Source: a virus. From it: DNA of 64,000 nt. Position numbers and translations under genes: made by a program. The notes beneath the pieces are model-generated. The model saw only the letters and a program-made list of their open reading frames with translations, made no database searches and was not told the origin of the DNA. Of this stretch, positions 1 to 64,000 are shown piece after piece (position 1 is the first letter of the stretch; each line of letters opens with the position of its first letter). The stretch covers positions 1 through 64,000 of the IMG/VR virus record IMGVR_UViG_3300008116_000011. The stretch is one strand, 5' to 3'.

Positions 1-25
1 ATATATAAATATTTTAATATTTTGT

Positions 26-2008
26 TTATTTTATGATTCCTGCTCTGTATTTTAATTGTCTCATCATATAGTTATTAACTATTGATTCTTTTAAAAGTTC
101 TTCAGGAGAAAAAGTTTTTATATTATAATCTTGGTCAGTAATTTGTATAGTGTCAAAGTCGTCAGATTTTAATTGGACACTATTTTTTCCATGAATTTGT
201 CGCGTAAGTATATTTTCTGGTATTTTTTCTTTATTTTTAAAAAATTCTACTGCTTTAATGTTATCTTTAATAGTATTTCCATTTTCATCCATAATTACCC
301 ATACATCTTCAGGATATCCTTGCTTATTTCGTGGTGAATCTTTTTTATTACGGGTTATAAGATATGGTTTATTATTTAACTCAAACACGATTGGATATCC
401 CATAAAGAAATTAGAATATTTTTCTATATTACTTTTATCATTTTTTAAATTATTATACAAATCATTAAGTTTTTTTCTTTCTTCTGGGGATAGATTTGTA
501 TATGATTCTTGGCTAATAGAGGGTAAAGTAATAAATAATTCTGAAGCATTAGTAGAATCATCATTAGCTGATGATTCATCATATATTGCGTCTCTAAAAG
601 CTAAGGAGTAGGTATCATATAAATCCCTTTGTTCTTTAGTCATATATTTTCTAGCTTCAGGAGGTAATTCAACACTAAATTGTCCAACCTTATCTTGAAC
701 AAAATCCCTAGCACCATCTTCACCAAAATATTTTTCAATTAGACTGAATGATAGTTCATTTTCAAATGTTTTTAAATATTCTTTTTTTTCATCATTATCA
801 AGATACGGAACAAAAGCTAAAGGTAGTACAGTCGAAAATTTTTTATTTGTTTTATAATCATCTATACCTCTACTAAATCTAAACTTAGCATAACTTCTTA
901 ACAATCCAGGATTATTTTTTAGATCATTAAAACTAGCTTTGTATCCTGTACGTGAACGTAATGCTAAATTTTTTAACTCAGGATCTAATGTATTAAACAT
1001 TTCTTTAGTAAAAGCACTAGGCTCATCTGCACGGCGACCTATATAAATTGCTTTTTGATTTCTAGTTAGTTTTTTAAAAGTATCAAGGTTTAATATTTTA
1101 TCTTGAACTAAAGCAACATCAGTTTCCTGTTCAGATGGTGAAACATATTTAAATATATCTTTATGGTTTTTAATTTTATCCCATGCTTTTTTACCACTTT
1201 CCCCACCATATTTTGTCATGAAATTACCTATTTCATTCCATTCAACACCACTTCCTTTACCATCAAGTTCATGTTCTGTTCCATATTGGTTAACAGTATC
1301 AGTAACTCCATATTTACCATTTTCAAAAGCATGTATAACAAAAAAATGATACCAATTTTTAAAATTTTCTCTTTTAGTTGGATCTCCTTCAATTTCTGGT
1401 GATTGGGTTGGGTCTACTACAAAATAAAAGGTTCTATATAATGCTCCTCTACCACCAGATCCAAAACGATATGCATAATATCTATTAGCATAATCTTCTT
1501 TTCTACCTATACAAAAATTGTACGTGTATACTTTATTTTCTTGGTCTTTATATTTAAAGGCGTAATTTAACTTAATACATGACTCATAGTTTGATCCTTC
1601 ATATACTTTTAATTCAGAAGTATCATATACAATAGGTACACCTGATATTTTAACTAGTTCAGCATCTTGTACTGTATAAAAATCTTTAGATGTTTTTGTA
1701 GCTTTTTCACCATATGAGTCTATTAAATATTCTAGTTCTTTCCAACTATATTGAAATATATCTTGAGGATTAGATATTTTATTAGTTTTAGGGTCAGGTT
1801 GAGTAAAACGTGGAGGTAATATAATTTGCCCAGCTTTTAATTTAGTAGGAATGTTGGGTTTAATAGCTTCGAATCTATTAATAACTCTTTTAATTTCATC
1901 ATCATTAAGATCTTTTTTTTCTTTTTTAAATTTATCAATTAACTGATTAATTACTTTATCGGTATATTCTTGCAGTATTATTTTATTATATAGGTCTATT
2001 AATTTCAT
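26..2008 (-). CDS. Hypothetical protein with MKLxxL..ILQE leader and C-terminal ELLKE..RQLKYRAGII tail (putative virion head-packaged protein)
   Basis: 660-aa ORF; N-terminal leader resembles those of neighbouring genes. Confidence 0.6.
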   Translation of the reverse strand: MKLIDLYNKIILQEYTDKVINQLIDKFKKEKKDLNDDEIKRVINRFEAIKPNIPTKLKAGQIILPPRFTQPDPKTNKISNPQDIFQYSWKELEYLIDSYGEKATKTSKDFYTVQDAELVKISGVPIVYDTSELKVYEGSNYESCIKLNYAFKYKDQENKVYTYNFCIGRKEDYANRYYAYRFGSGGRGALYRTFYFVVDPTQSPEIEGDPTKRENFKNWYHFFVIHAFENGKYGVTDTVNQYGTEHELDGKGSGVEWNEIGNFMTKYGGESGKKAWDKIKNHKDIFKYVSPSEQETDVALVQDKILNLDTFKKLTRNQKAIYIGRRADEPSAFTKEMFNTLDPELKNLALRSRTGYKASFNDLKNNPGLLRSYAKFRFSRGIDDYKTNKKFSTVLPLAFVPYLDNDEKKEYLKTFENELSFSLIEKYFGEDGARDFVQDKVGQFSVELPPEARKYMTKEQRDLYDTYSLAFRDAIYDESSANDDSTNASELFITLPSISQESYTNLSPEERKKLNDLYNNLKNDKSNIEKYSNFFMGYPIVFELNNKPYLITRNKKDSPRNKQGYPEDVWVIMDENGNTIKDNIKAVEFFKNKEKIPENILTRQIHGKNSVQLKSDDFDTIQITDQDYNIKTFSPEELLKESIVNNYMMRQLKYRAGIIK

Positions 2009-2019
2009 TTTAATTTTAT

Positions 2020-2847
2020 TTAGTTTTTACAAACATTAATAATTTCAATAGCTTTTTCATCAAATATAATTCTAACCTGTCCATTACTATGAGTATTTCC
2101 ATCAATGCCTGCTCTTAATAAAAATAAAGAAGCATCCTTAGCGGCCCATTTAGAACCTTTATTTTGAAAATAACCTTGTATTTCACCATATATATTACTT
2201 GGTGATTGTTTAGTATCAATTTGAAAATCTAGTTTTTCTTTATTAGCTTGATTGTTTATTTTATCTACTTGATCTTGAGGAGTTTCCTTTTTATCCCAAT
2301 CTAAATAAGTATATTGATCTGGTCTTTTGCCTTTATGGAGAAGCACAGTATAGACATATTTCATATCTTCTGTTTCTACATTTAGATCTTTAATTATATT
2401 AATAAATTTTTTATATTCATCAATAATTTCATCTTTGCCTTCAAAATCTTCATATTGAAGATAATCAATAGTTTCCTCAGCATATTCTATAAAATCCTTA
2501 GCAGTTGTTAATCCTTTAGGTAACCTATTAAATACATCATTATCATATTCAAACGCTAATTCTTCAGGTTTTTTACCTTGAAATAATACTTGTTTTATAT
2601 TACCACGATTTCCTACTCCAGCATATCCTTTAGCTATATTAAAATCTTTACCAAAATATAATCCCCAACCATACATTTGTGATCCTGATCCTCCCCCAAT
2701 ACCTGCTGTTCTGAAGCATTTAAAGTTATGGGAAGTACCATGATAAGCTGTTTCTTCTTCTGTGTATAAAGAAATCATTTCATCAATAATTTGATTAGAA
2801 TGATCATTAAGTAGTAACTCAACTAAACTATATTTTGTATTTTTCAT
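2020..2847 (-). CDS. ADP-ribosyltransferase (ART-PolyVal-like) domain protein
   Basis: AYHGTSHNF..F....IGGGSGSQMYGWGLYF motif typical of polyvalent-protein ART domains; C-terminal RAGIDG...IIFD. Confidence 0.65.
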   Translation of the reverse strand: MKNTKYSLVELLLNDHSNQIIDEMISLYTEEETAYHGTSHNFKCFRTAGIGGGSGSQMYGWGLYFGKDFNIAKGYAGVGNRGNIKQVLFQGKKPEELAFEYDNDVFNRLPKGLTTAKDFIEYAEETIDYLQYEDFEGKDEIIDEYKKFINIIKDLNVETEDMKYVYTVLLHKGKRPDQYTYLDWDKKETPQDQVDKINNQANKEKLDFQIDTKQSPSNIYGEIQGYFQNKGSKWAAKDASLFLLRAGIDGNTHSNGQVRIIFDEKAIEIINVCKN

Positions 2848-2857
2848 CAGCTATATT

Positions 2858-3241
2858 TTAACCATATTGCAAATCTTTTATATGCTTTTCAAGATTTGTA
2901 CGCTTTGTTAATAATTGATTAAACTTCCATTCCATTATTTCATCAACAGGAGATAATTTAATAATATTTCCCTTATAATATCCTTTTACATATTCAGCAT
3001 TAGGATTATGGAATAATTCAAATCTAATATTGTCGTAGTTATAGGATCTAATTCTAAAATGTTTATCTCTATTTACATTAAAAACTTCATATATATGAGT
3101 TTTGTATGGAGAAATTAAGTCAACATCTTTAGGTTTCCTAAAAGGAATAGCTTTTTGTAATATAAGAGCAATACTACCACCAACATAAATGTCAGGATAT
3201 TGTTGTTGAATTGATAATATTTTATCTAATATATTATGCAT
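2858..3241 (-). CDS. Pol-beta superfamily nucleotidyltransferase-like protein
   Basis: VGGSIAL...RKPKDVDL (GS + DxD) motif. Confidence 0.6.
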   Translation of the reverse strand: MHNILDKILSIQQQYPDIYVGGSIALILQKAIPFRKPKDVDLISPYKTHIYEVFNVNRDKHFRIRSYNYDNIRFELFHNPNAEYVKGYYKGNIIKLSPVDEIMEWKFNQLLTKRTNLEKHIKDLQYG

Positions 3242-3776
3242 TGTCTCCTATATAATTTCCATCTTTATCAAAATTTTTAGTATCGGGGTGGTATTCGCCT
3301 GTGATATCAAACCATCCTACACTATATTCACCCTTACTATCTGGGTAAGGTATAGATAATGATATTTCATTTTCATTTTGCCAATTTATATGTATACACT
3401 CCTGAAATGAATTTTTAGGAGCTCCCGGACATGGAAATGACTCTGAAAGATCAAATATATCGTTACTTACAAATTTTTTACCATTTGGATATTTTTTTAT
3501 TAAGGAAATAATTTGTTCTAAATTCTTTACATATTCATCATTATCTTTATTACCTTCTATCATACCATTAATATATTCTAAGTCTCTATCTTCAGATGAA
3601 GGTTCATATAAATTGAATCCGCTATCTCCTTCTCCAAAAAATTCAAATAAAGTATATAATGGTTTTATATACATTGGATTTAATGTTGAACCTCCAGCAG
3701 GGATTACCTTTGCTTCTTTTACAGCACGCTTAATTATTTTCTTTAATTCTGTTATGTTAACTTTAACCTTATCCAT
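3234..3776 (-). CDS. Hypothetical protein with ELKKIIKRAVKE leader followed by AKVIP
   Basis: ATG start re-assigned to 3776, just after the upstream stop; leader resembles 31592-31918. Confidence 0.6.
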   Translation of the reverse strand: MDKVKVNITELKKIIKRAVKEAKVIPAGGSTLNPMYIKPLYTLFEFFGEGDSGFNLYEPSSEDRDLEYINGMIEGNKDNDEYVKNLEQIISLIKKYPNGKKFVSNDIFDLSESFPCPGAPKNSFQECIHINWQNENEISLSIPYPDSKGEYSVGWFDITGEYHPDTKNFDKDGNYIGDNA

Positions 3777-3778
3777 AT

Positions 3779-5761
3779 TTAAAATTTTGTTAGTACAATT
3801 ACACATTCATTATCATCATCACATATTTCTTCAACATGTACATACCCTGCTACACTTGTTTTATTATCAACTCTTTTTATATCTCCTGGTTTTATTGTGT
3901 TATAATAGGTAGTAATTAGATTTTTTGCTGTGGTTTGATTTAGATTAATTCCATAGAGAGGATCTCCCCCCCAGCCCCAATTATCTTTTAAGTAATCTTC
4001 TAAATTATCATAGCCCATCTCTCCTATAAGCTCCTCTATTGTATCATAATATAACAATGTTTTAAGTAAGTAAGGATTAAATTCATATACATCATCAACA
4101 ATCTTACTTTTTGATATTGGAGGTACTACTCGTGCTTCTTTTTTTAAATTTGTTTGGTATATTATTACATACTTGTTTTTATCAGGATTAGACATAAACA
4201 ATGTTTTATTGCGGTCTAGTTTATTTACCTTAATAAATTGCATCATTACTAATCTAGCAGCTGATTCTGTTTTTGCTTCAATTATTTCTATTTTGATATC
4301 ATCTTCACTAACATTATCAAAATTTTCATATTTTACTTTTTCAAGAAAATCTATTTTATATCCTTCTTTTTCAAATCCTTTTACTACTTTTTCAATAATA
4401 CTTTTTGCTACTGGTTGAGATATAGAAGTAGGTGTAGCAGCTGAGGTAATATTTGGGCTTCCTAAAATAGTACTCAAAGCAATACCGGCTGCTGCTAGTC
4501 CTTTTTTTAAGTCCATTTCATTTAAATCCTCTTTATTTAATTTTACTTTTGCCTTTTCAGTATTAGGAACAAATTGTTTTCCTTTTTTAGAGCCAGCTAC
4601 TTTTTTACGAGCAGTAGCAGCGCGTTCGTCTTTTGTTAAACTATTTGCTTTAGCACGAGGTAAACAACGAGTAGTTGCCTTACCTTTTTTCATTGTACCA
4701 CAAGGACCTGTAATGTTACCTTGAGTATCTATACGAACCCAATCTTCTTTTTCAAACCAATCACGTAATGATTCTTCTAAAGAATCAGTAGGAAAAGATT
4801 CATCTCCAAATTTATTGAGTTGTTTTTTTACATTTGGAGTAATTAAATAAGTTTGTCCTGCCTTAGGACTTTCTGTTTCTTTTCTAGCAATGGCTATTGG
4901 GTTGTTATTATATGTTCCTGTAATATAAAATGAATAAGCACATCTTGTAGGAACTATCCCAACGTATATATCAGTAGGCGTTATATTTAGGGAATTAAAT
5001 AATTTTTCAGCGTTATTTCGTGTTGTTGAATTTAATTTATCTTTACCTTCATCCCATGAAATTTTAATTCCTTTTTCTTGTCCACTAAGATTATATTTAC
5101 CTATTTTTAAATCTAACGTGCTAAAAGAATCAACATTAAATTTTTTTTTAAATTTTTGTAAACAATTAGCATATCGCAGAATATCTTCTCTTGATCTTTG
5201 CATTTGTGGTAGTACTCTAGCTTCGTCAATATATCTATCTTTAATATATTGTTCTATTTTATCTTCTTTATATCCTAATAGTTTACCTATTTTTCTAGTA
5301 TCGTCTGCTGTAGCATTTGATGCTAAATAACCACCATATTTTTCAGCTAAATCTTTTAATTGTGTAGCTTTATTTTCACTACCAGATAAATAAGCAACAT
5401 ATGCATCATATGGATTTCCTTTTACATACATTACTTTAATACCATTATCTTGTATAACTTTTTGAACGTATTCCCAATTTTCAGGAGTATTTGATTTTGC
5501 TACTATAAAAGCAACATCACGTTTTTTATCTCTTAATGTATTAATAGCATCAACATCATTATATGCTTCAGATGGATCAATACCTCTAAAATTATCTTCA
5601 TCTTCTTTCATTAATCCTTTACACACTTTAACAGCGCGTCCTGATAAGTAGGCAGATGGTTTTTCACCAGCTGCAATGCGACGATTATAGTAAGCTCTGC
5701 CTTTAGGGCACAGCTTTTTTTCATCTAGCATTTCTGATAGTATATCTGATAGTTTAATCAT
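3779..5761 (-). CDS. Multi-module (polyprotein-like) protein with MIKLSDILSE leader; includes PSAYLSG module, DUF5872-like module and a hydrophobic segment
   Basis: ATG at 5761; modules bounded by xxE motifs (MLDE, LMKE, YIDE|ARV, SLEE|SLR, DLNE|MDL, LKKE|ARV). Confidence 0.65.
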   Translation of the reverse strand: MIKLSDILSEMLDEKKLCPKGRAYYNRRIAAGEKPSAYLSGRAVKVCKGLMKEDEDNFRGIDPSEAYNDVDAINTLRDKKRDVAFIVAKSNTPENWEYVQKVIQDNGIKVMYVKGNPYDAYVAYLSGSENKATQLKDLAEKYGGYLASNATADDTRKIGKLLGYKEDKIEQYIKDRYIDEARVLPQMQRSREDILRYANCLQKFKKKFNVDSFSTLDLKIGKYNLSGQEKGIKISWDEGKDKLNSTTRNNAEKLFNSLNITPTDIYVGIVPTRCAYSFYITGTYNNNPIAIARKETESPKAGQTYLITPNVKKQLNKFGDESFPTDSLEESLRDWFEKEDWVRIDTQGNITGPCGTMKKGKATTRCLPRAKANSLTKDERAATARKKVAGSKKGKQFVPNTEKAKVKLNKEDLNEMDLKKGLAAAGIALSTILGSPNITSAATPTSISQPVAKSIIEKVVKGFEKEGYKIDFLEKVKYENFDNVSEDDIKIEIIEAKTESAARLVMMQFIKVNKLDRNKTLFMSNPDKNKYVIIYQTNLKKEARVVPPISKSKIVDDVYEFNPYLLKTLLYYDTIEELIGEMGYDNLEDYLKDNWGWGGDPLYGINLNQTTAKNLITTYYNTIKPGDIKRVDNKTSVAGYVHVEEICDDDNECVIVLTKF

Positions 5762-5762
5762 A

Positions 5763-6140
5763 TTACCATTTTCTACAAGACCAGTATCTTGCTTTGGTAC
5801 GTGGTCCTGGGTTATCACAATTGTGTCTTGCCCTAAATGCTTTGCGGCGTTTAGGGTTATTTTTCTTAATATTCATTCCCTTAGCACCAAAGTTTACTTT
5901 TACAACTTTATCTGTTTTAGGGTTTTTAACATATACTTTAAATTTCTTACTGTCACCACGCATTGGTTTACCTAATGGCACAGTACGACCTTGATACTTG
6001 GCTTCTAACATACAATCGCAAGTAGCTTCGTTAAGCTCTTGTTGATATGCTTCCATGAACTCAATAAATTCCTTTATATCTTGTTCATTTTCTACATCAT
6101 ATTCTTCTACTTCATCTAAAATTTCTAATAATTTAATCAT
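5763..6140 (-). CDS. Conserved basic phage protein (KVNFG...FRARHNC...ARYWSC) with acidic MIKL leader
   Basis: Recognisable conserved phage motif; acidic N-terminus, basic C-terminus. Confidence 0.65.
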   Translation of the reverse strand: MIKLLEILDEVEEYDVENEQDIKEFIEFMEAYQQELNEATCDCMLEAKYQGRTVPLGKPMRGDSKKFKVYVKNPKTDKVVKVNFGAKGMNIKKNNPKRRKAFRARHNCDNPGPRTKARYWSCRKW

Positions 6141-6707
6141 AGCAGTTTATTTTGCATATCAAATATATTTAAAGATACTCATAACGATTAAACATTTGTC
6201 TTAACTTAGATCTAAACTCAGGCCATAATTTATTAATTTCTTCTTGAGTAAGATTATCTGATATTTTATTAATTATTGTGTCTACAATTGAAGGTACTTC
6301 TTGAAAATATTTTTCTGAAAAAGTAATATTATGTTTTTTCTTTAGTTTATTAAAAAAATACTCGTTAATATCGTATTGTATTGTATTTAAAATATATCTT
6401 TTAAGATTTGATTTATTAAAATTTTCAGGAGGAGATAAATGTTTATATTTTATAAAATCTAAAATACTATTTTTAACATCATAATATAACCTTTTTTTCA
6501 TTCGCTCAAATCGATTTTTTACAACATCACTTTTCCATAATTCACGGTCGGTTGTTGGATACCTATTAACAGGAGCTTCAGGTTTATTTTGATTAGAATT
6601 AGGAAATTGATCAGTCCTTGTGGAAGTCCACGTGTAACTTTCATTTTTTTGTTTTGCTAACTCAGTTAATATGTTTATTAATTTAATCATAGTAGTTTAT
6701 TTTGCAT
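6129..6707. repeat. 29-bp direct repeat pair (6129-6157 and 6679-6707, 1 mismatch) flanking gene 6169-6690
   Basis: taatttaatcatag(c/t)agtttattttgcat occurs at both positions. Confidence 0.9.
6169..6690 (-). CDS. Hypothetical protein with MIKLINILTE leader
   Basis: 173-aa ORF with the shared leader. Confidence 0.6.
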   Translation of the reverse strand: MIKLINILTELAKQKNESYTWTSTRTDQFPNSNQNKPEAPVNRYPTTDRELWKSDVVKNRFERMKKRLYYDVKNSILDFIKYKHLSPPENFNKSNLKRYILNTIQYDINEYFFNKLKKKHNITFSEKYFQEVPSIVDTIINKISDNLTQEEINKLWPEFRSKLRQMFNRYEYL

Positions 6708-6933
6708 GCCACCAATTACAACAATATTCATCTGCAGGAGCCGGAACTTTTGCTTTACCATCACGCCATTTCAACCAGTATTCATTATTACATAAATTAC
6801 CTTTTTCAACCCAATATTCACAGTTAGCACACATTGAACCACCTTTAGTTACACGCATACCTGGTTTATGGTCTGCTGGGTATTCAATTTTACCTTCTGT
6901 AATTAATCCTAGTAGTTCTGTTAATTTATGCAT
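6697..6933 (-). CDS. Small Cys/Trp-rich protein (HiPIP-like Cys pattern) with MHKLTELL..ITE leader
   Basis: CANCEYW...C...CCNWW; ATG at 6933 overlaps the upstream gene end. Confidence 0.5.
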   Translation of the reverse strand: MHKLTELLGLITEGKIEYPADHKPGMRVTKGGSMCANCEYWVEKGNLCNNEYWLKWRDGKAKVPAPADEYCCNWWHAK

Positions 6934-7198
6934 GGTTTTGTTTTTCAAAAAATTCAACTTTAGTACGTAATTCAGCTACTTGAGAAGTTAATTGTAATAT
7001 TAAATTACGCATTTCCTCTTTTTCTCTAGATGATTCTTCTAATAGGGCTTCTAATTTAGCTATCCTATCTTTGCAATCATGACGAATAAAATCAGCATCG
7101 CGTTCACGATACAGTGCTCGTTTTTCATAATAACGGAAAGCTGTTGTACCACCCAAAACCGTTATTGCTGTAACAAGTACCGTCCAAACATTATCCAT
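6926..7198 (-). CDS. Membrane-anchored coiled-coil protein
   Basis: N-terminal hydrophobic helix followed by heptad pattern. Confidence 0.55.
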   Translation of the reverse strand: MDNVWTVLVTAITVLGGTTAFRYYEKRALYRERDADFIRHDCKDRIAKLEALLEESSREKEEMRNLILQLTSQVAELRTKVEFFEKQNHA

Positions 7199-7231
7199 AT
7201 ATAAAGAGATATTTGATTTTACATATAAATA

Positions 7232-7801
7232 TTAAGAATTTATTTTATCTTTTAATTGTTGTAGCTTATCCATGATTTGTTTTTTAACTTCCTGCTTATC
7301 TAACCCATTTCCTACCCAATTTTGGATAGTACCATCTTCCATTACATAAGTTTCATTAATTAAATCATCTAAAAATTGATCTAAACCACTACTTACATTA
7401 TCTGCAAAATACAAAGCGTTTTTTCTAATCATATTTTTTTCATATTCCTCATATTTGCCTTGCATTTTTAATTCACTCTCCATATCAGTAACACAATGTA
7501 AACACATTTGGTGAATACCATACATCTTTTTATCCAAATGGTGTTTCATTGGTTTTGAACATTTTGGACATAATAAAGGTATTGATGTACCTTCTGTTTT
7601 GCGCAAAGTGCGTTTAACACCATTTTTAATAGTCCATGTTTTACCATTTTCTTCCCACACATCACCTTCATTATGGCGTTCTTCTGCTTTAGTATATCCT
7701 ACAGAAGTAATTGTTTTTTCGTTACCTTTCTTTTGTACTAGATTTCGAATACGTTGTAAATCTCTCTCCGTAAACTGTTTTTTTAACTGTGTTTCTTTCA
7801 T
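7232..7801 (-). CDS. Conserved phage protein with Zn-ribbon
   Basis: GDVWEENGKTW; CPKC...CLHC. Confidence 0.6.
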   Translation of the reverse strand: MKETQLKKQFTERDLQRIRNLVQKKGNEKTITSVGYTKAEERHNEGDVWEENGKTWTIKNGVKRTLRKTEGTSIPLLCPKCSKPMKHHLDKKMYGIHQMCLHCVTDMESELKMQGKYEEYEKNMIRKNALYFADNVSSGLDQFLDDLINETYVMEDGTIQNWVGNGLDKQEVKKQIMDKLQQLKDKINS

Positions 7802-7804
7802 AAC

Positions 7805-8719
7805 TTATTTTTTATTTAAATGCTCAAATAAATTAGGTTTTGCTTGAGCAAAATTACGCATAATAATAGCTGCTCTAGAATTAGCTTCATTTTCATCATC
7901 ACTACCTGTAGTTCCAGAGTCTGATTTTAAGCGACCTTCTAAATCTTGTTTATAATGTACTAATTCATGTGCTAATGTTCTAAAAATATCTGCTGGGTGT
8001 CTTTTGGCTATTACTATGTTAATTGATTTGTCACTTGGTCTATATCCACCCCAAGAGCGCAAATCAATTGCTTCTTGTGAGTCGTTAGATAAGGTAATTT
8101 TAGGTAGTTTTTCTAGTTGAAGTTCATCCATTACATGCTTCATAAACTCACTAACTAAACTTTTATTTAAATTTTCTTTTAATATTTCAACATCTTGAGG
8201 ATCAACAATAATTGCTTTAATTTTATCTTTACCCAAAAGTTTATGTGCAAAATATCTATGATGACCATCTACAATTTGATACTTATTTCCTAATTCACGT
8301 ACAATAATTGGAGGTAATTCTTTACCTGCTTTAATAGTTTTTATAAGATCTTTTAATGTGGCTTTAGATTTAGGCTCTAACATTTTACTAGCAGGCTCAT
8401 TTAATAGTAACATATCTAATGGAATATCACTAGTAGGCATTTTACTAATTTCTATTTCACTGTAGTCAACATCTGCACCTTGACCTCCAGGATATATTTT
8501 AACTTTAATTTCTAGATTTAATTTATCAAGTTTTGTATAATATTTTGGATCTTCTACTAAATGATCCATAGCAATACGTGCAGCACGTTTTGCATTATCA
8601 GTATGTTCTTTTTCAACTTTAACACCCTTTTTTAATTCTTTTTTAAGGGTATCTACATCTACCTTATGTTTTTTTGCAATGTCTCCAATAGACATTCCTT
8701 TAGATAATCCGTTTGCCAT
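7805..8719 (-). CDS. Three-module fusion: DUF5661-like + ParB/Srx-like + HEXXH metallopeptidase-like
   Basis: GVKVEKEH...IAMDHL.E.PKYY; PPIIV...IVDGHHR; RTLAHELVH..Q...ENEAN. Confidence 0.7.
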   Translation of the reverse strand: MANGLSKGMSIGDIAKKHKVDVDTLKKELKKGVKVEKEHTDNAKRAARIAMDHLVEDPKYYTKLDKLNLEIKVKIYPGGQGADVDYSEIEISKMPTSDIPLDMLLLNEPASKMLEPKSKATLKDLIKTIKAGKELPPIIVRELGNKYQIVDGHHRYFAHKLLGKDKIKAIIVDPQDVEILKENLNKSLVSEFMKHVMDELQLEKLPKITLSNDSQEAIDLRSWGGYRPSDKSINIVIAKRHPADIFRTLAHELVHYKQDLEGRLKSDSGTTGSDDENEANSRAAIIMRNFAQAKPNLFEHLNKK

Positions 8720-8780
8720 GTATATAAATATAAAAAAAGGCTTGGATATACCAAGCCTATTTTAAACATATAGATGTAAT

Positions 8781-9563
8781 TTACGATAATTTTATTGAAA
8801 TTGGTAGTAATTCTGTTGCGGGTTTAGCATCAGGATTTTCAAGTTTATATATATCGTATATTTTAAGAAACATTTCAAAATTACGGTCAATATCACCTAC
8901 GGATTTCAATTGCCATCCTTTACCTTGTATTGCATCACCTTTTCCCTCACCCCTAGTAGCGGCTTTTAACCACAAAATACCTGTTTCCTCAATTGGTGTA
9001 TCATGTGTTTCATTCCATGCTTTGGCATATGATGCTAACTGTAAATCATATGACGTGTGAAGTGAATTAGATGTTTTAACATCCATTAACCATACTTTAC
9101 CTTTTAACTTAATAATTAGGTCAGCAGTACCCGCATATTTGTGGTTATCTGAAAATAGATGATATTCAGTTGCTATCAATTCTGGTTTGTGTGTATTCCA
9201 AAAATCAGCAAATTTAAGAATCATTTTCCAAACATCAAGAGAATAAATTGCATTTCCATACTCATCGATCCAATTAATTTCATTTCCATTAATAAATGAT
9301 TCAACAGCATTGTGTACTTGAGTACCCTCGGCTGCGGCTTTAGCAGCAATAATATCACTATTATGACCTACATCTTTAAGCCAAGAATGAAAGAATTGGT
9401 TTTTAGGAAAATAATTTAAAATAGATGAAACAGAAGGATAATATTCCTCATTTCGTCTATAAAAGCGTTGATCCAAAACGTTAATTTGTTTATTATCCGC
9501 ACTGTATTCTACAATGCGTTTAATTTTTGGATCTTTAATGATGTTTACATTTTTATCTATCAT
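8781..9563 (-). CDS. PD-(D/E)XK exonuclease (RecB/Cas4-like)
   Basis: YPSVSSIL, GTQVH, AGTADL, DVKTS, QLASY. Confidence 0.85.
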   Translation of the reverse strand: MIDKNVNIIKDPKIKRIVEYSADNKQINVLDQRFYRRNEEYYPSVSSILNYFPKNQFFHSWLKDVGHNSDIIAAKAAAEGTQVHNAVESFINGNEINWIDEYGNAIYSLDVWKMILKFADFWNTHKPELIATEYHLFSDNHKYAGTADLIIKLKGKVWLMDVKTSNSLHTSYDLQLASYAKAWNETHDTPIEETGILWLKAATRGEGKGDAIQGKGWQLKSVGDIDRNFEMFLKIYDIYKLENPDAKPATELLPISIKLS

Positions 9564-10513
9564 GCTAATTCTAATTTTTTACTTACAAGGGTAGAAAAAG
9601 TAAGAGGAGGAGTAGCTTCGATGTTCTCTAGGAAGCGCTCGAAGCCAATTTCGTTTGCATCTTTTCCTCCTAACTCTACCAAATATACTTCTTTACCAAA
9701 CGACAATAACCTTTCACAATGTTTAATTGCTTCTTTTAAAGCATCATTATCTAGAGCAATGTACACTTTTTGTACTTGGGAGCCAACTATTTTCTTCATT
9801 AGTGCTTCTGAAATTGTTTTTCCTAGAAGCGGAATAACGTTACGTTTAATAGTTAGAGCATCAAAAATACCTTCTACAAGGATAATAGGTGCATTCCAAT
9901 TAATGTAATATTCCCACGTAATGATGTTTCTGTCAACTGCTGGATTTTTATATTTTTGTGGGTCGTCTGAGAGATAGGTACGTGATGAGAAGAAGTTTAG
10001 AATACCATTTTCATCATATGATGGAACAACAATACGTTTTGCAAAATTACCCTCAGCACAAAAACCGATATTATATTTTATAATGTCGTTTTCAGTAATA
10101 CCACGTTGTTTAAGAAACTTAAGGGCATGTCGTGCTTCGATTTGTGTAATTTTATCTAGACTGGATGTGGTGGTTAGAGAAATAAATTCTTTAGGGAGTG
10201 AAAGATTATGAATTTGATTTTCTTGCTTCTTTCCAGGCTTAATAAGGGAATTAAGTTCGGCAATTTTATGAGATGGTGCCTTTATTTTTTTAAATAAGGA
10301 AGAAAGTGTCTTACCCTTTTCACCGCATACCCAACAGTGCCAAGGATTTTCCTTTTTTTCATTTGTGTGAACCTGAATTTCTAACTTGGTTTTGGAGTGG
10401 TGGCAAAAAGGACAACTAAATGCCATGTTGTTGCGAGCGGTTGAACGTCCTTTACCTATAACAGACTCTACCAATACCACCAACATTTTCTCCCTTATTC
10501 CCTCTTCATTCAT
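9560..10513 (-). CDS. DNA primase (DnaG-like, Zn finger + TOPRIM)
   Basis: CPFC...HCWVC; KYKNP; LVEGIFD; ALDND; KDANE. Confidence 0.9.
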   Translation of the reverse strand: MNEEGIREKMLVVLVESVIGKGRSTARNNMAFSCPFCHHSKTKLEIQVHTNEKKENPWHCWVCGEKGKTLSSLFKKIKAPSHKIAELNSLIKPGKKQENQIHNLSLPKEFISLTTTSSLDKITQIEARHALKFLKQRGITENDIIKYNIGFCAEGNFAKRIVVPSYDENGILNFFSSRTYLSDDPQKYKNPAVDRNIITWEYYINWNAPIILVEGIFDALTIKRNVIPLLGKTISEALMKKIVGSQVQKVYIALDNDALKEAIKHCERLLSFGKEVYLVELGGKDANEIGFERFLENIEATPPLTFSTLVSKKLELA

Positions 10514-10555
10514 AACTTTTTAAACCTCCTGTAGGGTAAAGCTAATGGGGATTTC

Positions 10556-10987
10556 TTAGGTTTCCAAATCTCTAGTAAAAAACTTACCTAATATATTGTC
10601 GTTGTATGATCTGTTTTTACCTATTAATACTTCTTCTTTGCACTGGTAATGCATTTCGTAATAGGTTAGTTCTTTTTTAGTGCGACATTGCTTAAGAATC
10701 CAGCAATCAAAATTATCTTCTCCGTATTGTTTAATATCTGCGAGTAGTTGTTTATTTGATCCCCAATATTTCATCCAGTCACTTTCAGTACGAATTACTT
10801 CATGAGTTGGTTTACGCCCTGGTCCTGATTGTTCAGCGAGTTGTTTTTTGGTAAGTTTATGTTTTTTGTTATTCCAAAACACTTTTTTCCCAATGTAAAA
10901 CTTTCCTGTTTTTAAGTTAATTATTTTATAAACAAATCCAAAATATTTTTCTGGGTTTACTATATCCCAACTTTTCCATTTATGCAT
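10556..10987 (-). CDS. GIY-YIG family nuclease-like protein
   Basis: GFVYKI...FYIGKK, YWGS, YNDNI. Confidence 0.7.
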   Translation of the reverse strand: MHKWKSWDIVNPEKYFGFVYKIINLKTGKFYIGKKVFWNNKKHKLTKKQLAEQSGPGRKPTHEVIRTESDWMKYWGSNKQLLADIKQYGEDNFDCWILKQCRTKKELTYYEMHYQCKEEVLIGKNRSYNDNILGKFFTRDLET

Positions 10988-10991
10988 AAAC

Positions 10992-11573
10992 TTATTTTAA
11001 AGTTATAACATTCCAATTATTTTCTTTACTTTGAGTAGCTCCTGAATTTTGTTTTTTTATATAAGCTAAATATAAATTTTCTCTTTGAGACCCATTATCA
11101 CTAGTTTCTGTATCTTGTTGTACTGGAGGATTATCTTCTGGTTTAAAACTTTTATTAGGTTTTATTTTATTAGTAGTTTTAATTTTTTGAGCAGGAACAA
11201 ATAATAAATATTTAATATTCTTATTATTATCCAATACAGATTTAATTGATTTAGATACCGTTCCCATTATCCTAAATAAATATCCTTTATTAAGTACAGG
11301 AAAAAGCCATTGATTTCCTTCAACAACACCAAATGATACAGCGGCTGCATTTACTGATTTACTTAAATCGAATCTAGGTTTAGTAACATTATCGCTTGGT
11401 TGAGACACAATATCATCTTTATCACCTAATTGTATAGCTACCCAAAAATTATCAATAGGAAAATCAGGATCATTTATTTTAAACCAAATATTTTTTCCTT
11501 GTTGAATTTCCTCCGTGTTATAATATTTGGAACCTTCACCAATTTCTAATAATATATCAATTAATTTTATCAT
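10992..11573 (-). CDS. Hypothetical protein with MIKLIDILLEIGE leader
   Basis: ATG at 11573; shared leader. Confidence 0.6.
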   Translation of the reverse strand: MIKLIDILLEIGEGSKYYNTEEIQQGKNIWFKINDPDFPIDNFWVAIQLGDKDDIVSQPSDNVTKPRFDLSKSVNAAAVSFGVVEGNQWLFPVLNKGYLFRIMGTVSKSIKSVLDNNKNIKYLLFVPAQKIKTTNKIKPNKSFKPEDNPPVQQDTETSDNGSQRENLYLAYIKKQNSGATQSKENNWNVITLK

Positions 11574-11574
11574 A

Positions 11575-11913
11575 TTATTTATCATATCTAACGACAAATG
11601 TCATATCTGTGTTTTGAGAAATAGGAATAGGTTGTGCAAATTTAGCTACAGCTAATAAATCATTTTGTTCATTGTATAAACCAACTGTTGTAACATATGG
11701 TTCAAAGTATGATGCTGTTGCAAAATCTTTTAATTGAGGTAAAGGTGAATTTAATGATTGACTATAAAAATTACTACCACTAAAGAAATTATTTTTTAGT
11801 AATGTTGGGTTATATGAAGCATTAAACTCGTTATCTTTAACGTGGCAAATAACATTTTGTTGATATATTGTTACTTGGTTTTGAAAAGATAAACTAAGGC
11901 TAGATATAGGCAT
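11575..11913 (-). CDS. Tail/baseplate structural domain (tail-collar-like), paralogous to the C-terminus of 21556-22581
   Basis: YVTTVGLYNEQNDLLAVAK vs FITTVGLYNDQNELLAVAK. Confidence 0.7.
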   Translation of the reverse strand: MPISSLSLSFQNQVTIYQQNVICHVKDNEFNASYNPTLLKNNFFSGSNFYSQSLNSPLPQLKDFATASYFEPYVTTVGLYNEQNDLLAVAKFAQPIPISQNTDMTFVVRYDK

Positions 11914-11930
11914 AAGTTAGTAATTTATAA

Positions 11931-12590
11931 TTAAACTTGAACACAATCACTACCTCCACATCCTGATCTACCATACACTGTAGGCAAATCATTACTATTA
12001 GGAGATGCTGTTATACTAGTTATTTGATAACAAGCATTATTAAAAGGATTATCTGTAAATGAAACAATATCATTTAAAGCTAATGCTAATATACTTCTAT
12101 AATCAGTTCCTGCACCTCCACTACATGGTGTAAGAGTATAGTAATTATAAGATGAAGGAGAAGATGGTGTTATTGAAGGAGTTATAGTAGGAGTAGGGGT
12201 AATTGTTCTTGTTGGTGTAATAGAAATTGATGGAGTAATAGATACAGTAACTGTAGGACTAATAGTAGGTGTTATAGTAATTGTAGGCGTTATAGAAGGT
12301 ACAATACTAAGTGTTGGAGTAATAGTAGGTGTAATAGTAGGTGTTGGAGCCATAGACACTGGAGGTGTAGGGAATATTACTTGTACTTCATTAGAACACC
12401 CATATGCATTATTATATACAACTATAGATGATGAAGGTACATTATCAGGTAATTCAACAGATATACCTGCTTGTAATTGGACTAAACTTACATCTGATTG
12501 ATATAAGGTTTCTCCACTGCTACCTGATAAATAAACATCAAAAGGTCCAGGAGCTTTACCTCCTGTAAGTTGTAAAAAATATTGTCTCAT
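11931..12590 (-). CDS. Small virion-surface protein with TP-repeat linker and Cys-rich C-terminus
   Basis: TPTITPS repeats; GPFDVY N-terminal motif. Confidence 0.65.
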   Translation of the reverse strand: MRQYFLQLTGGKAPGPFDVYLSGSSGETLYQSDVSLVQLQAGISVELPDNVPSSSIVVYNNAYGCSNEVQVIFPTPPVSMAPTPTITPTITPTLSIVPSITPTITITPTISPTVTVSITPSISITPTRTITPTPTITPSITPSSPSSYNYYTLTPCSGGAGTDYRSILALALNDIVSFTDNPFNNACYQITSITASPNSNDLPTVYGRSGCGGSDCVQV

Positions 12591-12602
12591 ACGATATAAA
12601 TA

Positions 12603-13235
12603 TTATTTTTCTAAATATTTAACATAATTAATACCATCAAATATATTCCAATATACTTTATAGTACCCCTTATAAATTAAATCATTATATAAATTTTCAG
12701 TAAATATATCATCGTATATATGAGGAGGAGCAATATTATCTTCTATATTAGCCTTATCAGGAGACATATCAAAAATATATCCTTGTGCCGAAACTATAGT
12801 TCCTTTTTTACATAAGGGTTTACATAAGTCATAAAAAAGAGCATGTTGAACTAATGATGAACTATAATATATTCCGTCATATTTAGTTGTTAAAGTAGGA
12901 ACAACTTCTTCCCAAGCACCGTTTATAATAGTTACATTTGATTTATCTTTAGCCCATTCTAAAGCATGTTGATATATAATATCATTTATTTCTATACAGG
13001 TAAGAGATTCAACTCCTAATTCTATAAATTTATTGCTACTACATCCTAAACCATATCCAATTTCTAAAATGTGTCCTTTATTTTGAGCTACAATTTCAAC
13101 GTGTTTTTCTTCTAAATTTTTAAATGATACGTGAGCTAAAGGAACATTATTAGATCCATCTTCGTTAGTATAAAATATACAATTTGTAGTATAATTTACT
13201 TTATTATACTTAAAAGAATTATTATCAAAACTCAT
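12603..13235 (-). CDS. Class I SAM-dependent methyltransferase (GAMT/RMT2-like)
   Basis: ILEIGYGLG, IEIND, GAWEEV, YDGIY. Confidence 0.75.
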   Translation of the reverse strand: MSFDNNSFKYNKVNYTTNCIFYTNEDGSNNVPLAHVSFKNLEEKHVEIVAQNKGHILEIGYGLGCSSNKFIELGVESLTCIEINDIIYQHALEWAKDKSNVTIINGAWEEVVPTLTTKYDGIYYSSSLVQHALFYDLCKPLCKKGTIVSAQGYIFDMSPDKANIEDNIAPPHIYDDIFTENLYNDLIYKGYYKVYWNIFDGINYVKYLEK

Positions 13236-13254
13236 TAGTTATTAATTAATATAA

Positions 13255-16200
13255 TTAAAGACATCCTGCATCTGAACAATCTGTATCTATAGGTGTAAAT
13301 AGTTCTCCTGTTAAGAAGCTTGGAGAAGCTGCTGAAATTACTTCGAAACATCCTCCTATTGTACCTCTATAGTAGCTAAATCTATTTAAAGCATTAACTG
13401 ATATAACAGTACCAGTGTTACCTTCACAATATAGGACCCCATGTGAATATGTTACAACCGGAGTAGATGTTACAGAGCGTGTTGGTGTTAAAGTTGGTGT
13501 AATTGAAGGAGATGGGCTTCGTGTTGCCGTTATAGAAGGAACAGGTACAGGACAATTTAAAGTATAATACCATACTGTGGTAGACATAGGAGCATACACA
13601 TCAACTTGAGCAACAGTTGTAGATGTAGTCTTAATAAAAGAAGTAGATCCAGCAGCACTTCTAACAGTAGGATATCCATCTGAATCAACGTCATATGCGT
13701 TAATATTAGGATATGTTAGTCCTGTAACAGGATCTATTTTACCTGTTAAACTATTTGTAAATGAACTACGATCAGAATTACCAATTCTATAACTATTAGC
13801 ACCTCTATATCCAGCATATATTACAATATTACCATCAAATCTAACTAAAAATAAATCAGGAACAGAATCAGCATCAAAATCTAATACAACCTCTCCACCA
13901 TCAGTTCCTAAACTTACAGTTTTTGAACTTGGGTATGCTGATCCACCACTAAATGATTGAGCCTGGCTACATAATGCTACGGAAGGTGAAGGTGTAATTG
14001 TTCTTGTTAATGTTGGTGTCGGTGTAATTGTTCTAGTTACAGAAACAGTAAGTGTAGGTGTTGGTGATGCCGTAGGGAAATTGAAATCACAAGTTCCATA
14101 AGTTACAGTAAATGTTTGAGTTCCGGTTATACTACCATACTTAAGATAGAAAAATCCAAGTTCTGAGCTGCAAGGAAGTGATAGATTTGCTGATACTTCT
14201 AATGATGTATTATATGTGTTGCCATAGCAATCTTGATAGCTTATATTATTAGTAGTAGGGCCTGTATTAGTAATTGTACCTCCACAGAAACAAGGACATG
14301 GTGAAGTTGTAGGTGTAACTGATGGGGTTCTAGATGGTGTAATTGTTGGTGGCAATGATGTTGACGGTGTTATTGATGGTGTAACTGATGTAGTTCTAGA
14401 TGGTGTAATTGTTGGTGGCAATGACGGTGATGGTGTGATTGATGGTGTAATTGACGTAGATGCAGATGGTGTAATTGTTGGTGGCAATGACGGCGATGGA
14501 GTAATACTTGGACTAGCTGTTATACTAGGTGTAATTGTTGTACTAGGTGTAATAGTTGGCGTTATAGTACTAGAAGGGGTAATACTAGGAGTAGCTGTTA
14601 TACTAGGTGTAATAGTAGATGATGGAGTAATTGTCCTTGTAGGTGTTAAAGTAGGTGTAATTGTTCTAGATGGAGTAACAGTTAATGTTGATGTAGGAGT
14701 AGGATCAGGACAATTACCTTCAGTTACTGTAACAGGAGGAGAACCATTCCAATTAGTAACTAACCAAGGATATAGCACATTATCCGCTGAGCTATAGAAG
14801 GTAACAGCACTATTGGTATCATAAAGTCTCCATCCCGGGTTACCGATTCCAAATAAATTTAAATCCCAATATAATTGAAATGAAAATAATCCACCACCAT
14901 ATGAACGACTATAGAATGGTCTACCATTAACAATATTTTGAAAAGTATATGTTCCCTCTCCATTAGTTAAACCAGTTCCTGTAACGCATGCATTACTATT
15001 AATCCATACACTTATAGTAGGAGTAGGAGTTGGTGTAATTGTTTTTGTTGGTGTTCTTGTTGGTGTAATTGTTATAGATGGAGTTATAGTTAATGTAGGG
15101 GTAAGTGTTGGTGTAATTGTAAGTGTTGGGGTAGGGCTTGCTTCTGGACATGCATCTTTAGCAACAGTAGGTGCCGGGCTTGCTCCAGAACCATTCAAAG
15201 TCCATGTATTTTCCCATACTTGTCTTGAAGCAGGAGCTGCAAAAGCATCAGTAGTGTACAGTATTTGAAGTATATTAAAATCATATAACTCCCACAGTGT
15301 ATTAGCTAAACTATATCTTATTTGTATATTAGCATCACCTATTTTATCATATCTTGGAGCTCCATTAACAAATCCATTAACTGTATATGTTCCATTTGCT
15401 TGAGATGATCCAGCTCCAGTAACACATATAGAACTTAAATCATAAGATGATGGACTAGGAGTAGTAGTAACAGTTGGTGTTCTTGTTACAGTAGGTGTTC
15501 TAGTAGCTGATCTTGTTGGTGTTCTTGTTGGTGTAATTGTTCTTGATGGTGTTCTTGTTATAGTTGGAGTAATACTAGGAGTAATAGTTGTTGTTGGTGT
15601 AATAGTTGCTGTTGGTGTTACAGAAGCAGTTCTTGTTACTGTAGGAGTAATAGTGGAACTTGGTGTAACGGTAGATGATGGAGTAATAGTTGGAGTAACT
15701 GATGTTGTTGGTGTGATAGTTGGAGTATCAGTAATAGTTGGAGTAATAGTTCTTGTTGGAGTAATTGTCGGTGTAATAGTAGCTGAAGGAGTTATAGTTA
15801 AACTAGGTGTTACAGTTGGTGATGCTGTTATACTAGGTGTAATTGTAGAAGAAGGAGTTATTGTAGCAGTTGCTGTTATAGTTGCTGTTGGTGTAATTGT
15901 CGGTGTAATAGTTGCTGTAGGTGTAACTGTAAGTGTAACAGTTACTGTAGGTGTAATAGTCCGAGTAGGAGTAATACTTGGGCTAGCTGTAATACTTGGT
16001 GTAATAGTTCGAGTAGGGGTTACAGTTGGAGAAGCAGTTATACTAGGTGTAATAGTAGCACTTGGTGTAATAGTAACACTTGGCGTAATAGTAGCTGTTG
16101 CTGTAATTGAAGGTGTAATTGTAACAGAAGGTGTAATGGTTGAACTAGGAGTTACTGTTGGTGAAGCAGTAATACTAGGCGTTATTGTTACACTTGGAGT

Positions 16201-19200
16201 AATTGTTCTAGTAGGTGTTATAGATGGACTAGCTGTAATTGAAGGAGTAACAGTTACAGATGGAGTAAGTGTTACTGTTGGAGTAATTGATGGACTAGCT
16301 GTAATTGATGGAGTTATTGTTACACTTGGAGTAACTGTCCGAGTTGGTGTTATAGAAGGTGTTATAGTAACAGATGGTGTAATTGTTGAACTTGGAGTAA
16401 CAGTTGGAGAAGCAGTTATACTTGGTGTAATAGTAACTGAAGGAGTTATTGTTGCACTTGGAGTTATAGTCCTAGTTGGAGTAATAGTTGGAGTAATAGT
16501 AGCACTTGGAGTAACAGTAACAGTTGGTGTTATACTTGATGTAGGTGTAATAGTTGGAGTAATAGTAGCACTTGGAGTTATAGTAGATGATGGAGTAATT
16601 GATGGAGTTATAGTAACCGAAGGAGTTACAGTAACACTAGGCGTTATAGTAGCTGTTGGTGTAATACTTGGTGTTACAGTAACACTAGGCGTTATAGTCC
16701 TAGAAGGTGTAATTGTCCGAGTTGGAGTAATACTTGCTGTAGCAGTAATACTAGGTGTAACAGTAACAGAAGGTGTAATTGTAGATGATGGAGTAATTGA
16801 TGGAGTTATAGTAACCGAAGGAGTTACAGTAACACTAGGAGTAATTGTAGATGTTGGTGTAATTGAAGGAGTAATTGTAGCACTAGGAGTAATTGTCCTT
16901 GTTGGTGTTATAGTTGGTGTAGGAGTTATACTAGAAGTTGGAGTAATTGTAGGAGTAACAGTAGCACTAGGAGTAATAGTATTAGTAGGTGTAATTGTAG
17001 GAGTAACTGTTGCACTTGGTGTTACAGTTGCACTCGGAGTAATTGTCCGAGTTGGAGTAATACTAGCTGTTACACTAGGAGTTACTGTAGAAGTAGGTGT
17101 TAATGTTGGAGATACTGTAGCTGTAATACTAGGTGTAATACTTGGAGTTACAGTAGGTGTTACAGTAACACTAGGAGTTACTGTAGTAGTTGCTGTTATA
17201 GTTGGTGTTATACTAATACTAGGCGTTACAGTAGGAGTAACACTAAGTGATAAGAAAGGAGTTAATGTCGGAGTATGAGTAGGTGTTATACTAGGTGTAA
17301 TACTTGGAGTAACTGTAATAGTTGGTGTAATACTCGGAGTAATTGTTACACTAGGTGTAACAGTAGATGATGGTGTTATAGTAACACTTGGTGTTACAGT
17401 TAATGTAGGTGTAATTGTTCTAGTAGGAGTAATACTAGGAGTTATAGTAACACTTGGCGTTACAGTAGTACTAGGGGTAACTGTTCTACTAGGAGTAATT
17501 GTAGGAGTAACAGTAGCACTAGGAGTAATAGTATTAGTAGGTGTAATTGAAGGTGTAATTGTAGCTGAAGGAGTTATAGTAGCAGTTGGAGTAAGTGTAG
17601 CTGAAGGAGTTAATGTTGGAGTAACAGTTACAGACGGAGTAACCGTACTAGATGGCGTTATTGATGGGGTAACAGTAACACTAGGTGTAACTGTTCTACT
17701 AGGAGTAATTGTAGGAGTAATTGTTGCACTTGGCGTCACAGTAATACTAGGCGTTATAGTTGATGTTGGTGTAATTGAAGGAGTGATAGTAGGTGATGGA
17801 GTTACAGTTACACTAGGGGTAACAGTTACACTAGGTGTAACAGTACTAGAAGGTGTAATTGTCCTTGTAGGTGTAATTGATGGTGTAATAGTAACAGAAG
17901 GTGTTATTGTAGCTGATGGAGTAACTGTGTTACTAGGTGTAATTGTAGGTGTTATAGTAGCACTTGGAGTTACAGTAGATGATGGAGTAATTGTATTAGT
18001 AGGTGTTATACTTGGTGTTATAGTAACACTAGGAGTAATTGTTGCACTAGGTGTAATTGTCCTTGTAGGTGTAATCGATGGAGTTATTGTTACACTTGGT
18101 GTTACAGTTGCTGTTGAAGTAATTGAGGGTGTAATTGTAACAGTAGGAGTAACTGTTGCACTCGGAGTAATTGTAACAGTAGGAGTAATACTAGGAGTAA
18201 CAGTTGCACTTGGTGTTACAGTAACACTTGGAGTAACAGTAGCACTTGGCGTAATAGTATTAGTTGGTGTTATAGTAGGAGTAACTGTTGCACTCGGAGT
18301 AATTGTTACAGTAGGTGTAATACTTGCTGTTGGTGTAATACTTGGAGTAATAGTAACACTAGGTGTAACTGTAGCACTTGGTGTTATACTCGGAGTAATT
18401 GTTACACTAGGAGTAACAGTAGCACTTGGAGTAATAGTATTACTAGGAGTAATTGTAGGAGTAACAGTTGCACTCGGAGTAATTGTTACAGTTGGAGTAA
18501 TTGTAGCTGAAGGAGTTAATGTTGGAGTAACAGTTACAGACGGAGTAACAGTAGCACTTGGTGTAATAGTAGCGGTTGCTGTAATAGATGGTGTTATAGT
18601 TGCACTTGGTGTTACAGTTACACTAGGTGTTACAGTAGCGGTTGCTGTAATAGATGGTGTAGTAGTAACACTTGGGGTAGCTGTTATACTAGGAGTAATA
18701 GTAACACTAGGAGTAACAGTAGCACTAGGAGTAATTGTTGCACTAGGTGTTACAGTTACAGATGGAGTAACAGTAGAAGTAACAGTTGCAGATGGAGTAA
18801 CAGTAGCACTAGGAGTAACTGTTGCACTAGGTGTTACTGTAGAAGTTGGTGTTATGCTTGGTGTAACAGTATTACTAGGTGTTATACTTGGGCTAATACT
18901 AATACTTGGTGTAATAGAAGGAGTTACACTAAATGATAAAAAAGGAGTTAATGTTGGAGTATGAGTAGGTGTTATACTTGGACTGATACTAGTACTTGGA
19001 GTAATAGTAGGAGTAGGAGTAATAGAAGTTGTTCTAGTAATTGTAGGAGTAACAGTTACTGTAGGAGTAAATGTTGTTGATGGTGTAATACTTGGAGTAG
19101 CAGTTATAGAAGGTGTTACTGTAGGAGTTTCAGTTACAGATGGTGTAATTGTAACAGTAGGAGTAATTGTTGCTGATGGAGTAACTGTACTGCTTGGAGT

Positions 19201-20307
19201 AAGTGAAGGAGTAACAGTAACACTAGGAGTAACTGTAGTACTTGGAGTTATAGTTACTGTAGGTGTAATACTTGGTGTTATAGTAGAAGTTACAGTTACT
19301 GATGGAGTGATGGTAACACTAGGTGTTATAGTAGCTGTTGGTGTGATACTAGGAGTAGCTGTAATACTTGGTGTTATAGTATTAGTTGGTGTTATGCTTG
19401 GAGAAGGAGTTATTGTTGGAGTAACTGTAGCAGACGGCGTTATCGTTACTGTTGGAGTAATACTTGCTGTAGAAGTAATACTTGGTGTTATAGTGACAGA
19501 CGGGGTAATTGTTACTGTTGGTGTTAAAGTTGGTGTTACAGTTTCAGAAGGTGTGATTGTTACACTCGGAGTTATTGTGTTAGTTGGTGTTATAGTAGGT
19601 GTAACAGTAGCACTTGGGGTAACTGTTGCACTAGGTGTAACAGTAGCACTTGGTGTTATAGTAACAGACGGGGTTAAAGTTGGCGTTACAGTTTCAGATG
19701 GAGTGACTGTTACACTAGGTGTAACAGTAGATGAAGGAGTTACAGTTGGAGTTTCAGTTACTGAAGGAGTTATTGTTACTGAAGGAGTTACAGTGACAGA
19801 AGGGGTAACTGTTGAAGTAACAGTTACGCTTGGAGTTACAGTTACTGAAGGAGTTACTGTTTCAGAAGGAGTTACAGTTGGAGTACTTGTTAATGTTGGT
19901 GTTACAGTTACAGACGGTGTTACACTTGATGTAGGAGTAATTGTAGGTGTGTTAGTAACTGATGGGGTACGAGTTACTGTAGGTGTTATTGTTGCTGTTG
20001 GGGTTATAGATGGTGTTACTGTATTAGAAGGAGTTACAGTAGGAGTTACAGTTACACTAACACTAGGACTAGGACTTGCTGTAGAGCTAACTCCTGGAGT
20101 TCCTGATGGTGATGGTGTAATAGTAGCAGCAGGGGTTGTAGTTGTGCTAGGAGTAATAGTTGCTGTTGGAGTTATAGAAGGAGTAGGAGTCTGTGTTAAA
20201 GTAGGTGTAATTGTCACACTAGGAGTAAGCGCAGGAGTCGCTGTCATACTCACAGTGGGAGTTGGAGTTCTTGTAGGTGGGGGACTAAATATTATTATAA
20301 CAGACAT
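13255..20307 (-). CDS. Giant mucin-like Thr/Pro/Ser repeat protein with C-terminal globular/Cys domains (putative fibre/adhesin)
   Basis: 2350 aa; ~1600 aa of TP[ST]xT[VI] hexapeptides; two homologous CVTG.G...GTYT...NG.P.Y domains. Confidence 0.8.
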   Translation of the reverse strand: MSVIIIFSPPPTRTPTPTVSMTATPALTPSVTITPTLTQTPTPSITPTATITPSTTTTPAATITPSPSGTPGVSSTASPSPSVSVTVTPTVTPSNTVTPSITPTATITPTVTRTPSVTNTPTITPTSSVTPSVTVTPTLTSTPTVTPSETVTPSVTVTPSVTVTSTVTPSVTVTPSVTITPSVTETPTVTPSSTVTPSVTVTPSETVTPTLTPSVTITPSATVTPSATVTPSATVTPTITPTNTITPSVTITPSETVTPTLTPTVTITPSVTITPSITSTASITPTVTITPSATVTPTITPSPSITPTNTITPSITATPSITPTATITPSVTITPSVTVTSTITPSITPTVTITPSTTVTPSVTVTPSLTPSSTVTPSATITPTVTITPSVTETPTVTPSITATPSITPSTTFTPTVTVTPTITRTTSITPTPTITPSTSISPSITPTHTPTLTPFLSFSVTPSITPSISISPSITPSNTVTPSITPTSTVTPSATVTPSATVTPSATVTSTVTPSVTVTPSATITPSATVTPSVTITPSITATPSVTTTPSITATATVTPSVTVTPSATITPSITATATITPSATVTPSVTVTPTLTPSATITPTVTITPSATVTPTITPSNTITPSATVTPSVTITPSITPSATVTPSVTITPSITPTASITPTVTITPSATVTPTITPTNTITPSATVTPSVTVTPSATVTPSITPTVTITPSATVTPTVTITPSITSTATVTPSVTITPSITPTRTITPSATITPSVTITPSITPTNTITPSSTVTPSATITPTITPSNTVTPSATITPSVTITPSITPTRTITPSSTVTPSVTVTPSVTVTPSPTITPSITPTSTITPSITVTPSATITPTITPSRTVTPSVTVTPSITPSSTVTPSVTVTPTLTPSATLTPTATITPSATITPSITPTNTITPSATVTPTITPSRTVTPSTTVTPSVTITPSITPTRTITPTLTVTPSVTITPSSTVTPSVTITPSITPTITVTPSITPSITPTHTPTLTPFLSLSVTPTVTPSISITPTITATTTVTPSVTVTPTVTPSITPSITATVSPTLTPTSTVTPSVTASITPTRTITPSATVTPSATVTPTITPTNTITPSATVTPTITPTSSITPTPTITPTRTITPSATITPSITPTSTITPSVTVTPSVTITPSITPSSTITPSVTVTPSITATASITPTRTITPSRTITPSVTVTPSITPTATITPSVTVTPSVTITPSITPSSTITPSATITPTITPTSSITPTVTVTPSATITPTITPTRTITPSATITPSVTITPSITASPTVTPSSTITPSVTITPSITPTRTVTPSVTITPSITASPSITPTVTLTPSVTVTPSITASPSITPTRTITPSVTITPSITASPTVTPSSTITPSVTITPSITATATITPSVTITPSATITPSITASPTVTPTRTITPSITASPSITPTRTITPTVTVTLTVTPTATITPTITPTATITATATITPSSTITPSITASPTVTPSLTITPSATITPTITPTRTITPTITDTPTITPTTSVTPTITPSSTVTPSSTITPTVTRTASVTPTATITPTTTITPSITPTITRTPSRTITPTRTPTRSATRTPTVTRTPTVTTTPSPSSYDLSSICVTGAGSSQANGTYTVNGFVNGAPRYDKIGDANIQIRYSLANTLWELYDFNILQILYTTDAFAAPASRQVWENTWTLNGSGASPAPTVAKDACPEASPTPTLTITPTLTPTLTITPSITITPTRTPTKTITPTPTPTISVWINSNACVTGTGLTNGEGTYTFQNIVNGRPFYSRSYGGGLFSFQLYWDLNLFGIGNPGWRLYDTNSAVTFYSSADNVLYPWLVTNWNGSPPVTVTEGNCPDPTPTSTLTVTPSRTITPTLTPTRTITPSSTITPSITATPSITPSSTITPTITPSTTITPSITASPSITPSPSLPPTITPSASTSITPSITPSPSLPPTITPSRTTSVTPSITPSTSLPPTITPSRTPSVTPTTSPCPCFCGGTITNTGPTTNNISYQDCYGNTYNTSLEVSANLSLPCSSELGFFYLKYGSITGTQTFTVTYGTCDFNFPTASPTPTLTVSVTRTITPTPTLTRTITPSPSVALCSQAQSFSGGSAYPSSKTVSLGTDGGEVVLDFDADSVPDLFLVRFDGNIVIYAGYRGANSYRIGNSDRSSFTNSLTGKIDPVTGLTYPNINAYDVDSDGYPTVRSAAGSTSFIKTTSTTVAQVDVYAPMSTTVWYYTLNCPVPVPSITATRSPSPSITPTLTPTRSVTSTPVVTYSHGVLYCEGNTGTVISVNALNRFSYYRGTIGGCFEVISAASPSFLTGELFTPIDTDCSDAGCL
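15450..20285 (-). repeat. 18-bp-period degenerate tandem repeat encoding TP[ST]xT[VI]
   Basis: Visible periodic ggagt/ggtgt units; further shorter blocks near 14310-14700, 15020-15140, 13980-14070. Confidence 0.95.
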
Positions 20308-20319
20308 ATTCTTATAGTG

Positions 20320-20511
20320 TTAGCTTGGATCAAAATAAGGGTCTACATTATAAACATAAGCCTGATAAGTCTCCCCAGAAGCAGTAGTAAATGTAGCACA
20401 TCCACTAACATTATTAGCATAAACTATTATATCTACATATTCATAATTATAATTTGTATCATAATATAATACAGAAGCGGTTACATCAAATGAAGCACTA
20501 GCGTATGCCAT
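20320..20511 (-). CDS. Small structural hypothetical protein
   Basis: 63-aa ORF tightly packed in the tail operon. Confidence 0.55.
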   Translation of the reverse strand: MAYASASFDVTASVLYYDTNYNYEYVDIIVYANNVSGCATFTTASGETYQAYVYNVDPYFDPS

Positions 20512-20538
20512 TTTTATTTATATTTTTTAATTGTTCCA

Positions 20539-21534
20539 CTATCCTAAAGGCCCAGCAAATGTTTCAAATATAACACAAATCTCATCTCCATTTACATTAG
20601 CTGTGGCTAATATTAATTCCTCATATTGTGTTACACTTAATTCAAAAGAACATTCAGGGTCTTGTACGGTAATAATTATGCTCCCTGTATTGCTTGTTAG
20701 CGGAGATCCATAAGAACCTGTTACCTGGAATGTGTAAAAGGTTTGGTATACTCCAACTCCAAGGCCACTAAATGACATTGTTACAGTATTATTAGAACCG
20801 GTTGCAAAATAACTAACCTGTCCCCCAAACAATTGAATAGATTGATTTATAAGTGTGTTTCCTCGTAAATCATCATTAGTTAATGGAGATAAATTTAACA
20901 CAACAGGATCACCATAGTCACTTCTTATAATGTTAATAACATCATTATATGCAACAGGGGGTAAGGGAAATTCATTTTGAAGATTAGCATTTGTAATTAC
21001 TACAATACCTTCGGGATAAAATATATTTCCAACTTGTGTTTGTCCACTATATAGGTTTCCTTTACCATCATCTGTTATAACAAAAGCAGAAGAACTTAAT
21101 TGAAAAGTATAAGGTAAAACCTGCTCTCCAAACACACTAGGAGATATAGATAATATTTTTATAGAATCACTCACACCAGTTGGAAAAGTATTTATAAACC
21201 CAGGATCATTATTAAAATTAAAATATGATTGAGTTGGTCTTAACCCACTAGCTGATTCATAGTATATTGAAGAAGCAAGAGAAGCAGTTGATAAACTGCC
21301 TGAATATTGATGATAAAATAATTGGTTAATGAAATCATACATTAACCTATCATATTGCCCATTAGTTATGGGTTCCCCTTCAGGATTAAAAATACCTGGT
21401 ATGTTGGTTCCGTTATAAAAGCCAATATAGGGATCGTTTAAGGGTAAAGGGGAATAGTTAAAATTCCATTGTTTATTAGCTATAACGGGTGTTGTTATAA
21501 CATCTGAAGATTTTAACTTTTTGAATGATCCCAT
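20539..21534 (-). CDS. Tail/baseplate structural protein (N-terminal half of an apparently split paralog) with an added Ig-like segment
   Basis: FGEQVLP..F...ITDDGKGNL...GNIFYPEGIVVIT resembles the middle of 21556-22581; PVAYND...PLTND segment. Confidence 0.65.
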   Translation of the reverse strand: MGSFKKLKSSDVITTPVIANKQWNFNYSPLPLNDPYIGFYNGTNIPGIFNPEGEPITNGQYDRLMYDFINQLFYHQYSGSLSTASLASSIYYESASGLRPTQSYFNFNNDPGFINTFPTGVSDSIKILSISPSVFGEQVLPYTFQLSSSAFVITDDGKGNLYSGQTQVGNIFYPEGIVVITNANLQNEFPLPPVAYNDVINIIRSDYGDPVVLNLSPLTNDDLRGNTLINQSIQLFGGQVSYFATGSNNTVTMSFSGLGVGVYQTFYTFQVTGSYGSPLTSNTGSIIITVQDPECSFELSVTQYEELILATANVNGDEICVIFETFAGPLG

Positions 21535-21555
21535 GTAGCAACATTATTATATAAA

Positions 21556-22581
21556 TTAGTAGTCTAATTTTACTTTAATTAAGGCCTCTTTAGTAAAGTC
21601 TTTTACTAATGGTCTACTTAATTTAGCAACCGCTAATAACTCGTTTTGGTCATTGTAAAGACCTACTGTTGTTATAAACGTTTGAGGATTATTAATTAAA
21701 GTAGAATAAATCAAATTACCATTATTGTCTATAATAGATGGATTTGTTGTATAGTTAAAGTCTTGATTTTTTACTCTTGTAAAGAAATAATGAGCAGCTA
21801 CATTTTCAGCAGATTGTAAAGCAAAATAAGCTCCTGCAGAAATAGTATTATAAAAAGCACCATCTACATCATTATCTGCTCCTGGAGTTTGTACTGTAGG
21901 GTTAAATCCTATTCCACCATCACCGGCTGACTTAGATAAGGCTGTTGGATTCAATACAATAATATCATTATCAGGGAATAAATATCCATAAATAGAAGCG
22001 TTAGTAGCTACGTTTGGAGATTGTATTCCTTCACTTCCACTAATTAATGTATAATATAATAAACCATTAGTAGTATAATTAGTAGTTGAACTTACTTGGC
22101 TATTATCTGTTAGTGAAATTACATTTCCTCCGTTAGAAAGTTTTAATGTTAAAGAACCAGGTTGAATGTGTTCTTTATATCGGTTTCTAGCTACGTTAAT
22201 AATGTATATACCATTTGGATTATCACTACCAAACTCAAAACTTCCGCTTTCTGTTCCTAACAATAGTGTTCTATATTGTCCATATACTACCCTAGTAGGA
22301 GTAATAGATGAGCTATCTGGTAATTGAGCAGTTACTGAAGGGTTAATATATGCAGAACCACTACCATATTTGTTACCATACTGTACAGCAAATTGTACTG
22401 AAGCAGAAGTAGAAAGTGAACTTCCTGGAGCTTCAGCATATACATTAAGGTAAAAAGAACTTGTAATTACAGTAGAGGTATAAAAAGTAGTTAATAAATT
22501 GGTATTACCACTCCACATTGGGCGTACTACCGTTTCAACACTTACTACTGAATCTTCTGGAGTATATCTTACAAATGACAT
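21556..22581 (-). CDS. Tail/baseplate structural protein with C-terminal tail-collar-like domain
   Basis: ITTVGLYND.NELLAVAKLSRP; position in structural operon. Confidence 0.7.
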   Translation of the reverse strand: MSFVRYTPEDSVVSVETVVRPMWSGNTNLLTTFYTSTVITSSFYLNVYAEAPGSSLSTSASVQFAVQYGNKYGSGSAYINPSVTAQLPDSSSITPTRVVYGQYRTLLLGTESGSFEFGSDNPNGIYIINVARNRYKEHIQPGSLTLKLSNGGNVISLTDNSQVSSTTNYTTNGLLYYTLISGSEGIQSPNVATNASIYGYLFPDNDIIVLNPTALSKSAGDGGIGFNPTVQTPGADNDVDGAFYNTISAGAYFALQSAENVAAHYFFTRVKNQDFNYTTNPSIIDNNGNLIYSTLINNPQTFITTVGLYNDQNELLAVAKLSRPLVKDFTKEALIKVKLDY

Positions 22582-22591
22582 ATGTTATGTA

Positions 22592-23254
22592 TTAAGAATT
22601 TGTTTTTGTTATTACTAATGGAACAGTAATTCTAGCACCGCTATCTCTACCTAATACTGTTATTGTAGTTGTAATTTGATTTGAATTTGAACCAAATAAA
22701 GTATTAATTGTAGTACCAGTCAATGTAAATGAAGTACCAATCAATGTTTGGCTTACTTGTGAACCAAGTGTTTGGGTAACACCGGTTGGAGTAACTTCAG
22801 CTCCAGCAACTCCTGTAGATGAGAATGTAGATAAATATCTAACATCACCTACTGTTACAGCATATCCATTAGCTTCAAATGTACTTGTAGCTCCAAGATA
22901 GTTTAATGTTTGAGGAGTAATTGTTAAAGTTGCACCTTGTTTTAAATTAATACTGTTATAACCAATATTGATTACAGGTAGTTTAGCCGTTCCTCTTGGT
23001 AATGTTACCAATTTATAAATCATAATTTGCGTATCATCAGGAAACGCTTCAATTAACGGCATTGCTTCAATAGCTTGACCATAAAAGGCAGAACCTGAAG
23101 GATTTTGAGGATTATATAAGGTATAATCAACTTCATCATCTGCTAGAGAAAATTGGGTAATTTGAAAAGAACCATCATTACGAGCCATTAGTTCTCTACC
23201 TTTAGCTGTTAAAACTGCATCAATTGTTACAGTATTATTATTTAAAATAGCCAT
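22592..23254 (-). CDS. Conserved virion structural protein
   Basis: DAVLT.KGRE...ITQFSLADDEVDY motif. Confidence 0.7.
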   Translation of the reverse strand: MAILNNNTVTIDAVLTAKGRELMARNDGSFQITQFSLADDEVDYTLYNPQNPSGSAFYGQAIEAMPLIEAFPDDTQIMIYKLVTLPRGTAKLPVINIGYNSINLKQGATLTITPQTLNYLGATSTFEANGYAVTVGDVRYLSTFSSTGVAGAEVTPTGVTQTLGSQVSQTLIGTSFTLTGTTINTLFGSNSNQITTTITVLGRDSGARITVPLVITKTNS

Positions 23255-23302
23255 TTTTTACAATATATTTTGTTATAAATATTTAACTTTTATAAATTTA
23301 GA

Positions 23303-26300
23303 TTATGTTGTTGTATTAATTCCCACATCTATCAACTGTTGATTTACATTTTTCGTAATTTGATCAATATTATCTAGTACTGCTGGGTTGATATTTTGAG
23401 GTATGTTAAAGCCATAAGATGTTTTACCTACTGGTTTAGGAAAATCTAATATAATGCTGGTTTCGTCTTGTAATCTTTTTAAGAACAAAATTCTATAAAA
23501 TTTATTACATAAGTTTCCGAAGTATCCGTCTATATCTTCTTTAGTATAAATGTATACGTTTCCTGTTCCTCCTGCTATAGATGAACTTGCAACAGTATAT
23601 ACAAGTGCTGAGCCACTAGGGCTTTCGATTTGTGCTACTATTTTATCATTTTCTTCTAAAACGAATGGGTATAAAATATCTCCATAGGTAAGGTATAAAT
23701 TAGCATATGAAGCCGAAACAGCTGCATCTAAAGGATTAAAAAAGTAAGCAGGACCATAATACGGAGATAATGATGAACTTAAGAAAAAGGCATTTTGGGT
23801 TTGATCAACACATACCTTAGTATCAGTGGCTGTTAAAGTATTATTTGAAGGAACAACTTTTAAAATTCCACCTTCTTTTATTGTAGCAGAAGTTATTCCT
23901 GTTGTATTAGAGTCAACAAAAAATCTAAATTCTACTAAATCTCCAGGATTAGCAACTCCTAAAGTATCTACAATTACTGATCTTCTAAATGATAATAGTT
24001 GGGTTGATCCTCCACCTCCTGGGGCTGTTAATTGGCTATATAATTTTATAAAAGTATAATTAGAACTACTAAAGCCACTAGCTTGATCAGCCCAGAAAAA
24101 TCCTAAATTAGTTCTAAAAGTTTCTGAGTTAGCAAAAGAGAATGGTATTCCTGTTACTCTATATAACCTATAGGTAGTATTTGTGTTTATAGGTAATATA
24201 TTAAATGGAGTTGTATCTGTAGGTAAGTTATACTCATATATATCAAATCCTGTTGGTATTGTTATAGTCACAGATTGATCTTGTACTATAATATTACTAA
24301 ACCCGTTTGGAACTTGACCTAAAACTCCTCTATAAAACACATCATTAAATGGAGCTATAATCTTATTTTGATCAAGAAGAGTAGCACCTGCTGAGCTACT
24401 TAACCATACTTCCATACTAGCTGTAAGACTATTAACAGGGCTACTTACAGAAGCAGTAGCAGCAACATTAAAATTATAACTAAATTCATAGATACCATTT
24501 GCGGGTATTTGATAATAAGAAGATGTTACATTAATAGGAGTTCCTGTAGGATCAACTCCATTTCCTGGTCCAACGCCTGGGAAGAAATAAAGTCCATCAT
24601 TGTTGTTAGTATTAGTAGAATTAAATAAATTCCATACCTCATACATGTTTACAGATCCTATAAGTGAATAACTTGAAGAAGTAAAAGTAACACTTGATGG
24701 AATTACATCACCCTGATCAATATATATTGTAAAATATCTATTTAATATATTTTGTGAACCTAACTGAACTGGAACAAAAGCAGCACTTGAATCCCACTCT
24801 GCAGGAGTTGATTCATCTCCATAGGCATAATAAACAGGGAAATAAGCATATCCACTTTCGTATATAAATTTATTTCCATTAGTTTGTATCTGATTAGAAT
24901 ATTTTTGTGGATCAAATAAAGACACATTTAGTGTATCTCCAGTCTTAAATGTATTTTGTACTTCTACCCAATTTCTATTACGTTTATTTAGTTCAGTTAA
25001 TCTACCTGTTTCATCAACTAAATACTTTAATCTAACATTACTTTTATAAGGTAAATAAGTATTATCTACAACTTCAGTAAATAAACCTAATTTTTTAACA
25101 TAATAATTAATTACAGGAGAACTACCATAAGATACATCTCCAATAGACCATGTATTAAATAATCTACCATATAATTGAACACCATCATATCTTGGTGTAA
25201 CATATGAATGTAAAGAAAGATATGAATCTTGCAATTCAACTGATTCAGTTATAGAATAAGAAATATAATTAGCATTATTAGTTCCTGCAGAATATATTGG
25301 TACTAGTTTTTTTCTATATTCAGATGTTAAACTTACATCTATATTATTTTGCAATACATTAAAATCTGAATTTAAAAAGAAATTTTCAAATCTAGGAGAA
25401 TTATATTCTAATACAAATTCTGTACTACCACTAATAAACCCAGGAGGAACATACCCTACAGTATTGTTTACTAAAAACGGATTTCTATTGTTTTCTTCAA
25501 AAACTAAATAAGTATCAAGTTCAGAACCAGGTATAGCACCATCATAATAGTCGGCTTTATCTCCTGCTAAATAATAATAATAAGGATCATATATAGGTTC
25601 TAAAGAAGCACTATCTGTTGTAGTAGAAAATTCATTTGTTTGTGTAAATCTAGGTTCATATTGAGCAACCTTAGGTCGTTCAAGTACAGGTGATTTAATA
25701 GAAACACCTGTCCAAGTATTACCTCTGGCAGGAGTAAAGTCTTTGATCATTTTAAATAATGAATTATCAAAGAATTGTATTAATCTTATAAACCCACCAT
25801 AATCAAAAGGTTCATCAAATGTTTGCCCAAACCAATAATCACGTTCAAGTGATAAAGAAGGATATGTATTTAATTCTAAATCTCTAGGATCACCAATATA
25901 ATTGTCTATTACCCATGTTGGATCAACAGTAGTAATTGAAGCAGATACAGCAGCATCAATCTGTGTTTCTGGAGAAAATGAAACATCAATAAAGTGTAAA
26001 TCTTGGCTTTTTATAGCTCTAGACGAAGTTGGAGATGTTTCTAAACGTTTAATTGAAGATAAAACACTACCTGTAATAGTATTTGAACCTAAAGTAATTT
26101 TATTTGGGTTGTATCCTTTTAAATCCTGATAATCTGTTGTACCCCCATATTCTTTAATAGGAAGAATAGAACCAGTAATACCAAATGCAGTAATTAAACC
26201 TTGTAATCCACCATGTGATCCTTTAGTTTTAAATAAATAAGGTAAATTATGGTATAATCTTTTATAGTTATCTAATACTAAATCTTTTCTAGGTACGTTA

Positions 26301-27895
26301 TTTAAAAAACTACTTGATGGAGAATAATCACCATTAAAATCAACACTACCACTATATCCACCTACTTGATAATCAAGTACAGTTTGGTTACCTTGGGAAT
26401 TATAAAGTTTCATCCCAAATGATTCTAACCATTCATATACTAAATCTTGAGATATACCTTTATTTAAATTATTATCATTATCCCATACATCCGTTAATTT
26501 ATCTATATAAATCCAAATATTATCAAAATATTGACCTATCATATTAACAAACGTAATATAAGGTAAATAGTTATCCGGATCTTCTAATATATAAGAAGGT
26601 ATAGTATCTATTAAAATATCTTTATTATCTATATCATAAGCCACAGCTACATTAGAAGCAGTAGCATACCAACTTTGAGCTGTAGCTGAAGATGAAGCAT
26701 ATAGGCTATAAGGTTGGGTATTATTTGTTTTAGGATAAGGAGCTATATAATATTCAAGAAATGAACCTGTTTCTAATGTATATTCTACAATAGAAGAAGT
26801 TAATGAACTTGAATTAAAATATAAATAATATTCAAACCCATCAAATTTTGAAATAATTTCATTTAAACTAGAACTAGCTCTAGTTACAGAACCAATTAAA
26901 GATGGATTGCTAGCAGTTAAAGGAGTATTAACACTAATCTCAGATTGATAAGATTCAATCTCTCCTATTTTATACATAAAATTATACAACCTATTCTCAG
27001 CAGAACTGTAATGAACAAAATCATTAAGCGTGCTATAGTCTATATTAATATTAGTGTTTTGATTGTTAATAACATTTAAAACAACTTGATAATATGATCC
27101 TGTAAGAGATGATATAAGTTGAGTGTAATTACTATATGGTGTAGGTACTACTTCTTTAGTTTGTAAATCAATGTCAAAGTTAGGACCCTTTAAAGTAGGT
27201 TGTGGTAATGGAGAAATTAACTTATCAAGATTAAGATCAAATATGTACGGATTAATAATTTCCTCTACAATCCAAAAAGTATTTTTTAACCCTAAATTAG
27301 CAGGAAGTGGATTAGCCAATTTAAATAAAATACTAGCTTCTCCGGTGTCAGTAACAGTACTTAAAGCATTAACTGCTATTACTTGATTATTGTCTCCAAA
27401 ATTTAATATTACATAATAGTAATATGGAACTTCATTTTGTCTTTGAGTAAAATTAGTAACTATAGATAACAAACTTTCTGGAGACAACACAGTAGAGTTT
27501 ACTCTAATTTCTGTTCTGTCCGTAGAAATTTGTTGGATAAATAGTTGATTGCTAAATGGTTGACTAGCAATTTTTCTAAAAAAGTTATATCTAACTGTTA
27601 CTTCACCCGATTCATATCCTAAATTTTGGATATCCTGAATAGGATCTATTTCGATAGCAGGGAGTAAGCTTTGGGAATAACCTACATTAGAAGGTAATTT
27701 ATATGATTGATAATTATAATCCGAATTTAAAACACTTCCTCCAAGATCAAAAACAAAATATTCAATATAATCAGTAGAAGCACCAAATGTTTCTGACTGT
27801 ATACTAGGAACAAGTAATTGTTGATCCTGTAAGGGATAACGACTTACTATGTCTGTATCAAGAATCTGTCCTACTATTTTAATATTATCTGCCAT
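23303..27895 (-). CDS. Large baseplate/tail structural protein
   Basis: 1530 aa; LPYLFKTKGS motif typical of baseplate wedge-like proteins; context. Confidence 0.65.
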   Translation of the reverse strand: MADNIKIVGQILDTDIVSRYPLQDQQLLVPSIQSETFGASTDYIEYFVFDLGGSVLNSDYNYQSYKLPSNVGYSQSLLPAIEIDPIQDIQNLGYESGEVTVRYNFFRKIASQPFSNQLFIQQISTDRTEIRVNSTVLSPESLLSIVTNFTQRQNEVPYYYYVILNFGDNNQVIAVNALSTVTDTGEASILFKLANPLPANLGLKNTFWIVEEIINPYIFDLNLDKLISPLPQPTLKGPNFDIDLQTKEVVPTPYSNYTQLISSLTGSYYQVVLNVINNQNTNINIDYSTLNDFVHYSSAENRLYNFMYKIGEIESYQSEISVNTPLTASNPSLIGSVTRASSSLNEIISKFDGFEYYLYFNSSSLTSSIVEYTLETGSFLEYYIAPYPKTNNTQPYSLYASSSATAQSWYATASNVAVAYDIDNKDILIDTIPSYILEDPDNYLPYITFVNMIGQYFDNIWIYIDKLTDVWDNDNNLNKGISQDLVYEWLESFGMKLYNSQGNQTVLDYQVGGYSGSVDFNGDYSPSSSFLNNVPRKDLVLDNYKRLYHNLPYLFKTKGSHGGLQGLITAFGITGSILPIKEYGGTTDYQDLKGYNPNKITLGSNTITGSVLSSIKRLETSPTSSRAIKSQDLHFIDVSFSPETQIDAAVSASITTVDPTWVIDNYIGDPRDLELNTYPSLSLERDYWFGQTFDEPFDYGGFIRLIQFFDNSLFKMIKDFTPARGNTWTGVSIKSPVLERPKVAQYEPRFTQTNEFSTTTDSASLEPIYDPYYYYLAGDKADYYDGAIPGSELDTYLVFEENNRNPFLVNNTVGYVPPGFISGSTEFVLEYNSPRFENFFLNSDFNVLQNNIDVSLTSEYRKKLVPIYSAGTNNANYISYSITESVELQDSYLSLHSYVTPRYDGVQLYGRLFNTWSIGDVSYGSSPVINYYVKKLGLFTEVVDNTYLPYKSNVRLKYLVDETGRLTELNKRNRNWVEVQNTFKTGDTLNVSLFDPQKYSNQIQTNGNKFIYESGYAYFPVYYAYGDESTPAEWDSSAAFVPVQLGSQNILNRYFTIYIDQGDVIPSSVTFTSSSYSLIGSVNMYEVWNLFNSTNTNNNDGLYFFPGVGPGNGVDPTGTPINVTSSYYQIPANGIYEFSYNFNVAATASVSSPVNSLTASMEVWLSSSAGATLLDQNKIIAPFNDVFYRGVLGQVPNGFSNIIVQDQSVTITIPTGFDIYEYNLPTDTTPFNILPINTNTTYRLYRVTGIPFSFANSETFRTNLGFFWADQASGFSSSNYTFIKLYSQLTAPGGGGSTQLLSFRRSVIVDTLGVANPGDLVEFRFFVDSNTTGITSATIKEGGILKVVPSNNTLTATDTKVCVDQTQNAFFLSSSLSPYYGPAYFFNPLDAAVSASYANLYLTYGDILYPFVLEENDKIVAQIESPSGSALVYTVASSSIAGGTGNVYIYTKEDIDGYFGNLCNKFYRILFLKRLQDETSIILDFPKPVGKTSYGFNIPQNINPAVLDNIDQITKNVNQQLIDVGINTTT

Positions 27896-28244
27896 TCGTA
27901 CTGTTTGCTAGTTGTTCGGCCAAGTTTGCATTTTCAGTCTCAGCTGTTAATAATTGTTGTCTTAAATCTGTTATTTCTTGCAATAATGCTTGTATATCAA
28001 CATCATCAGCAAATTTAACACCTAAATATTCTGCTTCTCTTTGTAAGATATATCTATGAGAGTCAATATCTCCTTCTTTAGGAATATCAAAAAATAACTC
28101 ATCATACAAAGCAAAAAAATCTTCTATTGTTACTTCTGGAGCAACAGATTCAGGTGAATTTAATTCTCTAAATTGAGTGTCGATAACTTTAGGGAATCTA
28201 TTCTTGTCATATATAGCGCGTTGAACAGGAATATTTTCTGCCAT
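27885..28244 (-). CDS. Structural-module hypothetical protein with C-terminal coiled coil
   Basis: Overlapping start/stop with neighbours. Confidence 0.6.
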   Translation of the reverse strand: MAENIPVQRAIYDKNRFPKVIDTQFRELNSPESVAPEVTIEDFFALYDELFFDIPKEGDIDSHRYILQREAEYLGVKFADDVDIQALLQEITDLRQQLLTAETENANLAEQLANSTNGR

Positions 28245-29335
28245 TACTTGGTTATTTTAAAGGTGTAATTGTTATCAAATACTACTGTAGAACCATCTGC
28301 AAAAGAAGATTTAATTAGTATTTTATAATATCTTTCAGGTTGAAAACTTTCCATATACAAATCAAAATAATTTCCAGATGAATCACAACTTACTTTAGTA
28401 TATAAATTATCAAAATCTATAACATATTCTCCAGTATCTAAATCTTGTATTGCCCAATAAGAAGAAGATGGTAATGCTTGATTTAAGGTATAAACGGATT
28501 GTGTTGTAAACTGTCTAGCAGGATATGTTGGGCGAGCATTTACTCTAAATTGATATGTTGTATCGGTTTTGTAATATCCTATATTATTACCTAAAGTAAT
28601 AATGGTATTATCATTAGGTAAAACCGTTAAAGACCCTGTATTATATGTACTGTCATCCCATCTTATTTCTAGAATAGGAGGATAAATAGTATGGGTATCT
28701 TTAGAGAAAAATTTTAATGAGTAAGAAGATGAAGCATTAAATTCATACCCGTCGTCCATTTTAATAATAAAACCATCATTAAATACATTTCCATTATTAA
28801 AGTTACCTACAATATCTGTAACATCTATATGAGTATCTTTTGTATTATTTATTTCAAAAGATTGAGAACCTTCATACAATATATACCACACACCACCACC
28901 TGGATTACCTGGTTGATAAGAGGCTGTAGTGTCAAGAATAAAACTAGTAACAGGCCAATTTATACCATTTTGTCTTTGCACCCAGTTACAATCGCTAGTA
29001 ATTGGTGGATTATAAAGAAAACGCCCAGTACCCATATCCCAAGATTGAGATATAGGAAAAACATCTAAAGTATAATTATCAGGAAGACTAGTAGCATTTG
29101 CTAAGTATAAATCTAAATAAGCACGAAATAATGAAGGATTTCCTACTTTAGTAGCAATTACTTCTCGAATAGTACTTGTAGGATATTTTACTAAAATCCT
29201 AGATACCTGTGACGGTGCACCAAAAGAAGATGTAGTGTTTGAAATTTCTAATATCTGATCTAGCCCTGTATTTGTTGAGGGATATTCAGAGTACATGGTT
29301 GTATCCTTTTCAGGGAATATTCTATAGACGGCCAT
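28244..29335 (-). CDS. Virion structural protein (DNRLRE-like N-terminal domain)
   Basis: EKDTTMYS...NTGLDQILE...SRIL; FFSKDTHTIYPP. Confidence 0.6.
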   Translation of the reverse strand: MAVYRIFPEKDTTMYSEYPSTNTGLDQILEISNTTSSFGAPSQVSRILVKYPTSTIREVIATKVGNPSLFRAYLDLYLANATSLPDNYTLDVFPISQSWDMGTGRFLYNPPITSDCNWVQRQNGINWPVTSFILDTTASYQPGNPGGGVWYILYEGSQSFEINNTKDTHIDVTDIVGNFNNGNVFNDGFIIKMDDGYEFNASSSYSLKFFSKDTHTIYPPILEIRWDDSTYNTGSLTVLPNDNTIITLGNNIGYYKTDTTYQFRVNARPTYPARQFTTQSVYTLNQALPSSSYWAIQDLDTGEYVIDFDNLYTKVSCDSSGNYFDLYMESFQPERYYKILIKSSFADGSTVVFDNNYTFKITK

Positions 29336-29367
29336 CTATGTTTTTATTTACAATAAATATAGAAATA

Positions 29368-31176
29368 TTAGAAAGTTACAACTCTACCCTGAATATCTAA
29401 ATCGGGGAATCTAACTTCAAATATTGATGGGTCTAATGAAGGATATATAACTCCGTTAAGAGTAGCACCATTTACATCATAGCTATACGGAGAATAATTA
29501 CCTCCTGATTTATTTGTAAATTGTACATTTACTACTGATTGTACTCCTGGGACTTGTAGTAGTGCAGAGTATAAATTTGATAATATAATAGGTTGATTAA
29601 TTTGCCATTTATCTATGTCAAATATATTCTTTAAAGTAGTAATACAATCTGTTAATATTTGATTATTGCTCAAACCAGGAATAACAGTAATATCAAAATT
29701 AATTCCTATATTAATATAAAAACCATCTTTAATAGTAACAGCATCAGTAACCATTCTAAATGGTTCAAGATATTCTTTTAAATTAGTTTTTAATTCTAAA
29801 GTAGCATTTTCTAATTGTTTATTATCATTATATGCTAAAACATACATTGATAATGCTAACGGGTTATTATCAATTAGAGGATCATTACCTGCTTGAACAG
29901 ATAAAGCTGAGGCTTGTTCAACATATACTTTTGCAATGGTGCCAAATTGAGATGGCATACTTAAAGCACGATTTATATAGTCCTCTTTAGTTACAGATCT
30001 TAACTGAGCAGAAAATGCATTTAAAGTATTTAAGCGAATTTCTTCTACTGTATCTCCTCCTCTACCTCCTGTAGAAGGAACAGGATTGGTTACAACAAGA
30101 GTTGATAAAGAAGTATTAGTAAAGGCAGAGTCAACAGCAACAATACCCGCGTTTGAAGTTATTCTAGTAATATCATTAGCAGGAACATTTGATTCAATTC
30201 CACCTCCTACAGTATATTGAACATTCAATGATATATTAGAAGGTACAGTACCATATTGTTTAGTATAAAATACAGCTGCTTGGTTGTAATTATTAACCAA
30301 ATCAGAAGTATCCACTGATGGTACTAGGCCAAGTTGAATTGTATCCGGATTAGGGATAATAATATCATCCGGATCATTTACATACATTCCTGAGCCAAAT
30401 TGTAATTCTACAACATCGTCTGTTTTTATTCTTGTAACAAAGCGGTTAGGAGTTTCAAGTAAACTCATTAAATAAGGAACCTTATCAGCATTAGCTCCAG
30501 TATTAGTTGTTTTATTAATAATGTTAGATTGGGCTAAATAAGGTACTTCATACCATACACTACTATCACTTCCTGTTACTTGAAGTACTTGTAAAAAATT
30601 AGGTTCATTAATTTCAACAGAAGTAAATTTTTGAGGGGCACCAAAAGTAAAATTAGTACTTAAAACCTCAGCTGAAATAGCTCTAGTTGATTTTTTAAAT
30701 AGGTAATTACCTGAATCGTATAAACTAATAATAACTGATCCTGTATCAGAAAAATCTACTCTATCTACAGTTAAAAATTTTATTCCTGTAGAAACAGATT
30801 GTAACTGAGTATTTTCAGGAATTGTTAAAGCATATCTTAAATCTGGCTGACCAGATGAAATAGGTACTATTTGGTAAAAATCAACGGCAGCAACAGAGGC
30901 ATAAGATGATTTAGGTCTATAACCTAGTGAATATGCCATGTTTAACAAATTCTGTTTTTCAACAGCTGTTAAAACAAAGTTTTCTTGAATTTGAGTATCA
31001 GTATAAAATGACAGTACATCACCAACATACGAAGCCATCTCAATAAACATAGTACCTGGAGATGCTTCTGAGAAATCTGTGTATGTGTTAGGAAAGTAAT
31101 TTTTAGCAAACTCAATAAGAGAAGCTCTAAATTGAGTAAAATTTTTATTTAAATATGATATATTCTTTTCTGCCAT
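29368..31176 (-). CDS. Baseplate wedge subunit (T4 gp6-like)
   Basis: DFSEASPG.MFIEM..YVGDVLSFY.D; LGY.P; GG...D..EEIR; RSVTKEDY. Confidence 0.9.
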   Translation of the reverse strand: MAEKNISYLNKNFTQFRASLIEFAKNYFPNTYTDFSEASPGTMFIEMASYVGDVLSFYTDTQIQENFVLTAVEKQNLLNMAYSLGYRPKSSYASVAAVDFYQIVPISSGQPDLRYALTIPENTQLQSVSTGIKFLTVDRVDFSDTGSVIISLYDSGNYLFKKSTRAISAEVLSTNFTFGAPQKFTSVEINEPNFLQVLQVTGSDSSVWYEVPYLAQSNIINKTTNTGANADKVPYLMSLLETPNRFVTRIKTDDVVELQFGSGMYVNDPDDIIIPNPDTIQLGLVPSVDTSDLVNNYNQAAVFYTKQYGTVPSNISLNVQYTVGGGIESNVPANDITRITSNAGIVAVDSAFTNTSLSTLVVTNPVPSTGGRGGDTVEEIRLNTLNAFSAQLRSVTKEDYINRALSMPSQFGTIAKVYVEQASALSVQAGNDPLIDNNPLALSMYVLAYNDNKQLENATLELKTNLKEYLEPFRMVTDAVTIKDGFYINIGINFDITVIPGLSNNQILTDCITTLKNIFDIDKWQINQPIILSNLYSALLQVPGVQSVVNVQFTNKSGGNYSPYSYDVNGATLNGVIYPSLDPSIFEVRFPDLDIQGRVVTF

Positions 31177-31592
31177 TATTCAAAATTAACTGTTACTGTA
31201 TCTGTTTGCCCTGATATTAATATTTGATAGTCAATTTTAACAACCAGAGTATTACTACCATATTCTCCTTCCTGTAAAAAATCTACTCGATTTATTAAGA
31301 TTTCAGGAATGTATGTTTGAACACTATCAACAATACTATCCCTAATATCACCAAAAGTAGCTTCCGTCATCTGCCCAAATAGTTGGGATCTTAAAAGAGT
31401 ACCAAATTCAGGATTATCTATTCTTTCACCTTTTGATGTTAATAATAAATTTACAAGATTGTATTTTAATTGATCTTTAGTAGAAAAAGTACTATAAAAA
31501 ACACCCGGGGCGTTAAATGGTAGTTTAACACCGATTGCTGTGTTTCGTTGTAAATCTCTAGGATCAACCCTAGTACTTCTTACATAAGCCAT
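31176..31592 (-). CDS. Baseplate wedge protein gp25/GPW-like
   Basis: NLLLT.KGER..NPEFG. Confidence 0.9.
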   Translation of the reverse strand: MAYVRSTRVDPRDLQRNTAIGVKLPFNAPGVFYSTFSTKDQLKYNLVNLLLTSKGERIDNPEFGTLLRSQLFGQMTEATFGDIRDSIVDSVQTYIPEILINRVDFLQEGEYGSNTLVVKIDYQILISGQTDTVTVNFE

Positions 31593-31918
31593 TATTGAGC
31601 GTTTCTAAAATTATTAATCTCACCAGGATTTTGTCTCATTTCAGCAGCTACCTGAGCTAACATATTCTGATATACATTTTGTTTTTCAGCAAATGTTGTT
31701 GGTTTAGCTGGTTGAGGAGCATTTATACCCATTTGATCCATTAAACTTTGACGAAAAGCAGCTGGGTTAACATTTTTAGTTGTTAGGTTAACAGTAGGCC
31801 ACTCTTCATTATTAGTTAATGATTCTTGGATTTTTTGTTTTCCAAGATTAGCCAATTCTTCTTTCAAAACTTCTCTAACGGCTTCTTTAATTAGATTTTT
31901 TAATTTTGTTGTTTCCAT
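31592..31918 (-). CDS. Hypothetical protein with KLKNLIKEAVREVLKEE leader
   Basis: ORF in operon. Confidence 0.6.
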   Translation of the reverse strand: METTKLKNLIKEAVREVLKEELANLGKQKIQESLTNNEEWPTVNLTTKNVNPAAFRQSLMDQMGINAPQPAKPTTFAEKQNVYQNMLAQVAAEMRQNPGEINNFRNAQ

Positions 31919-31929
31919 ATTAATAAATA

Positions 31930-33222
31930 TTAAGCTTCAAGATTTTGTTCGTCGATTTGTAGTTTTAACTCTTCAATTAATACGCTAGGATTTAATGTAA
32001 ATGATGACTGAGATCGCAGACGGATAAATCCACTGCGATCTAAAGCAACAGCATATCTACGTTTATTTCCAGCTACTACAAGATTAGGATCATTTTCTTC
32101 TTTTACATCAAATGTAAATCCTCTATATGTTATATTACCTACATTATTTCCATTATCTAACAAACCTTTTATCTCCTCAGGTGTTAAATTTTCATCTAAT
32201 GCTTTATCAATAACATCACTAATAGGTAGTAATCTAGATTCTTGGTATATAACTTCTGATATCAGATCGTCTAGTGCTGAGCGGGTTGTACCTAGTAGGA
32301 TAGTAATAGAGTCTATAGTTAAAATAGTATTAACTATTTTTTGGACAGTTAATGGTGTTGTAGGGAATTGAACAGTAGCTATTAATATTTTAGCTGCTAA
32401 AGATAAAATAGTAAGAAATATTTCTAAAGTTTTAACTATATCTCTAATATTTTCTATTTGTCTTTTAGCTTTACCTAATTCAGCTAAAGCAGCATCTCTT
32501 GTAATTCTTGCTTTTAAAACATCTTGTTTAGTTTGAATTGATAAAATTTGATCATTTACCTTATCAACCAATTCAGATAACTGTTGAACTGTTTTAGCTA
32601 ATCGCTGAACTTCTCTATTTAGTAGTTTTGCTATTATAAATAAAGCAGCGGCTTTAGCTACTGCTTTAACAGCTGCTTTTCTTTTTTTAAGTTCAATTAA
32701 TACTTCATTTAATTTAATTTTTTTAGTTCTTATCTTAACTTTAAGTTTACTTGTTTTTTTAGCTATATCGGCTTGTTTTTTTAAAGTTATTCCTGAAAGT
32801 GCTATTCCTAATTGTTGTAATATAAGTCTTATTTGGGTGTCAATTCCCGTTAATGCTTTAGTAGTTTTTTGAACTTCTGCTTCTGCTTTTTTTATAGCAG
32901 CTTCAGCTACTTTAGTAACACCTTTTGCTTTATCTGCTAATTCTTGCTTTATTTTTTGAGGATCTATTCCTGGTTGGTTTATGCGATTAGCATATTCTTG
33001 AGGGTTAGGGGCAAAAGAAGCAGCTGTTTTTAAAGCGGTAGCAGGATCTAAACTAAGATTACCTAAAATACTAGAAAAAGAAACAGCTTGAGATAATGCT
33101 ACTTTAGACTGCTCAAATGAAGCAATAGCAATATCATATTGTCTCTTAGTATCTTCATACAATGCTTGAGAGTCCTCTAATGTTTTTTTAAGCAATTCTA
33201 TTCTTTCGTTTGTCTTAGGCAT
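31930..33222 (-). CDS. Coiled-coil protein with hydrophobic segments
   Basis: 430 aa helical; C-terminal YRGF...RRYAVA. Confidence 0.6.
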   Translation of the reverse strand: MPKTNERIELLKKTLEDSQALYEDTKRQYDIAIASFEQSKVALSQAVSFSSILGNLSLDPATALKTAASFAPNPQEYANRINQPGIDPQKIKQELADKAKGVTKVAEAAIKKAEAEVQKTTKALTGIDTQIRLILQQLGIALSGITLKKQADIAKKTSKLKVKIRTKKIKLNEVLIELKKRKAAVKAVAKAAALFIIAKLLNREVQRLAKTVQQLSELVDKVNDQILSIQTKQDVLKARITRDAALAELGKAKRQIENIRDIVKTLEIFLTILSLAAKILIATVQFPTTPLTVQKIVNTILTIDSITILLGTTRSALDDLISEVIYQESRLLPISDVIDKALDENLTPEEIKGLLDNGNNVGNITYRGFTFDVKEENDPNLVVAGNKRRYAVALDRSGFIRLRSQSSFTLNPSVLIEELKLQIDEQNLEA

Positions 33223-34430
33223 TATACAGTAAATGTTGTTTTAGAAAGTAATTTATCAGTATCTAAATCTTTACTAACAGAAGTTATACCTTTCTGTAAA
33301 GCTTCAGATCCTACTGCTATAGACGTAAGAGTTATACCTTCAGGAGTTGCTTTTGCATCTGATATGGCTGTGCAAAAATTACTTAGTGCTTGTAAAAGGT
33401 TACTAAGAAAAGTTTCTAAATTATTTCCTAGTACAAGCGGTTGAGTTGTTGTATTATTAGATGAAGGACCTAAAAATATACTATTATTTTGCAGTGCAAT
33501 TCCCACTTCATCACTTTGCATATAAACAGGACCTTGAGAATATAATTCTACTCCTGTTCTACCAAATACTAATACTTCATCCCATTTAGCCGAAATAACA
33601 GTTCTATCTGCATTTAAAATTGCTTGAGAACCATTATAGTCTCGTATAGATATGGGAGATGTTATATTGCTTAATCTAACATTTCCTATATTTAAAGGAA
33701 TAGACTGTTTAGAAGTTAAATAAAGTGAAGATCCATCCCAATTAATATCTTCAACAAACATATCTGATCCTGAAATTTTAAAATTATGTTCATTAGATAA
33801 AATAACAATAGGGTTATTTTCTAGTTCATTTGGATTTGTAGACCAAGGACTTAAGTCTTTACTCCCCAATTTATTTGTACTTCCAAAACGAATAGAATTT
33901 CCAAATCTACCCTCTATAATATTATCTCCTGCAAATGGTTGAACCCCTCTAAAGTCATCATTTTGAGTAAATGATCGATAATCTTCAAGCAATTGTTTAT
34001 TTTCATCTATAAATAAACCATTAAATTGAGGACTATTCCAAGCATTAATTGGAGACAAATAATACGTTTCAAATGCTTTATTAGTAATAGGAGATGGGGC
34101 TGCAGGGAGTTGAAATAATAAAACAACTTCACCTGGTAAGGGAAAATATTTTTGATAAGGTAATAAAGGCAAAGCAGTAGTTAATGATGCTATCTTATCA
34201 TCAGTTAAACTAGCCAAATCAATTTCAGATTCAGGATTATAAGTATCAAAACATATAGTTCCAATACCACTCCACCCACCATTATCTTCCCATACTTTTT
34301 TAGGTACATTCCCCGGATTAAGCATAGTAGCATATACTTTTCCTACTTGATATGTTGTAGGAGGAGTATAGTTATTATATCCTGTATTAGCAGTTATTGT
34401 AGCTAAACCTTCTCTTACCCTTACACTCAT
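33222..34430 (-). CDS. Baseplate hub/spike (gp5-like) protein
   Basis: PLPGEVV, GDNIIEGRFGNSIRFGST, QPLVLGN. Confidence 0.7.
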   Translation of the reverse strand: MSVRVREGLATITANTGYNNYTPPTTYQVGKVYATMLNPGNVPKKVWEDNGGWSGIGTICFDTYNPESEIDLASLTDDKIASLTTALPLLPYQKYFPLPGEVVLLFQLPAAPSPITNKAFETYYLSPINAWNSPQFNGLFIDENKQLLEDYRSFTQNDDFRGVQPFAGDNIIEGRFGNSIRFGSTNKLGSKDLSPWSTNPNELENNPIVILSNEHNFKISGSDMFVEDINWDGSSLYLTSKQSIPLNIGNVRLSNITSPISIRDYNGSQAILNADRTVISAKWDEVLVFGRTGVELYSQGPVYMQSDEVGIALQNNSIFLGPSSNNTTTQPLVLGNNLETFLSNLLQALSNFCTAISDAKATPEGITLTSIAVGSEALQKGITSVSKDLDTDKLLSKTTFTV

Positions 34431-34431
34431 A

Positions 34432-34785
34432 TTATTTGTTTATGGGTCCGTTAATGTTATCGCCAACCTCTTTAACAGCTGAAAATAATTGCTCCTTTTC
34501 AGCTTCACTTAAAATAAAACTAGCTGCTTCATCTGTGTTAGCAGACAGGGCACGTTGAACAATACCTGCTAATTTAACAAGTTGTTCATCATTTTTTACA
34601 CTAATATTAAGATGTTCAGCAATTAAAGGAACAATCATAAGAGCTGATTGGGCGTCGTTAACCAATGGTTTTAACGTCTCAATCAGCTCCCTAATTTGTT
34701 TTTCTTTATCCTTAGAGTTAGTGTATATGTCCTTAAGTAGGTCCGAAAACTTTTTACTACCCCACATTACTTGATCAAAATTCAT
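34432..34785 (-). CDS. Conserved hypothetical protein
   Basis: VPLI..HL..SVKNDEQLVKLA.IVQR. Confidence 0.6.
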   Translation of the reverse strand: MNFDQVMWGSKKFSDLLKDIYTNSKDKEKQIRELIETLKPLVNDAQSALMIVPLIAEHLNISVKNDEQLVKLAGIVQRALSANTDEAASFILSEAEKEQLFSAVKEVGDNINGPINK

Positions 34786-34824
34786 TATCTAATTTTTGAC
34801 TATAAATATAGGAACAATAAAATT

Positions 34825-35613
34825 TTATATTTTTATATAACCCTCTTGGTAATATTTATTATATAAATCAACGTATATCGACTTTAGCTTCTTAATAATC
34901 TTAGTAATTTGAGGGGTATCTACGTCAACCATTTCACGTATATAAATGTATAATGCCTTCTTGTTAAAAATATCTAATGATTCACATTTACGAAACAATT
35001 CCATTATGGCGTCGGCTGTTTTAGCATCATTTTCTTTTGGAAATAATTTACTAAGATTTTTATCAACATACCTAATATATAAACTCATAAACTCGGTAAT
35101 GCTATAATCTTGACTATAGTAACTATTAATCGTTTCTTCTTTAATTTTCTTATCGTCATCTACTTCCGCCAAATCACCTTTATCCTGTAATTTTTGGTAA
35201 TTCTTTTTGTTTTTAAGGATAAGATAACGTTTGGCTATAGTACCAAAGTATGAGTATGCTTTACCCTTATGTGGCTTATATAACTTAAGTTTCTCAAGTA
35301 AAAACGCAATTACCTCTTGTTGTACATCCTCTACCGATTCACCATCGGTATAGTAAAATTTAAACGTATGGATAATATTTTGGGTTAATTTAAAAAATCC
35401 ATACTCAATACGCTCGCGATAGACATTATTTCTAAATTCTTGGTCTTCCGAAGCAACATACTCAACAATAGCATTCTGAGTGTCTTCGGTAAAATAGGTA
35501 TTAGATGTCTTAGGTTTGCGTTTACGTGGCTTACCGGATTTAGTTAATTCAACTGTTATAGAATTATCTTCTACTAGAAGGTGGGGTTGACTGTGTGTTT
35601 CTGTTGTTTTCAT
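34825..35613 (-). CDS. Phage RNA polymerase sigma factor (late, T4 gp55-like)
   Basis: YFT...AIVEY; KAYSYFGTIAKRYL region-2-like motif. Confidence 0.7.
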   Translation of the reverse strand: MKTTETHSQPHLLVEDNSITVELTKSGKPRKRKPKTSNTYFTEDTQNAIVEYVASEDQEFRNNVYRERIEYGFFKLTQNIIHTFKFYYTDGESVEDVQQEVIAFLLEKLKLYKPHKGKAYSYFGTIAKRYLILKNKKNYQKLQDKGDLAEVDDDKKIKEETINSYYSQDYSITEFMSLYIRYVDKNLSKLFPKENDAKTADAIMELFRKCESLDIFNKKALYIYIREMVDVDTPQITKIIKKLKSIYVDLYNKYYQEGYIKI

Positions 35614-35878
35614 TAATATTAAATTCATTTAGTTCTCTCTGCAATGTTTTTACACTTTCAAAGAACCAACCTATTTCATCGTCTGATTCAAATGTTCCTT
35701 TATTGTCGATATTGTCTAATTGCTGTTTAGTATAGTTTACAGTATTAGAAAATCGACGAATATATGAATCTTGTGAGTCGACAATTTTTTCTAATTTTTC
35801 AACCTTCCTAAACAAATTATAGGAAATATACCCTATAAGCAAGTTAACCAAAAATAAAATAATAGATAAAGTTACCAT
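35564..35878 (-). CDS. Membrane-anchored coiled-coil protein
   Basis: N-terminal TM helix; FESDDEIGWFF. Confidence 0.55.
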   Translation of the reverse strand: MVTLSIILFLVNLLIGYISYNLFRKVEKLEKIVDSQDSYIRRFSNTVNYTKQQLDNIDNKGTFESDDEIGWFFESVKTLQRELNEFNINENNRNTQSTPPSSRR

Positions 35879-35880
35879 AA

Positions 35881-36063
35881 TTAGTTCCATTCATCATTTT
35901 CAATAGAAATAGTACCACGTATGCTATCAACTATTTCTTTTATATTATCGATAGTTTTTTGAACCTCAACAGCAGGAAATGAACGATGAAGACTCATTTC
36001 TAAGGTCTTAAGTTGATTTTCAAGTTTTTCAATTTTTGAAAGTGCTTGTTGTTTATATTTCAT
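35881..36063 (-). CDS. Hypothetical protein
   Basis: ATG at 36063. Confidence 0.5.
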   Translation of the reverse strand: MKYKQQALSKIEKLENQLKTLEMSLHRSFPAVEVQKTIDNIKEIVDSIRGTISIENDEWN

Positions 36064-36220
36064 AAATAATTTTTTTAAATCTAACAACAATATACGACCT
36101 TTCTCTAATACTACCAAGTCTCTAATGCTCCGTTTTGAGTGCTTTACCACTCACTCCTCAATAAATACGTATATACAACATTCTTAGCTAGAGAGAAAGC
36201 CTAAAAGGCTTTTACGCGTT

Positions 36221-36496
36221 TTAGGCTTGTTTACGAGATGCTTTAGCCATCTCTTTAAGGTCAATTTTCTTTACAGGATAAGAAAATGATTTATTATTAA
36301 TCAAAGTATCGAGCATACCAATTTCTTGTGGACTATCAGTAGCAAATATAGTTTTATCTTCAGATTTATTACTACCAGGAACATCAAGAAAATTAGTAGT
36401 ATCTAAACCCAATTTAGGATCCATTTGTCCTAAAAGTTTATTCATGTAATTAATAAACGCTGCTTTATCTCTGTCGCGCAATAGATATTCTGCCAT
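36221..36496 (-). CDS. Hypothetical protein
   Basis: ATG at 36496 downstream of TATTTATA motif. Confidence 0.55.
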   Translation of the reverse strand: MAEYLLRDRDKAAFINYMNKLLGQMDPKLGLDTTNFLDVPGSNKSEDKTIFATDSPQEIGMLDTLINNKSFSYPVKKIDLKEMAKASRKQA

Positions 36497-36533
36497 GTTT
36501 GAATTTTGAGTATATATTATAAATATAGAATAG

Positions 36534-36722
36534 TTATGTGTTCTTAGTCGATTTCTTAGTTGATGATTTTTTCCCAAACTTATAATACTTAATAACATCA
36601 CCCTTAGAACCGATAATAGTATTGATATCGGGTGTACCGTGTACAGCAGCTATCTTAACAGGAATATCGGGATCAAGAGTAAAAAGATAATCGATAGTAG
36701 ATTGCATGTATATAACCATCAT
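36534..36722 (-). CDS. Hypothetical protein
   Basis: ATGA overlap with upstream gene. Confidence 0.4.
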   Translation of the reverse strand: MMVIYMQSTIDYLFTLDPDIPVKIAAVHGTPDINTIIGSKGDVIKYYKFGKKSSTKKSTKNT

Positions 36723-37198
36723 ATAGCAGCATTATTTTCAGCGATAATACGAGTAATAATATCATCAGCAGTAGATACGGTGACTGCGAATCCTTCCTTA
36801 TTAACGCGATATCGATTAAGCTGGGAATGTATAATAGACTCGATTTGCGCGGGTGCTTTACATGGGAATGCATTAACTATAAACCACGGGGTGATAACAC
36901 CCGTACCGGAGTTAATTTCTTTAACGCGCGCTTGTGGCGTACGATCCGTATATCCTATTTTAAGTATACCCGGTTGCCCTTTATTCTCCAACACATATAT
37001 ATATCCCTCGTTAAATGACAATTGAGCCTCAAATCGTTGGCGCTTAATCCAATAATTGATAAACTCGGCTGTTGTATAATTCTCATATTGAGGACCATCG
37101 AGCGGTGTTAACGTAAATGCATCCGTATATTTAACCGACATTCCTGCTGGCCTGGGATAATAATTCTCTTTAGCTTCCTCCAACGATATTTTAATCAT
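36719..37198 (-). CDS. T5orf172 / GIY-YIG domain protein
   Basis: GYIYVL.N....ILKIGYT.RTP..R..EI...TGV..P; E..IH..L..YR. Confidence 0.8.
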   Translation of the reverse strand: MIKISLEEAKENYYPRPAGMSVKYTDAFTLTPLDGPQYENYTTAEFINYWIKRQRFEAQLSFNEGYIYVLENKGQPGILKIGYTDRTPQARVKEINSGTGVITPWFIVNAFPCKAPAQIESIIHSQLNRYRVNKEGFAVTVSTADDIITRIIAENNAAI

Positions 37199-37422
37199 AA
37201 TATAACACCCTCCACTATTGTGTGTTCCATCAACTTATCGTCGTTTGGGTTGTCAATCTCCTCGTGAGCACCGTAATACCATTCTTTATTCACATCCAAT
37301 GCGAAATGTTTAATCGCACTTACGGGACCGGCGTCGTTAAATCCACCCTCGTACCCGGGAACAAATACGTGTAATTCTGGGTCAAGTTTACTTAGTTGTT
37401 CAATTAATTCCTTTACTTTCAT
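37195..37422 (-). CDS. Hypothetical protein (MKVKELIEQL family)
   Basis: ATG at 37422 below a promoter motif; GYEGG. Confidence 0.6.
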   Translation of the reverse strand: MKVKELIEQLSKLDPELHVFVPGYEGGFNDAGPVSAIKHFALDVNKEWYYGAHEEIDNPNDDKLMEHTIVEGVIL

Positions 37423-37524
37423 ATAAGGTATGTTTAATTGTGAATGTATGTATATACGCTTGGACTTCCAAAAAAGGTTGTACAAAAAGAGGGTTGCAAA
37501 TTTATAACCTTATAATAAAAAGGA

Positions 37525-37680
37525 CTATAATGATTTTGCGCGTTTGTTTTTTGGCCATGTACTAGCCACGTTCCATATTAGTTGTACTATCGATGCAATG
37601 AATATAATAACACTAATTGAATATACTGTTATTACTGTTTTGTCTAGAGAGGTTAGCTCTTTTAGGATTTGGTTTTTCAT
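37525..37680 (-). CDS. Small membrane protein (51 aa; not in ORF track)
   Basis: MKNQILKELTSLDKTVITVYSISVIIFIASIVQLIWNVASTWPKNKRAKSL. Confidence 0.45.
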   Translation of the reverse strand: MKNQILKELTSLDKTVITVYSISVIIFIASIVQLIWNVASTWPKNKRAKSL

Positions 37681-37729
37681 ATGTTTACAATAAATATGAA
37701 AATTGGGTTCTCCAAATATATTTGTATAT

Positions 37730-37925
37730 ATGCGCGCCTGGGGTAAAGATTGTAGTTTATCTGTAGATACGGGGCAGCTATGCGCGCCGGCGGCGGCGCG
37801 TCGATGGACCGCTATTGCTGTGGGGTCGTTTCGCTAGCGTCTCGCCAGCGCCGCGCTAGTGATCATCTTTTTTTTGACAGGGCGAGGATCGGATAAAAAT
37901 GCCTGCTTTTTTATGGCAGGCGATT
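37730..37925. other. GC-rich non-coding island
   Basis: gcgcgccggcggcggcgcg...cgctagcg...gccgcgctag in an otherwise AT-rich genome; terminator-like hairpin gcctgc/gcaggc at ~37901-37921. Confidence 0.7.
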
Positions 37926-37945
37926 TCTCATGAGGATTAATATTA

Positions 37946-38206
37946 TTATCCGTTACACCGATCGATCAGGCGCTCTAGCTGAGGCAGACAATCACTCGCC
38001 GTACGCCCCTTCAATCCATAATAATGCTTCAGATCCCTTAATTTAACTTGCCTATTTTGAATGCCGCGCGCCATCAGGCTCAAATAAAATTTGTGTACCG
38101 CTAGTTGATAATGAAAATAATTGATCGAGCCGGATGAGGTAGAAACTGATGGTGTTTGAAGCTTACCTTCGGCTGCTTGTAATACTGCTTGTTCAAATGG
38201 AGTCAT
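37946..38206 (-). CDS. Hypothetical protein
   Basis: ATG at 38206. Confidence 0.55.
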   Translation of the reverse strand: MTPFEQAVLQAAEGKLQTPSVSTSSGSINYFHYQLAVHKFYLSLMARGIQNRQVKLRDLKHYYGLKGRTASDCLPQLERLIDRCNG

Positions 38207-38376
38207 AACATTTAATTTTTGTGATATGAATATAATTGGGATTATTAATACGAAAAAAAGCATCGATAAAAAATTCATACAGTAAATATAATAATCATAG
38301 TTATGCTCCCAATAAAAAAGCCCCGGATGAAAATCCAGGGCGTAACCATTAAAATTAAAAGTATGAACTGTAATTA

Positions 38377-38784
38377 TCAAACGCTTGTTTGCTCGTATAA
38401 TTTAATTTGTACAGGGCCGTATGTATCAAAACACTCCCAATAATCGCCATCGAAAATATAAGTATAATCCACTCCCTTATCATTTATTATCTCACTGTAC
38501 TTATCATTTCTAGCTCCAGTATTCGGCTCGCCCCTATCCCTTCCATATGCCAAACACCACTTTTCATTATGAGTGGAGCGATCATTAAAATCCTGTTTCT
38601 CACCGATCTCCTCCCCCAATATACTCAAATCACCTAGCGCCAGCAACGCCTTTACTTTATCAATTGTCTTATAATGCTCAGTTAAAATAACTCCATTGTG
38701 AGATGGATAACCATCATAATGGCAATAAATGTAATCAACTGAGTCGTCTGTGTTTCTGATTCCAATGAAAGATCTTGTAGCCAT
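38377..38784 (-). CDS. Conserved phage protein (YCHYDGYP family)
   Basis: MATRS.I...YIYCHYDGYP...YGRDRGE. Confidence 0.7.
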   Translation of the reverse strand: MATRSFIGIRNTDDSVDYIYCHYDGYPSHNGVILTEHYKTIDKVKALLALGDLSILGEEIGEKQDFNDRSTHNEKWCLAYGRDRGEPNTGARNDKYSEIINDKGVDYTYIFDGDYWECFDTYGPVQIKLYEQTSV

Positions 38785-38854
38785 AAATTTAATTTTTTAA
38801 TGGGATGAATATATACAAAAATATTAGGGTACAAAAATATATAACACAAAAAAA

Positions 38855-39064
38855 CTATACCCAATCTTCTATTGATGCAAAACATTCTGCTATCACTTTA
38901 GGAGCAAAACTCATTTCTATTCCTGCACACCATCCTCTTACACCAACTAGATCAACCCACCCTTCTTCGGTAGCTAAAACTGTTACCACATCACCCTGTA
39001 AAAAAACAACATTTTCTTCTGATGCATAACCTTTAATAGCGATTAAATTTTTTCCTTTGTTCAT
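38855..39064 (-). CDS. Hypothetical protein (SH3-like)
   Basis: GDVVTVL...EGWV. Confidence 0.5.
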   Translation of the reverse strand: MNKGKNLIAIKGYASEENVVFLQGDVVTVLATEEGWVDLVGVRGWCAGIEMSFAPKVIAECFASIEDWV

Positions 39065-39106
39065 AGCATTTAATTTTATATTATAAATGTAGACAAAAAA
39101 ATATGG

Positions 39107-39295
39107 TTACCCAAACAAAAAACATTGTTTGTCTAACATAATTCCTACATTCATCTGCTCATACCACTCAAATTCACTTAACTGCTCCTCAGGGTAGGTT
39201 GATCTAAAAGATGGCTCTTTGGGGCGTTCACCCTGTACTGGTTTGCCGAAGAAAAATTCCTTAACTGCATTAATAATTTGTTCTAATAATTCCAT
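39107..39295 (-). CDS. Hypothetical protein
   Basis: ATG at 39295 below TATATTTA box. Confidence 0.5.
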   Translation of the reverse strand: MELLEQIINAVKEFFFGKPVQGERPKEPSFRSTYPEEQLSEFEWYEQMNVGIMLDKQCFLFG

Positions 39296-39347
39296 AACCT
39301 TTAATTTTATAATGTAAATATAAAAAAAGGGGGCAATGCCCCCTAAT

Positions 39348-39584
39348 TTATGCTTGAGCTGAAACACCATTTTTTATTAGCTGCTCAATATAATCATCCT
39401 CACTTTCTTGCTCTTTTAATCTCATTACAACCTTAAACATTGCTAACTTAAACAATTCATCAATGTTTGGGTCTTCAATAATTGCGGAGGCAATCATGCT
39501 TGATAAATCACCGCCATTACCTTCGATTTGAACTTTAATTTGATCGTTTACCATTTCAAGTAACAAAATGTTTTTTTCGCTCAT
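39348..39584 (-). CDS. Hypothetical protein
   Basis: ORF between cassettes. Confidence 0.55.
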   Translation of the reverse strand: MSEKNILLLEMVNDQIKVQIEGNGGDLSSMIASAIIEDPNIDELFKLAMFKVVMRLKEQESEDDYIEQLIKNGVSAQA

Positions 39585-39652
39585 AACATAAAATTTTAAT
39601 TGTTAATAATGATTAAATATAGAAAAAAAAACGGGGTTACCCCCGTTTTGTT

Positions 39653-39976
39653 TTATTTGTTTTCTTCATCCTTAAACCATTCAACCCAATTATTAACTGC
39701 ACTTTTAACTGCATTTGAAACTGAATAATCACTTATATCAACAGAATCAATTTCTACCTCTCTACCGTTCATTGATAAATCATAATCATCAAATGCATCG
39801 ATCCCTAAATCCTTAATTTCATCAACAACATTATTAACTAATTCTTTAATTTGTTGATCATTGAGTTCAAAAGACGCTCCGGTTTCAATTTTACTGATCA
39901 TGTCGATTACCTGTTCTACTGAATAAAACCCTGGTAATTGCTGTTTTAAAAGATCGATTGTTGCTTGCTTTGTCAT
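39653..39976 (-). CDS. Hypothetical acidic protein
   Basis: ORF between cassettes. Confidence 0.6.
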   Translation of the reverse strand: MTKQATIDLLKQQLPGFYSVEQVIDMISKIETGASFELNDQQIKELVNNVVDEIKDLGIDAFDDYDLSMNGREVEIDSVDISDYSVSNAVKSAVNNWVEWFKDEENK

Positions 39977-40029
39977 AATTTTTAATTTTATAATGTGAAT
40001 GTAAACAATGAAACGGGGTTACCCCCGTT

Positions 40030-40224
40030 TTATTTTTTGGTTGTTAATAATGTTACTGCGCTGAACATTACAACGAAGAATCCGAATATGAACATCACTA
40101 GTAGAGCCTGTCTGACTGGCTCGCTAGCGCCAGCCGTCCTAGCCATACAAAAAATAACAATTGCGGTTCCTAAAGCAAATGATGTCCATGCTGACTGTCT
40201 TAATAATTTAGGTCTGTTGTCCAT
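40030..40224 (-). CDS. Small two-TM membrane protein
   Basis: ATG at 40224 below promoter 40240-40271. Confidence 0.55.
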   Translation of the reverse strand: MDNRPKLLRQSAWTSFALGTAIVIFCMARTAGASEPVRQALLVMFIFGFFVVMFSAVTLLTTKK

Positions 40225-40239
40225 GTGTTTTAATTTTGA

Positions 40240-40509
40240 TAAAGATACACAACACACACACGGTTTCCAAATTTATGCTGGCAATATTATTTTTGGAGGC
40301 CCAATTATGTTTCGTAGATTTACATTATCGATTTGGATAGGCGCCCCATGAAACGGGTGGAGAGATCAGAGGTAGGTTGCTTAAGATTTCTTACATACAT
40401 CCTAAAAAGCAATTGGTCTAAAGGTACGTACTATTAGTTGGGTCTCCAAATTTATTTTTCCCAAAATGAAATTGGTATGAAGGTACGTACGGATAATTGG
40501 GTCTCCAAT
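40240..40509. promoter_or_regulatory. Cluster of four Bacteroidota-type promoters: minus 40240-40271, plus 40292-40322, minus 40419-40450, minus 40478-40509
   Basis: (T/A)TTG-N19/20-TAnnTT(T/C)A in each. Confidence 0.7.
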
Positions 40510-40521
40510 TTTGGAGAGAAA

Positions 40522-40550
40522 TGAGACCCAGCTCCATCAAGCTGAGTCTC
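40522..40550. terminator. Hairpin downstream of 40581-40835
   Basis: gagacccagc / gctgagtctc inverted repeat. Confidence 0.5.
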
Positions 40551-40580
40551 TAACTGATAACCCCTAATTACCAGTTAATA

Positions 40581-40835
40581 TTAAGCTGCCTTTTCGGCAG
40601 CTGTATTTTTTGGACGACCACGTTTTACAACATCCCCGTTTGCAATTCGTTCTGCAAACATTGCGAGGCGTTGTTGACGATCACTGGTCGGGTTTGGTTT
40701 GCGACCTCTCTGAATTGACAACCCTTGCTCTGCAAGTGTCGCTTTTAAAGCCAATTTCATTTGACGAGCACTGTTTGGGTTTGACTTACGACCCCTTTGT
40801 TTTGTTTCTACTGTTTGTACTGTTGTTTCTGACAT
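40581..40835 (-). CDS. AT-hook-like repeat DNA-binding protein
   Basis: QRGRKSNPNSARQ, QRGRKPNPTSDRQ, KRGRPK. Confidence 0.6.
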   Translation of the reverse strand: MSETTVQTVETKQRGRKSNPNSARQMKLALKATLAEQGLSIQRGRKPNPTSDRQQRLAMFAERIANGDVVKRGRPKNTAAEKAA

Positions 40836-40878
40836 AACCTTTGTTTTAAAATTTGTTTTAATAATTAATTTAACATGG

Positions 40879-40910
40879 TAAATATACGCTGGGTTCTTTT
40901 GGGTTCCAAA
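40879..40910 (-). promoter_or_regulatory. Bacteroidota-type -33/-7 early promoter
   Basis: TTTG-N20-TATATTTA. Confidence 0.75.
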
Positions 40911-41240
40911 TTTGCTTCAACAAAAAGAAAAAAAAAACAAAAAAACATATATACAAAATATTTCGAAGTGTTTTAGTTGTGTCGCAATGCATTTTTGCAT
41001 ACAACAAAAAAACCACAATACCCATTACCTCGCCTCATTCCACCTACTATAGCGCCTTAACACAAAAAAAATCAATGATATACCTATGTTTTGATATACT
41101 TATATGTTGTTTTCTACACTTTATTTAACAACAAAAACAAAAAAACATACGTAAATTCGTTAAGTTTCTCGCGCAAAAAACCATTATCTCTCGTTAGTCA
41201 ATATAGTGTGTAACAAAAAAAAGCACACGGTAACTCAGTT

Positions 41241-41630
41241 TTACTTATCAATAGCCACCCTCATATAGTCACCCTCTTTTGATAACACCACTACATCACC
41301 ATCACGTATCAACCTACGTTTACGTTTCGGTACTAACTTAAGTGCACGTTCGTATTTGTTTTTCAACTCGTACATATCCGCTTCACCATTCGCTATGATC
41401 GAATCTAGTTTTGCTTTTTCAAACAAAAAATCTAATTCCCTATTCGTCAACGTACGTTTCAATTCGGTTATCTGTCTCGTCGTATAGGCGAGTCGTTGCT
41501 CCATTACCGCACACTGTTCTAATCTACGCGTTAATCGTGTTAGTGCCTCCCTCGTTATATATACCTTTTGAGCGTATATATTGCCTGTTATTACTAGTCC
41601 TGTTGTTAGTAACAAAAATATTTTATTCAT
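41241..41630 (-). CDS. Signal-peptide coiled-coil protein
   Basis: MNKIFLLLTTGLVITGNIYAQ. Confidence 0.5.
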   Translation of the reverse strand: MNKIFLLLTTGLVITGNIYAQKVYITREALTRLTRRLEQCAVMEQRLAYTTRQITELKRTLTNRELDFLFEKAKLDSIIANGEADMYELKNKYERALKLVPKRKRRLIRDGDVVVLSKEGDYMRVAIDK

Positions 41631-41647
41631 TATTCGCTGGGTTATTA

Positions 41648-41923
41648 TTATTCATTATCCATCTCATTACCATTATTCTCCCAATACTTGTGAGCCTCGT
41701 CCATAGCAACCAAATACCCTCGCAATTCATCTTCCGTATCTTCACTAAACAAACCACTGTCCAACAATTCCTCTACTGTTTGTTTAACATAATCCAATGC
41801 GTTCTCGTTTTGCTCCGCAAATTTTGCCGGTGTTGGGTCATTAAATGTGTCTTCGAATTGATCTGCTACTGCCCAACCGTGTTGTGAATTAATCACTGCT
41901 TTTACAATGTCTATTGTGTACAT
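41648..41923 (-). CDS. Hypothetical acidic protein
   Basis: ORF below cassette. Confidence 0.55.
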   Translation of the reverse strand: MYTIDIVKAVINSQHGWAVADQFEDTFNDPTPAKFAEQNENALDYVKQTVEELLDSGLFSEDTEDELRGYLVAMDEAHKYWENNGNEMDNE

Positions 41924-41975
41924 AACTTTTATTTAATTAAATGTAAAATAAAAAACGGGGTTACCCCCGCTTTAC

Positions 41976-42209
41976 TTATAATTCTATACTCGCTGGTACT
42001 GCTGGTATGTATTTTAATTTCTTACCTGCTGTTAACTCGTGTATAGTTAAGCTATTAACAAAATTCTTAGCACTTTCATTGTGTCCACCCGCTATATTCA
42101 TCTCAATTTCTTCCCTTATTTCATCCCATTCACCTTGGGTGAAAATATCACCATACTCGTCCATTACAACGTAATACTTAGGTTTAGCTGTTGCTTTTTT
42201 AGTTGCCAT
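41976..42209 (-). CDS. Hypothetical protein
   Basis: ORF below promoter 42238-42268. Confidence 0.55.
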   Translation of the reverse strand: MATKKATAKPKYYVVMDEYGDIFTQGEWDEIREEIEMNIAGGHNESAKNFVNSLTIHELTAGKKLKYIPAVPASIEL

Positions 42210-42237
42210 AATTTTTTATTTTAATTGTTTAATACAC

Positions 42238-42268
42238 TAAATATACGCACATTCATTTGGTTCCCAAA
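42238..42268 (-). promoter_or_regulatory. Bacteroidota-type early promoter
   Basis: TTTG-N19-TATATTTA. Confidence 0.75.
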
Positions 42269-42396
42269 TGTATATACGTATGTTTGTATTGATGTTGTGT
42301 ACTGTTAAAGCTTTGCTATTTTTTGTTTTAAGCTTTACGTCTAATATTTTCGTTAATTGCGAATAGCAAAAGAATGATTACAAAATATACCATAAC

Positions 42397-42624
42397 TTAT
42401 TTATTTATATCTTTCTCAATTTTCCTAATCACCGTTCTAACAACGGGGTACATGGCTACTGTTTCTCTACGTTTAATTCCGTCCTCATCTTCACCTATTA
42501 CCTTCCAAAAATCATATACACCACTACTAGTACCCCAACCAATCCCGTCAGCTTCCACCGTTATAGCATTTGTTATTATACCTAACGGACCACCAACTAT
42601 TAAATCTAAATGATATCTGTTCAT
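42397..42624 (-). CDS. Hypothetical protein
   Basis: ORF track. Confidence 0.5.
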   Translation of the reverse strand: MNRYHLDLIVGGPLGIITNAITVEADGIGWGTSSGVYDFWKVIGEDEDGIKRRETVAMYPVVRTVIRKIEKDINK

Positions 42625-42725
42625 TTGTTATTATTTTACATTATATCCTCACCCTTATGTGTTTTAGCGAGTAGATACGATACAAACATGATGTTTAATA
42701 TTAAACATGTTATTATTGTTCTCAT

Positions 42726-42962
42726 TTATTCATCATACGCTTTAGGTGAAGGTAAGCCACTATAATGACAATCCAAACCATTAATTAATAGGTCTGCTAT
42801 TTTACCACGATTCGCCTCGATTCGATCATCAACATTATCTATTTTGGCACTTAAATAACCCTGAACGAATCCACTAATCCAAAAGTATTTATCATTCTCA
42901 TCACAACCGTGACATCCTTCCCATTGCGTTTCGGCTAATTGTTCTATTTCTTTTAATGTCAT
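42726..42962 (-). CDS. Hypothetical protein
   Basis: WEGCHGC; CHYSGLPSP. Confidence 0.55.
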   Translation of the reverse strand: MTLKEIEQLAETQWEGCHGCDENDKYFWISGFVQGYLSAKIDNVDDRIEANRGKIADLLINGLDCHYSGLPSPKAYDE

Positions 42963-43093
42963 AACTTATTTATTAAGTAAATCTACTAACTTAATTATGC
43001 CACTCACAATAGCCATTCCAATCACAATTGACACTACCGTCATTGCTATAAAGAAACCTATTTCCTCCATTTTATGTATGTTTATTTTATTTT

Positions 43094-43324
43094 TCATTTA
43101 CTGAATAATTCTTTTAACCGTTCTTTTAATGTTAATTGTACCAAATTAAATTGTCCACTTTGCCACCTCACAACCTTATTTCCATTACTACTGTCTTTCC
43201 AAACACACACTCTACAATTCCTAACTGTACCTAACGCTATTGGTAATTGAAATTTGCGGCTATCCTTCTTAAACATAAATAGCGGGTACCACCTATTACA
43301 CGTATAACAACGTTTACCCTTCAT
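43094..43324 (-). CDS. Zn-finger hypothetical protein
   Basis: CYTC...CRVC. Confidence 0.55.
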   Translation of the reverse strand: MKGKRCYTCNRWYPLFMFKKDSRKFQLPIALGTVRNCRVCVWKDSSNGNKVVRWQSGQFNLVQLTLKERLKELFSK

Positions 43325-43325
43325 A

Positions 43326-43535
43326 TTATTTACTCAATTCTTTATCACACATTTCAATCAGCATTTCAGCCAACGGATCATCATTATCAATTATATCACC
43401 ATTCTCATCCATTACCTGGTAGTCATCATGAAGATCATTTTCGGCTAAACTAACACGATATTCCCTACCATCTTCACGTTCAATTGTGAAATGTACTGTT
43501 CTGTAACTTGCTTTGTCTGTGATTTCGTATTTCAT
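43326..43535 (-). CDS. Hypothetical protein
   Basis: Tightly packed ORF. Confidence 0.55.
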   Translation of the reverse strand: MKYEITDKASYRTVHFTIEREDGREYRVSLAENDLHDDYQVMDENGDIIDNDDPLAEMLIEMCDKELSK

Positions 43536-43540
43536 AGCTT

Positions 43541-43756
43541 TTATTTTATAAATTTAATTGCCAATGCTGTTTCTACCTTATCATATTCACCCATTGTAAT
43601 ATCCGACTTATATTCTTTAAGGACACTTAACACCGCTTTTTCGGCTTCATCAGCCGTGAACCCCTCCTTCAACATCAATATCCTACAACATTTATCGGCC
43701 ATTATGTAGACTTTCTTTAGGTCTTTAGGTAACCCTTTCAATAATTTTTTATCCAT
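43541..43756 (-). CDS. Hypothetical protein
   Basis: Tightly packed ORF. Confidence 0.5.
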   Translation of the reverse strand: MDKKLLKGLPKDLKKVYIMADKCCRILMLKEGFTADEAEKAVLSVLKEYKSDITMGEYDKVETALAIKFIK

Positions 43757-43767
43757 AACCTATATCT

Positions 43768-44052
43768 TTAATCTATCATTTCTTTAATCTTAAGTGCTCT
43801 AGCAGTTATATCCTCAATAAATTTCTTTGCTCTATCTACTGTTTTAGTGTAAGCCCAAAACTGACAATACTCTGAATCGAAAACAACGCCGGTACAATCT
43901 ATGTGCTTATTAATATACTCTTCTAAATCATAAGCACTTTCAAAATCTCTGAATCGATAGGCTTTAGCTATCTTACCTGTAATGGTGTACTCTTCTTTAC
44001 TTTCTTCTAACTTGAAAATAGTGAACCCGATTGGATAATTAATGTCTTGCAT
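43768..44052 (-). CDS. Hypothetical protein
   Basis: Below promoter 44069-44099. Confidence 0.55.
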   Translation of the reverse strand: MQDINYPIGFTIFKLEESKEEYTITGKIAKAYRFRDFESAYDLEEYINKHIDCTGVVFDSEYCQFWAYTKTVDRAKKFIEDITARALKIKEMID

Positions 44053-44068
44053 AACCTTTTATTTGAAC

Positions 44069-44099
44069 TAAATGTATAAACAATAATTTGGTTTCCAAA
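44069..44099 (-). promoter_or_regulatory. Bacteroidota-type early promoter
   Basis: TTTG-N19-TACATTTA. Confidence 0.7.
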
Positions 44100-44447
44100 T
44101 TAATGATTATCAGCCCATTTTCTACCTTCTTCCGTTGATGAATATAATACCTCACCATCATCACCTATACTCATCTTAACCATTCCTTTATCTACTAAAT
44201 TACCTAACGTATCACCTACTAATTTTTCAGTTGCTGTTCTAAATGTTTGTTCTAAATCAACATCAGATAAAGCATATGTCTTTTCTTCCCCGGTAATGTA
44301 GTGGAGGAATTTAACATTACATAGTTGTCTTATTTCAATACTCCAATAATCAATTACATCTTCAGGTAATCCATTATCGAATGTTTTTAAATCATTGATG
44401 ATTGCATCTGCATACTCATCACCGTTGCTGAAATTGAATTCCATCAT
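44100..44447 (-). CDS. Hypothetical protein (possible winged helix C-terminus)
   Basis: L.DKG.V......GEVLY..TEEG. Confidence 0.55.
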   Translation of the reverse strand: MMEFNFSNGDEYADAIINDLKTFDNGLPEDVIDYWSIEIRQLCNVKFLHYITGEEKTYALSDVDLEQTFRTATEKLVGDTLGNLVDKGMVKMSIGDDGEVLYSSTEEGRKWADNH

Positions 44448-44576
44448 AATTAATAGTTGTTTCTTCTAAATATAGAGGCTATTTCCTTAACCAATATTAA
44501 AATGAATATTCCCACAATTATAGCGGTTACAGGATAGTCATTCACTAATCTAAATAAATCTCTCATTCAATTGAAT

Positions 44577-44840
44577 TTATGATTCTATATTTGGTTTTTC
44601 AGAAGGAGTTGGTTTACCAACTCCTAATCCTTCAAATTTAAGTAATGCATTTGCAATGTATAATTGAACTTTGTGTAGGTATTTCATTTGTTCAATTTCA
44701 GTAATCATTTTAAGACGATCTGATTCTTTAATTTTACTGTCTTTAAGAAAATCAAGGCAAATTGTTTTGGCTTGTTCTAATGTTTTTGCTTCGAAGACTT
44801 GTGTTGCAATTTTGTCGAGTGTTGATGTAAAATGTTTCAT
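44577..44840 (-). CDS. Hypothetical protein
   Basis: NALLKFEGLG. Confidence 0.55.
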   Translation of the reverse strand: MKHFTSTLDKIATQVFEAKTLEQAKTICLDFLKDSKIKESDRLKMITEIEQMKYLHKVQLYIANALLKFEGLGVGKPTPSEKPNIES

Positions 44841-45059
44841 ACTTATAATTTTATAAGATAAAGATAAATATGTTATTGGGTTTCTCCAAACATTATTCTG
44901 TGTATTTGTTATCTAAATCGACAACATTATTACTCCACCACTTTCTAAATTTATTTGTCTTTGATATTTTTACTAAACGTTCTGTAATTAATATAATTCC
45001 TATAAAAGTAGGAATCGAAATTAATACTAGTAATAGATAAATTTTAACTATCATAATTT

Positions 45060-45614
45060 TTATTCTGCTAGGTATAATCTTAAACTATTGTATTTTGCTA
45101 CTGGGTTGTTTTCAGCTAGCATTTCATATTTGTTAAGTGTATGGTGGTAAGCATCTTTAACAGGTAAGTGAGAGACATTTCCTAACCATTGAGCGAATGA
45201 ATCATTTGATTCATCAACTACTGACTGTGGTGTACCAGGTAAACCACAGAACAAGGCTTCACTCACCTCACTAATAAACATGCCACTATAGAACCCCTTT
45301 AATTCATATTTCTTTACAAATTGATCAGCATTACACCAGATAAACATGTTTTGTTTCTTAGGAATTAAAGCATGTACTGTTTCACTATCAATAATGTAAG
45401 TTGGATAGTAATTATTTTCTCTAAAACGACCAACACCAAATAACCCCCATGGTGAACCATGACCCATCATCATTACACGATCATGTTCTTCAATCAACTT
45501 AATAATATCCGATTTTAACCCTTCTGTTAACACAGTAGTATTAGGTATATTTTCGTAAATCGGCTTTAAAAAGTCGGTTGTTCTGTCTTTGGGGTGTATA
45601 ACTAATGTTTTCAT
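45060..45614 (-). CDS. Hypothetical protein, possible caspase/CHAT-like His-Cys protease fold
   Basis: MMGHGS and FIWCNA motifs. Confidence 0.5.
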   Translation of the reverse strand: MKTLVIHPKDRTTDFLKPIYENIPNTTVLTEGLKSDIIKLIEEHDRVMMMGHGSPWGLFGVGRFRENNYYPTYIIDSETVHALIPKKQNMFIWCNADQFVKKYELKGFYSGMFISEVSEALFCGLPGTPQSVVDESNDSFAQWLGNVSHLPVKDAYHHTLNKYEMLAENNPVAKYNSLRLYLAE

Positions 45615-45616
45615 TT

Positions 45617-45907
45617 TTATCTTTTAATCAACGACTCAGATATTAATCCTACTCCCATGTATATAAGTTGTCCTGCAAGAAATAGTTTATAGAAAATTTC
45701 AATTTGATTGTATTCCACTAAATGGTAAATACCAACAATATACACTAAAGACAATATAAATGAAAGATTAACTAACACTCCAACTCTAAGTTTAAAAAGA
45801 TTATCGTCTTTAGTATTCCATAATAATTTAACTATACCTGATGTAGCAGCAAAATATATTAATATAAATCCTAAACTAGTAAGAAACGATTTTAAGTCTT
45901 TATTCAT
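45617..45907 (-). CDS. Three-TM membrane protein
   Basis: Hydrophobic segments. Confidence 0.5.
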   Translation of the reverse strand: MNKDLKSFLTSLGFILIYFAATSGIVKLLWNTKDDNLFKLRVGVLVNLSFILSLVYIVGIYHLVEYNQIEIFYKLFLAGQLIYMGVGLISESLIKR

Positions 45908-45948
45908 AACCTTTTTTATTTACTTAAATATAAGATAACTTATTGGGT

Positions 45949-46167
45949 TTAGGACTTCTCCTCAGGAATATCTAACATTTCATCTCCAGTAAGTATTCCT
46001 TTATCTTTTAATGTTTTAGTGATAGTGAAATTAATTAATGAAGCAACAAGTTGGTTACTTTTCATTACTTCTACTACTGCTTCTAACTTACGAATCTTAT
46101 ACATACAAAATCCAAAACCAACAACACTGATGATGTTGTACAATTCCTGTAACCCAATTTCTATCAT
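45949..46167 (-). CDS. Small membrane protein
   Basis: ORF track. Confidence 0.5.
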   Translation of the reverse strand: MIEIGLQELYNIISVVGFGFCMYKIRKLEAVVEVMKSNQLVASLINFTITKTLKDKGILTGDEMLDIPEEKS

Positions 46168-46184
46168 TTGTTTATTTTTATATT

Positions 46185-46427
46185 TTAATATTCATCATCA
46201 TAATCATTACCATCATAATAGTTATTTATATCCTTTAAAGATAAAATACTATCCCCCTCACTAACTAAGTTGTGCAATATTCCTTCATCTTCATTTTCAG
46301 TAGCCCAATCTATAAGGTCATCTAAATTATCTACCTCTGCTTCTTCAAATGCATTATCAAGAACAGTATTCCACATCTCATCATCAATGAGTTGCTCATG
46401 AATTTCTAAAAGTTGATCAATAATCAT
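46185..46427 (-). CDS. Very acidic small protein
   Basis: High D/E content, almost no basic residues. Confidence 0.55.
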   Translation of the reverse strand: MIIDQLLEIHEQLIDDEMWNTVLDNAFEEAEVDNLDDLIDWATENEDEGILHNLVSEGDSILSLKDINNYYDGNDYDDEY

Positions 46428-46456
46428 CGTTTTTAAATTTAGGATAAATATACTGG

Positions 46457-46909
46457 CTATTGTTCAAGTATCCAACTACATTCATTAAAAGCTCTTTCAA
46501 TATTTCTTTTAGCAAAGTCTTCTGCTTGTAACTCATAAGGATTCTTCCAATAACCATATTTGTCTAATAATTCAAAATACACTTTCATATCTTGAGTATA
46601 ATGACAAAACTCATGTAATAATGAATGTGTTAAAGATTTTACTGTTTTATTTCGTTTTAAATGGATTGTAATTAAATTATCTTCTTTCACCCAATCAGCA
46701 ACACCAATAAAATGCTTTGTATTGCGTCTTAAAACATTAACTCCTGGTTTGCGTTTCGGTGCTTTATATCTGTATATTTTAAATTTGATTTTTTTATGGT
46801 ATGGTTTGTGGTACTCCTTATGTAATAAGTTAAGTACTTCTTTAACATAAGCAATTAAAACCTTTCTCGGTAGTTTGCGAGTACGAGTATATAAAGATAT
46901 ATTGCTCAT
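46457..46909 (-). CDS. HEXXH zinc metallopeptidase-like protein
   Basis: SLLHEFCHYTQ...NPYELQA. Confidence 0.65.
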   Translation of the reverse strand: MSNISLYTRTRKLPRKVLIAYVKEVLNLLHKEYHKPYHKKIKFKIYRYKAPKRKPGVNVLRRNTKHFIGVADWVKEDNLITIHLKRNKTVKSLTHSLLHEFCHYTQDMKVYFELLDKYGYWKNPYELQAEDFAKRNIERAFNECSWILEQ

Positions 46910-46964
46910 AAGGATCAATTTTCATGTCTAAATATATAAACATGAACTTAACCCTTAAAATTAT

Positions 46965-47117
46965 TTACTCAGATTTTTGATCAGATAACCAAGCGTAATA
47001 TGCTTCTTCCTCGTTTTGTTGATTTAACCATTCATCATATTGATAATCAGCATCAATTGTATCAGGCCATAAATCAATGTATCTATCTACCAAAAGCGCT
47101 TCTTTGATTTTACTCAT
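46965..47117 (-). CDS. Small acidic protein (50 aa; not in ORF track)
   Basis: MSKIKEALLVDRYIDLWPDTIDADYQYDEWLNQQNEEEAYYAWLSDQKSE; promoter upstream. Confidence 0.45.
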   Translation of the reverse strand: MSKIKEALLVDRYIDLWPDTIDADYQYDEWLNQQNEEEAYYAWLSDQKSE

Positions 47118-47193
47118 ATTATTTAATTTTATAGTGTAAAGTTAAAATTGGGAGCTTGGTTTCCCAAACTCCCTATTATAACAACACAATTAA

Positions 47194-48522
47194 CTAATTA
47201 ATAGGTATAACTCCATTTCGCTCATAGTCTCTTACATAAACGTAAGGTTTTAAAATTTCATCAAATTTATTTTTTATAGTTAACCATTCATTTTCATCAA
47301 ATGATAACATATCTTCTAAATTATATTTTTTAATTTTTTCAGGACCGTAATAATATATGTAAAATTCTCTATTTAATTTTACTATTTCTTTTCTATCTAA
47401 TATAACAGGATGTTCCCAAATTCTATGTAAATTTTCATACATTTCCTTAATAAAAGGCCATTCTTCTGTTTTATAATTAAAATCATTTTCTAAACCATAC
47501 ACTTGTATTTTATTAGGCCCATACCACCAAATAAGATACTCTCTCTGAGCCTCAATAAATTCTTTTCTTGTTTGTGTTTGGATAAACCATCCATTTATAA
47601 ATTTAGAATATGCAACAGATGGATCATTATCTGGGCGGCGTTCATGCCATACTATTCCACGATAAGCAATAAGAGTTACATCATGAAACCTAGCAAACAT
47701 TTCAGAAGTAAATGATGATGTAAATTCATGACCAACTATACCATCATGCATTCGAGCTGATAATTTAGTTCTGTAGTGTAATCTTACTAATTCATTCCAA
47801 AAGTTATAATACTTTAGTAATAAGTTTTTATCTTGAAAAAGATAACCAATTAGAAAACCATCAAGATCAAGATCACCATCGTATGTTTTTACTTCAGGAT
47901 TTAAATTGCCATCTAAAAATATAAATTTAAAATTAGGAGCCTGCTTAGAAGTATCAAACCCCATTGAATGCATAAGATTTTCAATACCTGTCACTGCTGA
48001 GTTTTCTCCTTTTATTCGCTTTACAAATTCATTATGTGGATATCCATTTGAAAGTCTATTTGGATGGCCTATAATTATATTTTCACTACATTCAGGAGCA
48101 TTAAAATGTTTTTTAAATTCTTCAAAGGCAGTATACATTCCTGCATTAGTAATGTAACACCCAATATCACATAAGATAAAATTTGTTATATCGTTTTCAG
48201 CACACCATTTTATCCCATGTCTTATAATTCCAATAGGAAAGCTATGCCATATTTTACCTATTTCTTTAAAGTATTCATCTTCATCTGTGATGCATAGAAT
48301 AGGTTCATTTATTCTATCTTCATCTGTTCGTAATGTTTCTAGATCAACTACTATTAATTTACAAGGTACAGAAACATTATCTAGTAATTGGGGTGTATTA
48401 GTTATAATTACTACGTTAACTTCTTTAGGAGCTGTTTGTAGCATTTTAACTAATGAATTTATATAAGGAGGACCTATTAATGTATAGACAAAATGAAAAT
48501 TTTCTATGGGACTTAACTTCAT
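47194..48522 (-). CDS. Putative glycosyltransferase-like protein (GT-A)
   Basis: VYTLIG..Y, VIITN, FILCDIG degenerate DxD; ATG at 48522. Confidence 0.4.
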   Translation of the reverse strand: MKLSPIENFHFVYTLIGPPYINSLVKMLQTAPKEVNVVIITNTPQLLDNVSVPCKLIVVDLETLRTDEDRINEPILCITDEDEYFKEIGKIWHSFPIGIIRHGIKWCAENDITNFILCDIGCYITNAGMYTAFEEFKKHFNAPECSENIIIGHPNRLSNGYPHNEFVKRIKGENSAVTGIENLMHSMGFDTSKQAPNFKFIFLDGNLNPEVKTYDGDLDLDGFLIGYLFQDKNLLLKYYNFWNELVRLHYRTKLSARMHDGIVGHEFTSSFTSEMFARFHDVTLIAYRGIVWHERRPDNDPSVAYSKFINGWFIQTQTRKEFIEAQREYLIWWYGPNKIQVYGLENDFNYKTEEWPFIKEMYENLHRIWEHPVILDRKEIVKLNREFYIYYYGPEKIKKYNLEDMLSFDENEWLTIKNKFDEILKPYVYVRDYERNGVIPIN

Positions 48523-48591
48523 ATTATTTTGCAATAAATACATAAAATAGGGATCTAGTTTCCTAGACCCCATATTATGACAACACAACTA

Positions 48592-49383
48592 TCAATTAAC
48601 ATATTCTTCGGCTAATTGCCACAATTCACCATTGAATTGCATATCTGCTGTAAAGTTTTTAAGCGCTCTAACTTTACGTGTTTTTCTCCCGTTATTGTAA
48701 TTAATACCTCCGTTTACTAATTTCTCTTGAATGCGATTAAATACATTCCATAAATTAGCACCGTTATCTTCATTACGCTCAGAGGCAAGTAACTCTATTA
48801 CATCTATTTGAATGTTTTTATTTTTCCAACGCAATGCTGCTGCTTTTAAAGCAAATTCAGTCATTTGTTCATCACTCAATGGAGTATCTCTAAATGTATT
48901 AATCTTTTGAACAAGGTTAGGTAATGAATTGATCATTGCTAATACTTGCTCACGAAGCGCTTCAAACGTATAACCCATATGACGAATTGCTACATTACTA
49001 AATTCACTATCAGCAATTACAAGTCCATTTGAGCATACTAAACGATATAATCCTACTCTCAAATGAAATGCATTTTTACCATCATGACTATTAGTCAATA
49101 GTAATTCAGGAAATACATCGTCACCATCATTTCCCTTAATCATGATGTTTTGATTTTGGAAACGAATAATATGTTTTTGATACCCTTTACCTCTACGTGC
49201 TTTAACTTCTTGAGCACTTACTGGTGTCCACCCTAGCTCAATCATGTCTTCAATTACTTGAGACGTTGGGATGTGGGTGTAATTAGTTGATACATTAGGT
49301 GCTGATGCAAGTGTGAATGCACTTGAACACATTCTTTGAATTTCTTGCAAACTCATTGGTTCGCGTTTGTTTGTAATTGTCAT
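48592..49383 (-). CDS. DUF932/DUF945 domain protein
   Basis: LLTNSHDG..AF....GLYRLVCSNGL; LWNVFNRIQE. Confidence 0.85.
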   Translation of the reverse strand: MTITNKREPMSLQEIQRMCSSAFTLASAPNVSTNYTHIPTSQVIEDMIELGWTPVSAQEVKARRGKGYQKHIIRFQNQNIMIKGNDGDDVFPELLLTNSHDGKNAFHLRVGLYRLVCSNGLVIADSEFSNVAIRHMGYTFEALREQVLAMINSLPNLVQKINTFRDTPLSDEQMTEFALKAAALRWKNKNIQIDVIELLASERNEDNGANLWNVFNRIQEKLVNGGINYNNGRKTRKVRALKNFTADMQFNGELWQLAEEYVN

Positions 49384-49405
49384 AACCGTTTTTTTAATTG
49401 TGCTA

Positions 49406-49437
49406 TAAATATACAACTATAAAATCAGGTTTCCAAA
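49406..49437 (-). promoter_or_regulatory. Bacteroidota-type early promoter
   Basis: TTTG-N20-TATATTTA. Confidence 0.75.
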
Positions 49438-49438
49438 C

Positions 49439-50137
49439 TTAATCTCTTTTAGGTAAGAATACAGAATTAGGATCTTCTATTTTTAATCGTTCTAATTTTT
49501 CAATAGATGTAGGTCCTAAATCACCATCAACACTAATATATCTATCTAATAAATAAAATTTATTCTGTGCTGGACCTGAATATCCTTCTTCCTCTTGTAT
49601 AAAATGGATATTTTCTTCTGTTATTGTTTTTTTTAACCCTGGATATATTTGGTTGTGGAAGTGTCCGGCAAATGGTGGATTTTCAGGGTCAAGTATTGCT
49701 TGGCGAAATGAGTCTAGGTATTTGAAAGGCAATGCATAGAAGTTATCACAGGTAAAATATCTACCATCATAGAAATGATGTATTTCTCTAAATAGGAAAT
49801 TAAATTTATTAAAATCAATATTAAATGAAGATACCTTATCTAGAAATACAATATCAGGCCTTGTAAATATGATAAAATCAAGATCTTCATTTTGCACCAA
49901 TTCAATACTTTTTAATGTTCTACGTTGAAGGTGAAAAGTCAAAATTGATTCAGCCCACTTTTCAGGTTTGTAAAATTCTAATATCTCAGGAGTTATTTCA
50001 TTAGTACTTAAATATATTTTTGTTTCATGACCGGACCAACAGTTTATTAAATTTTCTTTAATATTATCTTTAGTTCGTCTCCAATCTCTATTTCTTAATC
50101 TAGAAACAAGACCAGTCAACACAATCCCTATCTTCAT
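49439..50137 (-). CDS. Putative glycosyltransferase-like protein
   Basis: MKIGIVLTG; DFIIFTRPD; CDNF. Confidence 0.5.
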   Translation of the reverse strand: MKIGIVLTGLVSRLRNRDWRRTKDNIKENLINCWSGHETKIYLSTNEITPEILEFYKPEKWAESILTFHLQRRTLKSIELVQNEDLDFIIFTRPDIVFLDKVSSFNIDFNKFNFLFREIHHFYDGRYFTCDNFYALPFKYLDSFRQAILDPENPPFAGHFHNQIYPGLKKTITEENIHFIQEEEGYSGPAQNKFYLLDRYISVDGDLGPTSIEKLERLKIEDPNSVFLPKRD

Positions 50138-50433
50138 TACTTAGTTTTATTTAAATAAGCAGTAAATGAGGCAATGAATACTTCTACAGGCATATTAGCA
50201 CCATTAAGTTTTTCCTCTTTAACCCATTTACTCATTAATTGCTTTATTTCTTCTGTGTAATCTGTTTTTAATTTTTCAGAGTACAAATAAGCATCATGTA
50301 ATTCATCTTGTAGATGTTGAATCCATTCTAATACAGTAAGATCATTTCTATCAAGATCAGTTCCGTATTTTTTATTTCCCATTTCCGCTCTTGTTTTAAA
50401 GCGGTTTATTACTCTAGTTACTATACTATCCAT
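50137..50433 (-). CDS. Conserved phage helical protein (possible nucleotide pyrophosphatase-like fold)
   Basis: R...G.KKYGT.LDR.DL...W..HLQDEL.DA.LY. Confidence 0.6.
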   Translation of the reverse strand: MDSIVTRVINRFKTRAEMGNKKYGTDLDRNDLTVLEWIQHLQDELHDAYLYSEKLKTDYTEEIKQLMSKWVKEEKLNGANMPVEVFIASFTAYLNKTK

Positions 50434-50436
50434 AAA

Positions 50437-51069
50437 CTATTTTATTTTAAATTTAAAACCAGTAATTTGCTCAACCACCTTTAGATCAACCTCATTATTT
50501 TTTAGACCGTCTGCTTTAGTATTATTATTATCAAATAAATAAGCCTCGTAAGTGTTCATTCGCTTATTGTAAATTACCTTCCAACATTGTTTAGGTATAG
50601 ACATTTTACCTATTTTCCTTACTTCACCTATAGCCCCAGCCCAAATATAAAGCGAATCATATTTACTAGCATCCTCACGTGTCATTGATTCTAATACTTT
50701 CCAATCACCTCTATTAAGTTGTGGTGTTTGAGGAATCATATTTGAAAAGTAAAATGATTCTCTCATTTTATCTATATCACAACCACCATCAGCAGCAGGA
50801 AATACATGACCACGATCAAATCCTGAGCCGTTGTAGTGTTGTTGTAAATTAGTGTGTTCAGATAATTGTGGGTCAGGTTCAAAATTGTCTGTTCGTTTTA
50901 CTTTAGTATCACAACTAATCATTTTCCTTGTTAACCACCACTCAACCTTAACAGGATATTGTTTTGATTTGCTGTAGGTTGTTTTGTAGGCTTTATGGAT
51001 AATAGTAACTGTATCTTGAGCTGATGCTTCAAGATTAATGAATATGAGAATTGATAGTAGGTATTTCAC
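50437..51069 (-). CDS. DNA/RNA non-specific endonuclease (NucA/Serratia-type) with signal peptide
   Basis: Y.GSGFDRGH..PAAD; SNM.PQ...LNRG.W..LE. Confidence 0.9.
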   Translation of the reverse strand: MKYLLSILIFINLEASAQDTVTIIHKAYKTTYSKSKQYPVKVEWWLTRKMISCDTKVKRTDNFEPDPQLSEHTNLQQHYNGSGFDRGHVFPAADGGCDIDKMRESFYFSNMIPQTPQLNRGDWKVLESMTREDASKYDSLYIWAGAIGEVRKIGKMSIPKQCWKVIYNKRMNTYEAYLFDNNNTKADGLKNNEVDLKVVEQITGFKFKIK

Positions 51070-51202
51070 CTTTATAAATATTCCCTATTGCTTATTTATT
51101 AAATCAATTACAACTTGAATAATAAACACAATAACCATTCCAATAAAGGAATAAAATACTATTTTTTCGCTTGTTTTAGTTTGATCAGGACGTTTACCTT
51201 GA

Positions 51203-51400
51203 TTATCCATTTGGTAATGATTTAGATATTGCCTCGTAATATTCTTCCCTTAAACGACGAACTGCTGCTTCAGCACTTGCTGCTCCTGCTTTGAACATTT
51301 GGTTGTTGCTCTCAAAGCCACGTTCATTAATTACTCTAAATACTTCTTCAAAGATTTCAAATCCAAAGATGTTACTACCTAATGCTTGATACTTATCCAT
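51203..51400 (-). CDS. Hypothetical protein
   Basis: ATG at 51400. Confidence 0.5.
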   Translation of the reverse strand: MDKYQALGSNIFGFEIFEEVFRVINERGFESNNQMFKAGAASAEAAVRRLREEYYEAISKSLPNG

Positions 51401-51404
51401 AAAT

Positions 51405-51647
51405 TTATTTTTCAATTTTTACTTCTATTTCATATTGTTCACCATCGACTTCAGCATGTGCTTGTTCTAGCATTATTGTTAAATATTGTTCCGCTACAGC
51501 GTCATTTTTAAATGGTGTTCCATTTAAATCATTAACATCAATATATCCATCTCCATGATATATAAACTCACACTTTGGATTTCCATCTACATACATTAAA
51601 AATGTTTTATCATCAATATCTTCAAATTCTAATTTATGTTTTTTCAT
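51405..51647 (-). CDS. Hypothetical protein
   Basis: ORF track. Confidence 0.55.
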   Translation of the reverse strand: MKKHKLEFEDIDDKTFLMYVDGNPKCEFIYHGDGYIDVNDLNGTPFKNDAVAEQYLTIMLEQAHAEVDGEQYEIEVKIEK

Positions 51648-51653
51648 AATATA

Positions 51654-51830
51654 CTATTTAAAGAATTTATTTCTTGGTTTACTTAAATCAACAATAGCTT
51701 GTGGTTTTGGTTTTGCCTTGCGACCTCTTGGCTTTGATTCCTTAGACTCAGGCTCATCCCATTTCCATTTCTTTACTTTTTCAAGAAATGCGGCCCTATA
51801 ACCTGCTAAACGTTCTGCTTCTGTTCTCAT
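51654..51830 (-). CDS. Small basic protein with PRGRK motif (58 aa; not in ORF track)
   Basis: MRTEAERLAGYRAAFLEKVKKWKWDEPESKESKPRGRKAKPKPQ...; ATGA overlap. Confidence 0.5.
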   Translation of the reverse strand: MRTEAERLAGYRAAFLEKVKKWKWDEPESKESKPRGRKAKPKPQAIVDLSKPRNKFFK

Positions 51831-52021
51831 ATAAACTCATATATTAATTCTAAACCGTGAGATATACTTTGTAATGTATGAAATTTACTCATATCGTTAA
51901 GTGGCTTAGCATCTCTAACATTATATGACCATTGTGGCACACCACCATAAGCTAAACCAGTAAAGTAACCATAATCACTCATTACAATATATTCAGGTAT
52001 TTTATGCTTTTTATTTTTCAT
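51827..52021 (-). CDS. Hypothetical protein
   Basis: ORF track. Confidence 0.5.
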   Translation of the reverse strand: MKNKKHKIPEYIVMSDYGYFTGLAYGGVPQWSYNVRDAKPLNDMSKFHTLQSISHGLELIYEFI

Positions 52022-52040
52022 TTATATAAAAGTATAAAGT

Positions 52041-52586
52041 TTATTTGGATCCTCCAAATTTACTATTAGCTAATAGATCATCCCAATCTTTATAGCCTTG
52101 TGATTTAGCATACTCATCATTCTTTTTCCTACGATAATGTGCAACTGCTTCAGGTTCTCTCATTTGATCACTATCAGTAAAGCCAAGTGACTTAGCACAT
52201 TCCTCTTCACACCATTCATGTGAACCTATCTTTATTTCAATTGGTAGATCTGTTTCTAGTGATTCAATAAAGTCTTCAAATTGAGATGCTGCTTCAAATG
52301 GCATAGTGTAGATTCCTTCATCTACTTGATAATCTGATTCATTTTCTTTATCAAATATTTCAATCCTACCCATTCTATATTTTTCACCAAACAAAGTCAT
52401 TACGCCGTAACCTACAGTTGAATAATAATATCTACCAGTTCTTGCCACACCATTTACATCAATACAACCAGGATTGAGTTCAATATAATTAGCAAGATGA
52501 TCAGCAAATTCTTCTTCAGTCGCTTCAGGGAAGCGTTGTTTGACATTATATATAAAATATTTAAGGTCTTGTCTATTTACTTTCAT
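52041..52586 (-). CDS. Hypothetical protein
   Basis: ORF track. Confidence 0.55.
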   Translation of the reverse strand: MKVNRQDLKYFIYNVKQRFPEATEEEFADHLANYIELNPGCIDVNGVARTGRYYYSTVGYGVMTLFGEKYRMGRIEIFDKENESDYQVDEGIYTMPFEAASQFEDFIESLETDLPIEIKIGSHEWCEEECAKSLGFTDSDQMREPEAVAHYRRKKNDEYAKSQGYKDWDDLLANSKFGGSK

Positions 52587-52603
52587 TTTATATTTATTTG
52601 TGT

Positions 52604-52852
52604 ATGCTAAATAAATTTATATATTATTTTTTAAGGTATTGGGTATCTATATCTTTTCTTCTTCTTGCTTTTTATTTTTATGAACCAACACCATCTATAA
52701 TCCACTGTTCACCAGATTCTATCTTACAAGAAATTGAAGTAAAAACATTTTTAGGTTTAAACGAAATGACTTTAATGTGGATTTTAATGGCTATAGCACA
52801 CGGTGCTAACGCTTGTTATTGTGATATTAAATCCATACTAAAGAAAGTCTAG
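52604..52852 (+). CDS. Small two-TM membrane protein on the opposite strand
   Basis: Fills a minus-strand gap; ATATTTAT motif immediately upstream on plus. Confidence 0.55.
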   Translation: MLNKFIYYFLRYWVSISFLLLAFYFYEPTPSIIHCSPDSILQEIEVKTFLGLNEMTLMWILMAIAHGANACYCDIKSILKKV

Positions 52853-53319
52853 TCACTTAATCTATGTGTTACAGTAATTATATTTACTTGGGTTGCAATA
52901 TTTGATTCTTCATAATTATAATTCATACAAATAGCTGATCTAATTATGCTATCAGTATCAATTATTCTTTCATCATACATTTTTTCTGTAATTTTAGGAA
53001 CTTCATCTTCAATACAGCAGGCACCACCACAGTCTTTATATCTAACTACTTTAGAAATAGTATAAATGTATCTAGTATTTGCCTCTACTATTGCTTTATA
53101 TATTGTATCAATGTGTGTCGGTAAATAATAATCATAACTATCTAAATAACAAATATATTTTAAACCTTCATCTAATATAAATTGAATAGTCTGATTAGTA
53201 GTCTCAGGATCAGTTTCATAGACTTTAAACTCCTTATTTGTTTGTTGTTCTAATGAAGCTAAACATTTATCTAAAAGTCTATCTTCTCCTTTATGTTTTA
53301 TCAATAGTACTGCTATCAT
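52849..53319 (-). CDS. Short GT2-like glycosyltransferase domain
   Basis: CLASLEQQT; YICYLDSYDYYLPTH. Confidence 0.55.
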   Translation of the reverse strand: MIAVLLIKHKGEDRLLDKCLASLEQQTNKEFKVYETDPETTNQTIQFILDEGLKYICYLDSYDYYLPTHIDTIYKAIVEANTRYIYTISKVVRYKDCGGACCIEDEVPKITEKMYDERIIDTDSIIRSAICMNYNYEESNIATQVNIITVTHRLSD

Positions 53320-53596
53320 AATCTGATATTTTAAGTCCACAATATAAATCAAGCCAAGCCATTTCACGTGAAGCTATTTTCGAATAGTGACGTTTTTTCT
53401 TTTTAATATGTTCAACACCCCAATCTCTCCATTCTTTATTTTGGGCTTCAGTCATTGTATACTGTGTAAACCATTCATCAGTTCTACCTTCTACATCTTC
53501 AAACTTAAGATCGTGGCCTGCAATCTCAAACATCTTATCAATAAGTTCTTTAAGAAACATTCTCTCTTTATTTGCTTTTTGTTCTGCTCGTGTCAT
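53291..53596 (-). CDS. Hypothetical protein
   Basis: ORF track. Confidence 0.55.
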   Translation of the reverse strand: MTRAEQKANKERMFLKELIDKMFEIAGHDLKFEDVEGRTDEWFTQYTMTEAQNKEWRDWGVEHIKKKKRHYSKIASREMAWLDLYCGLKISDYDSSTIDKT

Positions 53597-53601
53597 AACA
53601 T

Positions 53602-54339
53602 TTATTTTACTGAGTTAACGGTAATTTTATTATCTTGAATAACCAAATAGTTTCCTGATATTTCCATAGTGTCTATAAAATAATACCTACCGCCAGTGAA
53701 TTTATCACTGCCTTCTAAGTCAATTCTTCTCATTGCAGTGTGACCTACAATTTGAATATAATCTTTCTTTAATCCTTTAGGGTGCTTCTTATTTGCAGAC
53801 ATTAATGATCTAGGTCTAATCCAAATAGGTGTTTGAGTTGTATTATCACCACTAGATTCAAAACCATTAAAATCAAATGCTTTAGGTTTATATCTAAACA
53901 TTTCATTTAGGTCAACTACAACATTTTCTATACTCCAATCATTCTCACCAAACACTTCATCCATAAATATAGGACTTACACCTGCGTGTGTACACAAGAA
54001 GTTATCAAAACCATAAGCTATTTGTAAATGATTTCTATTCTCATCTATTACTTGATTAATTGATGGAGCAATTTTTGACTGGTAACCACTAGTTCCAGTG
54101 TAACCAACTTCAGGAAAGTAGTGATGATCGTGATTACCAATCAACATAACTACCTCAACTTGTGGATTATTTTCCTTATATTGAATAATTTCTTTAAAGT
54201 TAGCAATTTGTTCTACACCACTAAAGTCAAATGAATCAAAGTAATCGCCTATGAAGATAACTCTATCCGGTTTATCTTGATGTACTGCTAATTTCCAAAG
54301 TGAACGTCCGTGGGTATCACCCAATACAATTGTTTTCAT
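53602..54339 (-). CDS. Calcineurin-like metallophosphoesterase
   Basis: GDTHG, GDYFD, GNHD, HAG, VGHT. Confidence 0.9.
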   Translation of the reverse strand: MKTIVLGDTHGRSLWKLAVHQDKPDRVIFIGDYFDSFDFSGVEQIANFKEIIQYKENNPQVEVVMLIGNHDHHYFPEVGYTGTSGYQSKIAPSINQVIDENRNHLQIAYGFDNFLCTHAGVSPIFMDEVFGENDWSIENVVVDLNEMFRYKPKAFDFNGFESSGDNTTQTPIWIRPRSLMSANKKHPKGLKKDYIQIVGHTAMRRIDLEGSDKFTGGRYYFIDTMEISGNYLVIQDNKITVNSVK

Positions 54340-54367
54340 AACCTAAATTTAAGTTACTAATTTGGAT

Positions 54368-54628
54368 TCACCAAATTTTCCACCATGGTTTTTTAGACTC
54401 TATTTTAGGTCTATTAAAGCTAATATTACGATTGAATGCAGAAGATACTATACGAAACACCTTACTATGGTCCTCAACTTTGACATCATTAACATTCACT
54501 TGATATTGGATTGGGATAACCATATCATCTATCTCAAGTGAACCATCAATTACAATATATTCCTTATTGAAATGTCTAGTGTATCGAATCATAGCATAAA
54601 TAAATATACTACGACTTGTATCTTTCAT
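54368..54628 (-). CDS. Hypothetical protein
   Basis: KPWWKIW C-terminus. Confidence 0.45.
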   Translation of the reverse strand: MKDTSRSIFIYAMIRYTRHFNKEYIVIDGSLEIDDMVIPIQYQVNVNDVKVEDHSKVFRIVSSAFNRNISFNRPKIESKKPWWKIW

Positions 54629-54815
54629 ATTCTAATTTACCCACCTCTTGGTAAGCATCATAGATGTTATCTATAGCAGTGTGTAAGAGATTTCTAATTT
54701 CTCTTTCTTGTCTACCAAGTGGGTGTTTAATACAGTGGTCTTCAATGGTACACATCACAACGTGTAAACGATCCATTAGTTCTAAATAATGACCTTGATT
54801 AATTTTATTTTCCAT
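54609..54815 (-). CDS. Hypothetical protein
   Basis: HYLELMDRLHV. Confidence 0.55.
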   Translation of the reverse strand: MENKINQGHYLELMDRLHVVMCTIEDHCIKHPLGRQEREIRNLLHTAIDNIYDAYQEVGKLEYERYKS

Positions 54816-55459
54816 TATGATAATATTTCATGATGGTCTGAAAGGATAACGCTTGTTTTAATGGGTCTACTTTCAAGTAATGATATTATTTCTTTCATTT
54901 CATATGGTCTTAAATTATTTCCATCCATACCAACATCCATTGCTTTACCAGGCATTATTTTCCTATATCCAGGTAAATGAACATGGCCAAACACATGAAA
55001 ACGACCTTTATTCATATCATGCCAACTTACAATTGGGAAATGAGATAATACAAACCCATATTCTAAATCATCACTATCTTCATCTACTACATTTAACAAT
55101 TCATAATGTGATGTTTTAACAAATATATCTTGAATATTATTTTTATTTCGTTCAATATGATGATCATGATTACCTAATATTAAATAAACATTTTTACATA
55201 CTATTCTATTTCTAAAATCCCCAATAGACTCAAACCCACTAAAAGCCCAATCACCTAAATGAACTAATATATCATCTTGTCCTACCATTGTATTAATATT
55301 ATTTACAATAGTATCATTCATTTTTTCTAATGATGGAAAGTCTCTAGTTACACTTTCAGGACCCCAGTTTGAAGTACTACGACATATATTTCTGTGATTG
55401 TAATGGGTATCTGAGGTGAAGAATAATTTTTGTCCTGGGGTTAGATTAATGTTCCACAT
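54815..55459 (-). CDS. Calcineurin-like metallophosphoesterase
   Basis: SDTH, HLGD, GNHD, SHFP, GHVH, DVGMD. Confidence 0.9.
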   Translation of the reverse strand: MWNINLTPGQKLFFTSDTHYNHRNICRSTSNWGPESVTRDFPSLEKMNDTIVNNINTMVGQDDILVHLGDWAFSGFESIGDFRNRIVCKNVYLILGNHDHHIERNKNNIQDIFVKTSHYELLNVVDEDSDDLEYGFVLSHFPIVSWHDMNKGRFHVFGHVHLPGYRKIMPGKAMDVGMDGNNLRPYEMKEIISLLESRPIKTSVILSDHHEILS

Positions 55460-55676
55460 TGTTTATTTTTTGAAGATCTTTGCATTTATTTAATTCTATT
55501 TCTTTTATAAATAGTTCACCTTTAATACTGTCTACTCTATATTCTAAAGTATCAGTCTCAAAAGCATTTAAATTTAATTCATCTTTAAGCATTGAATTAC
55601 TAATATACAATTGAGTAGCAATAAATGATAAGGTAAATATAATTCCTAAAGCTAGAATTCTTGAAAGATTTGTCAT
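55446..55676 (-). CDS. Membrane-anchored small protein
   Basis: N-terminal TM. Confidence 0.5.
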   Translation of the reverse strand: MTNLSRILALGIIFTLSFIATQLYISNSMLKDELNLNAFETDTLEYRVDSIKGELFIKEIELNKCKDLQKINNVEH

Positions 55677-55822
55677 TGTATTTTATTTTTTATTTTTCTT
55701 TTCAGGTGTATTGAAAGGTCCAATTTCATAATCATCAATCTCTTTATCCCAACATTTAATCCCACCAATCCATAACCAAACTAATGAACCTAGTAATATT
55801 GCTGTTATAATAACTATAATAA

Positions 55823-56317
55823 TTAATCCCACCATCTTTGAATATTTTCTTCTAAGATTTTAAATAATAATTTATGTGCTCGTTTTTCATTTTCACGACC
55901 TATATAAAATGCTGTTCTATGGTTATCTTCAGTTTTAACCTGATTGTAGATGCGAGGGTATTTATTGAAATAGTCATCATAACGCTCCCATAGTGTTTCT
56001 GTCTCCATCTCATACATACCAGGGCGTAATTTACTCTCAATAAACTTTATATTTACTTTCTCGTAGTTTTGGTATTCACATCCATAATATTCATCTTGTA
56101 CTCTTTCAATTAAACGAACACATAACATCATTATTTCAGCGTCGCGTTCAGCTGATAGATGGTTACCTCTTTTTCCAATATATTCAGCTTGGTTTTTAAG
56201 CTTAAATTTAAGTATTTCGAAAATAAAATGGTGATCCCAATCCTGATCTTTCCATATAATTGGAAACCAACGATATAAATTATAAATGCGTCTAAAGAAT
56301 TGTTTTATTATGTACAT
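55823..56317 (-). CDS. Conserved phage hypothetical protein
   Basis: W.PIIWKD.DWD...; WWD C-terminus. Confidence 0.65.
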   Translation of the reverse strand: MYIIKQFFRRIYNLYRWFPIIWKDQDWDHHFIFEILKFKLKNQAEYIGKRGNHLSAERDAEIMMLCVRLIERVQDEYYGCEYQNYEKVNIKFIESKLRPGMYEMETETLWERYDDYFNKYPRIYNQVKTEDNHRTAFYIGRENEKRAHKLLFKILEENIQRWWD

Positions 56318-57281
56318 AACCTTTACTAAATGGATCTAAGAATAAGTAATGGAGTGGTTTTACTCCTTCAGGGTTGTCTTTTATGGTTTCCCATATAGGG
56401 AGTTCTTCATGGTAAAAAGTAGTAAACGTCCAGTCTTTAAACCATTCAGGGTATTTAACATGAATATACCCCATTAATTCTTGTTCTGTGCATATATAAT
56501 TTTGCTCAGGTAAACTTAATACACGTTCAGCTAACTCAGTAAAAGCATTAATATATTGTTTAAGATATGGAGTATTACCACCAAACATTGCTCCTACAGG
56601 AAATTTGTTTGATGATATAACTTGCTCACTAAATGATTCCTGGATTTGGGTTTCTAGTAATCTATAGTCATTATCCATTACATTTTGTCTACAAATACAT
56701 AATATTTTATCTTCTACATATTCATTTATTTTATTTAAAGCCTCAGGAGTAAGTATTTTAGCAAATATAAACTCTTTAAAAGCATGTTCATGGTGGTGTT
56801 CCCTATCATGATACTTAATATAAAATCCAGGTTCGGTAGAATATAAATTATATTTGTAAGGAAATATAGCTCCGGTTGATAATCCAGAGTCAATCCAATA
56901 TAAATAAATTCCATCTTCATATTCCATATTTAGGAAATGCCATTTTAACCAATATATAGCCATTGGCAGTGTATAAAATGGATGAAATTCATTATTATAC
57001 AATTCAGGATTATTCATCCTAATATTGTATATTCTATCGTGAAATGGACTATCTTTTAAATTATATTTTTTAACTGTTAGATTTGTTAGGTTATGTTTTT
57101 CTTTTAATCTTAAAAGGTAGTTGTATCCATCCTGTTCGTCATCAGTATAACAAACTATGTCTGCTCCTAAACCACAGATTGAAATTAGAGAGTAAGAATA
57201 CCACTCATATCTACTTCGCTTCCCCCAAAATGGAGGATCATAATGAGCAGCATAAAACGTAGTAACTAATTTAGTAACCAT
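56292..57281 (-). CDS. HtrL/YibB-like putative glycosyltransferase
   Basis: YLYWIDSGL; VGAMFGG; TEQELM. Confidence 0.55.
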   Translation of the reverse strand: MVTKLVTTFYAAHYDPPFWGKRSRYEWYSYSLISICGLGADIVCYTDDEQDGYNYLLRLKEKHNLTNLTVKKYNLKDSPFHDRIYNIRMNNPELYNNEFHPFYTLPMAIYWLKWHFLNMEYEDGIYLYWIDSGLSTGAIFPYKYNLYSTEPGFYIKYHDREHHHEHAFKEFIFAKILTPEALNKINEYVEDKILCICRQNVMDNDYRLLETQIQESFSEQVISSNKFPVGAMFGGNTPYLKQYINAFTELAERVLSLPEQNYICTEQELMGYIHVKYPEWFKDWTFTTFYHEELPIWETIKDNPEGVKPLHYLFLDPFSKGYVHNKTIL

Positions 57282-57305
57282 ATATTTTTTAATAAATATC
57301 TTTAG

Positions 57306-57461
57306 CTGTCAGGGAAGGATTCGAACCTTCACGCAGCGATTCAATAAGCAACAAATTAAGCCGGCTTTGTGGTCAACCCCTATTACTTATCTATTTCGAT
57401 ATCTGCGCCCACGAGACGAGTGGGTGTGTCTGCCGTGTAGCTACCCTTTCACCACCTGACA
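57306..57461 (-). ncRNA. Non-canonical tRNA-like RNA (156 nt) with expanded D-loop and ~80-nt variable arm
   Basis: Acceptor TGTCAGG/CCTGACA + G; T-arm GAAGG TTCGAAT CCTTC; stem CCCAC/GTGGG with loop TCGTCTC. Confidence 0.75.
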
Positions 57462-57463
57462 AT

Positions 57464-57664
57464 TTACTGTTTCCTTTCTTTATACAATCTAATCCATGTC
57501 ATAGAAACATCCACAGCCATTAATACTGGGGCCATAACTAGTATAGCTAATGTTTCTAATCCTGGCGATGCATAAAGTGGATCTTCATTTCTTTTAGAGT
57601 AACTTGTATACATTTTGTACACACAGTAAATAACCGAAATAATATAAATTAATGTTAATATCAT
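57464..57664 (-). CDS. Small membrane protein
   Basis: Two hydrophobic segments; promoter at 57669-57700. Confidence 0.55.
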   Translation of the reverse strand: MILTLIYIISVIYCVYKMYTSYSKRNEDPLYASPGLETLAILVMAPVLMAVDVSMTWIRLYKERKQ

Positions 57665-57714
57665 ATGTTAAATATACGTTAAAAAAATAGGGTAACCAAA
57701 AATGGTTACCCTAA

Positions 57715-58055
57715 AAAATTGATGGGAATAACGATTACCCACAATCCCTGGACGGACCCCTTTTCACCTATAGTCCACAAAGATGATCAGTCTAAGTGTT
57801 AAGACTAGCTGGATTGTCTACCAGCAACGCCTGCGGAGATCGTCTTGATTTATCTTCGGCGTATCCAGAGCACTGTTGGGTTGCGCATTCTACCCTTAGT
57901 GATGGTGGTTTTAACTCATCCGTCTGTGATACCCAACTCAACGGTTTTTCAACCGTCTCGCCAGTGCCTTAGTCCCTCTCAAGAACTTATTCAGCCACAG
58001 TTTGTAAATGACTTAGCCTGGGACAGTGAACCAGGAGAACTGTGCTAAGTACTTG
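57715..58055 (-). ncRNA. Candidate ~340-nt structured non-coding RNA
   Basis: Elevated GC, many helices, GAAA tetraloop, TATTTATA at 58060-58067 upstream, hairpin + T-tract downstream. Confidence 0.6.
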
Positions 58056-58059
58056 TGTA

Positions 58060-58119
58060 TATAAATATATCAAAGATCTAGAAAACCGCTAATTTATTTA
58101 TTTTTTTTTAATATTTATA
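58060..58119. promoter_or_regulatory. Divergent TATTTATA late-promoter-like motifs (minus 58060-58067, plus 58112-58119)
   Basis: Same octamer precedes many minus-strand structural genes. Confidence 0.6.
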
Positions 58120-58153
58120 CTCGATCTATTATTATTAACTAAAACAATTTATT

Positions 58154-58321
58154 ATGAAAGATCAATTATTAGGACTTATCAGACATGCTTTAACCTTTGT
58201 TGGTGGTATTGTTGTTACTAAAGGTTTAATTGATGAAAGTTTGTCTCAAGAAGTAATCGGTGGTATTATGACGTTGGTTGGTGCTGTTTGGTCCATCGTT
58301 TCTAAAAAGAAAGTTGCTTAA
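58154..58321 (+). CDS. Putative holin (55 aa, two TM; not in ORF track)
   Basis: MKDQLLGLIRHALTFVGGIVVTKGLIDESLSQEVIGGIMTLVGAVWSIVSKKKVA; RH.LT..GG and WS motifs. Confidence 0.7.
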   Translation: MKDQLLGLIRHALTFVGGIVVTKGLIDESLSQEVIGGIMTLVGAVWSIVSKKKVA

Positions 58322-58338
58322 TATTATTTAACAATTTT

Positions 58339-58373
58339 AAAAGAGGGGTTGATTAATATCAATCCCTTTTTTT
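58339..58373. terminator. Bidirectional intrinsic terminator
   Basis: aaaagaggggttgat-taat-atcaatccc-ttttttt between convergent holin and tRNA. Confidence 0.7.
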
Positions 58374-58376
58374 ATG

Positions 58377-58463
58377 TGCCTCCAGCGGGAATCGAACCCG
58401 CACGAACTTTTTCGGTTCACAGGATTTTAAGTCCTGCGTGTCTACCAATTCCACCACAAAGGC
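58377..58463 (-). tRNA. trnL: tRNA-Leu(TAA)
   Basis: GCCTTTG..GGTAGACAC..CAGGA CTTAAAA TCCTG, long variable arm, GGTTCGATTCC; CCA not encoded. Confidence 0.95.
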
Positions 58464-58473
58464 AAATATTGTG

Positions 58474-58547
58474 AGCCACCTGTAGGAATCGAACCCACAA
58501 CCCTCTGAGTACAAATCAGATGCTCTACCAAATTGAGCTAAGGTGGC
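58474..58547 (-). tRNA. trnT: tRNA-Thr(TGT)
   Basis: GCCACCT..TCTGA TTTGTAC TCAGA..GGTTCGATTCC..AGGTGGC. Confidence 0.95.
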
Positions 58548-58550
58548 TTA

Positions 58551-58642
58551 TTAGGTAAGTAGAAGATGGGTGCGTGGACATCTACTTTTACGATTGGCAT
58601 TTCTTTACGCTCTTGCGTTCCGTCATATCCCAATCAACCTAA
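58551..58642 (-). ncRNA. Candidate ~90-nt three-way-junction RNA
   Basis: TTAGGT/ACCTAA, GATTGG/CCAATC, ACGC-AAGA-GCGT, AAGTAG/CTACTT. Confidence 0.55.
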
Positions 58643-58649
58643 TTTTAAT

Positions 58650-58889
58650 TTACTTAATTACTTCTCTTTTGGTAGGATTTCCTAGTTCTCCATCTTTTGC
58701 TGGGAAAACTTCTTCTACAGGTGAACCTCCACCTTGAATAACTCCTACTGAAGAATCAGCAACTGCTACTGAGTCAGCAACTACTGTAGAATCTACTACT
58801 AATGAATCTACTGGTTGAGATTCACTTGATGAGCCGTTGCAGCTAGTAAGTGCAACTAATGTGGCCAAAGCCATAACTGTTTTTTTCAT
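58650..58889 (-). CDS. Small lipoprotein with D-S-x repeats
   Basis: Signal peptide with lipobox LTSC; VDSL, VDST, ADSV, ADSS. Confidence 0.7.
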   Translation of the reverse strand: MKKTVMALATLVALTSCNGSSSESQPVDSLVVDSTVVADSVAVADSSVGVIQGGGSPVEEVFPAKDGELGNPTKREVIK

Positions 58890-58900
58890 ATTTCTATTTT

Positions 58901-59302
58901 TTATTTTACTCTGTAAACTGGTACTTTAAGTCCAACAAATCTTAATCGATCATTGAAAGAACTTGTAAATGCTAATCTAACTTGGTGAGATAATTTAAAA
59001 TCTAAACCAAACATCGGTTCAAAAGTGTGATTTTGAATGTATGCTCCACTTAACTGGATTCCTAATTTTTCTTTCCAGAAGGAATGTCTGAATCCGACAG
59101 TAGAAACATCATACCCAGCAAGAACTTTAGAATAGGTTCCAACTGCATGTAAATTTTTGGTTAAGTGGCCGCTAACTTCTACTTGGGAAAAACCATAATT
59201 TTTACCTCTGTAGGTTACATTTCCTCCTTGAACAGATACTACTTGTGCTTTGATTGCTGCTGTGCTTAACATCAGAACAACCATTAAAAATAGTTTTTTC
59301 AT
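58901..59302 (-). CDS. Signal-peptide beta-strand-rich protein (small outer-membrane beta-barrel-like)
   Basis: MKKLFLMVVLMLSTAAIKAQ; alternating amphipathic strands. Confidence 0.55.
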   Translation of the reverse strand: MKKLFLMVVLMLSTAAIKAQVVSVQGGNVTYRGKNYGFSQVEVSGHLTKNLHAVGTYSKVLAGYDVSTVGFRHSFWKEKLGIQLSGAYIQNHTFEPMFGLDFKLSHQVRLAFTSSFNDRLRFVGLKVPVYRVK

Positions 59303-59339
59303 TTTGTTTTTTGTTTTTTAATTAATAAATATAAATCAG

Positions 59340-59726
59340 TGGAGATAGTGGGATTCGAACCCACGTCTCCGAAAGAGACAATAATACTAACGTCTCACAT
59401 GCTTAGTACTGCTTGCGCTGCACCGTAAGGGCTGACCTGGTTAGGGTCAAATTCCACCACTTGATTTTATGACTATCAAGAAAACTAACTCACAGTCCTT
59501 ATTTAACGAGTCGATCGTGAATACTCGGTGGTATTCTGTTCCTAGGTTACTCACACCCGATGCGGACTAAGCAAATGTTGCTTCGTCGGCGCCTACGAAC
59601 GCCATAAGGTCGTCGAAGGTCATGGTTGACATTTCGTCATTTATTGTTTAGTATCTTCTAAGGCAGTATACTCAAATGCCTGCATGTAGTATTACCTCTG
59701 CATCCGGATCAATACCGGTTATCCCC
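59340..59726 (-). ncRNA. ssrA: tmRNA
   Basis: 5' GGGGATA pairs with 3' TATCTCC-A (G3-U70); T-arm GTGGG TTCGAAT CCCAC; tag ORF 59638-59567 after ATAAAT. Confidence 0.9.
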
Positions 59727-59745
59727 ATATGTTAAAGAACTAGTA

Positions 59746-59777
59746 TAAATATACAATACTATGTTTAGGTCTCCAAA
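59746..59777 (-). promoter_or_regulatory. Bacteroidota-type promoter for tmRNA
   Basis: TTTG-N20-TATATTTA. Confidence 0.75.
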
Positions 59778-59778
59778 C

Positions 59779-60174
59779 TTAAAGTTTCTTAATAGTATTA
59801 ATCAAATCATCTACTGCATTTTTCTTTTTTTTGCGAGATGATTTTTTAGGAAGTCCTTTTATTATTTTTTCCTTGGCCTTCATTATTTCAGCACATAACT
59901 CATATTCTTCATTTTCAACTAAAATATCCATATTTGCTTCTAATGTTTCAAGAAAACTACTTTCATCAACATTTAAGCAAACTATTTCTTTAGAATTAGG
60001 AATTATAATTTCAGCAAATGTTGTTTTTGATTTGCCAAATTTAATACAATGTAATATAGCCTCAACTATCTTTTTAGATATTTCATCCCTATGAGTATCA
60101 AATACAGATTTGGGATCATTTGTTCTTATAGACAAAGGCTCAAATATTATTATATTTGCTTTAGGATTTACCAT
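59779..60174 (-). CDS. Hypothetical protein with UvrB/C-like motif
   Basis: ENEEYELCAEI; paralog of 61794-62192. Confidence 0.6.
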   Translation of the reverse strand: MVNPKANIIIFEPLSIRTNDPKSVFDTHRDEISKKIVEAILHCIKFGKSKTTFAEIIIPNSKEIVCLNVDESSFLETLEANMDILVENEEYELCAEIMKAKEKIIKGLPKKSSRKKKKNAVDDLINTIKKL

Positions 60175-60349
60175 CAGTATCAATTTTCTTTACCTTTGAT
60201 TCAGGTACAGGGATAGGCTTTGGCGGTGGTGGAGCTATACTAGCCTCATAGCTAGTTATACATTGATCACAGCATAATTTTCCATCAGATGCTGTTCTTC
60301 TTTGACATCCACAAGATAGTTGGGTATTACAATTGTTACAAAGTTTCAT
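60161..60349 (-). CDS. Small Cys-rich protein
   Basis: CNNC...SCGCQ...CCDQC. Confidence 0.55.
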   Translation of the reverse strand: MKLCNNCNTQLSCGCQRRTASDGKLCCDQCITSYEASIAPPPPKPIPVPESKVKKIDTDGKS

Positions 60350-60396
60350 ATTATTACTATTTACCAATAAATATTATTAATATATACTTTTTCCTT

Positions 60397-60591
60397 TTAT
60401 TGTTTATTGTAATCGTTTTGTTTTTTCTTTAATTCTAGCCATTCCATTTGTAATGCTAGTGAAGCACCCATTTGATGTAAATCAGGTAAAGTTAATTCAC
60501 TTAGTGGTGGCATTTTTTTCTTTTTAAAGAATGATTTGTCTACTTTCCTATCTGCTTTACTTTGTGCTTCGTCTTTTGTTTGAATAGCCAT
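60397..60591 (-). CDS. Hypothetical protein
   Basis: ATG at 60591. Confidence 0.5.
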   Translation of the reverse strand: MAIQTKDEAQSKADRKVDKSFFKKKKMPPLSELTLPDLHQMGASLALQMEWLELKKKQNDYNKQ

Positions 60592-60601
60592 TATATTAAT
60601 T

Positions 60602-60811
60602 TTAAACAATTACATCTACAATAGGTGAAGTAATAGCGGCTTTAATTTCAAAATTACGCTCACTTCTTTCTACTAAATACTTAGTCATTTTAGCTTCTGC
60701 TTCTGTAACCGATACAGCATCAATAAGGTAATCTACTTTTTGTCTTTTAATTTTACCTTTTTCGTCTTCAAGTTGAAATTCAACTTTAACTGTGTAATAC
60801 TTGTTTTCCAT
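60602..60811 (-). CDS. DUF4494-like protein
   Basis: YLIDAVSVTEAEAK motif. Confidence 0.7.
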   Translation of the reverse strand: MENKYYTVKVEFQLEDEKGKIKRQKVDYLIDAVSVTEAEAKMTKYLVERSERNFEIKAAITSPIVDVIV

Positions 60812-60836
60812 AATCTATTTTTTGTGTTTATAAATA

Positions 60837-61481
60837 TTATTTTTGATATGCTATAAATTCAGATCCCGGTTCATCATCATCGTCATCTTCATCCCACAAA
60901 CCTAATGATTTCATGTTTTCAATTTGCTCAGGTGATAAATCCCACTCATGTGGTACGGCTTTAACTTCAGTGTTATCTTCAATATGTCTAATTTGGTCCT
61001 GAGTTAGTGGGTCAGCAACATATAGGAAATAGCAATTGTAGCAGTATAATTCTAAATTGTCAATTAGATAGTTACATTTATTATTATCTTTAAAATGTAA
61101 TAACAATGGTGTTTTATAATCTGTTATTCGACGCTCATTAAATCCACAATGATAACATTCATCTTTTAAATACGCCTCAGCTATTAATCGTGACTTAATT
61201 TTTTCAGGTGTAAATGATTCCCAACCTGTACCGGTTTCAACAATTTGTTTTACATTTGGATCTTTACGTTTATTAGGTAAGAATTTAGGAATACCTTTAC
61301 CTGATTGATTTTTATGTAGTTCAAATAATGTTGGGCCGTCATCTTCTAGTTTATACAATTTAGCCCAAGGTTTATAGTGTTGGTATGATACTCCTAAATA
61401 GCGAGCAGCAGCACGATTTGATTTTGTAAATCGCATTGCACGCAATATATCTTCTTTACTTAGTGGTTTTGGAGCAGGCAT
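60837..61481 (-). CDS. HTH + degenerate HNH-like protein
   Basis: AAARYLGVS; CYHC...LHFKD...NLELYCYNC. Confidence 0.65.
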   Translation of the reverse strand: MPAPKPLSKEDILRAMRFTKSNRAAARYLGVSYQHYKPWAKLYKLEDDGPTLFELHKNQSGKGIPKFLPNKRKDPNVKQIVETGTGWESFTPEKIKSRLIAEAYLKDECYHCGFNERRITDYKTPLLLHFKDNNKCNYLIDNLELYCYNCYFLYVADPLTQDQIRHIEDNTEVKAVPHEWDLSPEQIENMKSLGLWDEDDDDDEPGSEFIAYQK

Positions 61482-61885
61482 TACTTTTTAATAAATTGTT
61501 TTACTAATTCCCATAAATCTTCAATTCGCTCTAAAGGAATAATATTATCTTCACTATCGTAAAGAGGATTAATTGTTCCGTCTGGATTGGTTCTCTCATA
61601 GAGATAGAACATAATTAATTCTCCTGCATCTTTTCCAAATTGCATAAATATTAAGCTATCAATAATTTGAAAAAAAGGTTCATCATAATTACTTAAATCA
61701 ACAGCATAATCAACATGGAGCATAGAGCTCCTATTTATGATATGTTCTAATAAAGGAATAGTATTTAAAAAAAGCTCTCGTTGATTATCCTCATTAGTCT
61801 TTTTTCGACGTTTTAGTGTACTTTGAGCCCCTATTATTTGGTTTATCTGTTCTTGAAGCTTTTCTATATAATCTTTTTGTTCCAT
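61481..61885 (-). CDS. Hypothetical protein
   Basis: ORF track. Confidence 0.6.
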   Translation of the reverse strand: MEQKDYIEKLQEQINQIIGAQSTLKRRKKTNEDNQRELFLNTIPLLEHIINRSSMLHVDYAVDLSNYDEPFFQIIDSLIFMQFGKDAGELIMFYLYERTNPDGTINPLYDSEDNIIPLERIEDLWELVKQFIKK

Positions 61886-62192
61886 AACTTGCTATTGATT
61901 CAATTAATTTTTGAATATCAGCACACACTTCATATTCTTCCATATCTGAAAAATATGTTTGGGCTTTTTCTAGAGATTGAGTCCAATCTGAACGATCAAG
62001 AGAAATATAATTTCCGCTTGAATTTAATTCTATTATAGTTGCTTCTGCTTGATTGCGTTCAGAAGCTTCTTTAATTGCTGATACGAGACTGTTAAATACC
62101 ACATTTTGGACCTGTGGGTTAATTTGAATTGCGTTAAAATCTACTCCATCTTGGAGAGTAATGTACAAATTTGGGATTTGTCTTCTACGCAT
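61794..62192 (-). CDS. Hypothetical protein with UvrB/C-like motif
   Basis: MEEYEVCADI. Confidence 0.6.
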   Translation of the reverse strand: MRRRQIPNLYITLQDGVDFNAIQINPQVQNVVFNSLVSAIKEASERNQAEATIIELNSSGNYISLDRSDWTQSLEKAQTYFSDMEEYEVCADIQKLIESIASYGTKRLYRKASRTDKPNNRGSKYTKTSKKD

Positions 62193-62201
62193 ATTTAAAA
62201 T

Positions 62202-62585
62202 TTAAGCAGGTTCAACGACAGGTTCAGAATTTCCTCCTTCAAGTGCAGATTTAACAAGCATTTTAATGTTACTCAATCTAATTAAGAATCCAATAACATT
62301 TTCATAAGGTACATCTAAATCAACATCTACACTTAGCATATGTGGTGCTAAGCCAGCATTCAATTTAGTTTTTAACTTTTGTGTTAATTCTTCTTTTTGG
62401 TTTGTAGTATATCCCTTAGGTAATATGAATTGTACCTTAACACCCTTTTTAGTTGGATTAGGATTAACGTCTAATTTTAAACGAGGTGAAGAAGGTACTT
62501 CTACTTCAGCATCAATATTTGCTTCAACTTCTTCTTCGGCTTCAAGAAATAATTTTAATTCCTCTAATATGCTTATTGGTTCCAT
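62202..62585 (-). CDS. Hypothetical protein
   Basis: DVNPNPTKKGVKVQF; TATTTATA upstream. Confidence 0.6.
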   Translation of the reverse strand: MEPISILEELKLFLEAEEEVEANIDAEVEVPSSPRLKLDVNPNPTKKGVKVQFILPKGYTTNQKEELTQKLKTKLNAGLAPHMLSVDVDLDVPYENVIGFLIRLSNIKMLVKSALEGGNSEPVVEPA

Positions 62586-62588
62586 GTA

Positions 62589-63521
62589 TTATTTTTGTAT
62601 AAATATTAAATCTTGTTCAAATGATTCTAATGATTTTACTGTAACTTTGGTATTTCCTAGCTCAAATGTACCTATTTCATTATTTTCAGCAACAATGTCA
62701 TTTAATTGGGTTAAGAATGTATAATCTTGTTGAGTAAAGGTACTAACATCTATTTCAACAACCACATTTGCTTTTTCAGGAGTAGATGTAAAGAATAAAT
62801 CTAAAGCATTAGTCAGGTCAGGGGTTGATATTCCTTTAATAGTATATGCTTTTTTATACACTTTGTTATATCTAGATATTCTAAAACCCCATTTTTTAAT
62901 GAATGCTAGGTTAGACAACATTTCTATTTCTTGATAATTGTCGGATCTTGATGTTTTGCTTACAAAGTGATAGACCATAGCTCCTGTAGTTACTTTGCAG
63001 CTATAACCTGCTAGTTTATATCTTAAATGTACATCATCATCTTCACAGAATTTTTTAAATGTGTATCCATCTATATCCAAATAATCTTCTTTGTAAACAG
63101 CAAAGAACAATTGTGAACCACCCTCTAATACCATATCATCACTATTGTATGAAAAGAATTTATCTTTATCGTATGTTTCAATATCTCTTCCACAATCAAA
63201 TATAGATTTACCTGGATAGGTATCTGTGTATATTGGCGGTTCTACTCGATGATAAACAAGTACCATTTTGCGCTCTATATACTTTAATATTGTCTCCACA
63301 AATCCAGGATGTGGAACCATGTCATTGTGCATTAATACTACTACTTCACCTTTTGCTTTAGCAACAGCATTATTATAGTTAATTCCTAAAGTAACATTAT
63401 CATTTACTTCAACTACAATTTCAACTTCATTTTCATTAGGATATAATTCTCTAATTTGTTGAATTGCAAAGTCAGTATATTTTTGATTAGATGAAGTCGC
63501 TGGTATTATTAAAGATATCAT
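62589..63521 (-). CDS. Glycosyltransferase family 2
   Basis: ISLIIP; YNNAV..AKGE...MHNDM; CEDDD; VYHF. Confidence 0.85.
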   Translation of the reverse strand: MISLIIPATSSNQKYTDFAIQQIRELYPNENEVEIVVEVNDNVTLGINYNNAVAKAKGEVVVLMHNDMVPHPGFVETILKYIERKMVLVYHRVEPPIYTDTYPGKSIFDCGRDIETYDKDKFFSYNSDDMVLEGGSQLFFAVYKEDYLDIDGYTFKKFCEDDDVHLRYKLAGYSCKVTTGAMVYHFVSKTSRSDNYQEIEMLSNLAFIKKWGFRISRYNKVYKKAYTIKGISTPDLTNALDLFFTSTPEKANVVVEIDVSTFTQQDYTFLTQLNDIVAENNEIGTFELGNTKVTVKSLESFEQDLIFIQK

Positions 63522-64000
63522 ATTTCATTTTGTTTTTGTTTGATGGGATTGGTTTTACAAATGAGTATTCATCAAATTTAGGCATTTGTCCCCATTTGTT
63601 TAAAAATTTTACAGCATTTCTGTGTTCTGTAATTCTTTGCCTTTCAGAGGATTGTCCATTATTTTCTTCTAGACGATGAGAACCTCTACCAGCGAAGTGC
63701 CAAATTACAGATTTTGTTGTTTGTACAAATCCAAATCCTTCATTTTGCATTCTAATAAACAAGTCCATATCTTCCCAAGATGTAGGGGCAAATAAAGCAT
63801 CATTACCTCCTATGTAATCCCAATCTTCTTTTCTAATTATATACCCACCTGCTCCTTCTCCTCTTCTAATTTGGATATCATTCATGCAACTAACTTCTCT
63901 TGAAAATTCTAAAAAAGCCTCTTCTTTAAAACCATCATGATATGCTCCAAAAGTATCTAATGGAGTAAATATTGTACCTGCTCTTTCATGATCATTAAAT
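63487..64000 (-). CDS. Glycosyltransferase family 2, C-terminal part (runs off window end)
   Basis: Frame open to window edge; IGGND..FAP.SWED.D; IWHF. Confidence 0.8.
   Translation of the reverse strand, partial: FNDHERAGTIFTPLDTFGAYHDGFKEEAFLEFSREVSCMNDIQIRRGEGAGGYIIRKEDWDYIGGNDALFAPTSWEDMDLFIRMQNEGFGFVQTTKSVIWHFAGRGSHRLEENNGQSSERQRITEHRNAVKFLNKWGQMPKFDEYSFVKPIPSNKNKMKYDIFNNTSDFI

Follow-up and report, generated by a model that had tools for sequence, protein, structure and literature searches.

The window analyzed here, the whole stretch of 64,000 nucleotides, represents the beginning of the circular 174-kb genome of an uncultured T4-like phage, a genome that possesses a G+C content of about 30% and in whose proteins the residues I, K, L, N, and E are frequent. 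Six genes of this window (starts at 2008, 5761, 6140, 6690, 6933, and 11573), all located on the minus strand, begin with the N-terminal tag M-I-K-L-x-x-I-L-x-E or with an extended form of 13-14 residues. They are listed here together with neighboring and related features.

26..2008, minus strand: 660-residue candidate cargo with an extended 14-residue leader (1967-2008) ending in L-Q-E; leader read from the sequence
2020..2847, minus strand: ADP-ribosyltransferase (ART)-fold protein (ART-PolyVal type) with diverged, leader-like first ten residues (2818-2847) ending in L-V-E; based on Pfam, orthologues, and a predicted model
3234..3776, minus strand: 180-residue candidate cargo whose N-terminal helix of 21 residues ends in V-K-E (Glu codon 3716-3714), then A-K-V-I-P
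3779..5761, minus strand: 660-residue candidate cargo polyprotein with predicted cuts after Glu180 and Glu542
5732..5761, minus strand: canonical 10-residue leader MIKLSDILSE of this multi-module protein; its ATG directly follows the stop codon of the upstream gene
5763..6140, minus strand: 125-residue candidate cargo with the leader MIKLLEILDE (6111-6140); phrog_7595 match, tagged orthologues
6169..6690, minus strand: 173-residue candidate cargo, family unassigned, with the leader MIKLINILTE (6661-6690), read from the sequence
6697..6933, minus strand: 78-residue Cys-rich candidate cargo with an extended 13-residue leader (6895-6933); same build on ART orthologues
6926..7198, minus strand: 90-residue protein whose gene opens the tightly packed block running from 7198 to 26; it bears no leader, and its sequence suggests a hydrophobic N-terminal helix and a coiled coil
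7224..7231, minus strand: TATTTATA motif, 25 nt upstream of gene 7198, where it may act as a late-type promoter of the cargo block
10992..11573, minus strand: 193-residue candidate cargo with the leader MIKLIDILLE (11544-11573), read from the sequence
31592..31918, minus strand: 108-residue baseplate-region protein with an N-terminal helix conserved in orthologues; weak candidate

For most of the cargo bodies, searches of Pfam and PHROGs yielded either no match or weak ones only, and the protein atlas offered nothing usable on the 660-residue protein encoded at 26-2008. The TATTTATA motif is found 55 times on the coding strand vs 14 times on the opposite strand and precedes many structural genes; it is a candidate late-type promoter of the cargo block, and late expression of this block rests on this promoter-like, unvalidated element.

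The original prediction had proposed that the leader is shared by otherwise unrelated proteins and serves as a portable peptide that targets them to the phage head. Our analysis recovered all six N-termini as quoted, and the Met of each is a plausible true start because it abuts or overlaps the stop codon of the upstream gene. Written as a consensus, the tag reads M-I-K-L-x-[D/E/N]-I-L-x-E; its positions 4, 7, 8, and 10 are conserved while positions 5 and 9 vary freely. Past their first 15-29 residues, the carriers exhibit no mutual similarity in blastp comparisons, so that they are not paralogs, and what they have in common is a short (10-19 residue) N-terminal peptide. Since the codons vary among the six copies and the DNA upstream of them is not conserved, the conserved element is the peptide and not a DNA repeat; a recombination cassette is ruled out on the same grounds. 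The tag is proposed to form a short amphipathic helix. A Sec, Tat, or lipoprotein signal peptide was ruled out by direct reading, as the tag is short, contains two acidic residues, and lacks a hydrophobic core.

Within the 230 called proteins of this phage, the core K-L-x-x-[IL]-[IL]-x-E was found nine times in the first 30 residues, compared to a single occurrence across about 49,000 internal positions; sequence windows matching seven or eight of the eight consensus positions are exclusively N-termini. A looser layout derived from T4 (hydrophobic residues at positions 4, 7, and 8, and Glu at position 10) is present at eight of the 230 N-termini, compared to 0.59 expected (binomial P about 2e-7). 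A pattern scan of IMG/VR demonstrated the portability that had been predicted: all 148 matches (148/148) are located at ORF starts, so that at least 148 tagged genes, forming at least 66 unrelated families (clusters), carry the tag, and the reversed pattern gave no match at all. In 596 Gb of cellular genomes, 89 matches were obtained, 29 of them at ORF starts, and several of these 29 look phage-like. The N-terminal enrichment and the reversed-pattern control rule out compositional chance. With about 30% G+C and with I, K, L, N, and E being common, the likeness of the tags might be viewed as a by-product of AT-rich codon usage or as a DNA cassette spread by recombination, but these controls, together with the placement of all viral matches at ORF starts, the differing codons, and the unrelated flanks, contradict this idea and leave it next to no probability.

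The tagged proteins of the IMG/VR relatives include lysozymes, an M23 peptidase, NUDIX and ATP-grasp proteins, and kinases. Many of them are ordinary-looking enzymes that need not be virion proteins, an observation that speaks against a capsid-related reading. Among cultured phages, gp231 of the Flavobacterium phage vB_FspM_immuto begins with the tag. We found no match when two common IMG/VR tagged families were compared by tblastn, and positions 1-12000 by megablast, with GenBank phages; literature string searches for the tag retrieved no paper, and no virion proteome was found, either for this phage or for a cultured relative with the tag.

Related helical leaders had been suggested for the genes starting at 2847, 3776, and 31918. 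The leader at 3776 is supported by the features described above, and that at 2847 holds up only indirectly, via tagged orthologues. The helix at 31918 is conserved within one orthologous family of relatives, and its portability is unsupported. A third class of helical leaders (3776, 31918, 170439) could not be defined by a pattern, as three N-terminal matches stood against two internal ones; gene 170439 possesses a different helix where its orthologue in relative L119 bears a canonical tag.

Our analysis of the complete genome indicates head machinery of the T4 type. It encodes a gp21-type prohead protease (Peptidase_S77; E 1.5e-31; 35% identity to T4 gp21) in which the catalytic His and Ser are kept, at the two positions where the solved T4 chain 5JBL departs from wild-type gp21. 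The gp23-related capsid protein displays V-V-E/S (a slash marks a cut, known or predicted) aligned with the T4 maturation cut, and the acidic scaffold contains 6.15 [LIV]-x-E sites per 100 residues vs 1.63 in the proteome. Identity of the core head proteins to those of T4 is only about 30-35%. From T4 and from sequence patterns, we infer that the protease cuts after aliphatic-x-Glu. The S77 protease was found in each of the six tag-bearing records with a completeness of 79% or more. The tagged genes sit outside the head gene cluster, which counts against a capsid-related reading; the internal protein (ip) genes of T4 do so too. Small tagged genes flank the protease gene (152184, 151729, 150891).

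The ART-fold protein (2020-2847) had been named as one of the carriers. This assignment stands through its orthologues, which begin interchangeably with canonical, extended, or T4-like (M-K-T-F-K-E-F-I-N-E) tags, while its own N-terminus is a diverged tag. Its PF18760 score of 27.5 bits lies below the Pfam cut-off of 31.2; precomputed PF18760 matches exist for a 95% identical homologue and for many more distant ones. The predicted model (pLDDT 83) most closely resembles PDB 9k3a chain B (Z 12.1), and the matches listed after it are almost all PARPs and diphtheria toxin (Z 7-8). The predicted model displays the ART fold, and a His, a Tyr, and an acidic residue are conserved: Y64 is invariant, and the conservation of H36 and of D263 is 90% or higher. 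Catalytic roles are presumed for these three residues. Chain B of 9k3a, the nearest solved relative, is part of a protein that resides physically inside a phage capsid.

The second sequence element of interest, E/A-R-V-x-P, is a putative additional cut site that follows leaders and would divide the 660-residue protein encoded at 3779-5761. In its general form E-A-[RK]-[IVL]-x-P, it occurs 11 times, in leader proteins only, and in 10 of the 11 cases an aliphatic residue is present two positions before the Glu; it is missing in two complete relatives, a point against the capsid-loading reading. The 660-residue protein contains it twice, after Glu180 (codon 5224-5222; I-D-E/A-R-V-L-P) and after Glu542 (codon 4138-4136; K-K-E/A-R-V-V-P). 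Residues 61-173 of this protein constitute a separate tagged gene in one relative (L064), and residues 11-56 and 326-408 recur in a single tagged gene of another (L070); database searches yielded a weak DUF5872 match and PHROG matches. At 660 residues, some of the predicted cargoes are large, which also counts against a capsid-related reading. The C-terminal domain of the 6140 protein is found as a stand-alone, untagged protein in podoviruses of Pelagibacter and Roseobacter; cultured pelagiphages have this domain without the tag, and the orthologues in the IMG/VR relatives are tagged.

In the T4 capsid targeting sequence (CTS), positions 4 and 7 govern targeting, and positions 8 and 10 govern processing (PMC9026906). 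The tag described here carries hydrophobic residues at positions 4 and 7, an aliphatic residue at position 8, and Glu at position 10; its conserved positions are those that govern targeting and processing in T4, and its length and layout match those of the experimentally mapped T4 CTS.

Taken together, the protease, the layout, the portability, and the swap with a T4-like tag support the predicted portable T4-type targeting peptide, or propeptide. We estimate a probability of roughly three in four that the tag is the clip-off capsid-loading signal of this phage lineage; the tagged proteins probably ride inside the virus particle. In the mechanism that we propose, they would be made late, together with the head proteins, and the tag would dock them to the scaffold core inside the empty prohead. 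Docking could be based on the likeness of the tag to the conserved scaffold motif L-D-E-I-L-A-E-L, and a second, longer leader class in the genome appears to copy the C-terminal scaffold peptide R-M-Q-K-L-A-G-I. The gp21-type S77 protease would then cut after Glu10 (aliphatic-x-Glu) and free the mature protein within the head during scaffold degradation; the 3779-5761 protein would be divided further into separate modules at its internal E/A-R-V-x-P joints. [quoted passage not shown] A tentative extension of this scheme, to which we assign somewhat less than even odds, is that cargo is addressed by scaffold mimicry: each tag class would copy a segment of the phage's own scaffold, and any protein fitted with one would join the core as it assembles and then be clipped free.

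The resemblance to scaffold segments and the small tagged genes beside the protease gene also fit a different scheme, in which the tagged proteins do reach the prohead by means of the tag and serve there as accessory core components or scaffold-like assembly factors, to be degraded and expelled during maturation without any delivery of cargo, as is the fate of T4 gp67, gp68, and gp22 (PMC5694885). We regard this as improbable, since folded enzymes for which no role in assembly is obvious (ART fold, lysozymes, M23 peptidase, NUDIX, kinases) are frequent among the carriers. The closest precedents, T4 Alt and the internal proteins, are retained in the head and injected.

A further feature of the tag is its codon usage. 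Codon 7 is ATA in 132 of 139 cases, which points to an extra constraint, acting on the RNA or on codon choice, for which the capsid model has no explanation; avoidance of T-runs was ruled out as its source, because ATA is also used before CTA. This extreme bias, the location of tagged genes among non-structural genes, and the indirect nature of the packaging evidence might favor a purpose unrelated to the capsid, such as a shared element in the 5' part of the mRNAs that controls translation or acts at the RNA level, a signal for degradation or timing, or a helix that docks onto a different machine of the phage or host. We consider such a purpose unlikely, however: the peptide is invariant, with free variation at all other synonymous sites; the last residues of the tag fit the protease consensus, and the S77 protease accompanies it; among the ART orthologues, a T4-like CTS can take its place; and E/A-R-V-x-P joints lie within the polyprotein. 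Under the scaffold-mimicry reading, the near-fixed ATA may add a layer of RNA-level co-regulation.

If the tag functions as in T4, the proteome that T4-like phages of aquatic habitats, a large group, deliver could be listed from their genomes: here an ART-fold protein and a multi-module polyprotein, and in relatives lysozymes, kinases, NUDIX, and ATP-grasp proteins. Should scaffold mimicry hold, sequence could reveal what hundreds of uncultured T4-like phages package, including polyprotein cargo and many enzymes, and the binding partner of a CTS would be identified as well. The likeness to scaffold segments provides a testable answer to the question of the CTS binding partner, and vB_FspM_immuto is a cultured carrier usable for experiments.

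The tag is distinct in its sequence, strongly conserved across this large aquatic group, and a variant of the known T4 CTS kind. The T4 CTS is the handle by which counter-defence and host-takeover proteins are loaded and then delivered with the DNA, and protein-delivery engineering with T4 has been built on it. Both systems employ a 10-residue N-terminal tag with the same positional layout on unrelated proteins, with an ADP-ribosyltransferase among the carriers (here the ART-fold protein), Ala often following the cut (predicted here), and the same protease family and head module. As summarized in reviews, the CTS of T4 IPI, IPII, IPIII, and Alt and the 10-residue propeptide of gp24 are removed by gp21 (Mullaney and Black 1996, reviewed in PMC9026906, PMC3012670, PMC5694885). 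The T4 ipII and ipIII products have a 10-residue tag ending in I-A-E, that of ipII continuing with A-R-V, and the gp24 propeptide conforms to M-x-K-[IL]-x-x-[IL]-L-x-E. The system looks homologous to that of T4 and not merely analogous. The leader shares the T4 layout and swaps with T4-like tags on ART orthologues, although its ten residues are too few to establish common descent of the two sequences. The two differ in that the tag here reads M-I-K-L-x-D-I-L-x-E instead of M-K-T-Y-Q-E-F-I-A-E, that far more families carry the tag, with enzymes more prominent among them, that several tag classes are present within one genome, and that the predicted cargo includes polyproteins with internal E/A-R-V-x-P joints, known from sequence alone.

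T-even phages possess hypervariable internal-protein loci in which a CTS-like start is conserved (Repoila et al. 1994, cited in PMC9026906). As in these loci, the gene cluster here is fast-changing with the tag as its sole common feature, whereas the T-even loci belong to close T4 relatives and encode small basic proteins, and our phage is distant with diverse cargo. The propeptides of phiKZ, 201phi2-1, and SPN3US are cut by gp21-related proteases (PMC5694885); a related protease, a (here predicted) cut after Glu, and multiple cuts in some proteins are shared features. Giant-phage propeptides, in contrast, are mostly longer than 100 residues with S, A, or G two positions before the Glu, and the leaders described here, with 10-21 residues and Leu, Ile, or Val at this position, are not of the long phiKZ/SPN3US type. 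Finally, the chain-B pre-ejectosome protein of cyanopodophage A4 carries an ART-PolyVal domain (PDB 9k3a; PMC12002296), and it is this in-capsid protein that the ART-fold domain of 2020-2847 resembles most (Z 12.1). In A4, the domain belongs to a podovirus protein that exceeds 1,600 residues and for which no cleavable tag has been reported, whereas here it forms a stand-alone protein of 275 residues with a short leader.

The original prediction held that a short N-terminal leader is shared by a set of proteins that are otherwise unrelated, and this observation was confirmed: each of the quoted N-termini was found at the start assigned to it, and the leader is enriched well beyond chance. Its canonical form spans ten residues (M-I-K-L-x-[D/E/N]-I-L-x-E, with a putative cut after Glu10), while an extended form comprises 13-14 residues. 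Since the leader methionine abuts or overlaps the upstream stop codon in every case, these positions are likely the true starts. The leader-bearing genes of the window and of the whole record (G000), named by their start positions, are as follows:

Starts 5761, 6140, 6690 and 11573, minus strand: canonical ten-residue leader
Starts 6933 and 2008, minus strand: extended leader of 13-14 residues
Starts 108184, 137296, 150891 and 167447: further canonical carriers in the genome
Starts 114841, 151729, 152184, 160981 and 168201: five genes bearing longer leaders of a second class

Within the N-terminal 30 residues of the 230 called proteins, nine copies of the core K-L-x-x-[IL]-[IL]-x-E are present, compared with a single copy in approximately 49,000 internal positions. 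A looser layout derived from phage T4 (hydrophobic residues at positions 4, 7, and 8; Glu at position 10) is present at eight N-termini against 0.59 expected (P ~2e-7), and every sequence window that agrees with the consensus at 7 or 8 of its eight positions is an N-terminus. The carriers do not resemble each other past their first 15-29 residues, as the original prediction had claimed; the copies of the tag use differing codons, and the DNA upstream of the carriers is unrelated.

IMG/VR was scanned with a degenerate DNA pattern encoding M-I-K-[LF]-x-D-I-L-x-E, which is present on at least 120 contigs; a reversed-pattern control gave zero matches in this database. Among the matches listed, all 148 are located at ORF starts, the tag-stripped proteins fall into at least 66 unrelated clusters, and gene 137296 of the present genome belongs to the largest tagged family. 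Cluster representatives include lysozymes, an M23 peptidase, NUDIX, RNase T, and DUF5872 proteins, Zeta-toxin-like and other P-loop kinases, and RimK-type ATP-grasp enzymes. In 596 Gb of cellular genomes, just 29 of 89 matches coincided with an ORF start, and several of these 29 lie on evident phage contigs with families that are also found in IMG/VR. Of the 19 tag-bearing records, 12 encode a prohead protease of the S77 (gp21-type) family, among them all six with a completeness of at least 79%; the other seven records are fragments. Two complete relatives possess five clustered canonical carriers apiece, and the cultured phage immuto, which grows on Flavobacterium sp. LMO8, has a single one (gp231). 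The tag was absent from the literature searched, and a tblastn search of two common tagged families against GenBank phages did not turn up a cultured relative that has a virion proteome.

The window corresponds to the opening 64 kb of the IMG/VR record, which is 174,437 bp long, has a G+C content of about 30%, and carries nearly all of its genes on the minus strand. Its annotated 'direct terminal repeat' is a mere 22-nt assembly overlap (window 1-22/G000 174416-174437); therefore, the genome is circular or circularly permuted, and the 165.8-174.4 kb region runs into the left end of the window. Together with window 26-7198, this region forms a contiguous tag-rich island of about 16 kb, in which the genes from 7198 to 26 constitute one tightly packed block. 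The genome encodes a Peptidase_S77 prohead protease (E 1.5e-31; 35% identity to T4 gp21) that retains His and Ser at both sites where the solved T4 chain 5JBL departs from the wild-type. Small leader-bearing genes, an acidic scaffold (G000 149201-150325, outside the window), and a T4 gp23-related capsid protein adjoin the protease gene, and baseplate wedge proteins are encoded in the window. Judged by the protease, the closest cultured relatives are Flavobacterium phage vB_FspM_immuto and Microcystis phage Mel-JY01. Several additional features of the window were recorded:

10556-10987, minus strand: SegE-type GIY-YIG homing endonuclease gene (E 1.6e-26), flanked by a primase-like gene (9560-10513) and a tagged gene (10992-11573)
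11931-12590: 219-residue protein adjoining the 2,350-residue ORF and having similar T-P repeats
13255-20307, minus strand: Thr/Pro-rich ORF of 2,350 residues; GC skew is very strong across 14-20 kb
58376-59726, minus strand: genes called by ARAGORN for tRNA-Leu, tRNA-Thr, and a tmRNA whose tag peptide has 23 residues

A further motif, E-A-[RK]-[IVL]-x-P, is present in 11 copies genome-wide, all confined to leader proteins, and is predicted to be a second cut site. Six copies directly follow the leader (including that at window 3716), and five are internal: two in the 660-residue candidate polyprotein encoded by 3779-5761 (minus strand) and three in the product of gene 167447. An aliphatic residue stands two positions before the Glu in ten of the 11 copies. 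Modules of the 3779-5761 protein recur in relatives as tagged genes, either singly or in other combinations; two complete relatives contain no copy of the motif.

Tags are interchangeable in homologues of the protein encoded by 2020-2847 (minus strand), where the conserved core is directly preceded by canonical, extended, or T4-like (M-K-T-F-K-E-F-I-N-E) tags, or by other helices ending in [LIV]-x-E. An orthologue with 81% identity has a canonical-type start (M-T-K-L-I-D-I-L-N-E); the copy in the window opens with ten residues ending in L-V-E, and is therefore best read as carrying a diverged tag. Likewise, gene 170439 begins with a different helix, and its orthologue at locus L119 carries a canonical tag. 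The AlphaFold model of the 2020-2847 protein (pLDDT 83; residues 1-13 disordered) has its best structural match in PDB 9k3a chain B (Foldseek E 4.7e-5; Z 12.1, 155 aligned residues, rmsd 4.4 Å), which belongs to the pre-ejectosome inside the capsid of cyanopodophage A4. A nearly unbroken run of PARP and diphtheria-toxin catalytic domains follows (Z 7-8). These matches to the model support an ART fold, in line with the earlier designation of this protein as ART-like; the family alignment shows conservation of His36, Tyr64, and Asp263. In a P-loop kinase family whose members are commonly tagged, the orthologue from Pelagibacter phage HTVC008M (gp129; L143 5498-6160) possesses a shorter eight-residue helix ending in L-K-E and not the canonical ten-residue tag, which suggests lineage-specific tag dialects.

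The codon for Ile7 of the tag is strongly biased. ATA is used in 132 of the 139 distinct IMG/VR examples among the matches listed, compared with a baseline of 46% (P ~1e-35), and in six of seven canonical copies of this genome; the remaining synonymous sites of the tag vary freely. None of the readings accounts for this bias. Examples of codon 7 are:

Window 5743-5741, 6672-6670 and 11555-11553
IMG/VR loci L005-L124

The motif TATTTAT[AT] occurs 55 times on the coding strand versus 14 times on the other strand, and many structural genes, as well as several leader genes, have a copy 3-27 nt upstream; the copy at 7231 precedes the block of candidate cargo genes. We regard it as a candidate late promoter and nothing beyond that.

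Window 7224-7231, 8723-8730 and 12595-12602, minus strand: TATTTAT[AT]
About 30 further sites across the genome: TATTTAT[AT]

The TATTTATA motif lies 3 nt upstream of the gene at window 7805-8719 (minus strand). Its 304-residue product lacks a leader and combines DUF5661 and ParB N-terminal domains with an H-E-x-x-H motif, a domain build typical for phage polyvalent proteins.

Capsid targeting is the best-supported explanation of the tag, and we assign it a probability of roughly three in four; packaging, cleavage, and ejection of the tagged proteins are predictions. The scaffold itself resembles the tags. Its C-terminal sequence in this phage and in three relatives is R-[MW]-[QK]-x-L-A-[GN]-I, which forms the core of the longer class of leaders. 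Scaffolds of the present phage and its relatives also contain, internally, the motif [DN]-L-[DSEN]-E-[IL]-L-A-E-L once or twice; the two L-D-E-I-L-A-E-L copies of the G000 scaffold are conserved in relatives, and one of them corresponds to six of eight consensus positions of the canonical tag. We infer from this likeness, which supports such a scheme, that tagged proteins might dock by mimicking the scaffold. The tag of T4 is likewise similar to the start of gp22.

Further signs that the same cleavage rule as in T4 may operate come from the protein sequences: the capsid protein has V-V-E|S at the site aligned with the T4 maturation cut, its own N-terminus is a leader-like nonapeptide ending in L-L-E, and the scaffold contains 6.15 [LIV]-x-E motifs per 100 residues versus 1.63 in the proteome. 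In the T4 record, ipII and ipIII carry a ten-residue N-terminal tag ending in I-A-E, followed in ipII by A-R-V; the ten-residue propeptide of gp24 matches M-x-K-[IL]-x-x-[IL]-L-x-E, and Alt, gp22, gp67, and gp68 have similar N-terminal helices. The ten N-terminal residues of IPIII are sufficient for packaging (PMC9026906). Positions 4 and 7 of the T4 tag serve targeting and positions 8 and 10 processing, and a tag with Asp10 still targets but is not cleaved (PMC9026906). Among the matches listed, 139 distinct IMG/VR examples are highly variable at positions 5 and 9, both of which the search pattern left free, and their conservation ends past Glu10. The conserved positions of the present tag are exactly 4, 7, 8, and 10 of T4.

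What the first reader, a model, noticed from the sequence alone, without database searches (positions are those of the whole stretch)
57715..58055. Candidate novel ~340-nt structured ncRNA with 5' pseudoknot, own promoter and terminator
Seen on the minus strand: ACTTAGC/GCTAAGT enclosing CCTGG/CCAGG; CACAGTT/AACTGTG crossing it (pseudoknot or alternative fold); GCACTG/CAGTGC enclosing ACGGTT-GAAA-AACCGT and GTTGGGT/ACCCAAC; CTCTGGA/TCCAGGG; CTGG/CCAG; AGTCT/AGACT; GGACT/GGTCC; terminal hairpin and T-tract. TATTTATA lies immediately upstream. I see no RNase P, tmRNA or group I core motifs. Established: large ncRNAs such as GOLLD and ROOL occur near phage tRNA clusters. Inference: a late-expressed structured RNA of unknown class.
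Basis: partly seen in the sequence, partly recalled or inferred. Interest (0 to 1): 0.75.

Follow-up and report, generated by a model that had tools for sequence, protein, structure and literature searches.

The report
Enlarged manA-like RNA gene in phage
The flagged stretch is a real, intricately folded non-coding RNA gene that this large uncultured phage keeps among its tRNA and tmRNA genes. It is an enlarged, uncatalogued cousin of the "manA" RNA, which a 2026 preprint reports to build RNA-only cages.

Summary
Window 58055-57681 (minus strand) is a GC-rich, ORF-free RNA gene with a conserved promoter-like box and an intrinsic terminator.

I collected about 30 distinct homologues, all from phage or metagenome contigs. 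On 25 of them a structure of 11 helices is 95.8% paired, against 37-47% for slid controls. 43 pairs show compensatory changes.

Its long-range pairs and its 5' pseudoknot are not supported. A different pseudoknot is supported: ACGAU 57843-57839 with AUCGU 57735-57731.

The RNA is not of unknown class. It is a roughly 290-nt enlarged relative of manA (Rfam RF01745). It shares manA's closing helix, GCUGAAUAA/CUAAGGC module, terminal GGGUAAUC hairpin and loop pseudoknot. It scores only 19.8 bits against a cut-off of 55.2, and sister sequences scoring 42 bits bridge the two.

Every member lies in a tRNA/tmRNA island. Many abut a tmRNA 3' end or a tRNA 5' end. This argues for a stand-alone processed RNA rather than a riboswitch.

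Self-assembly like manA, ROOL and GOLLD is my preferred mechanism, but it is inferred and untested.

This scan had already reached the same reading on other genomes.

The parts
58057..58070 (-). Promoter-like box ATATATTTATATAC. It contains TATATTTA, which resembles the Bacteroidota -7 element TAnnTTTG. The inferred transcription start is near 58055.
   Evidence: 5 matches in the window, all on the minus strand, against 0.68 expected. TATATTTATA or TATTTATA lies 11-64 nt upstream of the RNA core in W, L132, L139, L143, L144, L161, L168 and L175. The promoter function itself is inferred.
58010..58050 (-). Optional 5' hairpin. The outer stem is ACUUAGC 58050-58044 with GCUAAGU 58017-58011. The likely inner stem is ACAGU 58043-58039 with ACUGU 58027-58023. 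It contains CACAGUU, which is complementary to the P1 5' strand.
   Evidence: identical in L138 and L166. L144 differs only in the apical CCUGGUUC to CAACGUUU. The hairpin is absent from most members; the fold is not better than shuffles (z = -0.38).
57998..58004 (-). P1 closing helix, 5' strand (CAAACUG). It pairs with 57721-57715.
   Evidence: in the family 6 of 7 pairs covary and 78.6% of cells are paired. In the window 5 of 7 pairs form: G57998-C57721, U57999-A57720, C58000.A57719 (mismatch), A58001-U57718, A58002-U57717, A58003-U57716.
57966..57997 (-). manA signature module: UG, GCU 57995-57993 with GGC 57968-57966, internal loop GAAUA / AA, and hairpin 57987-57981 with 57977-57971 (loop GAG).
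   Evidence: aligned to manA positions about 24-62 at high posterior probability. (0 expected by chance in the window). (100% and 98.9% paired, 3 and 5 covarying pairs).
57933..57964 (-). Stem CUGGC..GUUGG carrying the hairpin ACGGUU-GAAA-AACCGU. The GAAA tetraloop is 57950-57947.
   Evidence: 94.5-98% paired and 8-9 covarying pairs. The GAAA loop is invariant except in L150, which has GCAA.
57918..57924 (-). Long-range helix, 5' strand GACGGAU. It pairs with GUCCGUC 57757-57751 and encloses the large inserted domain.
   Evidence: 100% paired on 25 sequences and 5 of 6 pairs covary. Variants seen: GACGGAU/GUCCGUC, GACGAGU/GCUCGUC, GGUGAGU/GCUCAUC, AGCACGU/GCGUGU.
57865..57909 (-). Sub-domain: ACC 57909-57907 with 57768-57766; CCA 57905-57903 with UGG 57867-57865; CACU 57901-57898 with AGUG 57874-57871; GGGU 57895-57892 with ACCC 57881-57878.
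Evidence: CACU/AGUG changes to GUUC/GAAC in L132 and L144.
57827..57862 (-). Stem ACGCC 57862-57858 with GGCGU 57831-57827. Its interior holds the invariant GAUCU and the pseudoknot strand ACGAU 57843-57839.
   Evidence: ACGCC/GGCGU changes to ACAUC/GAUGU. (pseudoknot). (aligned to the 7-bp stem of manA).
57808..57825 (-). Hairpin GCUGG-UAGACAAU-CCAGC. It looks like a second copy of the terminal manA-type hairpin.
   Evidence: 100% paired and 3 covarying pairs. The Rfam model mistook it for manA's last hairpin.
57771..57807 (-). UAGUC 57807-57803 with GACUA 57775-57771, enclosing CACUUAGA 57798-57791 with UCUUUGUG 57783-57776. The loop is CUGAUCA 57790-57784 and contains the palindrome UGAUCA.
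   Evidence: 100% and 97% paired with covariation in both helices. UGAUCA is invariant in 25 of 25 sequences.
57722..57742 (-). Terminal manA-type hairpin GUGGG-UAAUCGUUAUU-CCCAU. Loop bases AUCGU 57735-57731 pair with ACGAU 57843-57839 to form the pseudoknot or kissing contact.
   Evidence: 100% paired, 3 covarying pairs; the pseudoknot is 94.4% paired against 5-60% for slid controls, 23 cells have changes on both sides, and the variants seen are ACGAU/AUCGU, CUGAU/AUCAG, UAGAU/AUCUA and AUGAU/AUCAU.
57715..57721 (-). P1 closing helix, 3' strand (CAAUUUU).
57681..57713 (-). Intrinsic terminator: an 11-bp stem (UAGGGUAACCA / UGGUUACCCUA) followed by U7.
   Evidence: a terminator with a different stem sequence follows the RNA in 14 of the 15 members of the window's clade that have sequence downstream.

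Best explanation
Shown:
- 58055-57681 (minus strand) is a stand-alone gene for a conserved, non-coding, highly structured RNA.
- The core is about 290 nt (58004-57715). In this phage it carries an extra 5' hairpin and is followed by an intrinsic terminator.
- It belongs to a family seen only in phage and metagenome contigs, always in tRNA/tmRNA islands.
- The core is closed by helix P1. It holds the manA signature module, a GAAA-capped stem, and a long-range helix enclosing a large inserted domain. It ends in a manA-type hairpin whose loop base-pairs with the interior of another stem.

Inferred:
- It is an enlarged evolutionary relative of manA (RF01745).
- In the window it is transcribed from its own promoter. 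In relatives it is made with tmRNA or tRNAs and released by their processing enzymes, RNase P at a downstream tRNA and the tmRNA 3'-end trimming.
- It acts as a free RNA, not as an mRNA leader.

Most likely mechanism (inferred, untested): like manA, ROOL and GOLLD it self-assembles into a closed RNA-only oligomer. The covarying ACGAU/AUCGU contact, the invariant palindromic UGAUCA loop and the GAAA tetraloop would serve as contacts between molecules. The particle's job during infection is unknown. A link to the phage's translation RNAs is suggested only by where it sits in the genome.
For: Real structured RNA:
- GC island.
- No conserved ORF, and 1-nt indels are common.
- A2: 97.6% of cells paired against 35-43% slid, and 36 against 4-9 pairs with compensatory change.
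- A3: 95.8% against 37-47%, 43 against 10-18, covariation score 0.50 against 0.06-0.15, and 0 of 500 shuffles reach it.
- Pseudoknot.

Related to manA:
- Full-model Rfam hits at 19.8 bits for W (E 0.005), 26.2 for L132, 31.1 for L122 and 42.2 for L137 (E 1e-9 locally).
- The W-type HMM hits L137 and L122 over their full length at E 1e-8.
- The same motif pattern retrieves true manA RNAs of 78-79 bits.
- In the Rfam consensus the loop words aCUgu and acAgu are complementary, at positions similar to the pseudoknot found here. Weinberg 2010 marks a 'pseudoknot?' in manA.

Stand-alone:
- A terminator follows in 14 of 15 clade members.
- A tmRNA ends 10-14 nt upstream in 4 members.
- A tRNA starts 12-25 nt downstream in 10 members.
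- The genes downstream differ from member to member.

Self-assembly precedent:
- manA RNAs form decamers and a 60-mer cage through kissing loops and a GNRA-receptor contact (bioRxiv 10.64898/2026.07.01.735769).
- ROOL and GOLLD are phage RNAs near tRNA islands that form nanocages (PMC12286853).
Against: - No member reaches manA's gathering score.
- The middle of the RNA is not alignable to manA. Sequence similarity to canonical manA is limited to the signature module and hairpin, so convergent reuse of modules cannot be excluded.
- P1 is weak in the window (5 of 7 pairs, A-U rich).
- No expression data could be obtained.
- Nothing here shows oligomerisation. The covarying loop contact could be an ordinary intramolecular pseudoknot, and invariant loops could bind a protein or another RNA.
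- The manA cages are from an in-vitro preprint, and my matching of its loop numbers to this RNA is a guess.
- A close relative of the phage (G006, baseplate protein 84% identical) lacks the RNA at the syntenic place, so it is dispensable for this phage group.
Confidence: 0.5

Rival explanations
1. It is a free RNA that works with the neighbouring translation RNAs or against host factors that target them. It might be a cofactor or chaperone for phage tmRNA or tRNAs, a decoy for host RNases or tRNA-cleaving defence nucleases, or a protein-binding scaffold. It would act as a monomer or RNP rather than as a self-assembled cage.
For: Every member lies in a tRNA/tmRNA island, and many are physically fused to a tmRNA or tRNA transcript. 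Several single-stranded stretches are invariant and could be binding sites: GAGUUAAAAC, GUGAAAAGGGG and CUGAUCA.
Against: No partner is identified. No protein gene is consistently adjacent (and the varied contexts). Members of the divergent clade occur without a tmRNA nearby. The manA relatives assemble without protein in vitro.
Confidence: 0.27
2. It is a cis-acting riboswitch or attenuator, the classical reading of manA. A ligand-bound aptamer would control the terminator at 57713-57681 and so the downstream 66-aa membrane protein, tRNA-like RNA and glycosyltransferase genes.
For: manA was proposed as a riboswitch candidate upstream of sugar-metabolism genes (PMC2864571). This phage is rich in sugar genes, and a terminator follows the RNA. 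GGGUAAUC in the last hairpin resembles the terminator arm GGGUAACC.
Against: Downstream genes are not conserved: they are tRNAs, unrelated ORFs or another promoter. Many members have a tRNA instead of a terminator. The terminator stems do not overlap the conserved structure, and the similarity to the terminator arm is absent in L138 and L143. In four members the RNA begins 10-14 nt after a tmRNA.
Confidence: 0.08
3. It is a ribozyme, for example a self-cleaving or processing RNA that liberates itself or its neighbours from the tmRNA/tRNA precursor.
For: It has a complex pseudoknotted fold with invariant junction nucleotides. It sits directly at tmRNA and tRNA boundaries, where cleavage must occur.
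Against: There is no match to any Rfam ribozyme even at E up to 10. The boundaries are the normal RNase P and tmRNA-processing sites. Members with their own promoter and terminator need no cleavage.
Confidence: 0.05

Closest known systems
manA RNA motif (Rfam RF01745; Weinberg et al. 2010, PMC2864571; cryo-EM preprint 10.64898/2026.07.01.735769)
   Same: - A closing helix directly 5' of UG.
- The GCUGAAUAA-hairpin-CUAAGGC module.
- A 5-bp terminal hairpin of the form GNGGG-UA..AU-CCCNC with an 11-nt loop, lying next to the 3' strand of the closing helix.
- A covarying loop contact that involves that hairpin's loop.
- Phage origin.
- A GNRA tetraloop in some members.
   Different: - About 290 nt against about 190 nt.
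- The 7-bp stem region is expanded by roughly 170 nt, with a long-range helix, six extra helices and a second copy of the terminal-type hairpin.
- It scores 19.8 bits (family members up to 42) against a cut-off of 55.2.
- It lies in tRNA/tmRNA islands of Flavobacterium-phage-like myoviruses with its own terminator, not in 5' UTRs of sugar, nucleotide or photosynthesis genes of cyanophages and marine gamma-proteobacteria.
ROOL and GOLLD RNAs (Rfam; Kretsch et al. 2025, PMC12286853)
   Same: They are phage or prophage-encoded ornate RNAs of unknown function, found near or inside tRNA islands and sometimes covalently next to tRNAs. They form RNA-only cages held by a few loop-loop contacts.
   Different: There is no sequence or covariance-model similarity (no Rfam hit at E up to 10). 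This RNA is much smaller: 290 nt against about 580 nt for ROOL (size from memory) and over 800 nt for GOLLD. Assembly is not shown for this RNA.
Phage T4 species 1 and species 2 RNAs (rnaC, rnaD) in the T4 tRNA cluster (from my own knowledge, not checked here)
   Same: They are stable non-tRNA RNAs of unknown function encoded within a phage tRNA operon and released by tRNA-processing enzymes.
   Different: The T4 RNAs are smaller, and I know of no similarity in sequence or structure. This was not compared here.

Membership tests
manA RNA (RF01745) | Score at or above Rfam's gathering threshold (55.2 bits) | tested here: not met
   The window scores 19.8 bits, E 0.005 on the 391-nt region. Family members score 26.2, 31.1 and 42.2 bits. 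True manA RNAs in L009 and L014 score 78-79 bits.
manA RNA (RF01745) | Signature module GUG-RC-UGAAUAA / hairpin / UAAGG-YR | tested here: met
   UGUGGCUGAAUAA..CUAAGGCAC lies at 57999-57964. It aligns at high posterior probability, has 0 expected by chance, and the hairpin covaries.
manA RNA (RF01745) | Closing helix whose 5' strand precedes the module and whose 3' strand directly follows the terminal hairpin | tested here: met
   The family's P1 covaries in 6 of 7 pairs. In the window it is weak, with 5 of 7 pairs.
manA RNA (RF01745) | Terminal 5-bp hairpin GNGGG-UA...AAU-CCCNC with an 11-nt loop | tested here: met
   57742-57722, GUGGG-UAAUCGUUAUU-CCCAU. It is 100% paired with 3 covarying pairs. 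In L137 the Rfam model aligns this hairpin to manA's last hairpin.
manA RNA (RF01745) | Predicted pseudoknot between the loop of the 7-bp-stem domain and the terminal hairpin loop | tested here: met
   ACGAU 57843-57839 with AUCGU 57735-57731: 94.4% paired and two pairs with three pair types each. The equivalence to manA's 'pseudoknot?' rests on the complementary consensus loops seen and is inferred.
manA RNA (RF01745) | Middle domain of three small hairpins inside one stem; overall length about 190 nt | tested here: not met
   The middle is replaced by a GAAA-capped stem plus a domain of about 170 nt inside the long-range helix. The Rfam alignment has low posterior probability there.
manA RNA (RF01745) | Position in the 5' UTR of sugar, nucleotide or photosynthesis genes (cis-regulatory) | tested here: not met
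   It lies in a tRNA/tmRNA island with its own terminator, and the downstream genes vary.
manA RNA (RF01745) | Pentamer-based self-assembly (preprint) | not testable with these tools
   Only the candidate contact elements can be seen: the pseudoknot, the UGAUCA loop and the GAAA loop.
ROOL / GOLLD | Match to the Rfam covariance models | tested here: not met
   No hit at E up to 10 on the region, nor at gathering score on the window.
ROOL / GOLLD | Phage-encoded, near tRNA islands | tested here: met
   The literature basis is PMC12286853.

The most novel reading that the evidence does not exclude
manA and its enlarged relatives are not riboswitches at all. Instead they are a third lineage, beside ROOL and GOLLD, of phage 'cage RNAs' made from tRNA/tmRNA operons. 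In this reading the covarying loop contact found here (ACGAU/AUCGU) is an intermolecular kissing interface. It would build a closed particle that holds or shields translation RNAs or ribosomal components during infection.
Probability: 0.3. Interest if true: 0.8.

Novelty: new variant of a known kind. Interest (0 to 1): 0.6.

Why it matters
manA has been an orphan 'riboswitch candidate' since 2010, and a 2026 preprint shows that it builds RNA-only cages in vitro. Here an enlarged relative is encoded as a separate, processed RNA in the tRNA/tmRNA islands of large Flavobacterium-phage-like viruses, the same genomic niche as the cage-forming ROOL and GOLLD RNAs.

This gives three things:
- genomic evidence against a cis-regulatory role for this branch of the family;
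- about 30 natural variants with a well-supported secondary structure and one covarying tertiary contact, usable for cryo-EM and assembly tests;
- a concrete test (cis versus trans rescue of ACGAU/AUCGU) of whether covariation in such RNAs reports contacts between molecules.

Tried and rejected
- Rfam at gathering score over the window found only 2 tRNAs and the tmRNA.
- blastn against 50,697 phage records found no match with W, L143, L150 or L137 as query.
- Relatives found through the neighbouring glycosyltransferase (L002, L003) and through the baseplate protein (22 records) lack the RNA. This includes G006, which is syntenic around the tmRNA.
- The closest cultured phages, Flavobacterium phage immuto and Microcystis phage Mel-JY01, have no manA hit and no pattern match.
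- The genome-contig scan gave 120 loci, none of which was hit by the family HMM, so they are chance matches.
- The helix UGUG/CACA predicted on 10 sequences fails in the divergent clade and clashes with P1, so I dropped it.
- Protein coding is rejected.
- RNase P, 6S, Y RNA and group I are rejected. The only hits were noise-level, such as Y RNA at 13.9 bits and DUF2693 at 17.9 bits.
- A conserved anti-terminator was sought and not found (by eye).
- I did not build a covariance model of the whole family, because at about 300 positions it would exceed the tool's calibration limit.

Full report
**Setting.** The window is the first 64 kb of a complete 174,437-bp virus record with direct terminal repeats and about 30% G+C. 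Its baseplate wedge protein is 43.6% identical to that of Flavobacterium phage vB_FspM_immuto, the closest cultured relative.

On the minus strand the order of genes is:
- tmRNA, 59726-59337
- tRNA-Thr and tRNA-Leu, 58547-58376
- a small holin gene on the plus strand, 58154-58321 (Pfam Phage_holin_10)
- the flagged stretch
- a 66-aa ORF with a hydrophobic sequence and no Pfam match (57664-57464)
- a tRNA-like element
- a 329-aa ORF with no Pfam match, which a first-stage note calls HtrL-like.

**Observation.** The stretch is a G+C island, 0.46-0.49. It has no ORF beyond what shuffles give, and its fold is slightly better than shuffles, z = -2.2. The box ATATATTTATATAC lies at 58070-58057. It occurs 5 times in the window, all on the minus strand, against 0.68 expected. 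A strong intrinsic terminator lies at 57713-57681.

**Homologues.** Rfam at gathering score gave nothing here. In E-value mode the only meaningful hit was manA (RF01745): the full model, 19.8 bits, E 0.005 on the region. It had high-confidence matches at UGUGGCUGAAUAA..CUAAGGCAC and at a GG-UA..AAU-CC hairpin.

Patterns built on those words retrieved several groups:
- true manA RNAs of 78-79 bits
- intermediates such as L004 (37 bits) and L012 (42 bits)
- full-length relatives of the window's RNA, for example L132 at 80% identity over 273 nt and L121 and L123 at 70%.

Two further patterns taken from conserved words of these relatives added about 28 phage contigs of up to 185 kb. A profile HMM confirmed them at E 1e-43 to 1e-97. 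The same HMM hit none of the 120 bacterial or archaeal loci that one of the patterns pulled from genome contigs. Cultured-phage records have no match. The window's own genome has a single copy.

**Structure.**
- On 10 sequences RNAalifold gave 75 pairs in 14 helices. Of the cells, 97.6% are paired against 35-43% when partners are slid. 36 pairs carry compensatory changes against 4-9 in the slid controls.
- On 25 distinct sequences, with the closing helix P1 added, 95.8% of cells are paired against 37-47%. 43 pairs carry compensatory changes against 10-18. The covariation score is 0.50 against 0.06-0.15, and no shuffle reaches it.
- Window coordinates of the helices are listed under 'parts'.

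The notable elements are:
- the manA module;
- a stem capped by a nearly invariant GAAA tetraloop;
- a long-range helix, GACGGAU 57924-57918 with GUCCGUC 57757-57751, seen in four complementary versions;
- a hairpin whose loop CUGAUCA contains the palindrome UGAUCA, invariant in 25 of 25 sequences;
- two hairpins of the manA terminal type.

A scan for covarying pairs outside the nested structure found a pseudoknot: ACGAU 57843-57839 with AUCGU 57735-57731, which lies in the loop of the last hairpin. The variants seen are ACGAU/AUCGU, CUGAU/AUCAG, UAGAU/AUCUA and AUGAU/AUCAU. It is 94.4% paired against 5-60% slid, with 23 cells changed on both sides against 0-4.

These are confirmed: ACGGUU-GAAA-AACCGU, GCUGG/CCAGC and the terminator. 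These are replaced by competing helices that covary:
- GCACUG/CAGUGC
- GUUGGGU/ACCCAAC
- CUCUGGA/UCCAGGG
- AGUCU/AGACU
- GGACU/GGUCC

The 5' hairpin (58050-58010) is present only in W, L138, L166 and L144. L144 changes CCUGGUUC to CAACGUUU.

CACAGUU in this hairpin is a perfect complement of the P1 5' strand AACUGUG. The members that carry the hairpin have the weakest P1. It never varies, and the local fold is no better than shuffles.

**Relation to manA.** Five defining features are met:
- the closing helix
- the signature module
- the terminal hairpin
- the position of that hairpin next to the 3' strand of P1
- a loop pseudoknot.

Three are not met: the gathering score, the middle domain and length, and the 5'-UTR context. 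The sister sequences L137 and L122 tie the two groups together. Rfam aligns their whole length to manA (42.2 bits, E 1e-9 locally), and the W-type HMM aligns their whole length at E 1e-8. They also keep the pseudoknot, CUGAU with AUCAG (seen by eye).

I therefore read the window's RNA as an enlarged, uncatalogued branch of a wider manA superfamily. I do not read it as a member of RF01745 as that family is defined.

**Context and mode of action.** Every family member with flanking sequence lies in a tRNA/tmRNA island.
- In the window's clade, 14 of the 15 members with downstream sequence have an intrinsic terminator right after P1, and the stem sequences differ.
- Upstream there is either a tmRNA ending 10-14 nt away (L140, L142, L170, L174; 60 nt in L138) or the TATATTTATA box 11-64 nt away.
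- In ten other members (the divergent clade plus L123 and L122) a tRNA gene starts 12-25 nt after the last hairpin.
- Downstream genes are not conserved.

This fits a discrete RNA released by tRNA and tmRNA processing, and it argues against a leader or riboswitch.

A 2026 preprint reports that manA RNAs assemble in vitro into pentamer-based decamers and a 60-mer cage through kissing loops and a GNRA-receptor contact. ROOL and GOLLD, which are phage RNAs near tRNA islands, form nanocages. By analogy, I judge self-assembly the most likely mechanism, given the covarying loop contact, the palindromic loop and the GAAA loop. This is inference; nothing here measures it.

I suspect that the contact found here corresponds to the preprint's L8-L9' interface. 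That rests on my own counting of helices in the Rfam consensus and should be treated as a lead.

**Limits.**
- There are no expression data.
- P1 is weak in the window.
- A close relative of the phage lacks the RNA at the syntenic site.
- Homology to manA outside the shared modules is not demonstrable.

**Earlier notes of this scan.** These were consulted only after my own reading was formed; the look-up showed only first-reader notes on this genome. They show that follow-up agents reached the same conclusion on other genomes: an enlarged manA-like RNA beside tmRNA. My analysis agrees and adds one point. One of their 'two self-complementary loops', the GAUC word in GAUCUCC, is explained here by its covarying pairing with the terminal hairpin loop.

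Noticed in passing
window 57306-57461 (minus strand); L113:1740-1900: A tRNA-like element with a T-arm and a long insert lies downstream of the 66-aa ORF. A clearly homologous copy follows tRNA-Leu in the related phage G006. ARAGORN does not call it a tRNA.
   Followed up: partly
L113:1900-2640 (related phage G006): Where the window has the manA-like RNA, G006 instead has about 700 nt of GC-rich (0.40-0.47) ORF-poor sequence. It holds two more tRNA-like 3' ends. One scores 39 bits as a tRNA at 2171-2278, and another ends in GGUUCGAGUCCGG near 2590. It looks like a variable island of RNA genes.
   Followed up: no
L116, L120, L124, L125, L126, L133, L134, L136, L007 (metagenome and viral contigs): Another family of about 250 nt shares the GUGGCUGAAUAA-hairpin-CUAAGGCAC module and conserved words such as GGCUAAUUCUGUGAGGGCAAAC and CACUACUGCGGAGG. 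The seven copies included in the Rfam scan (L116, L120, L124, L125, L134, L007 and the partial copy L127) got no manA hit at E 0.05. It is probably a further uncatalogued manA-like branch.
   Followed up: no
L122:820-860 and L137:4660-4700: The sister RNAs carry a second GUGGCUGAAUAA word inside their 3' domain, which suggests internal duplication of the signature module.
   Followed up: no
window 59337-59726 (minus strand): The phage tmRNA has a 23-residue acidic tag ending in FA. Relatives carry near-identical long tags ending in AVAA or ALAA.
   Followed up: no
window 58154-58321 (plus strand): A 55-aa holin (Pfam Phage_holin_10, E 5e-20) is encoded on the opposite strand between tRNA-Leu and the RNA gene. 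The same holin sits next to the tRNA island in G006.
   Followed up: partly
window 8720-8733, 24860-24873, 34938-34951, 46887-46900: Four further one-mismatch copies of the ATATATTTATAKAC box were found, all on the minus strand. One lies directly before the start of the ParB-like ORF at 8719. This may be a phage promoter motif.
   Followed up: no
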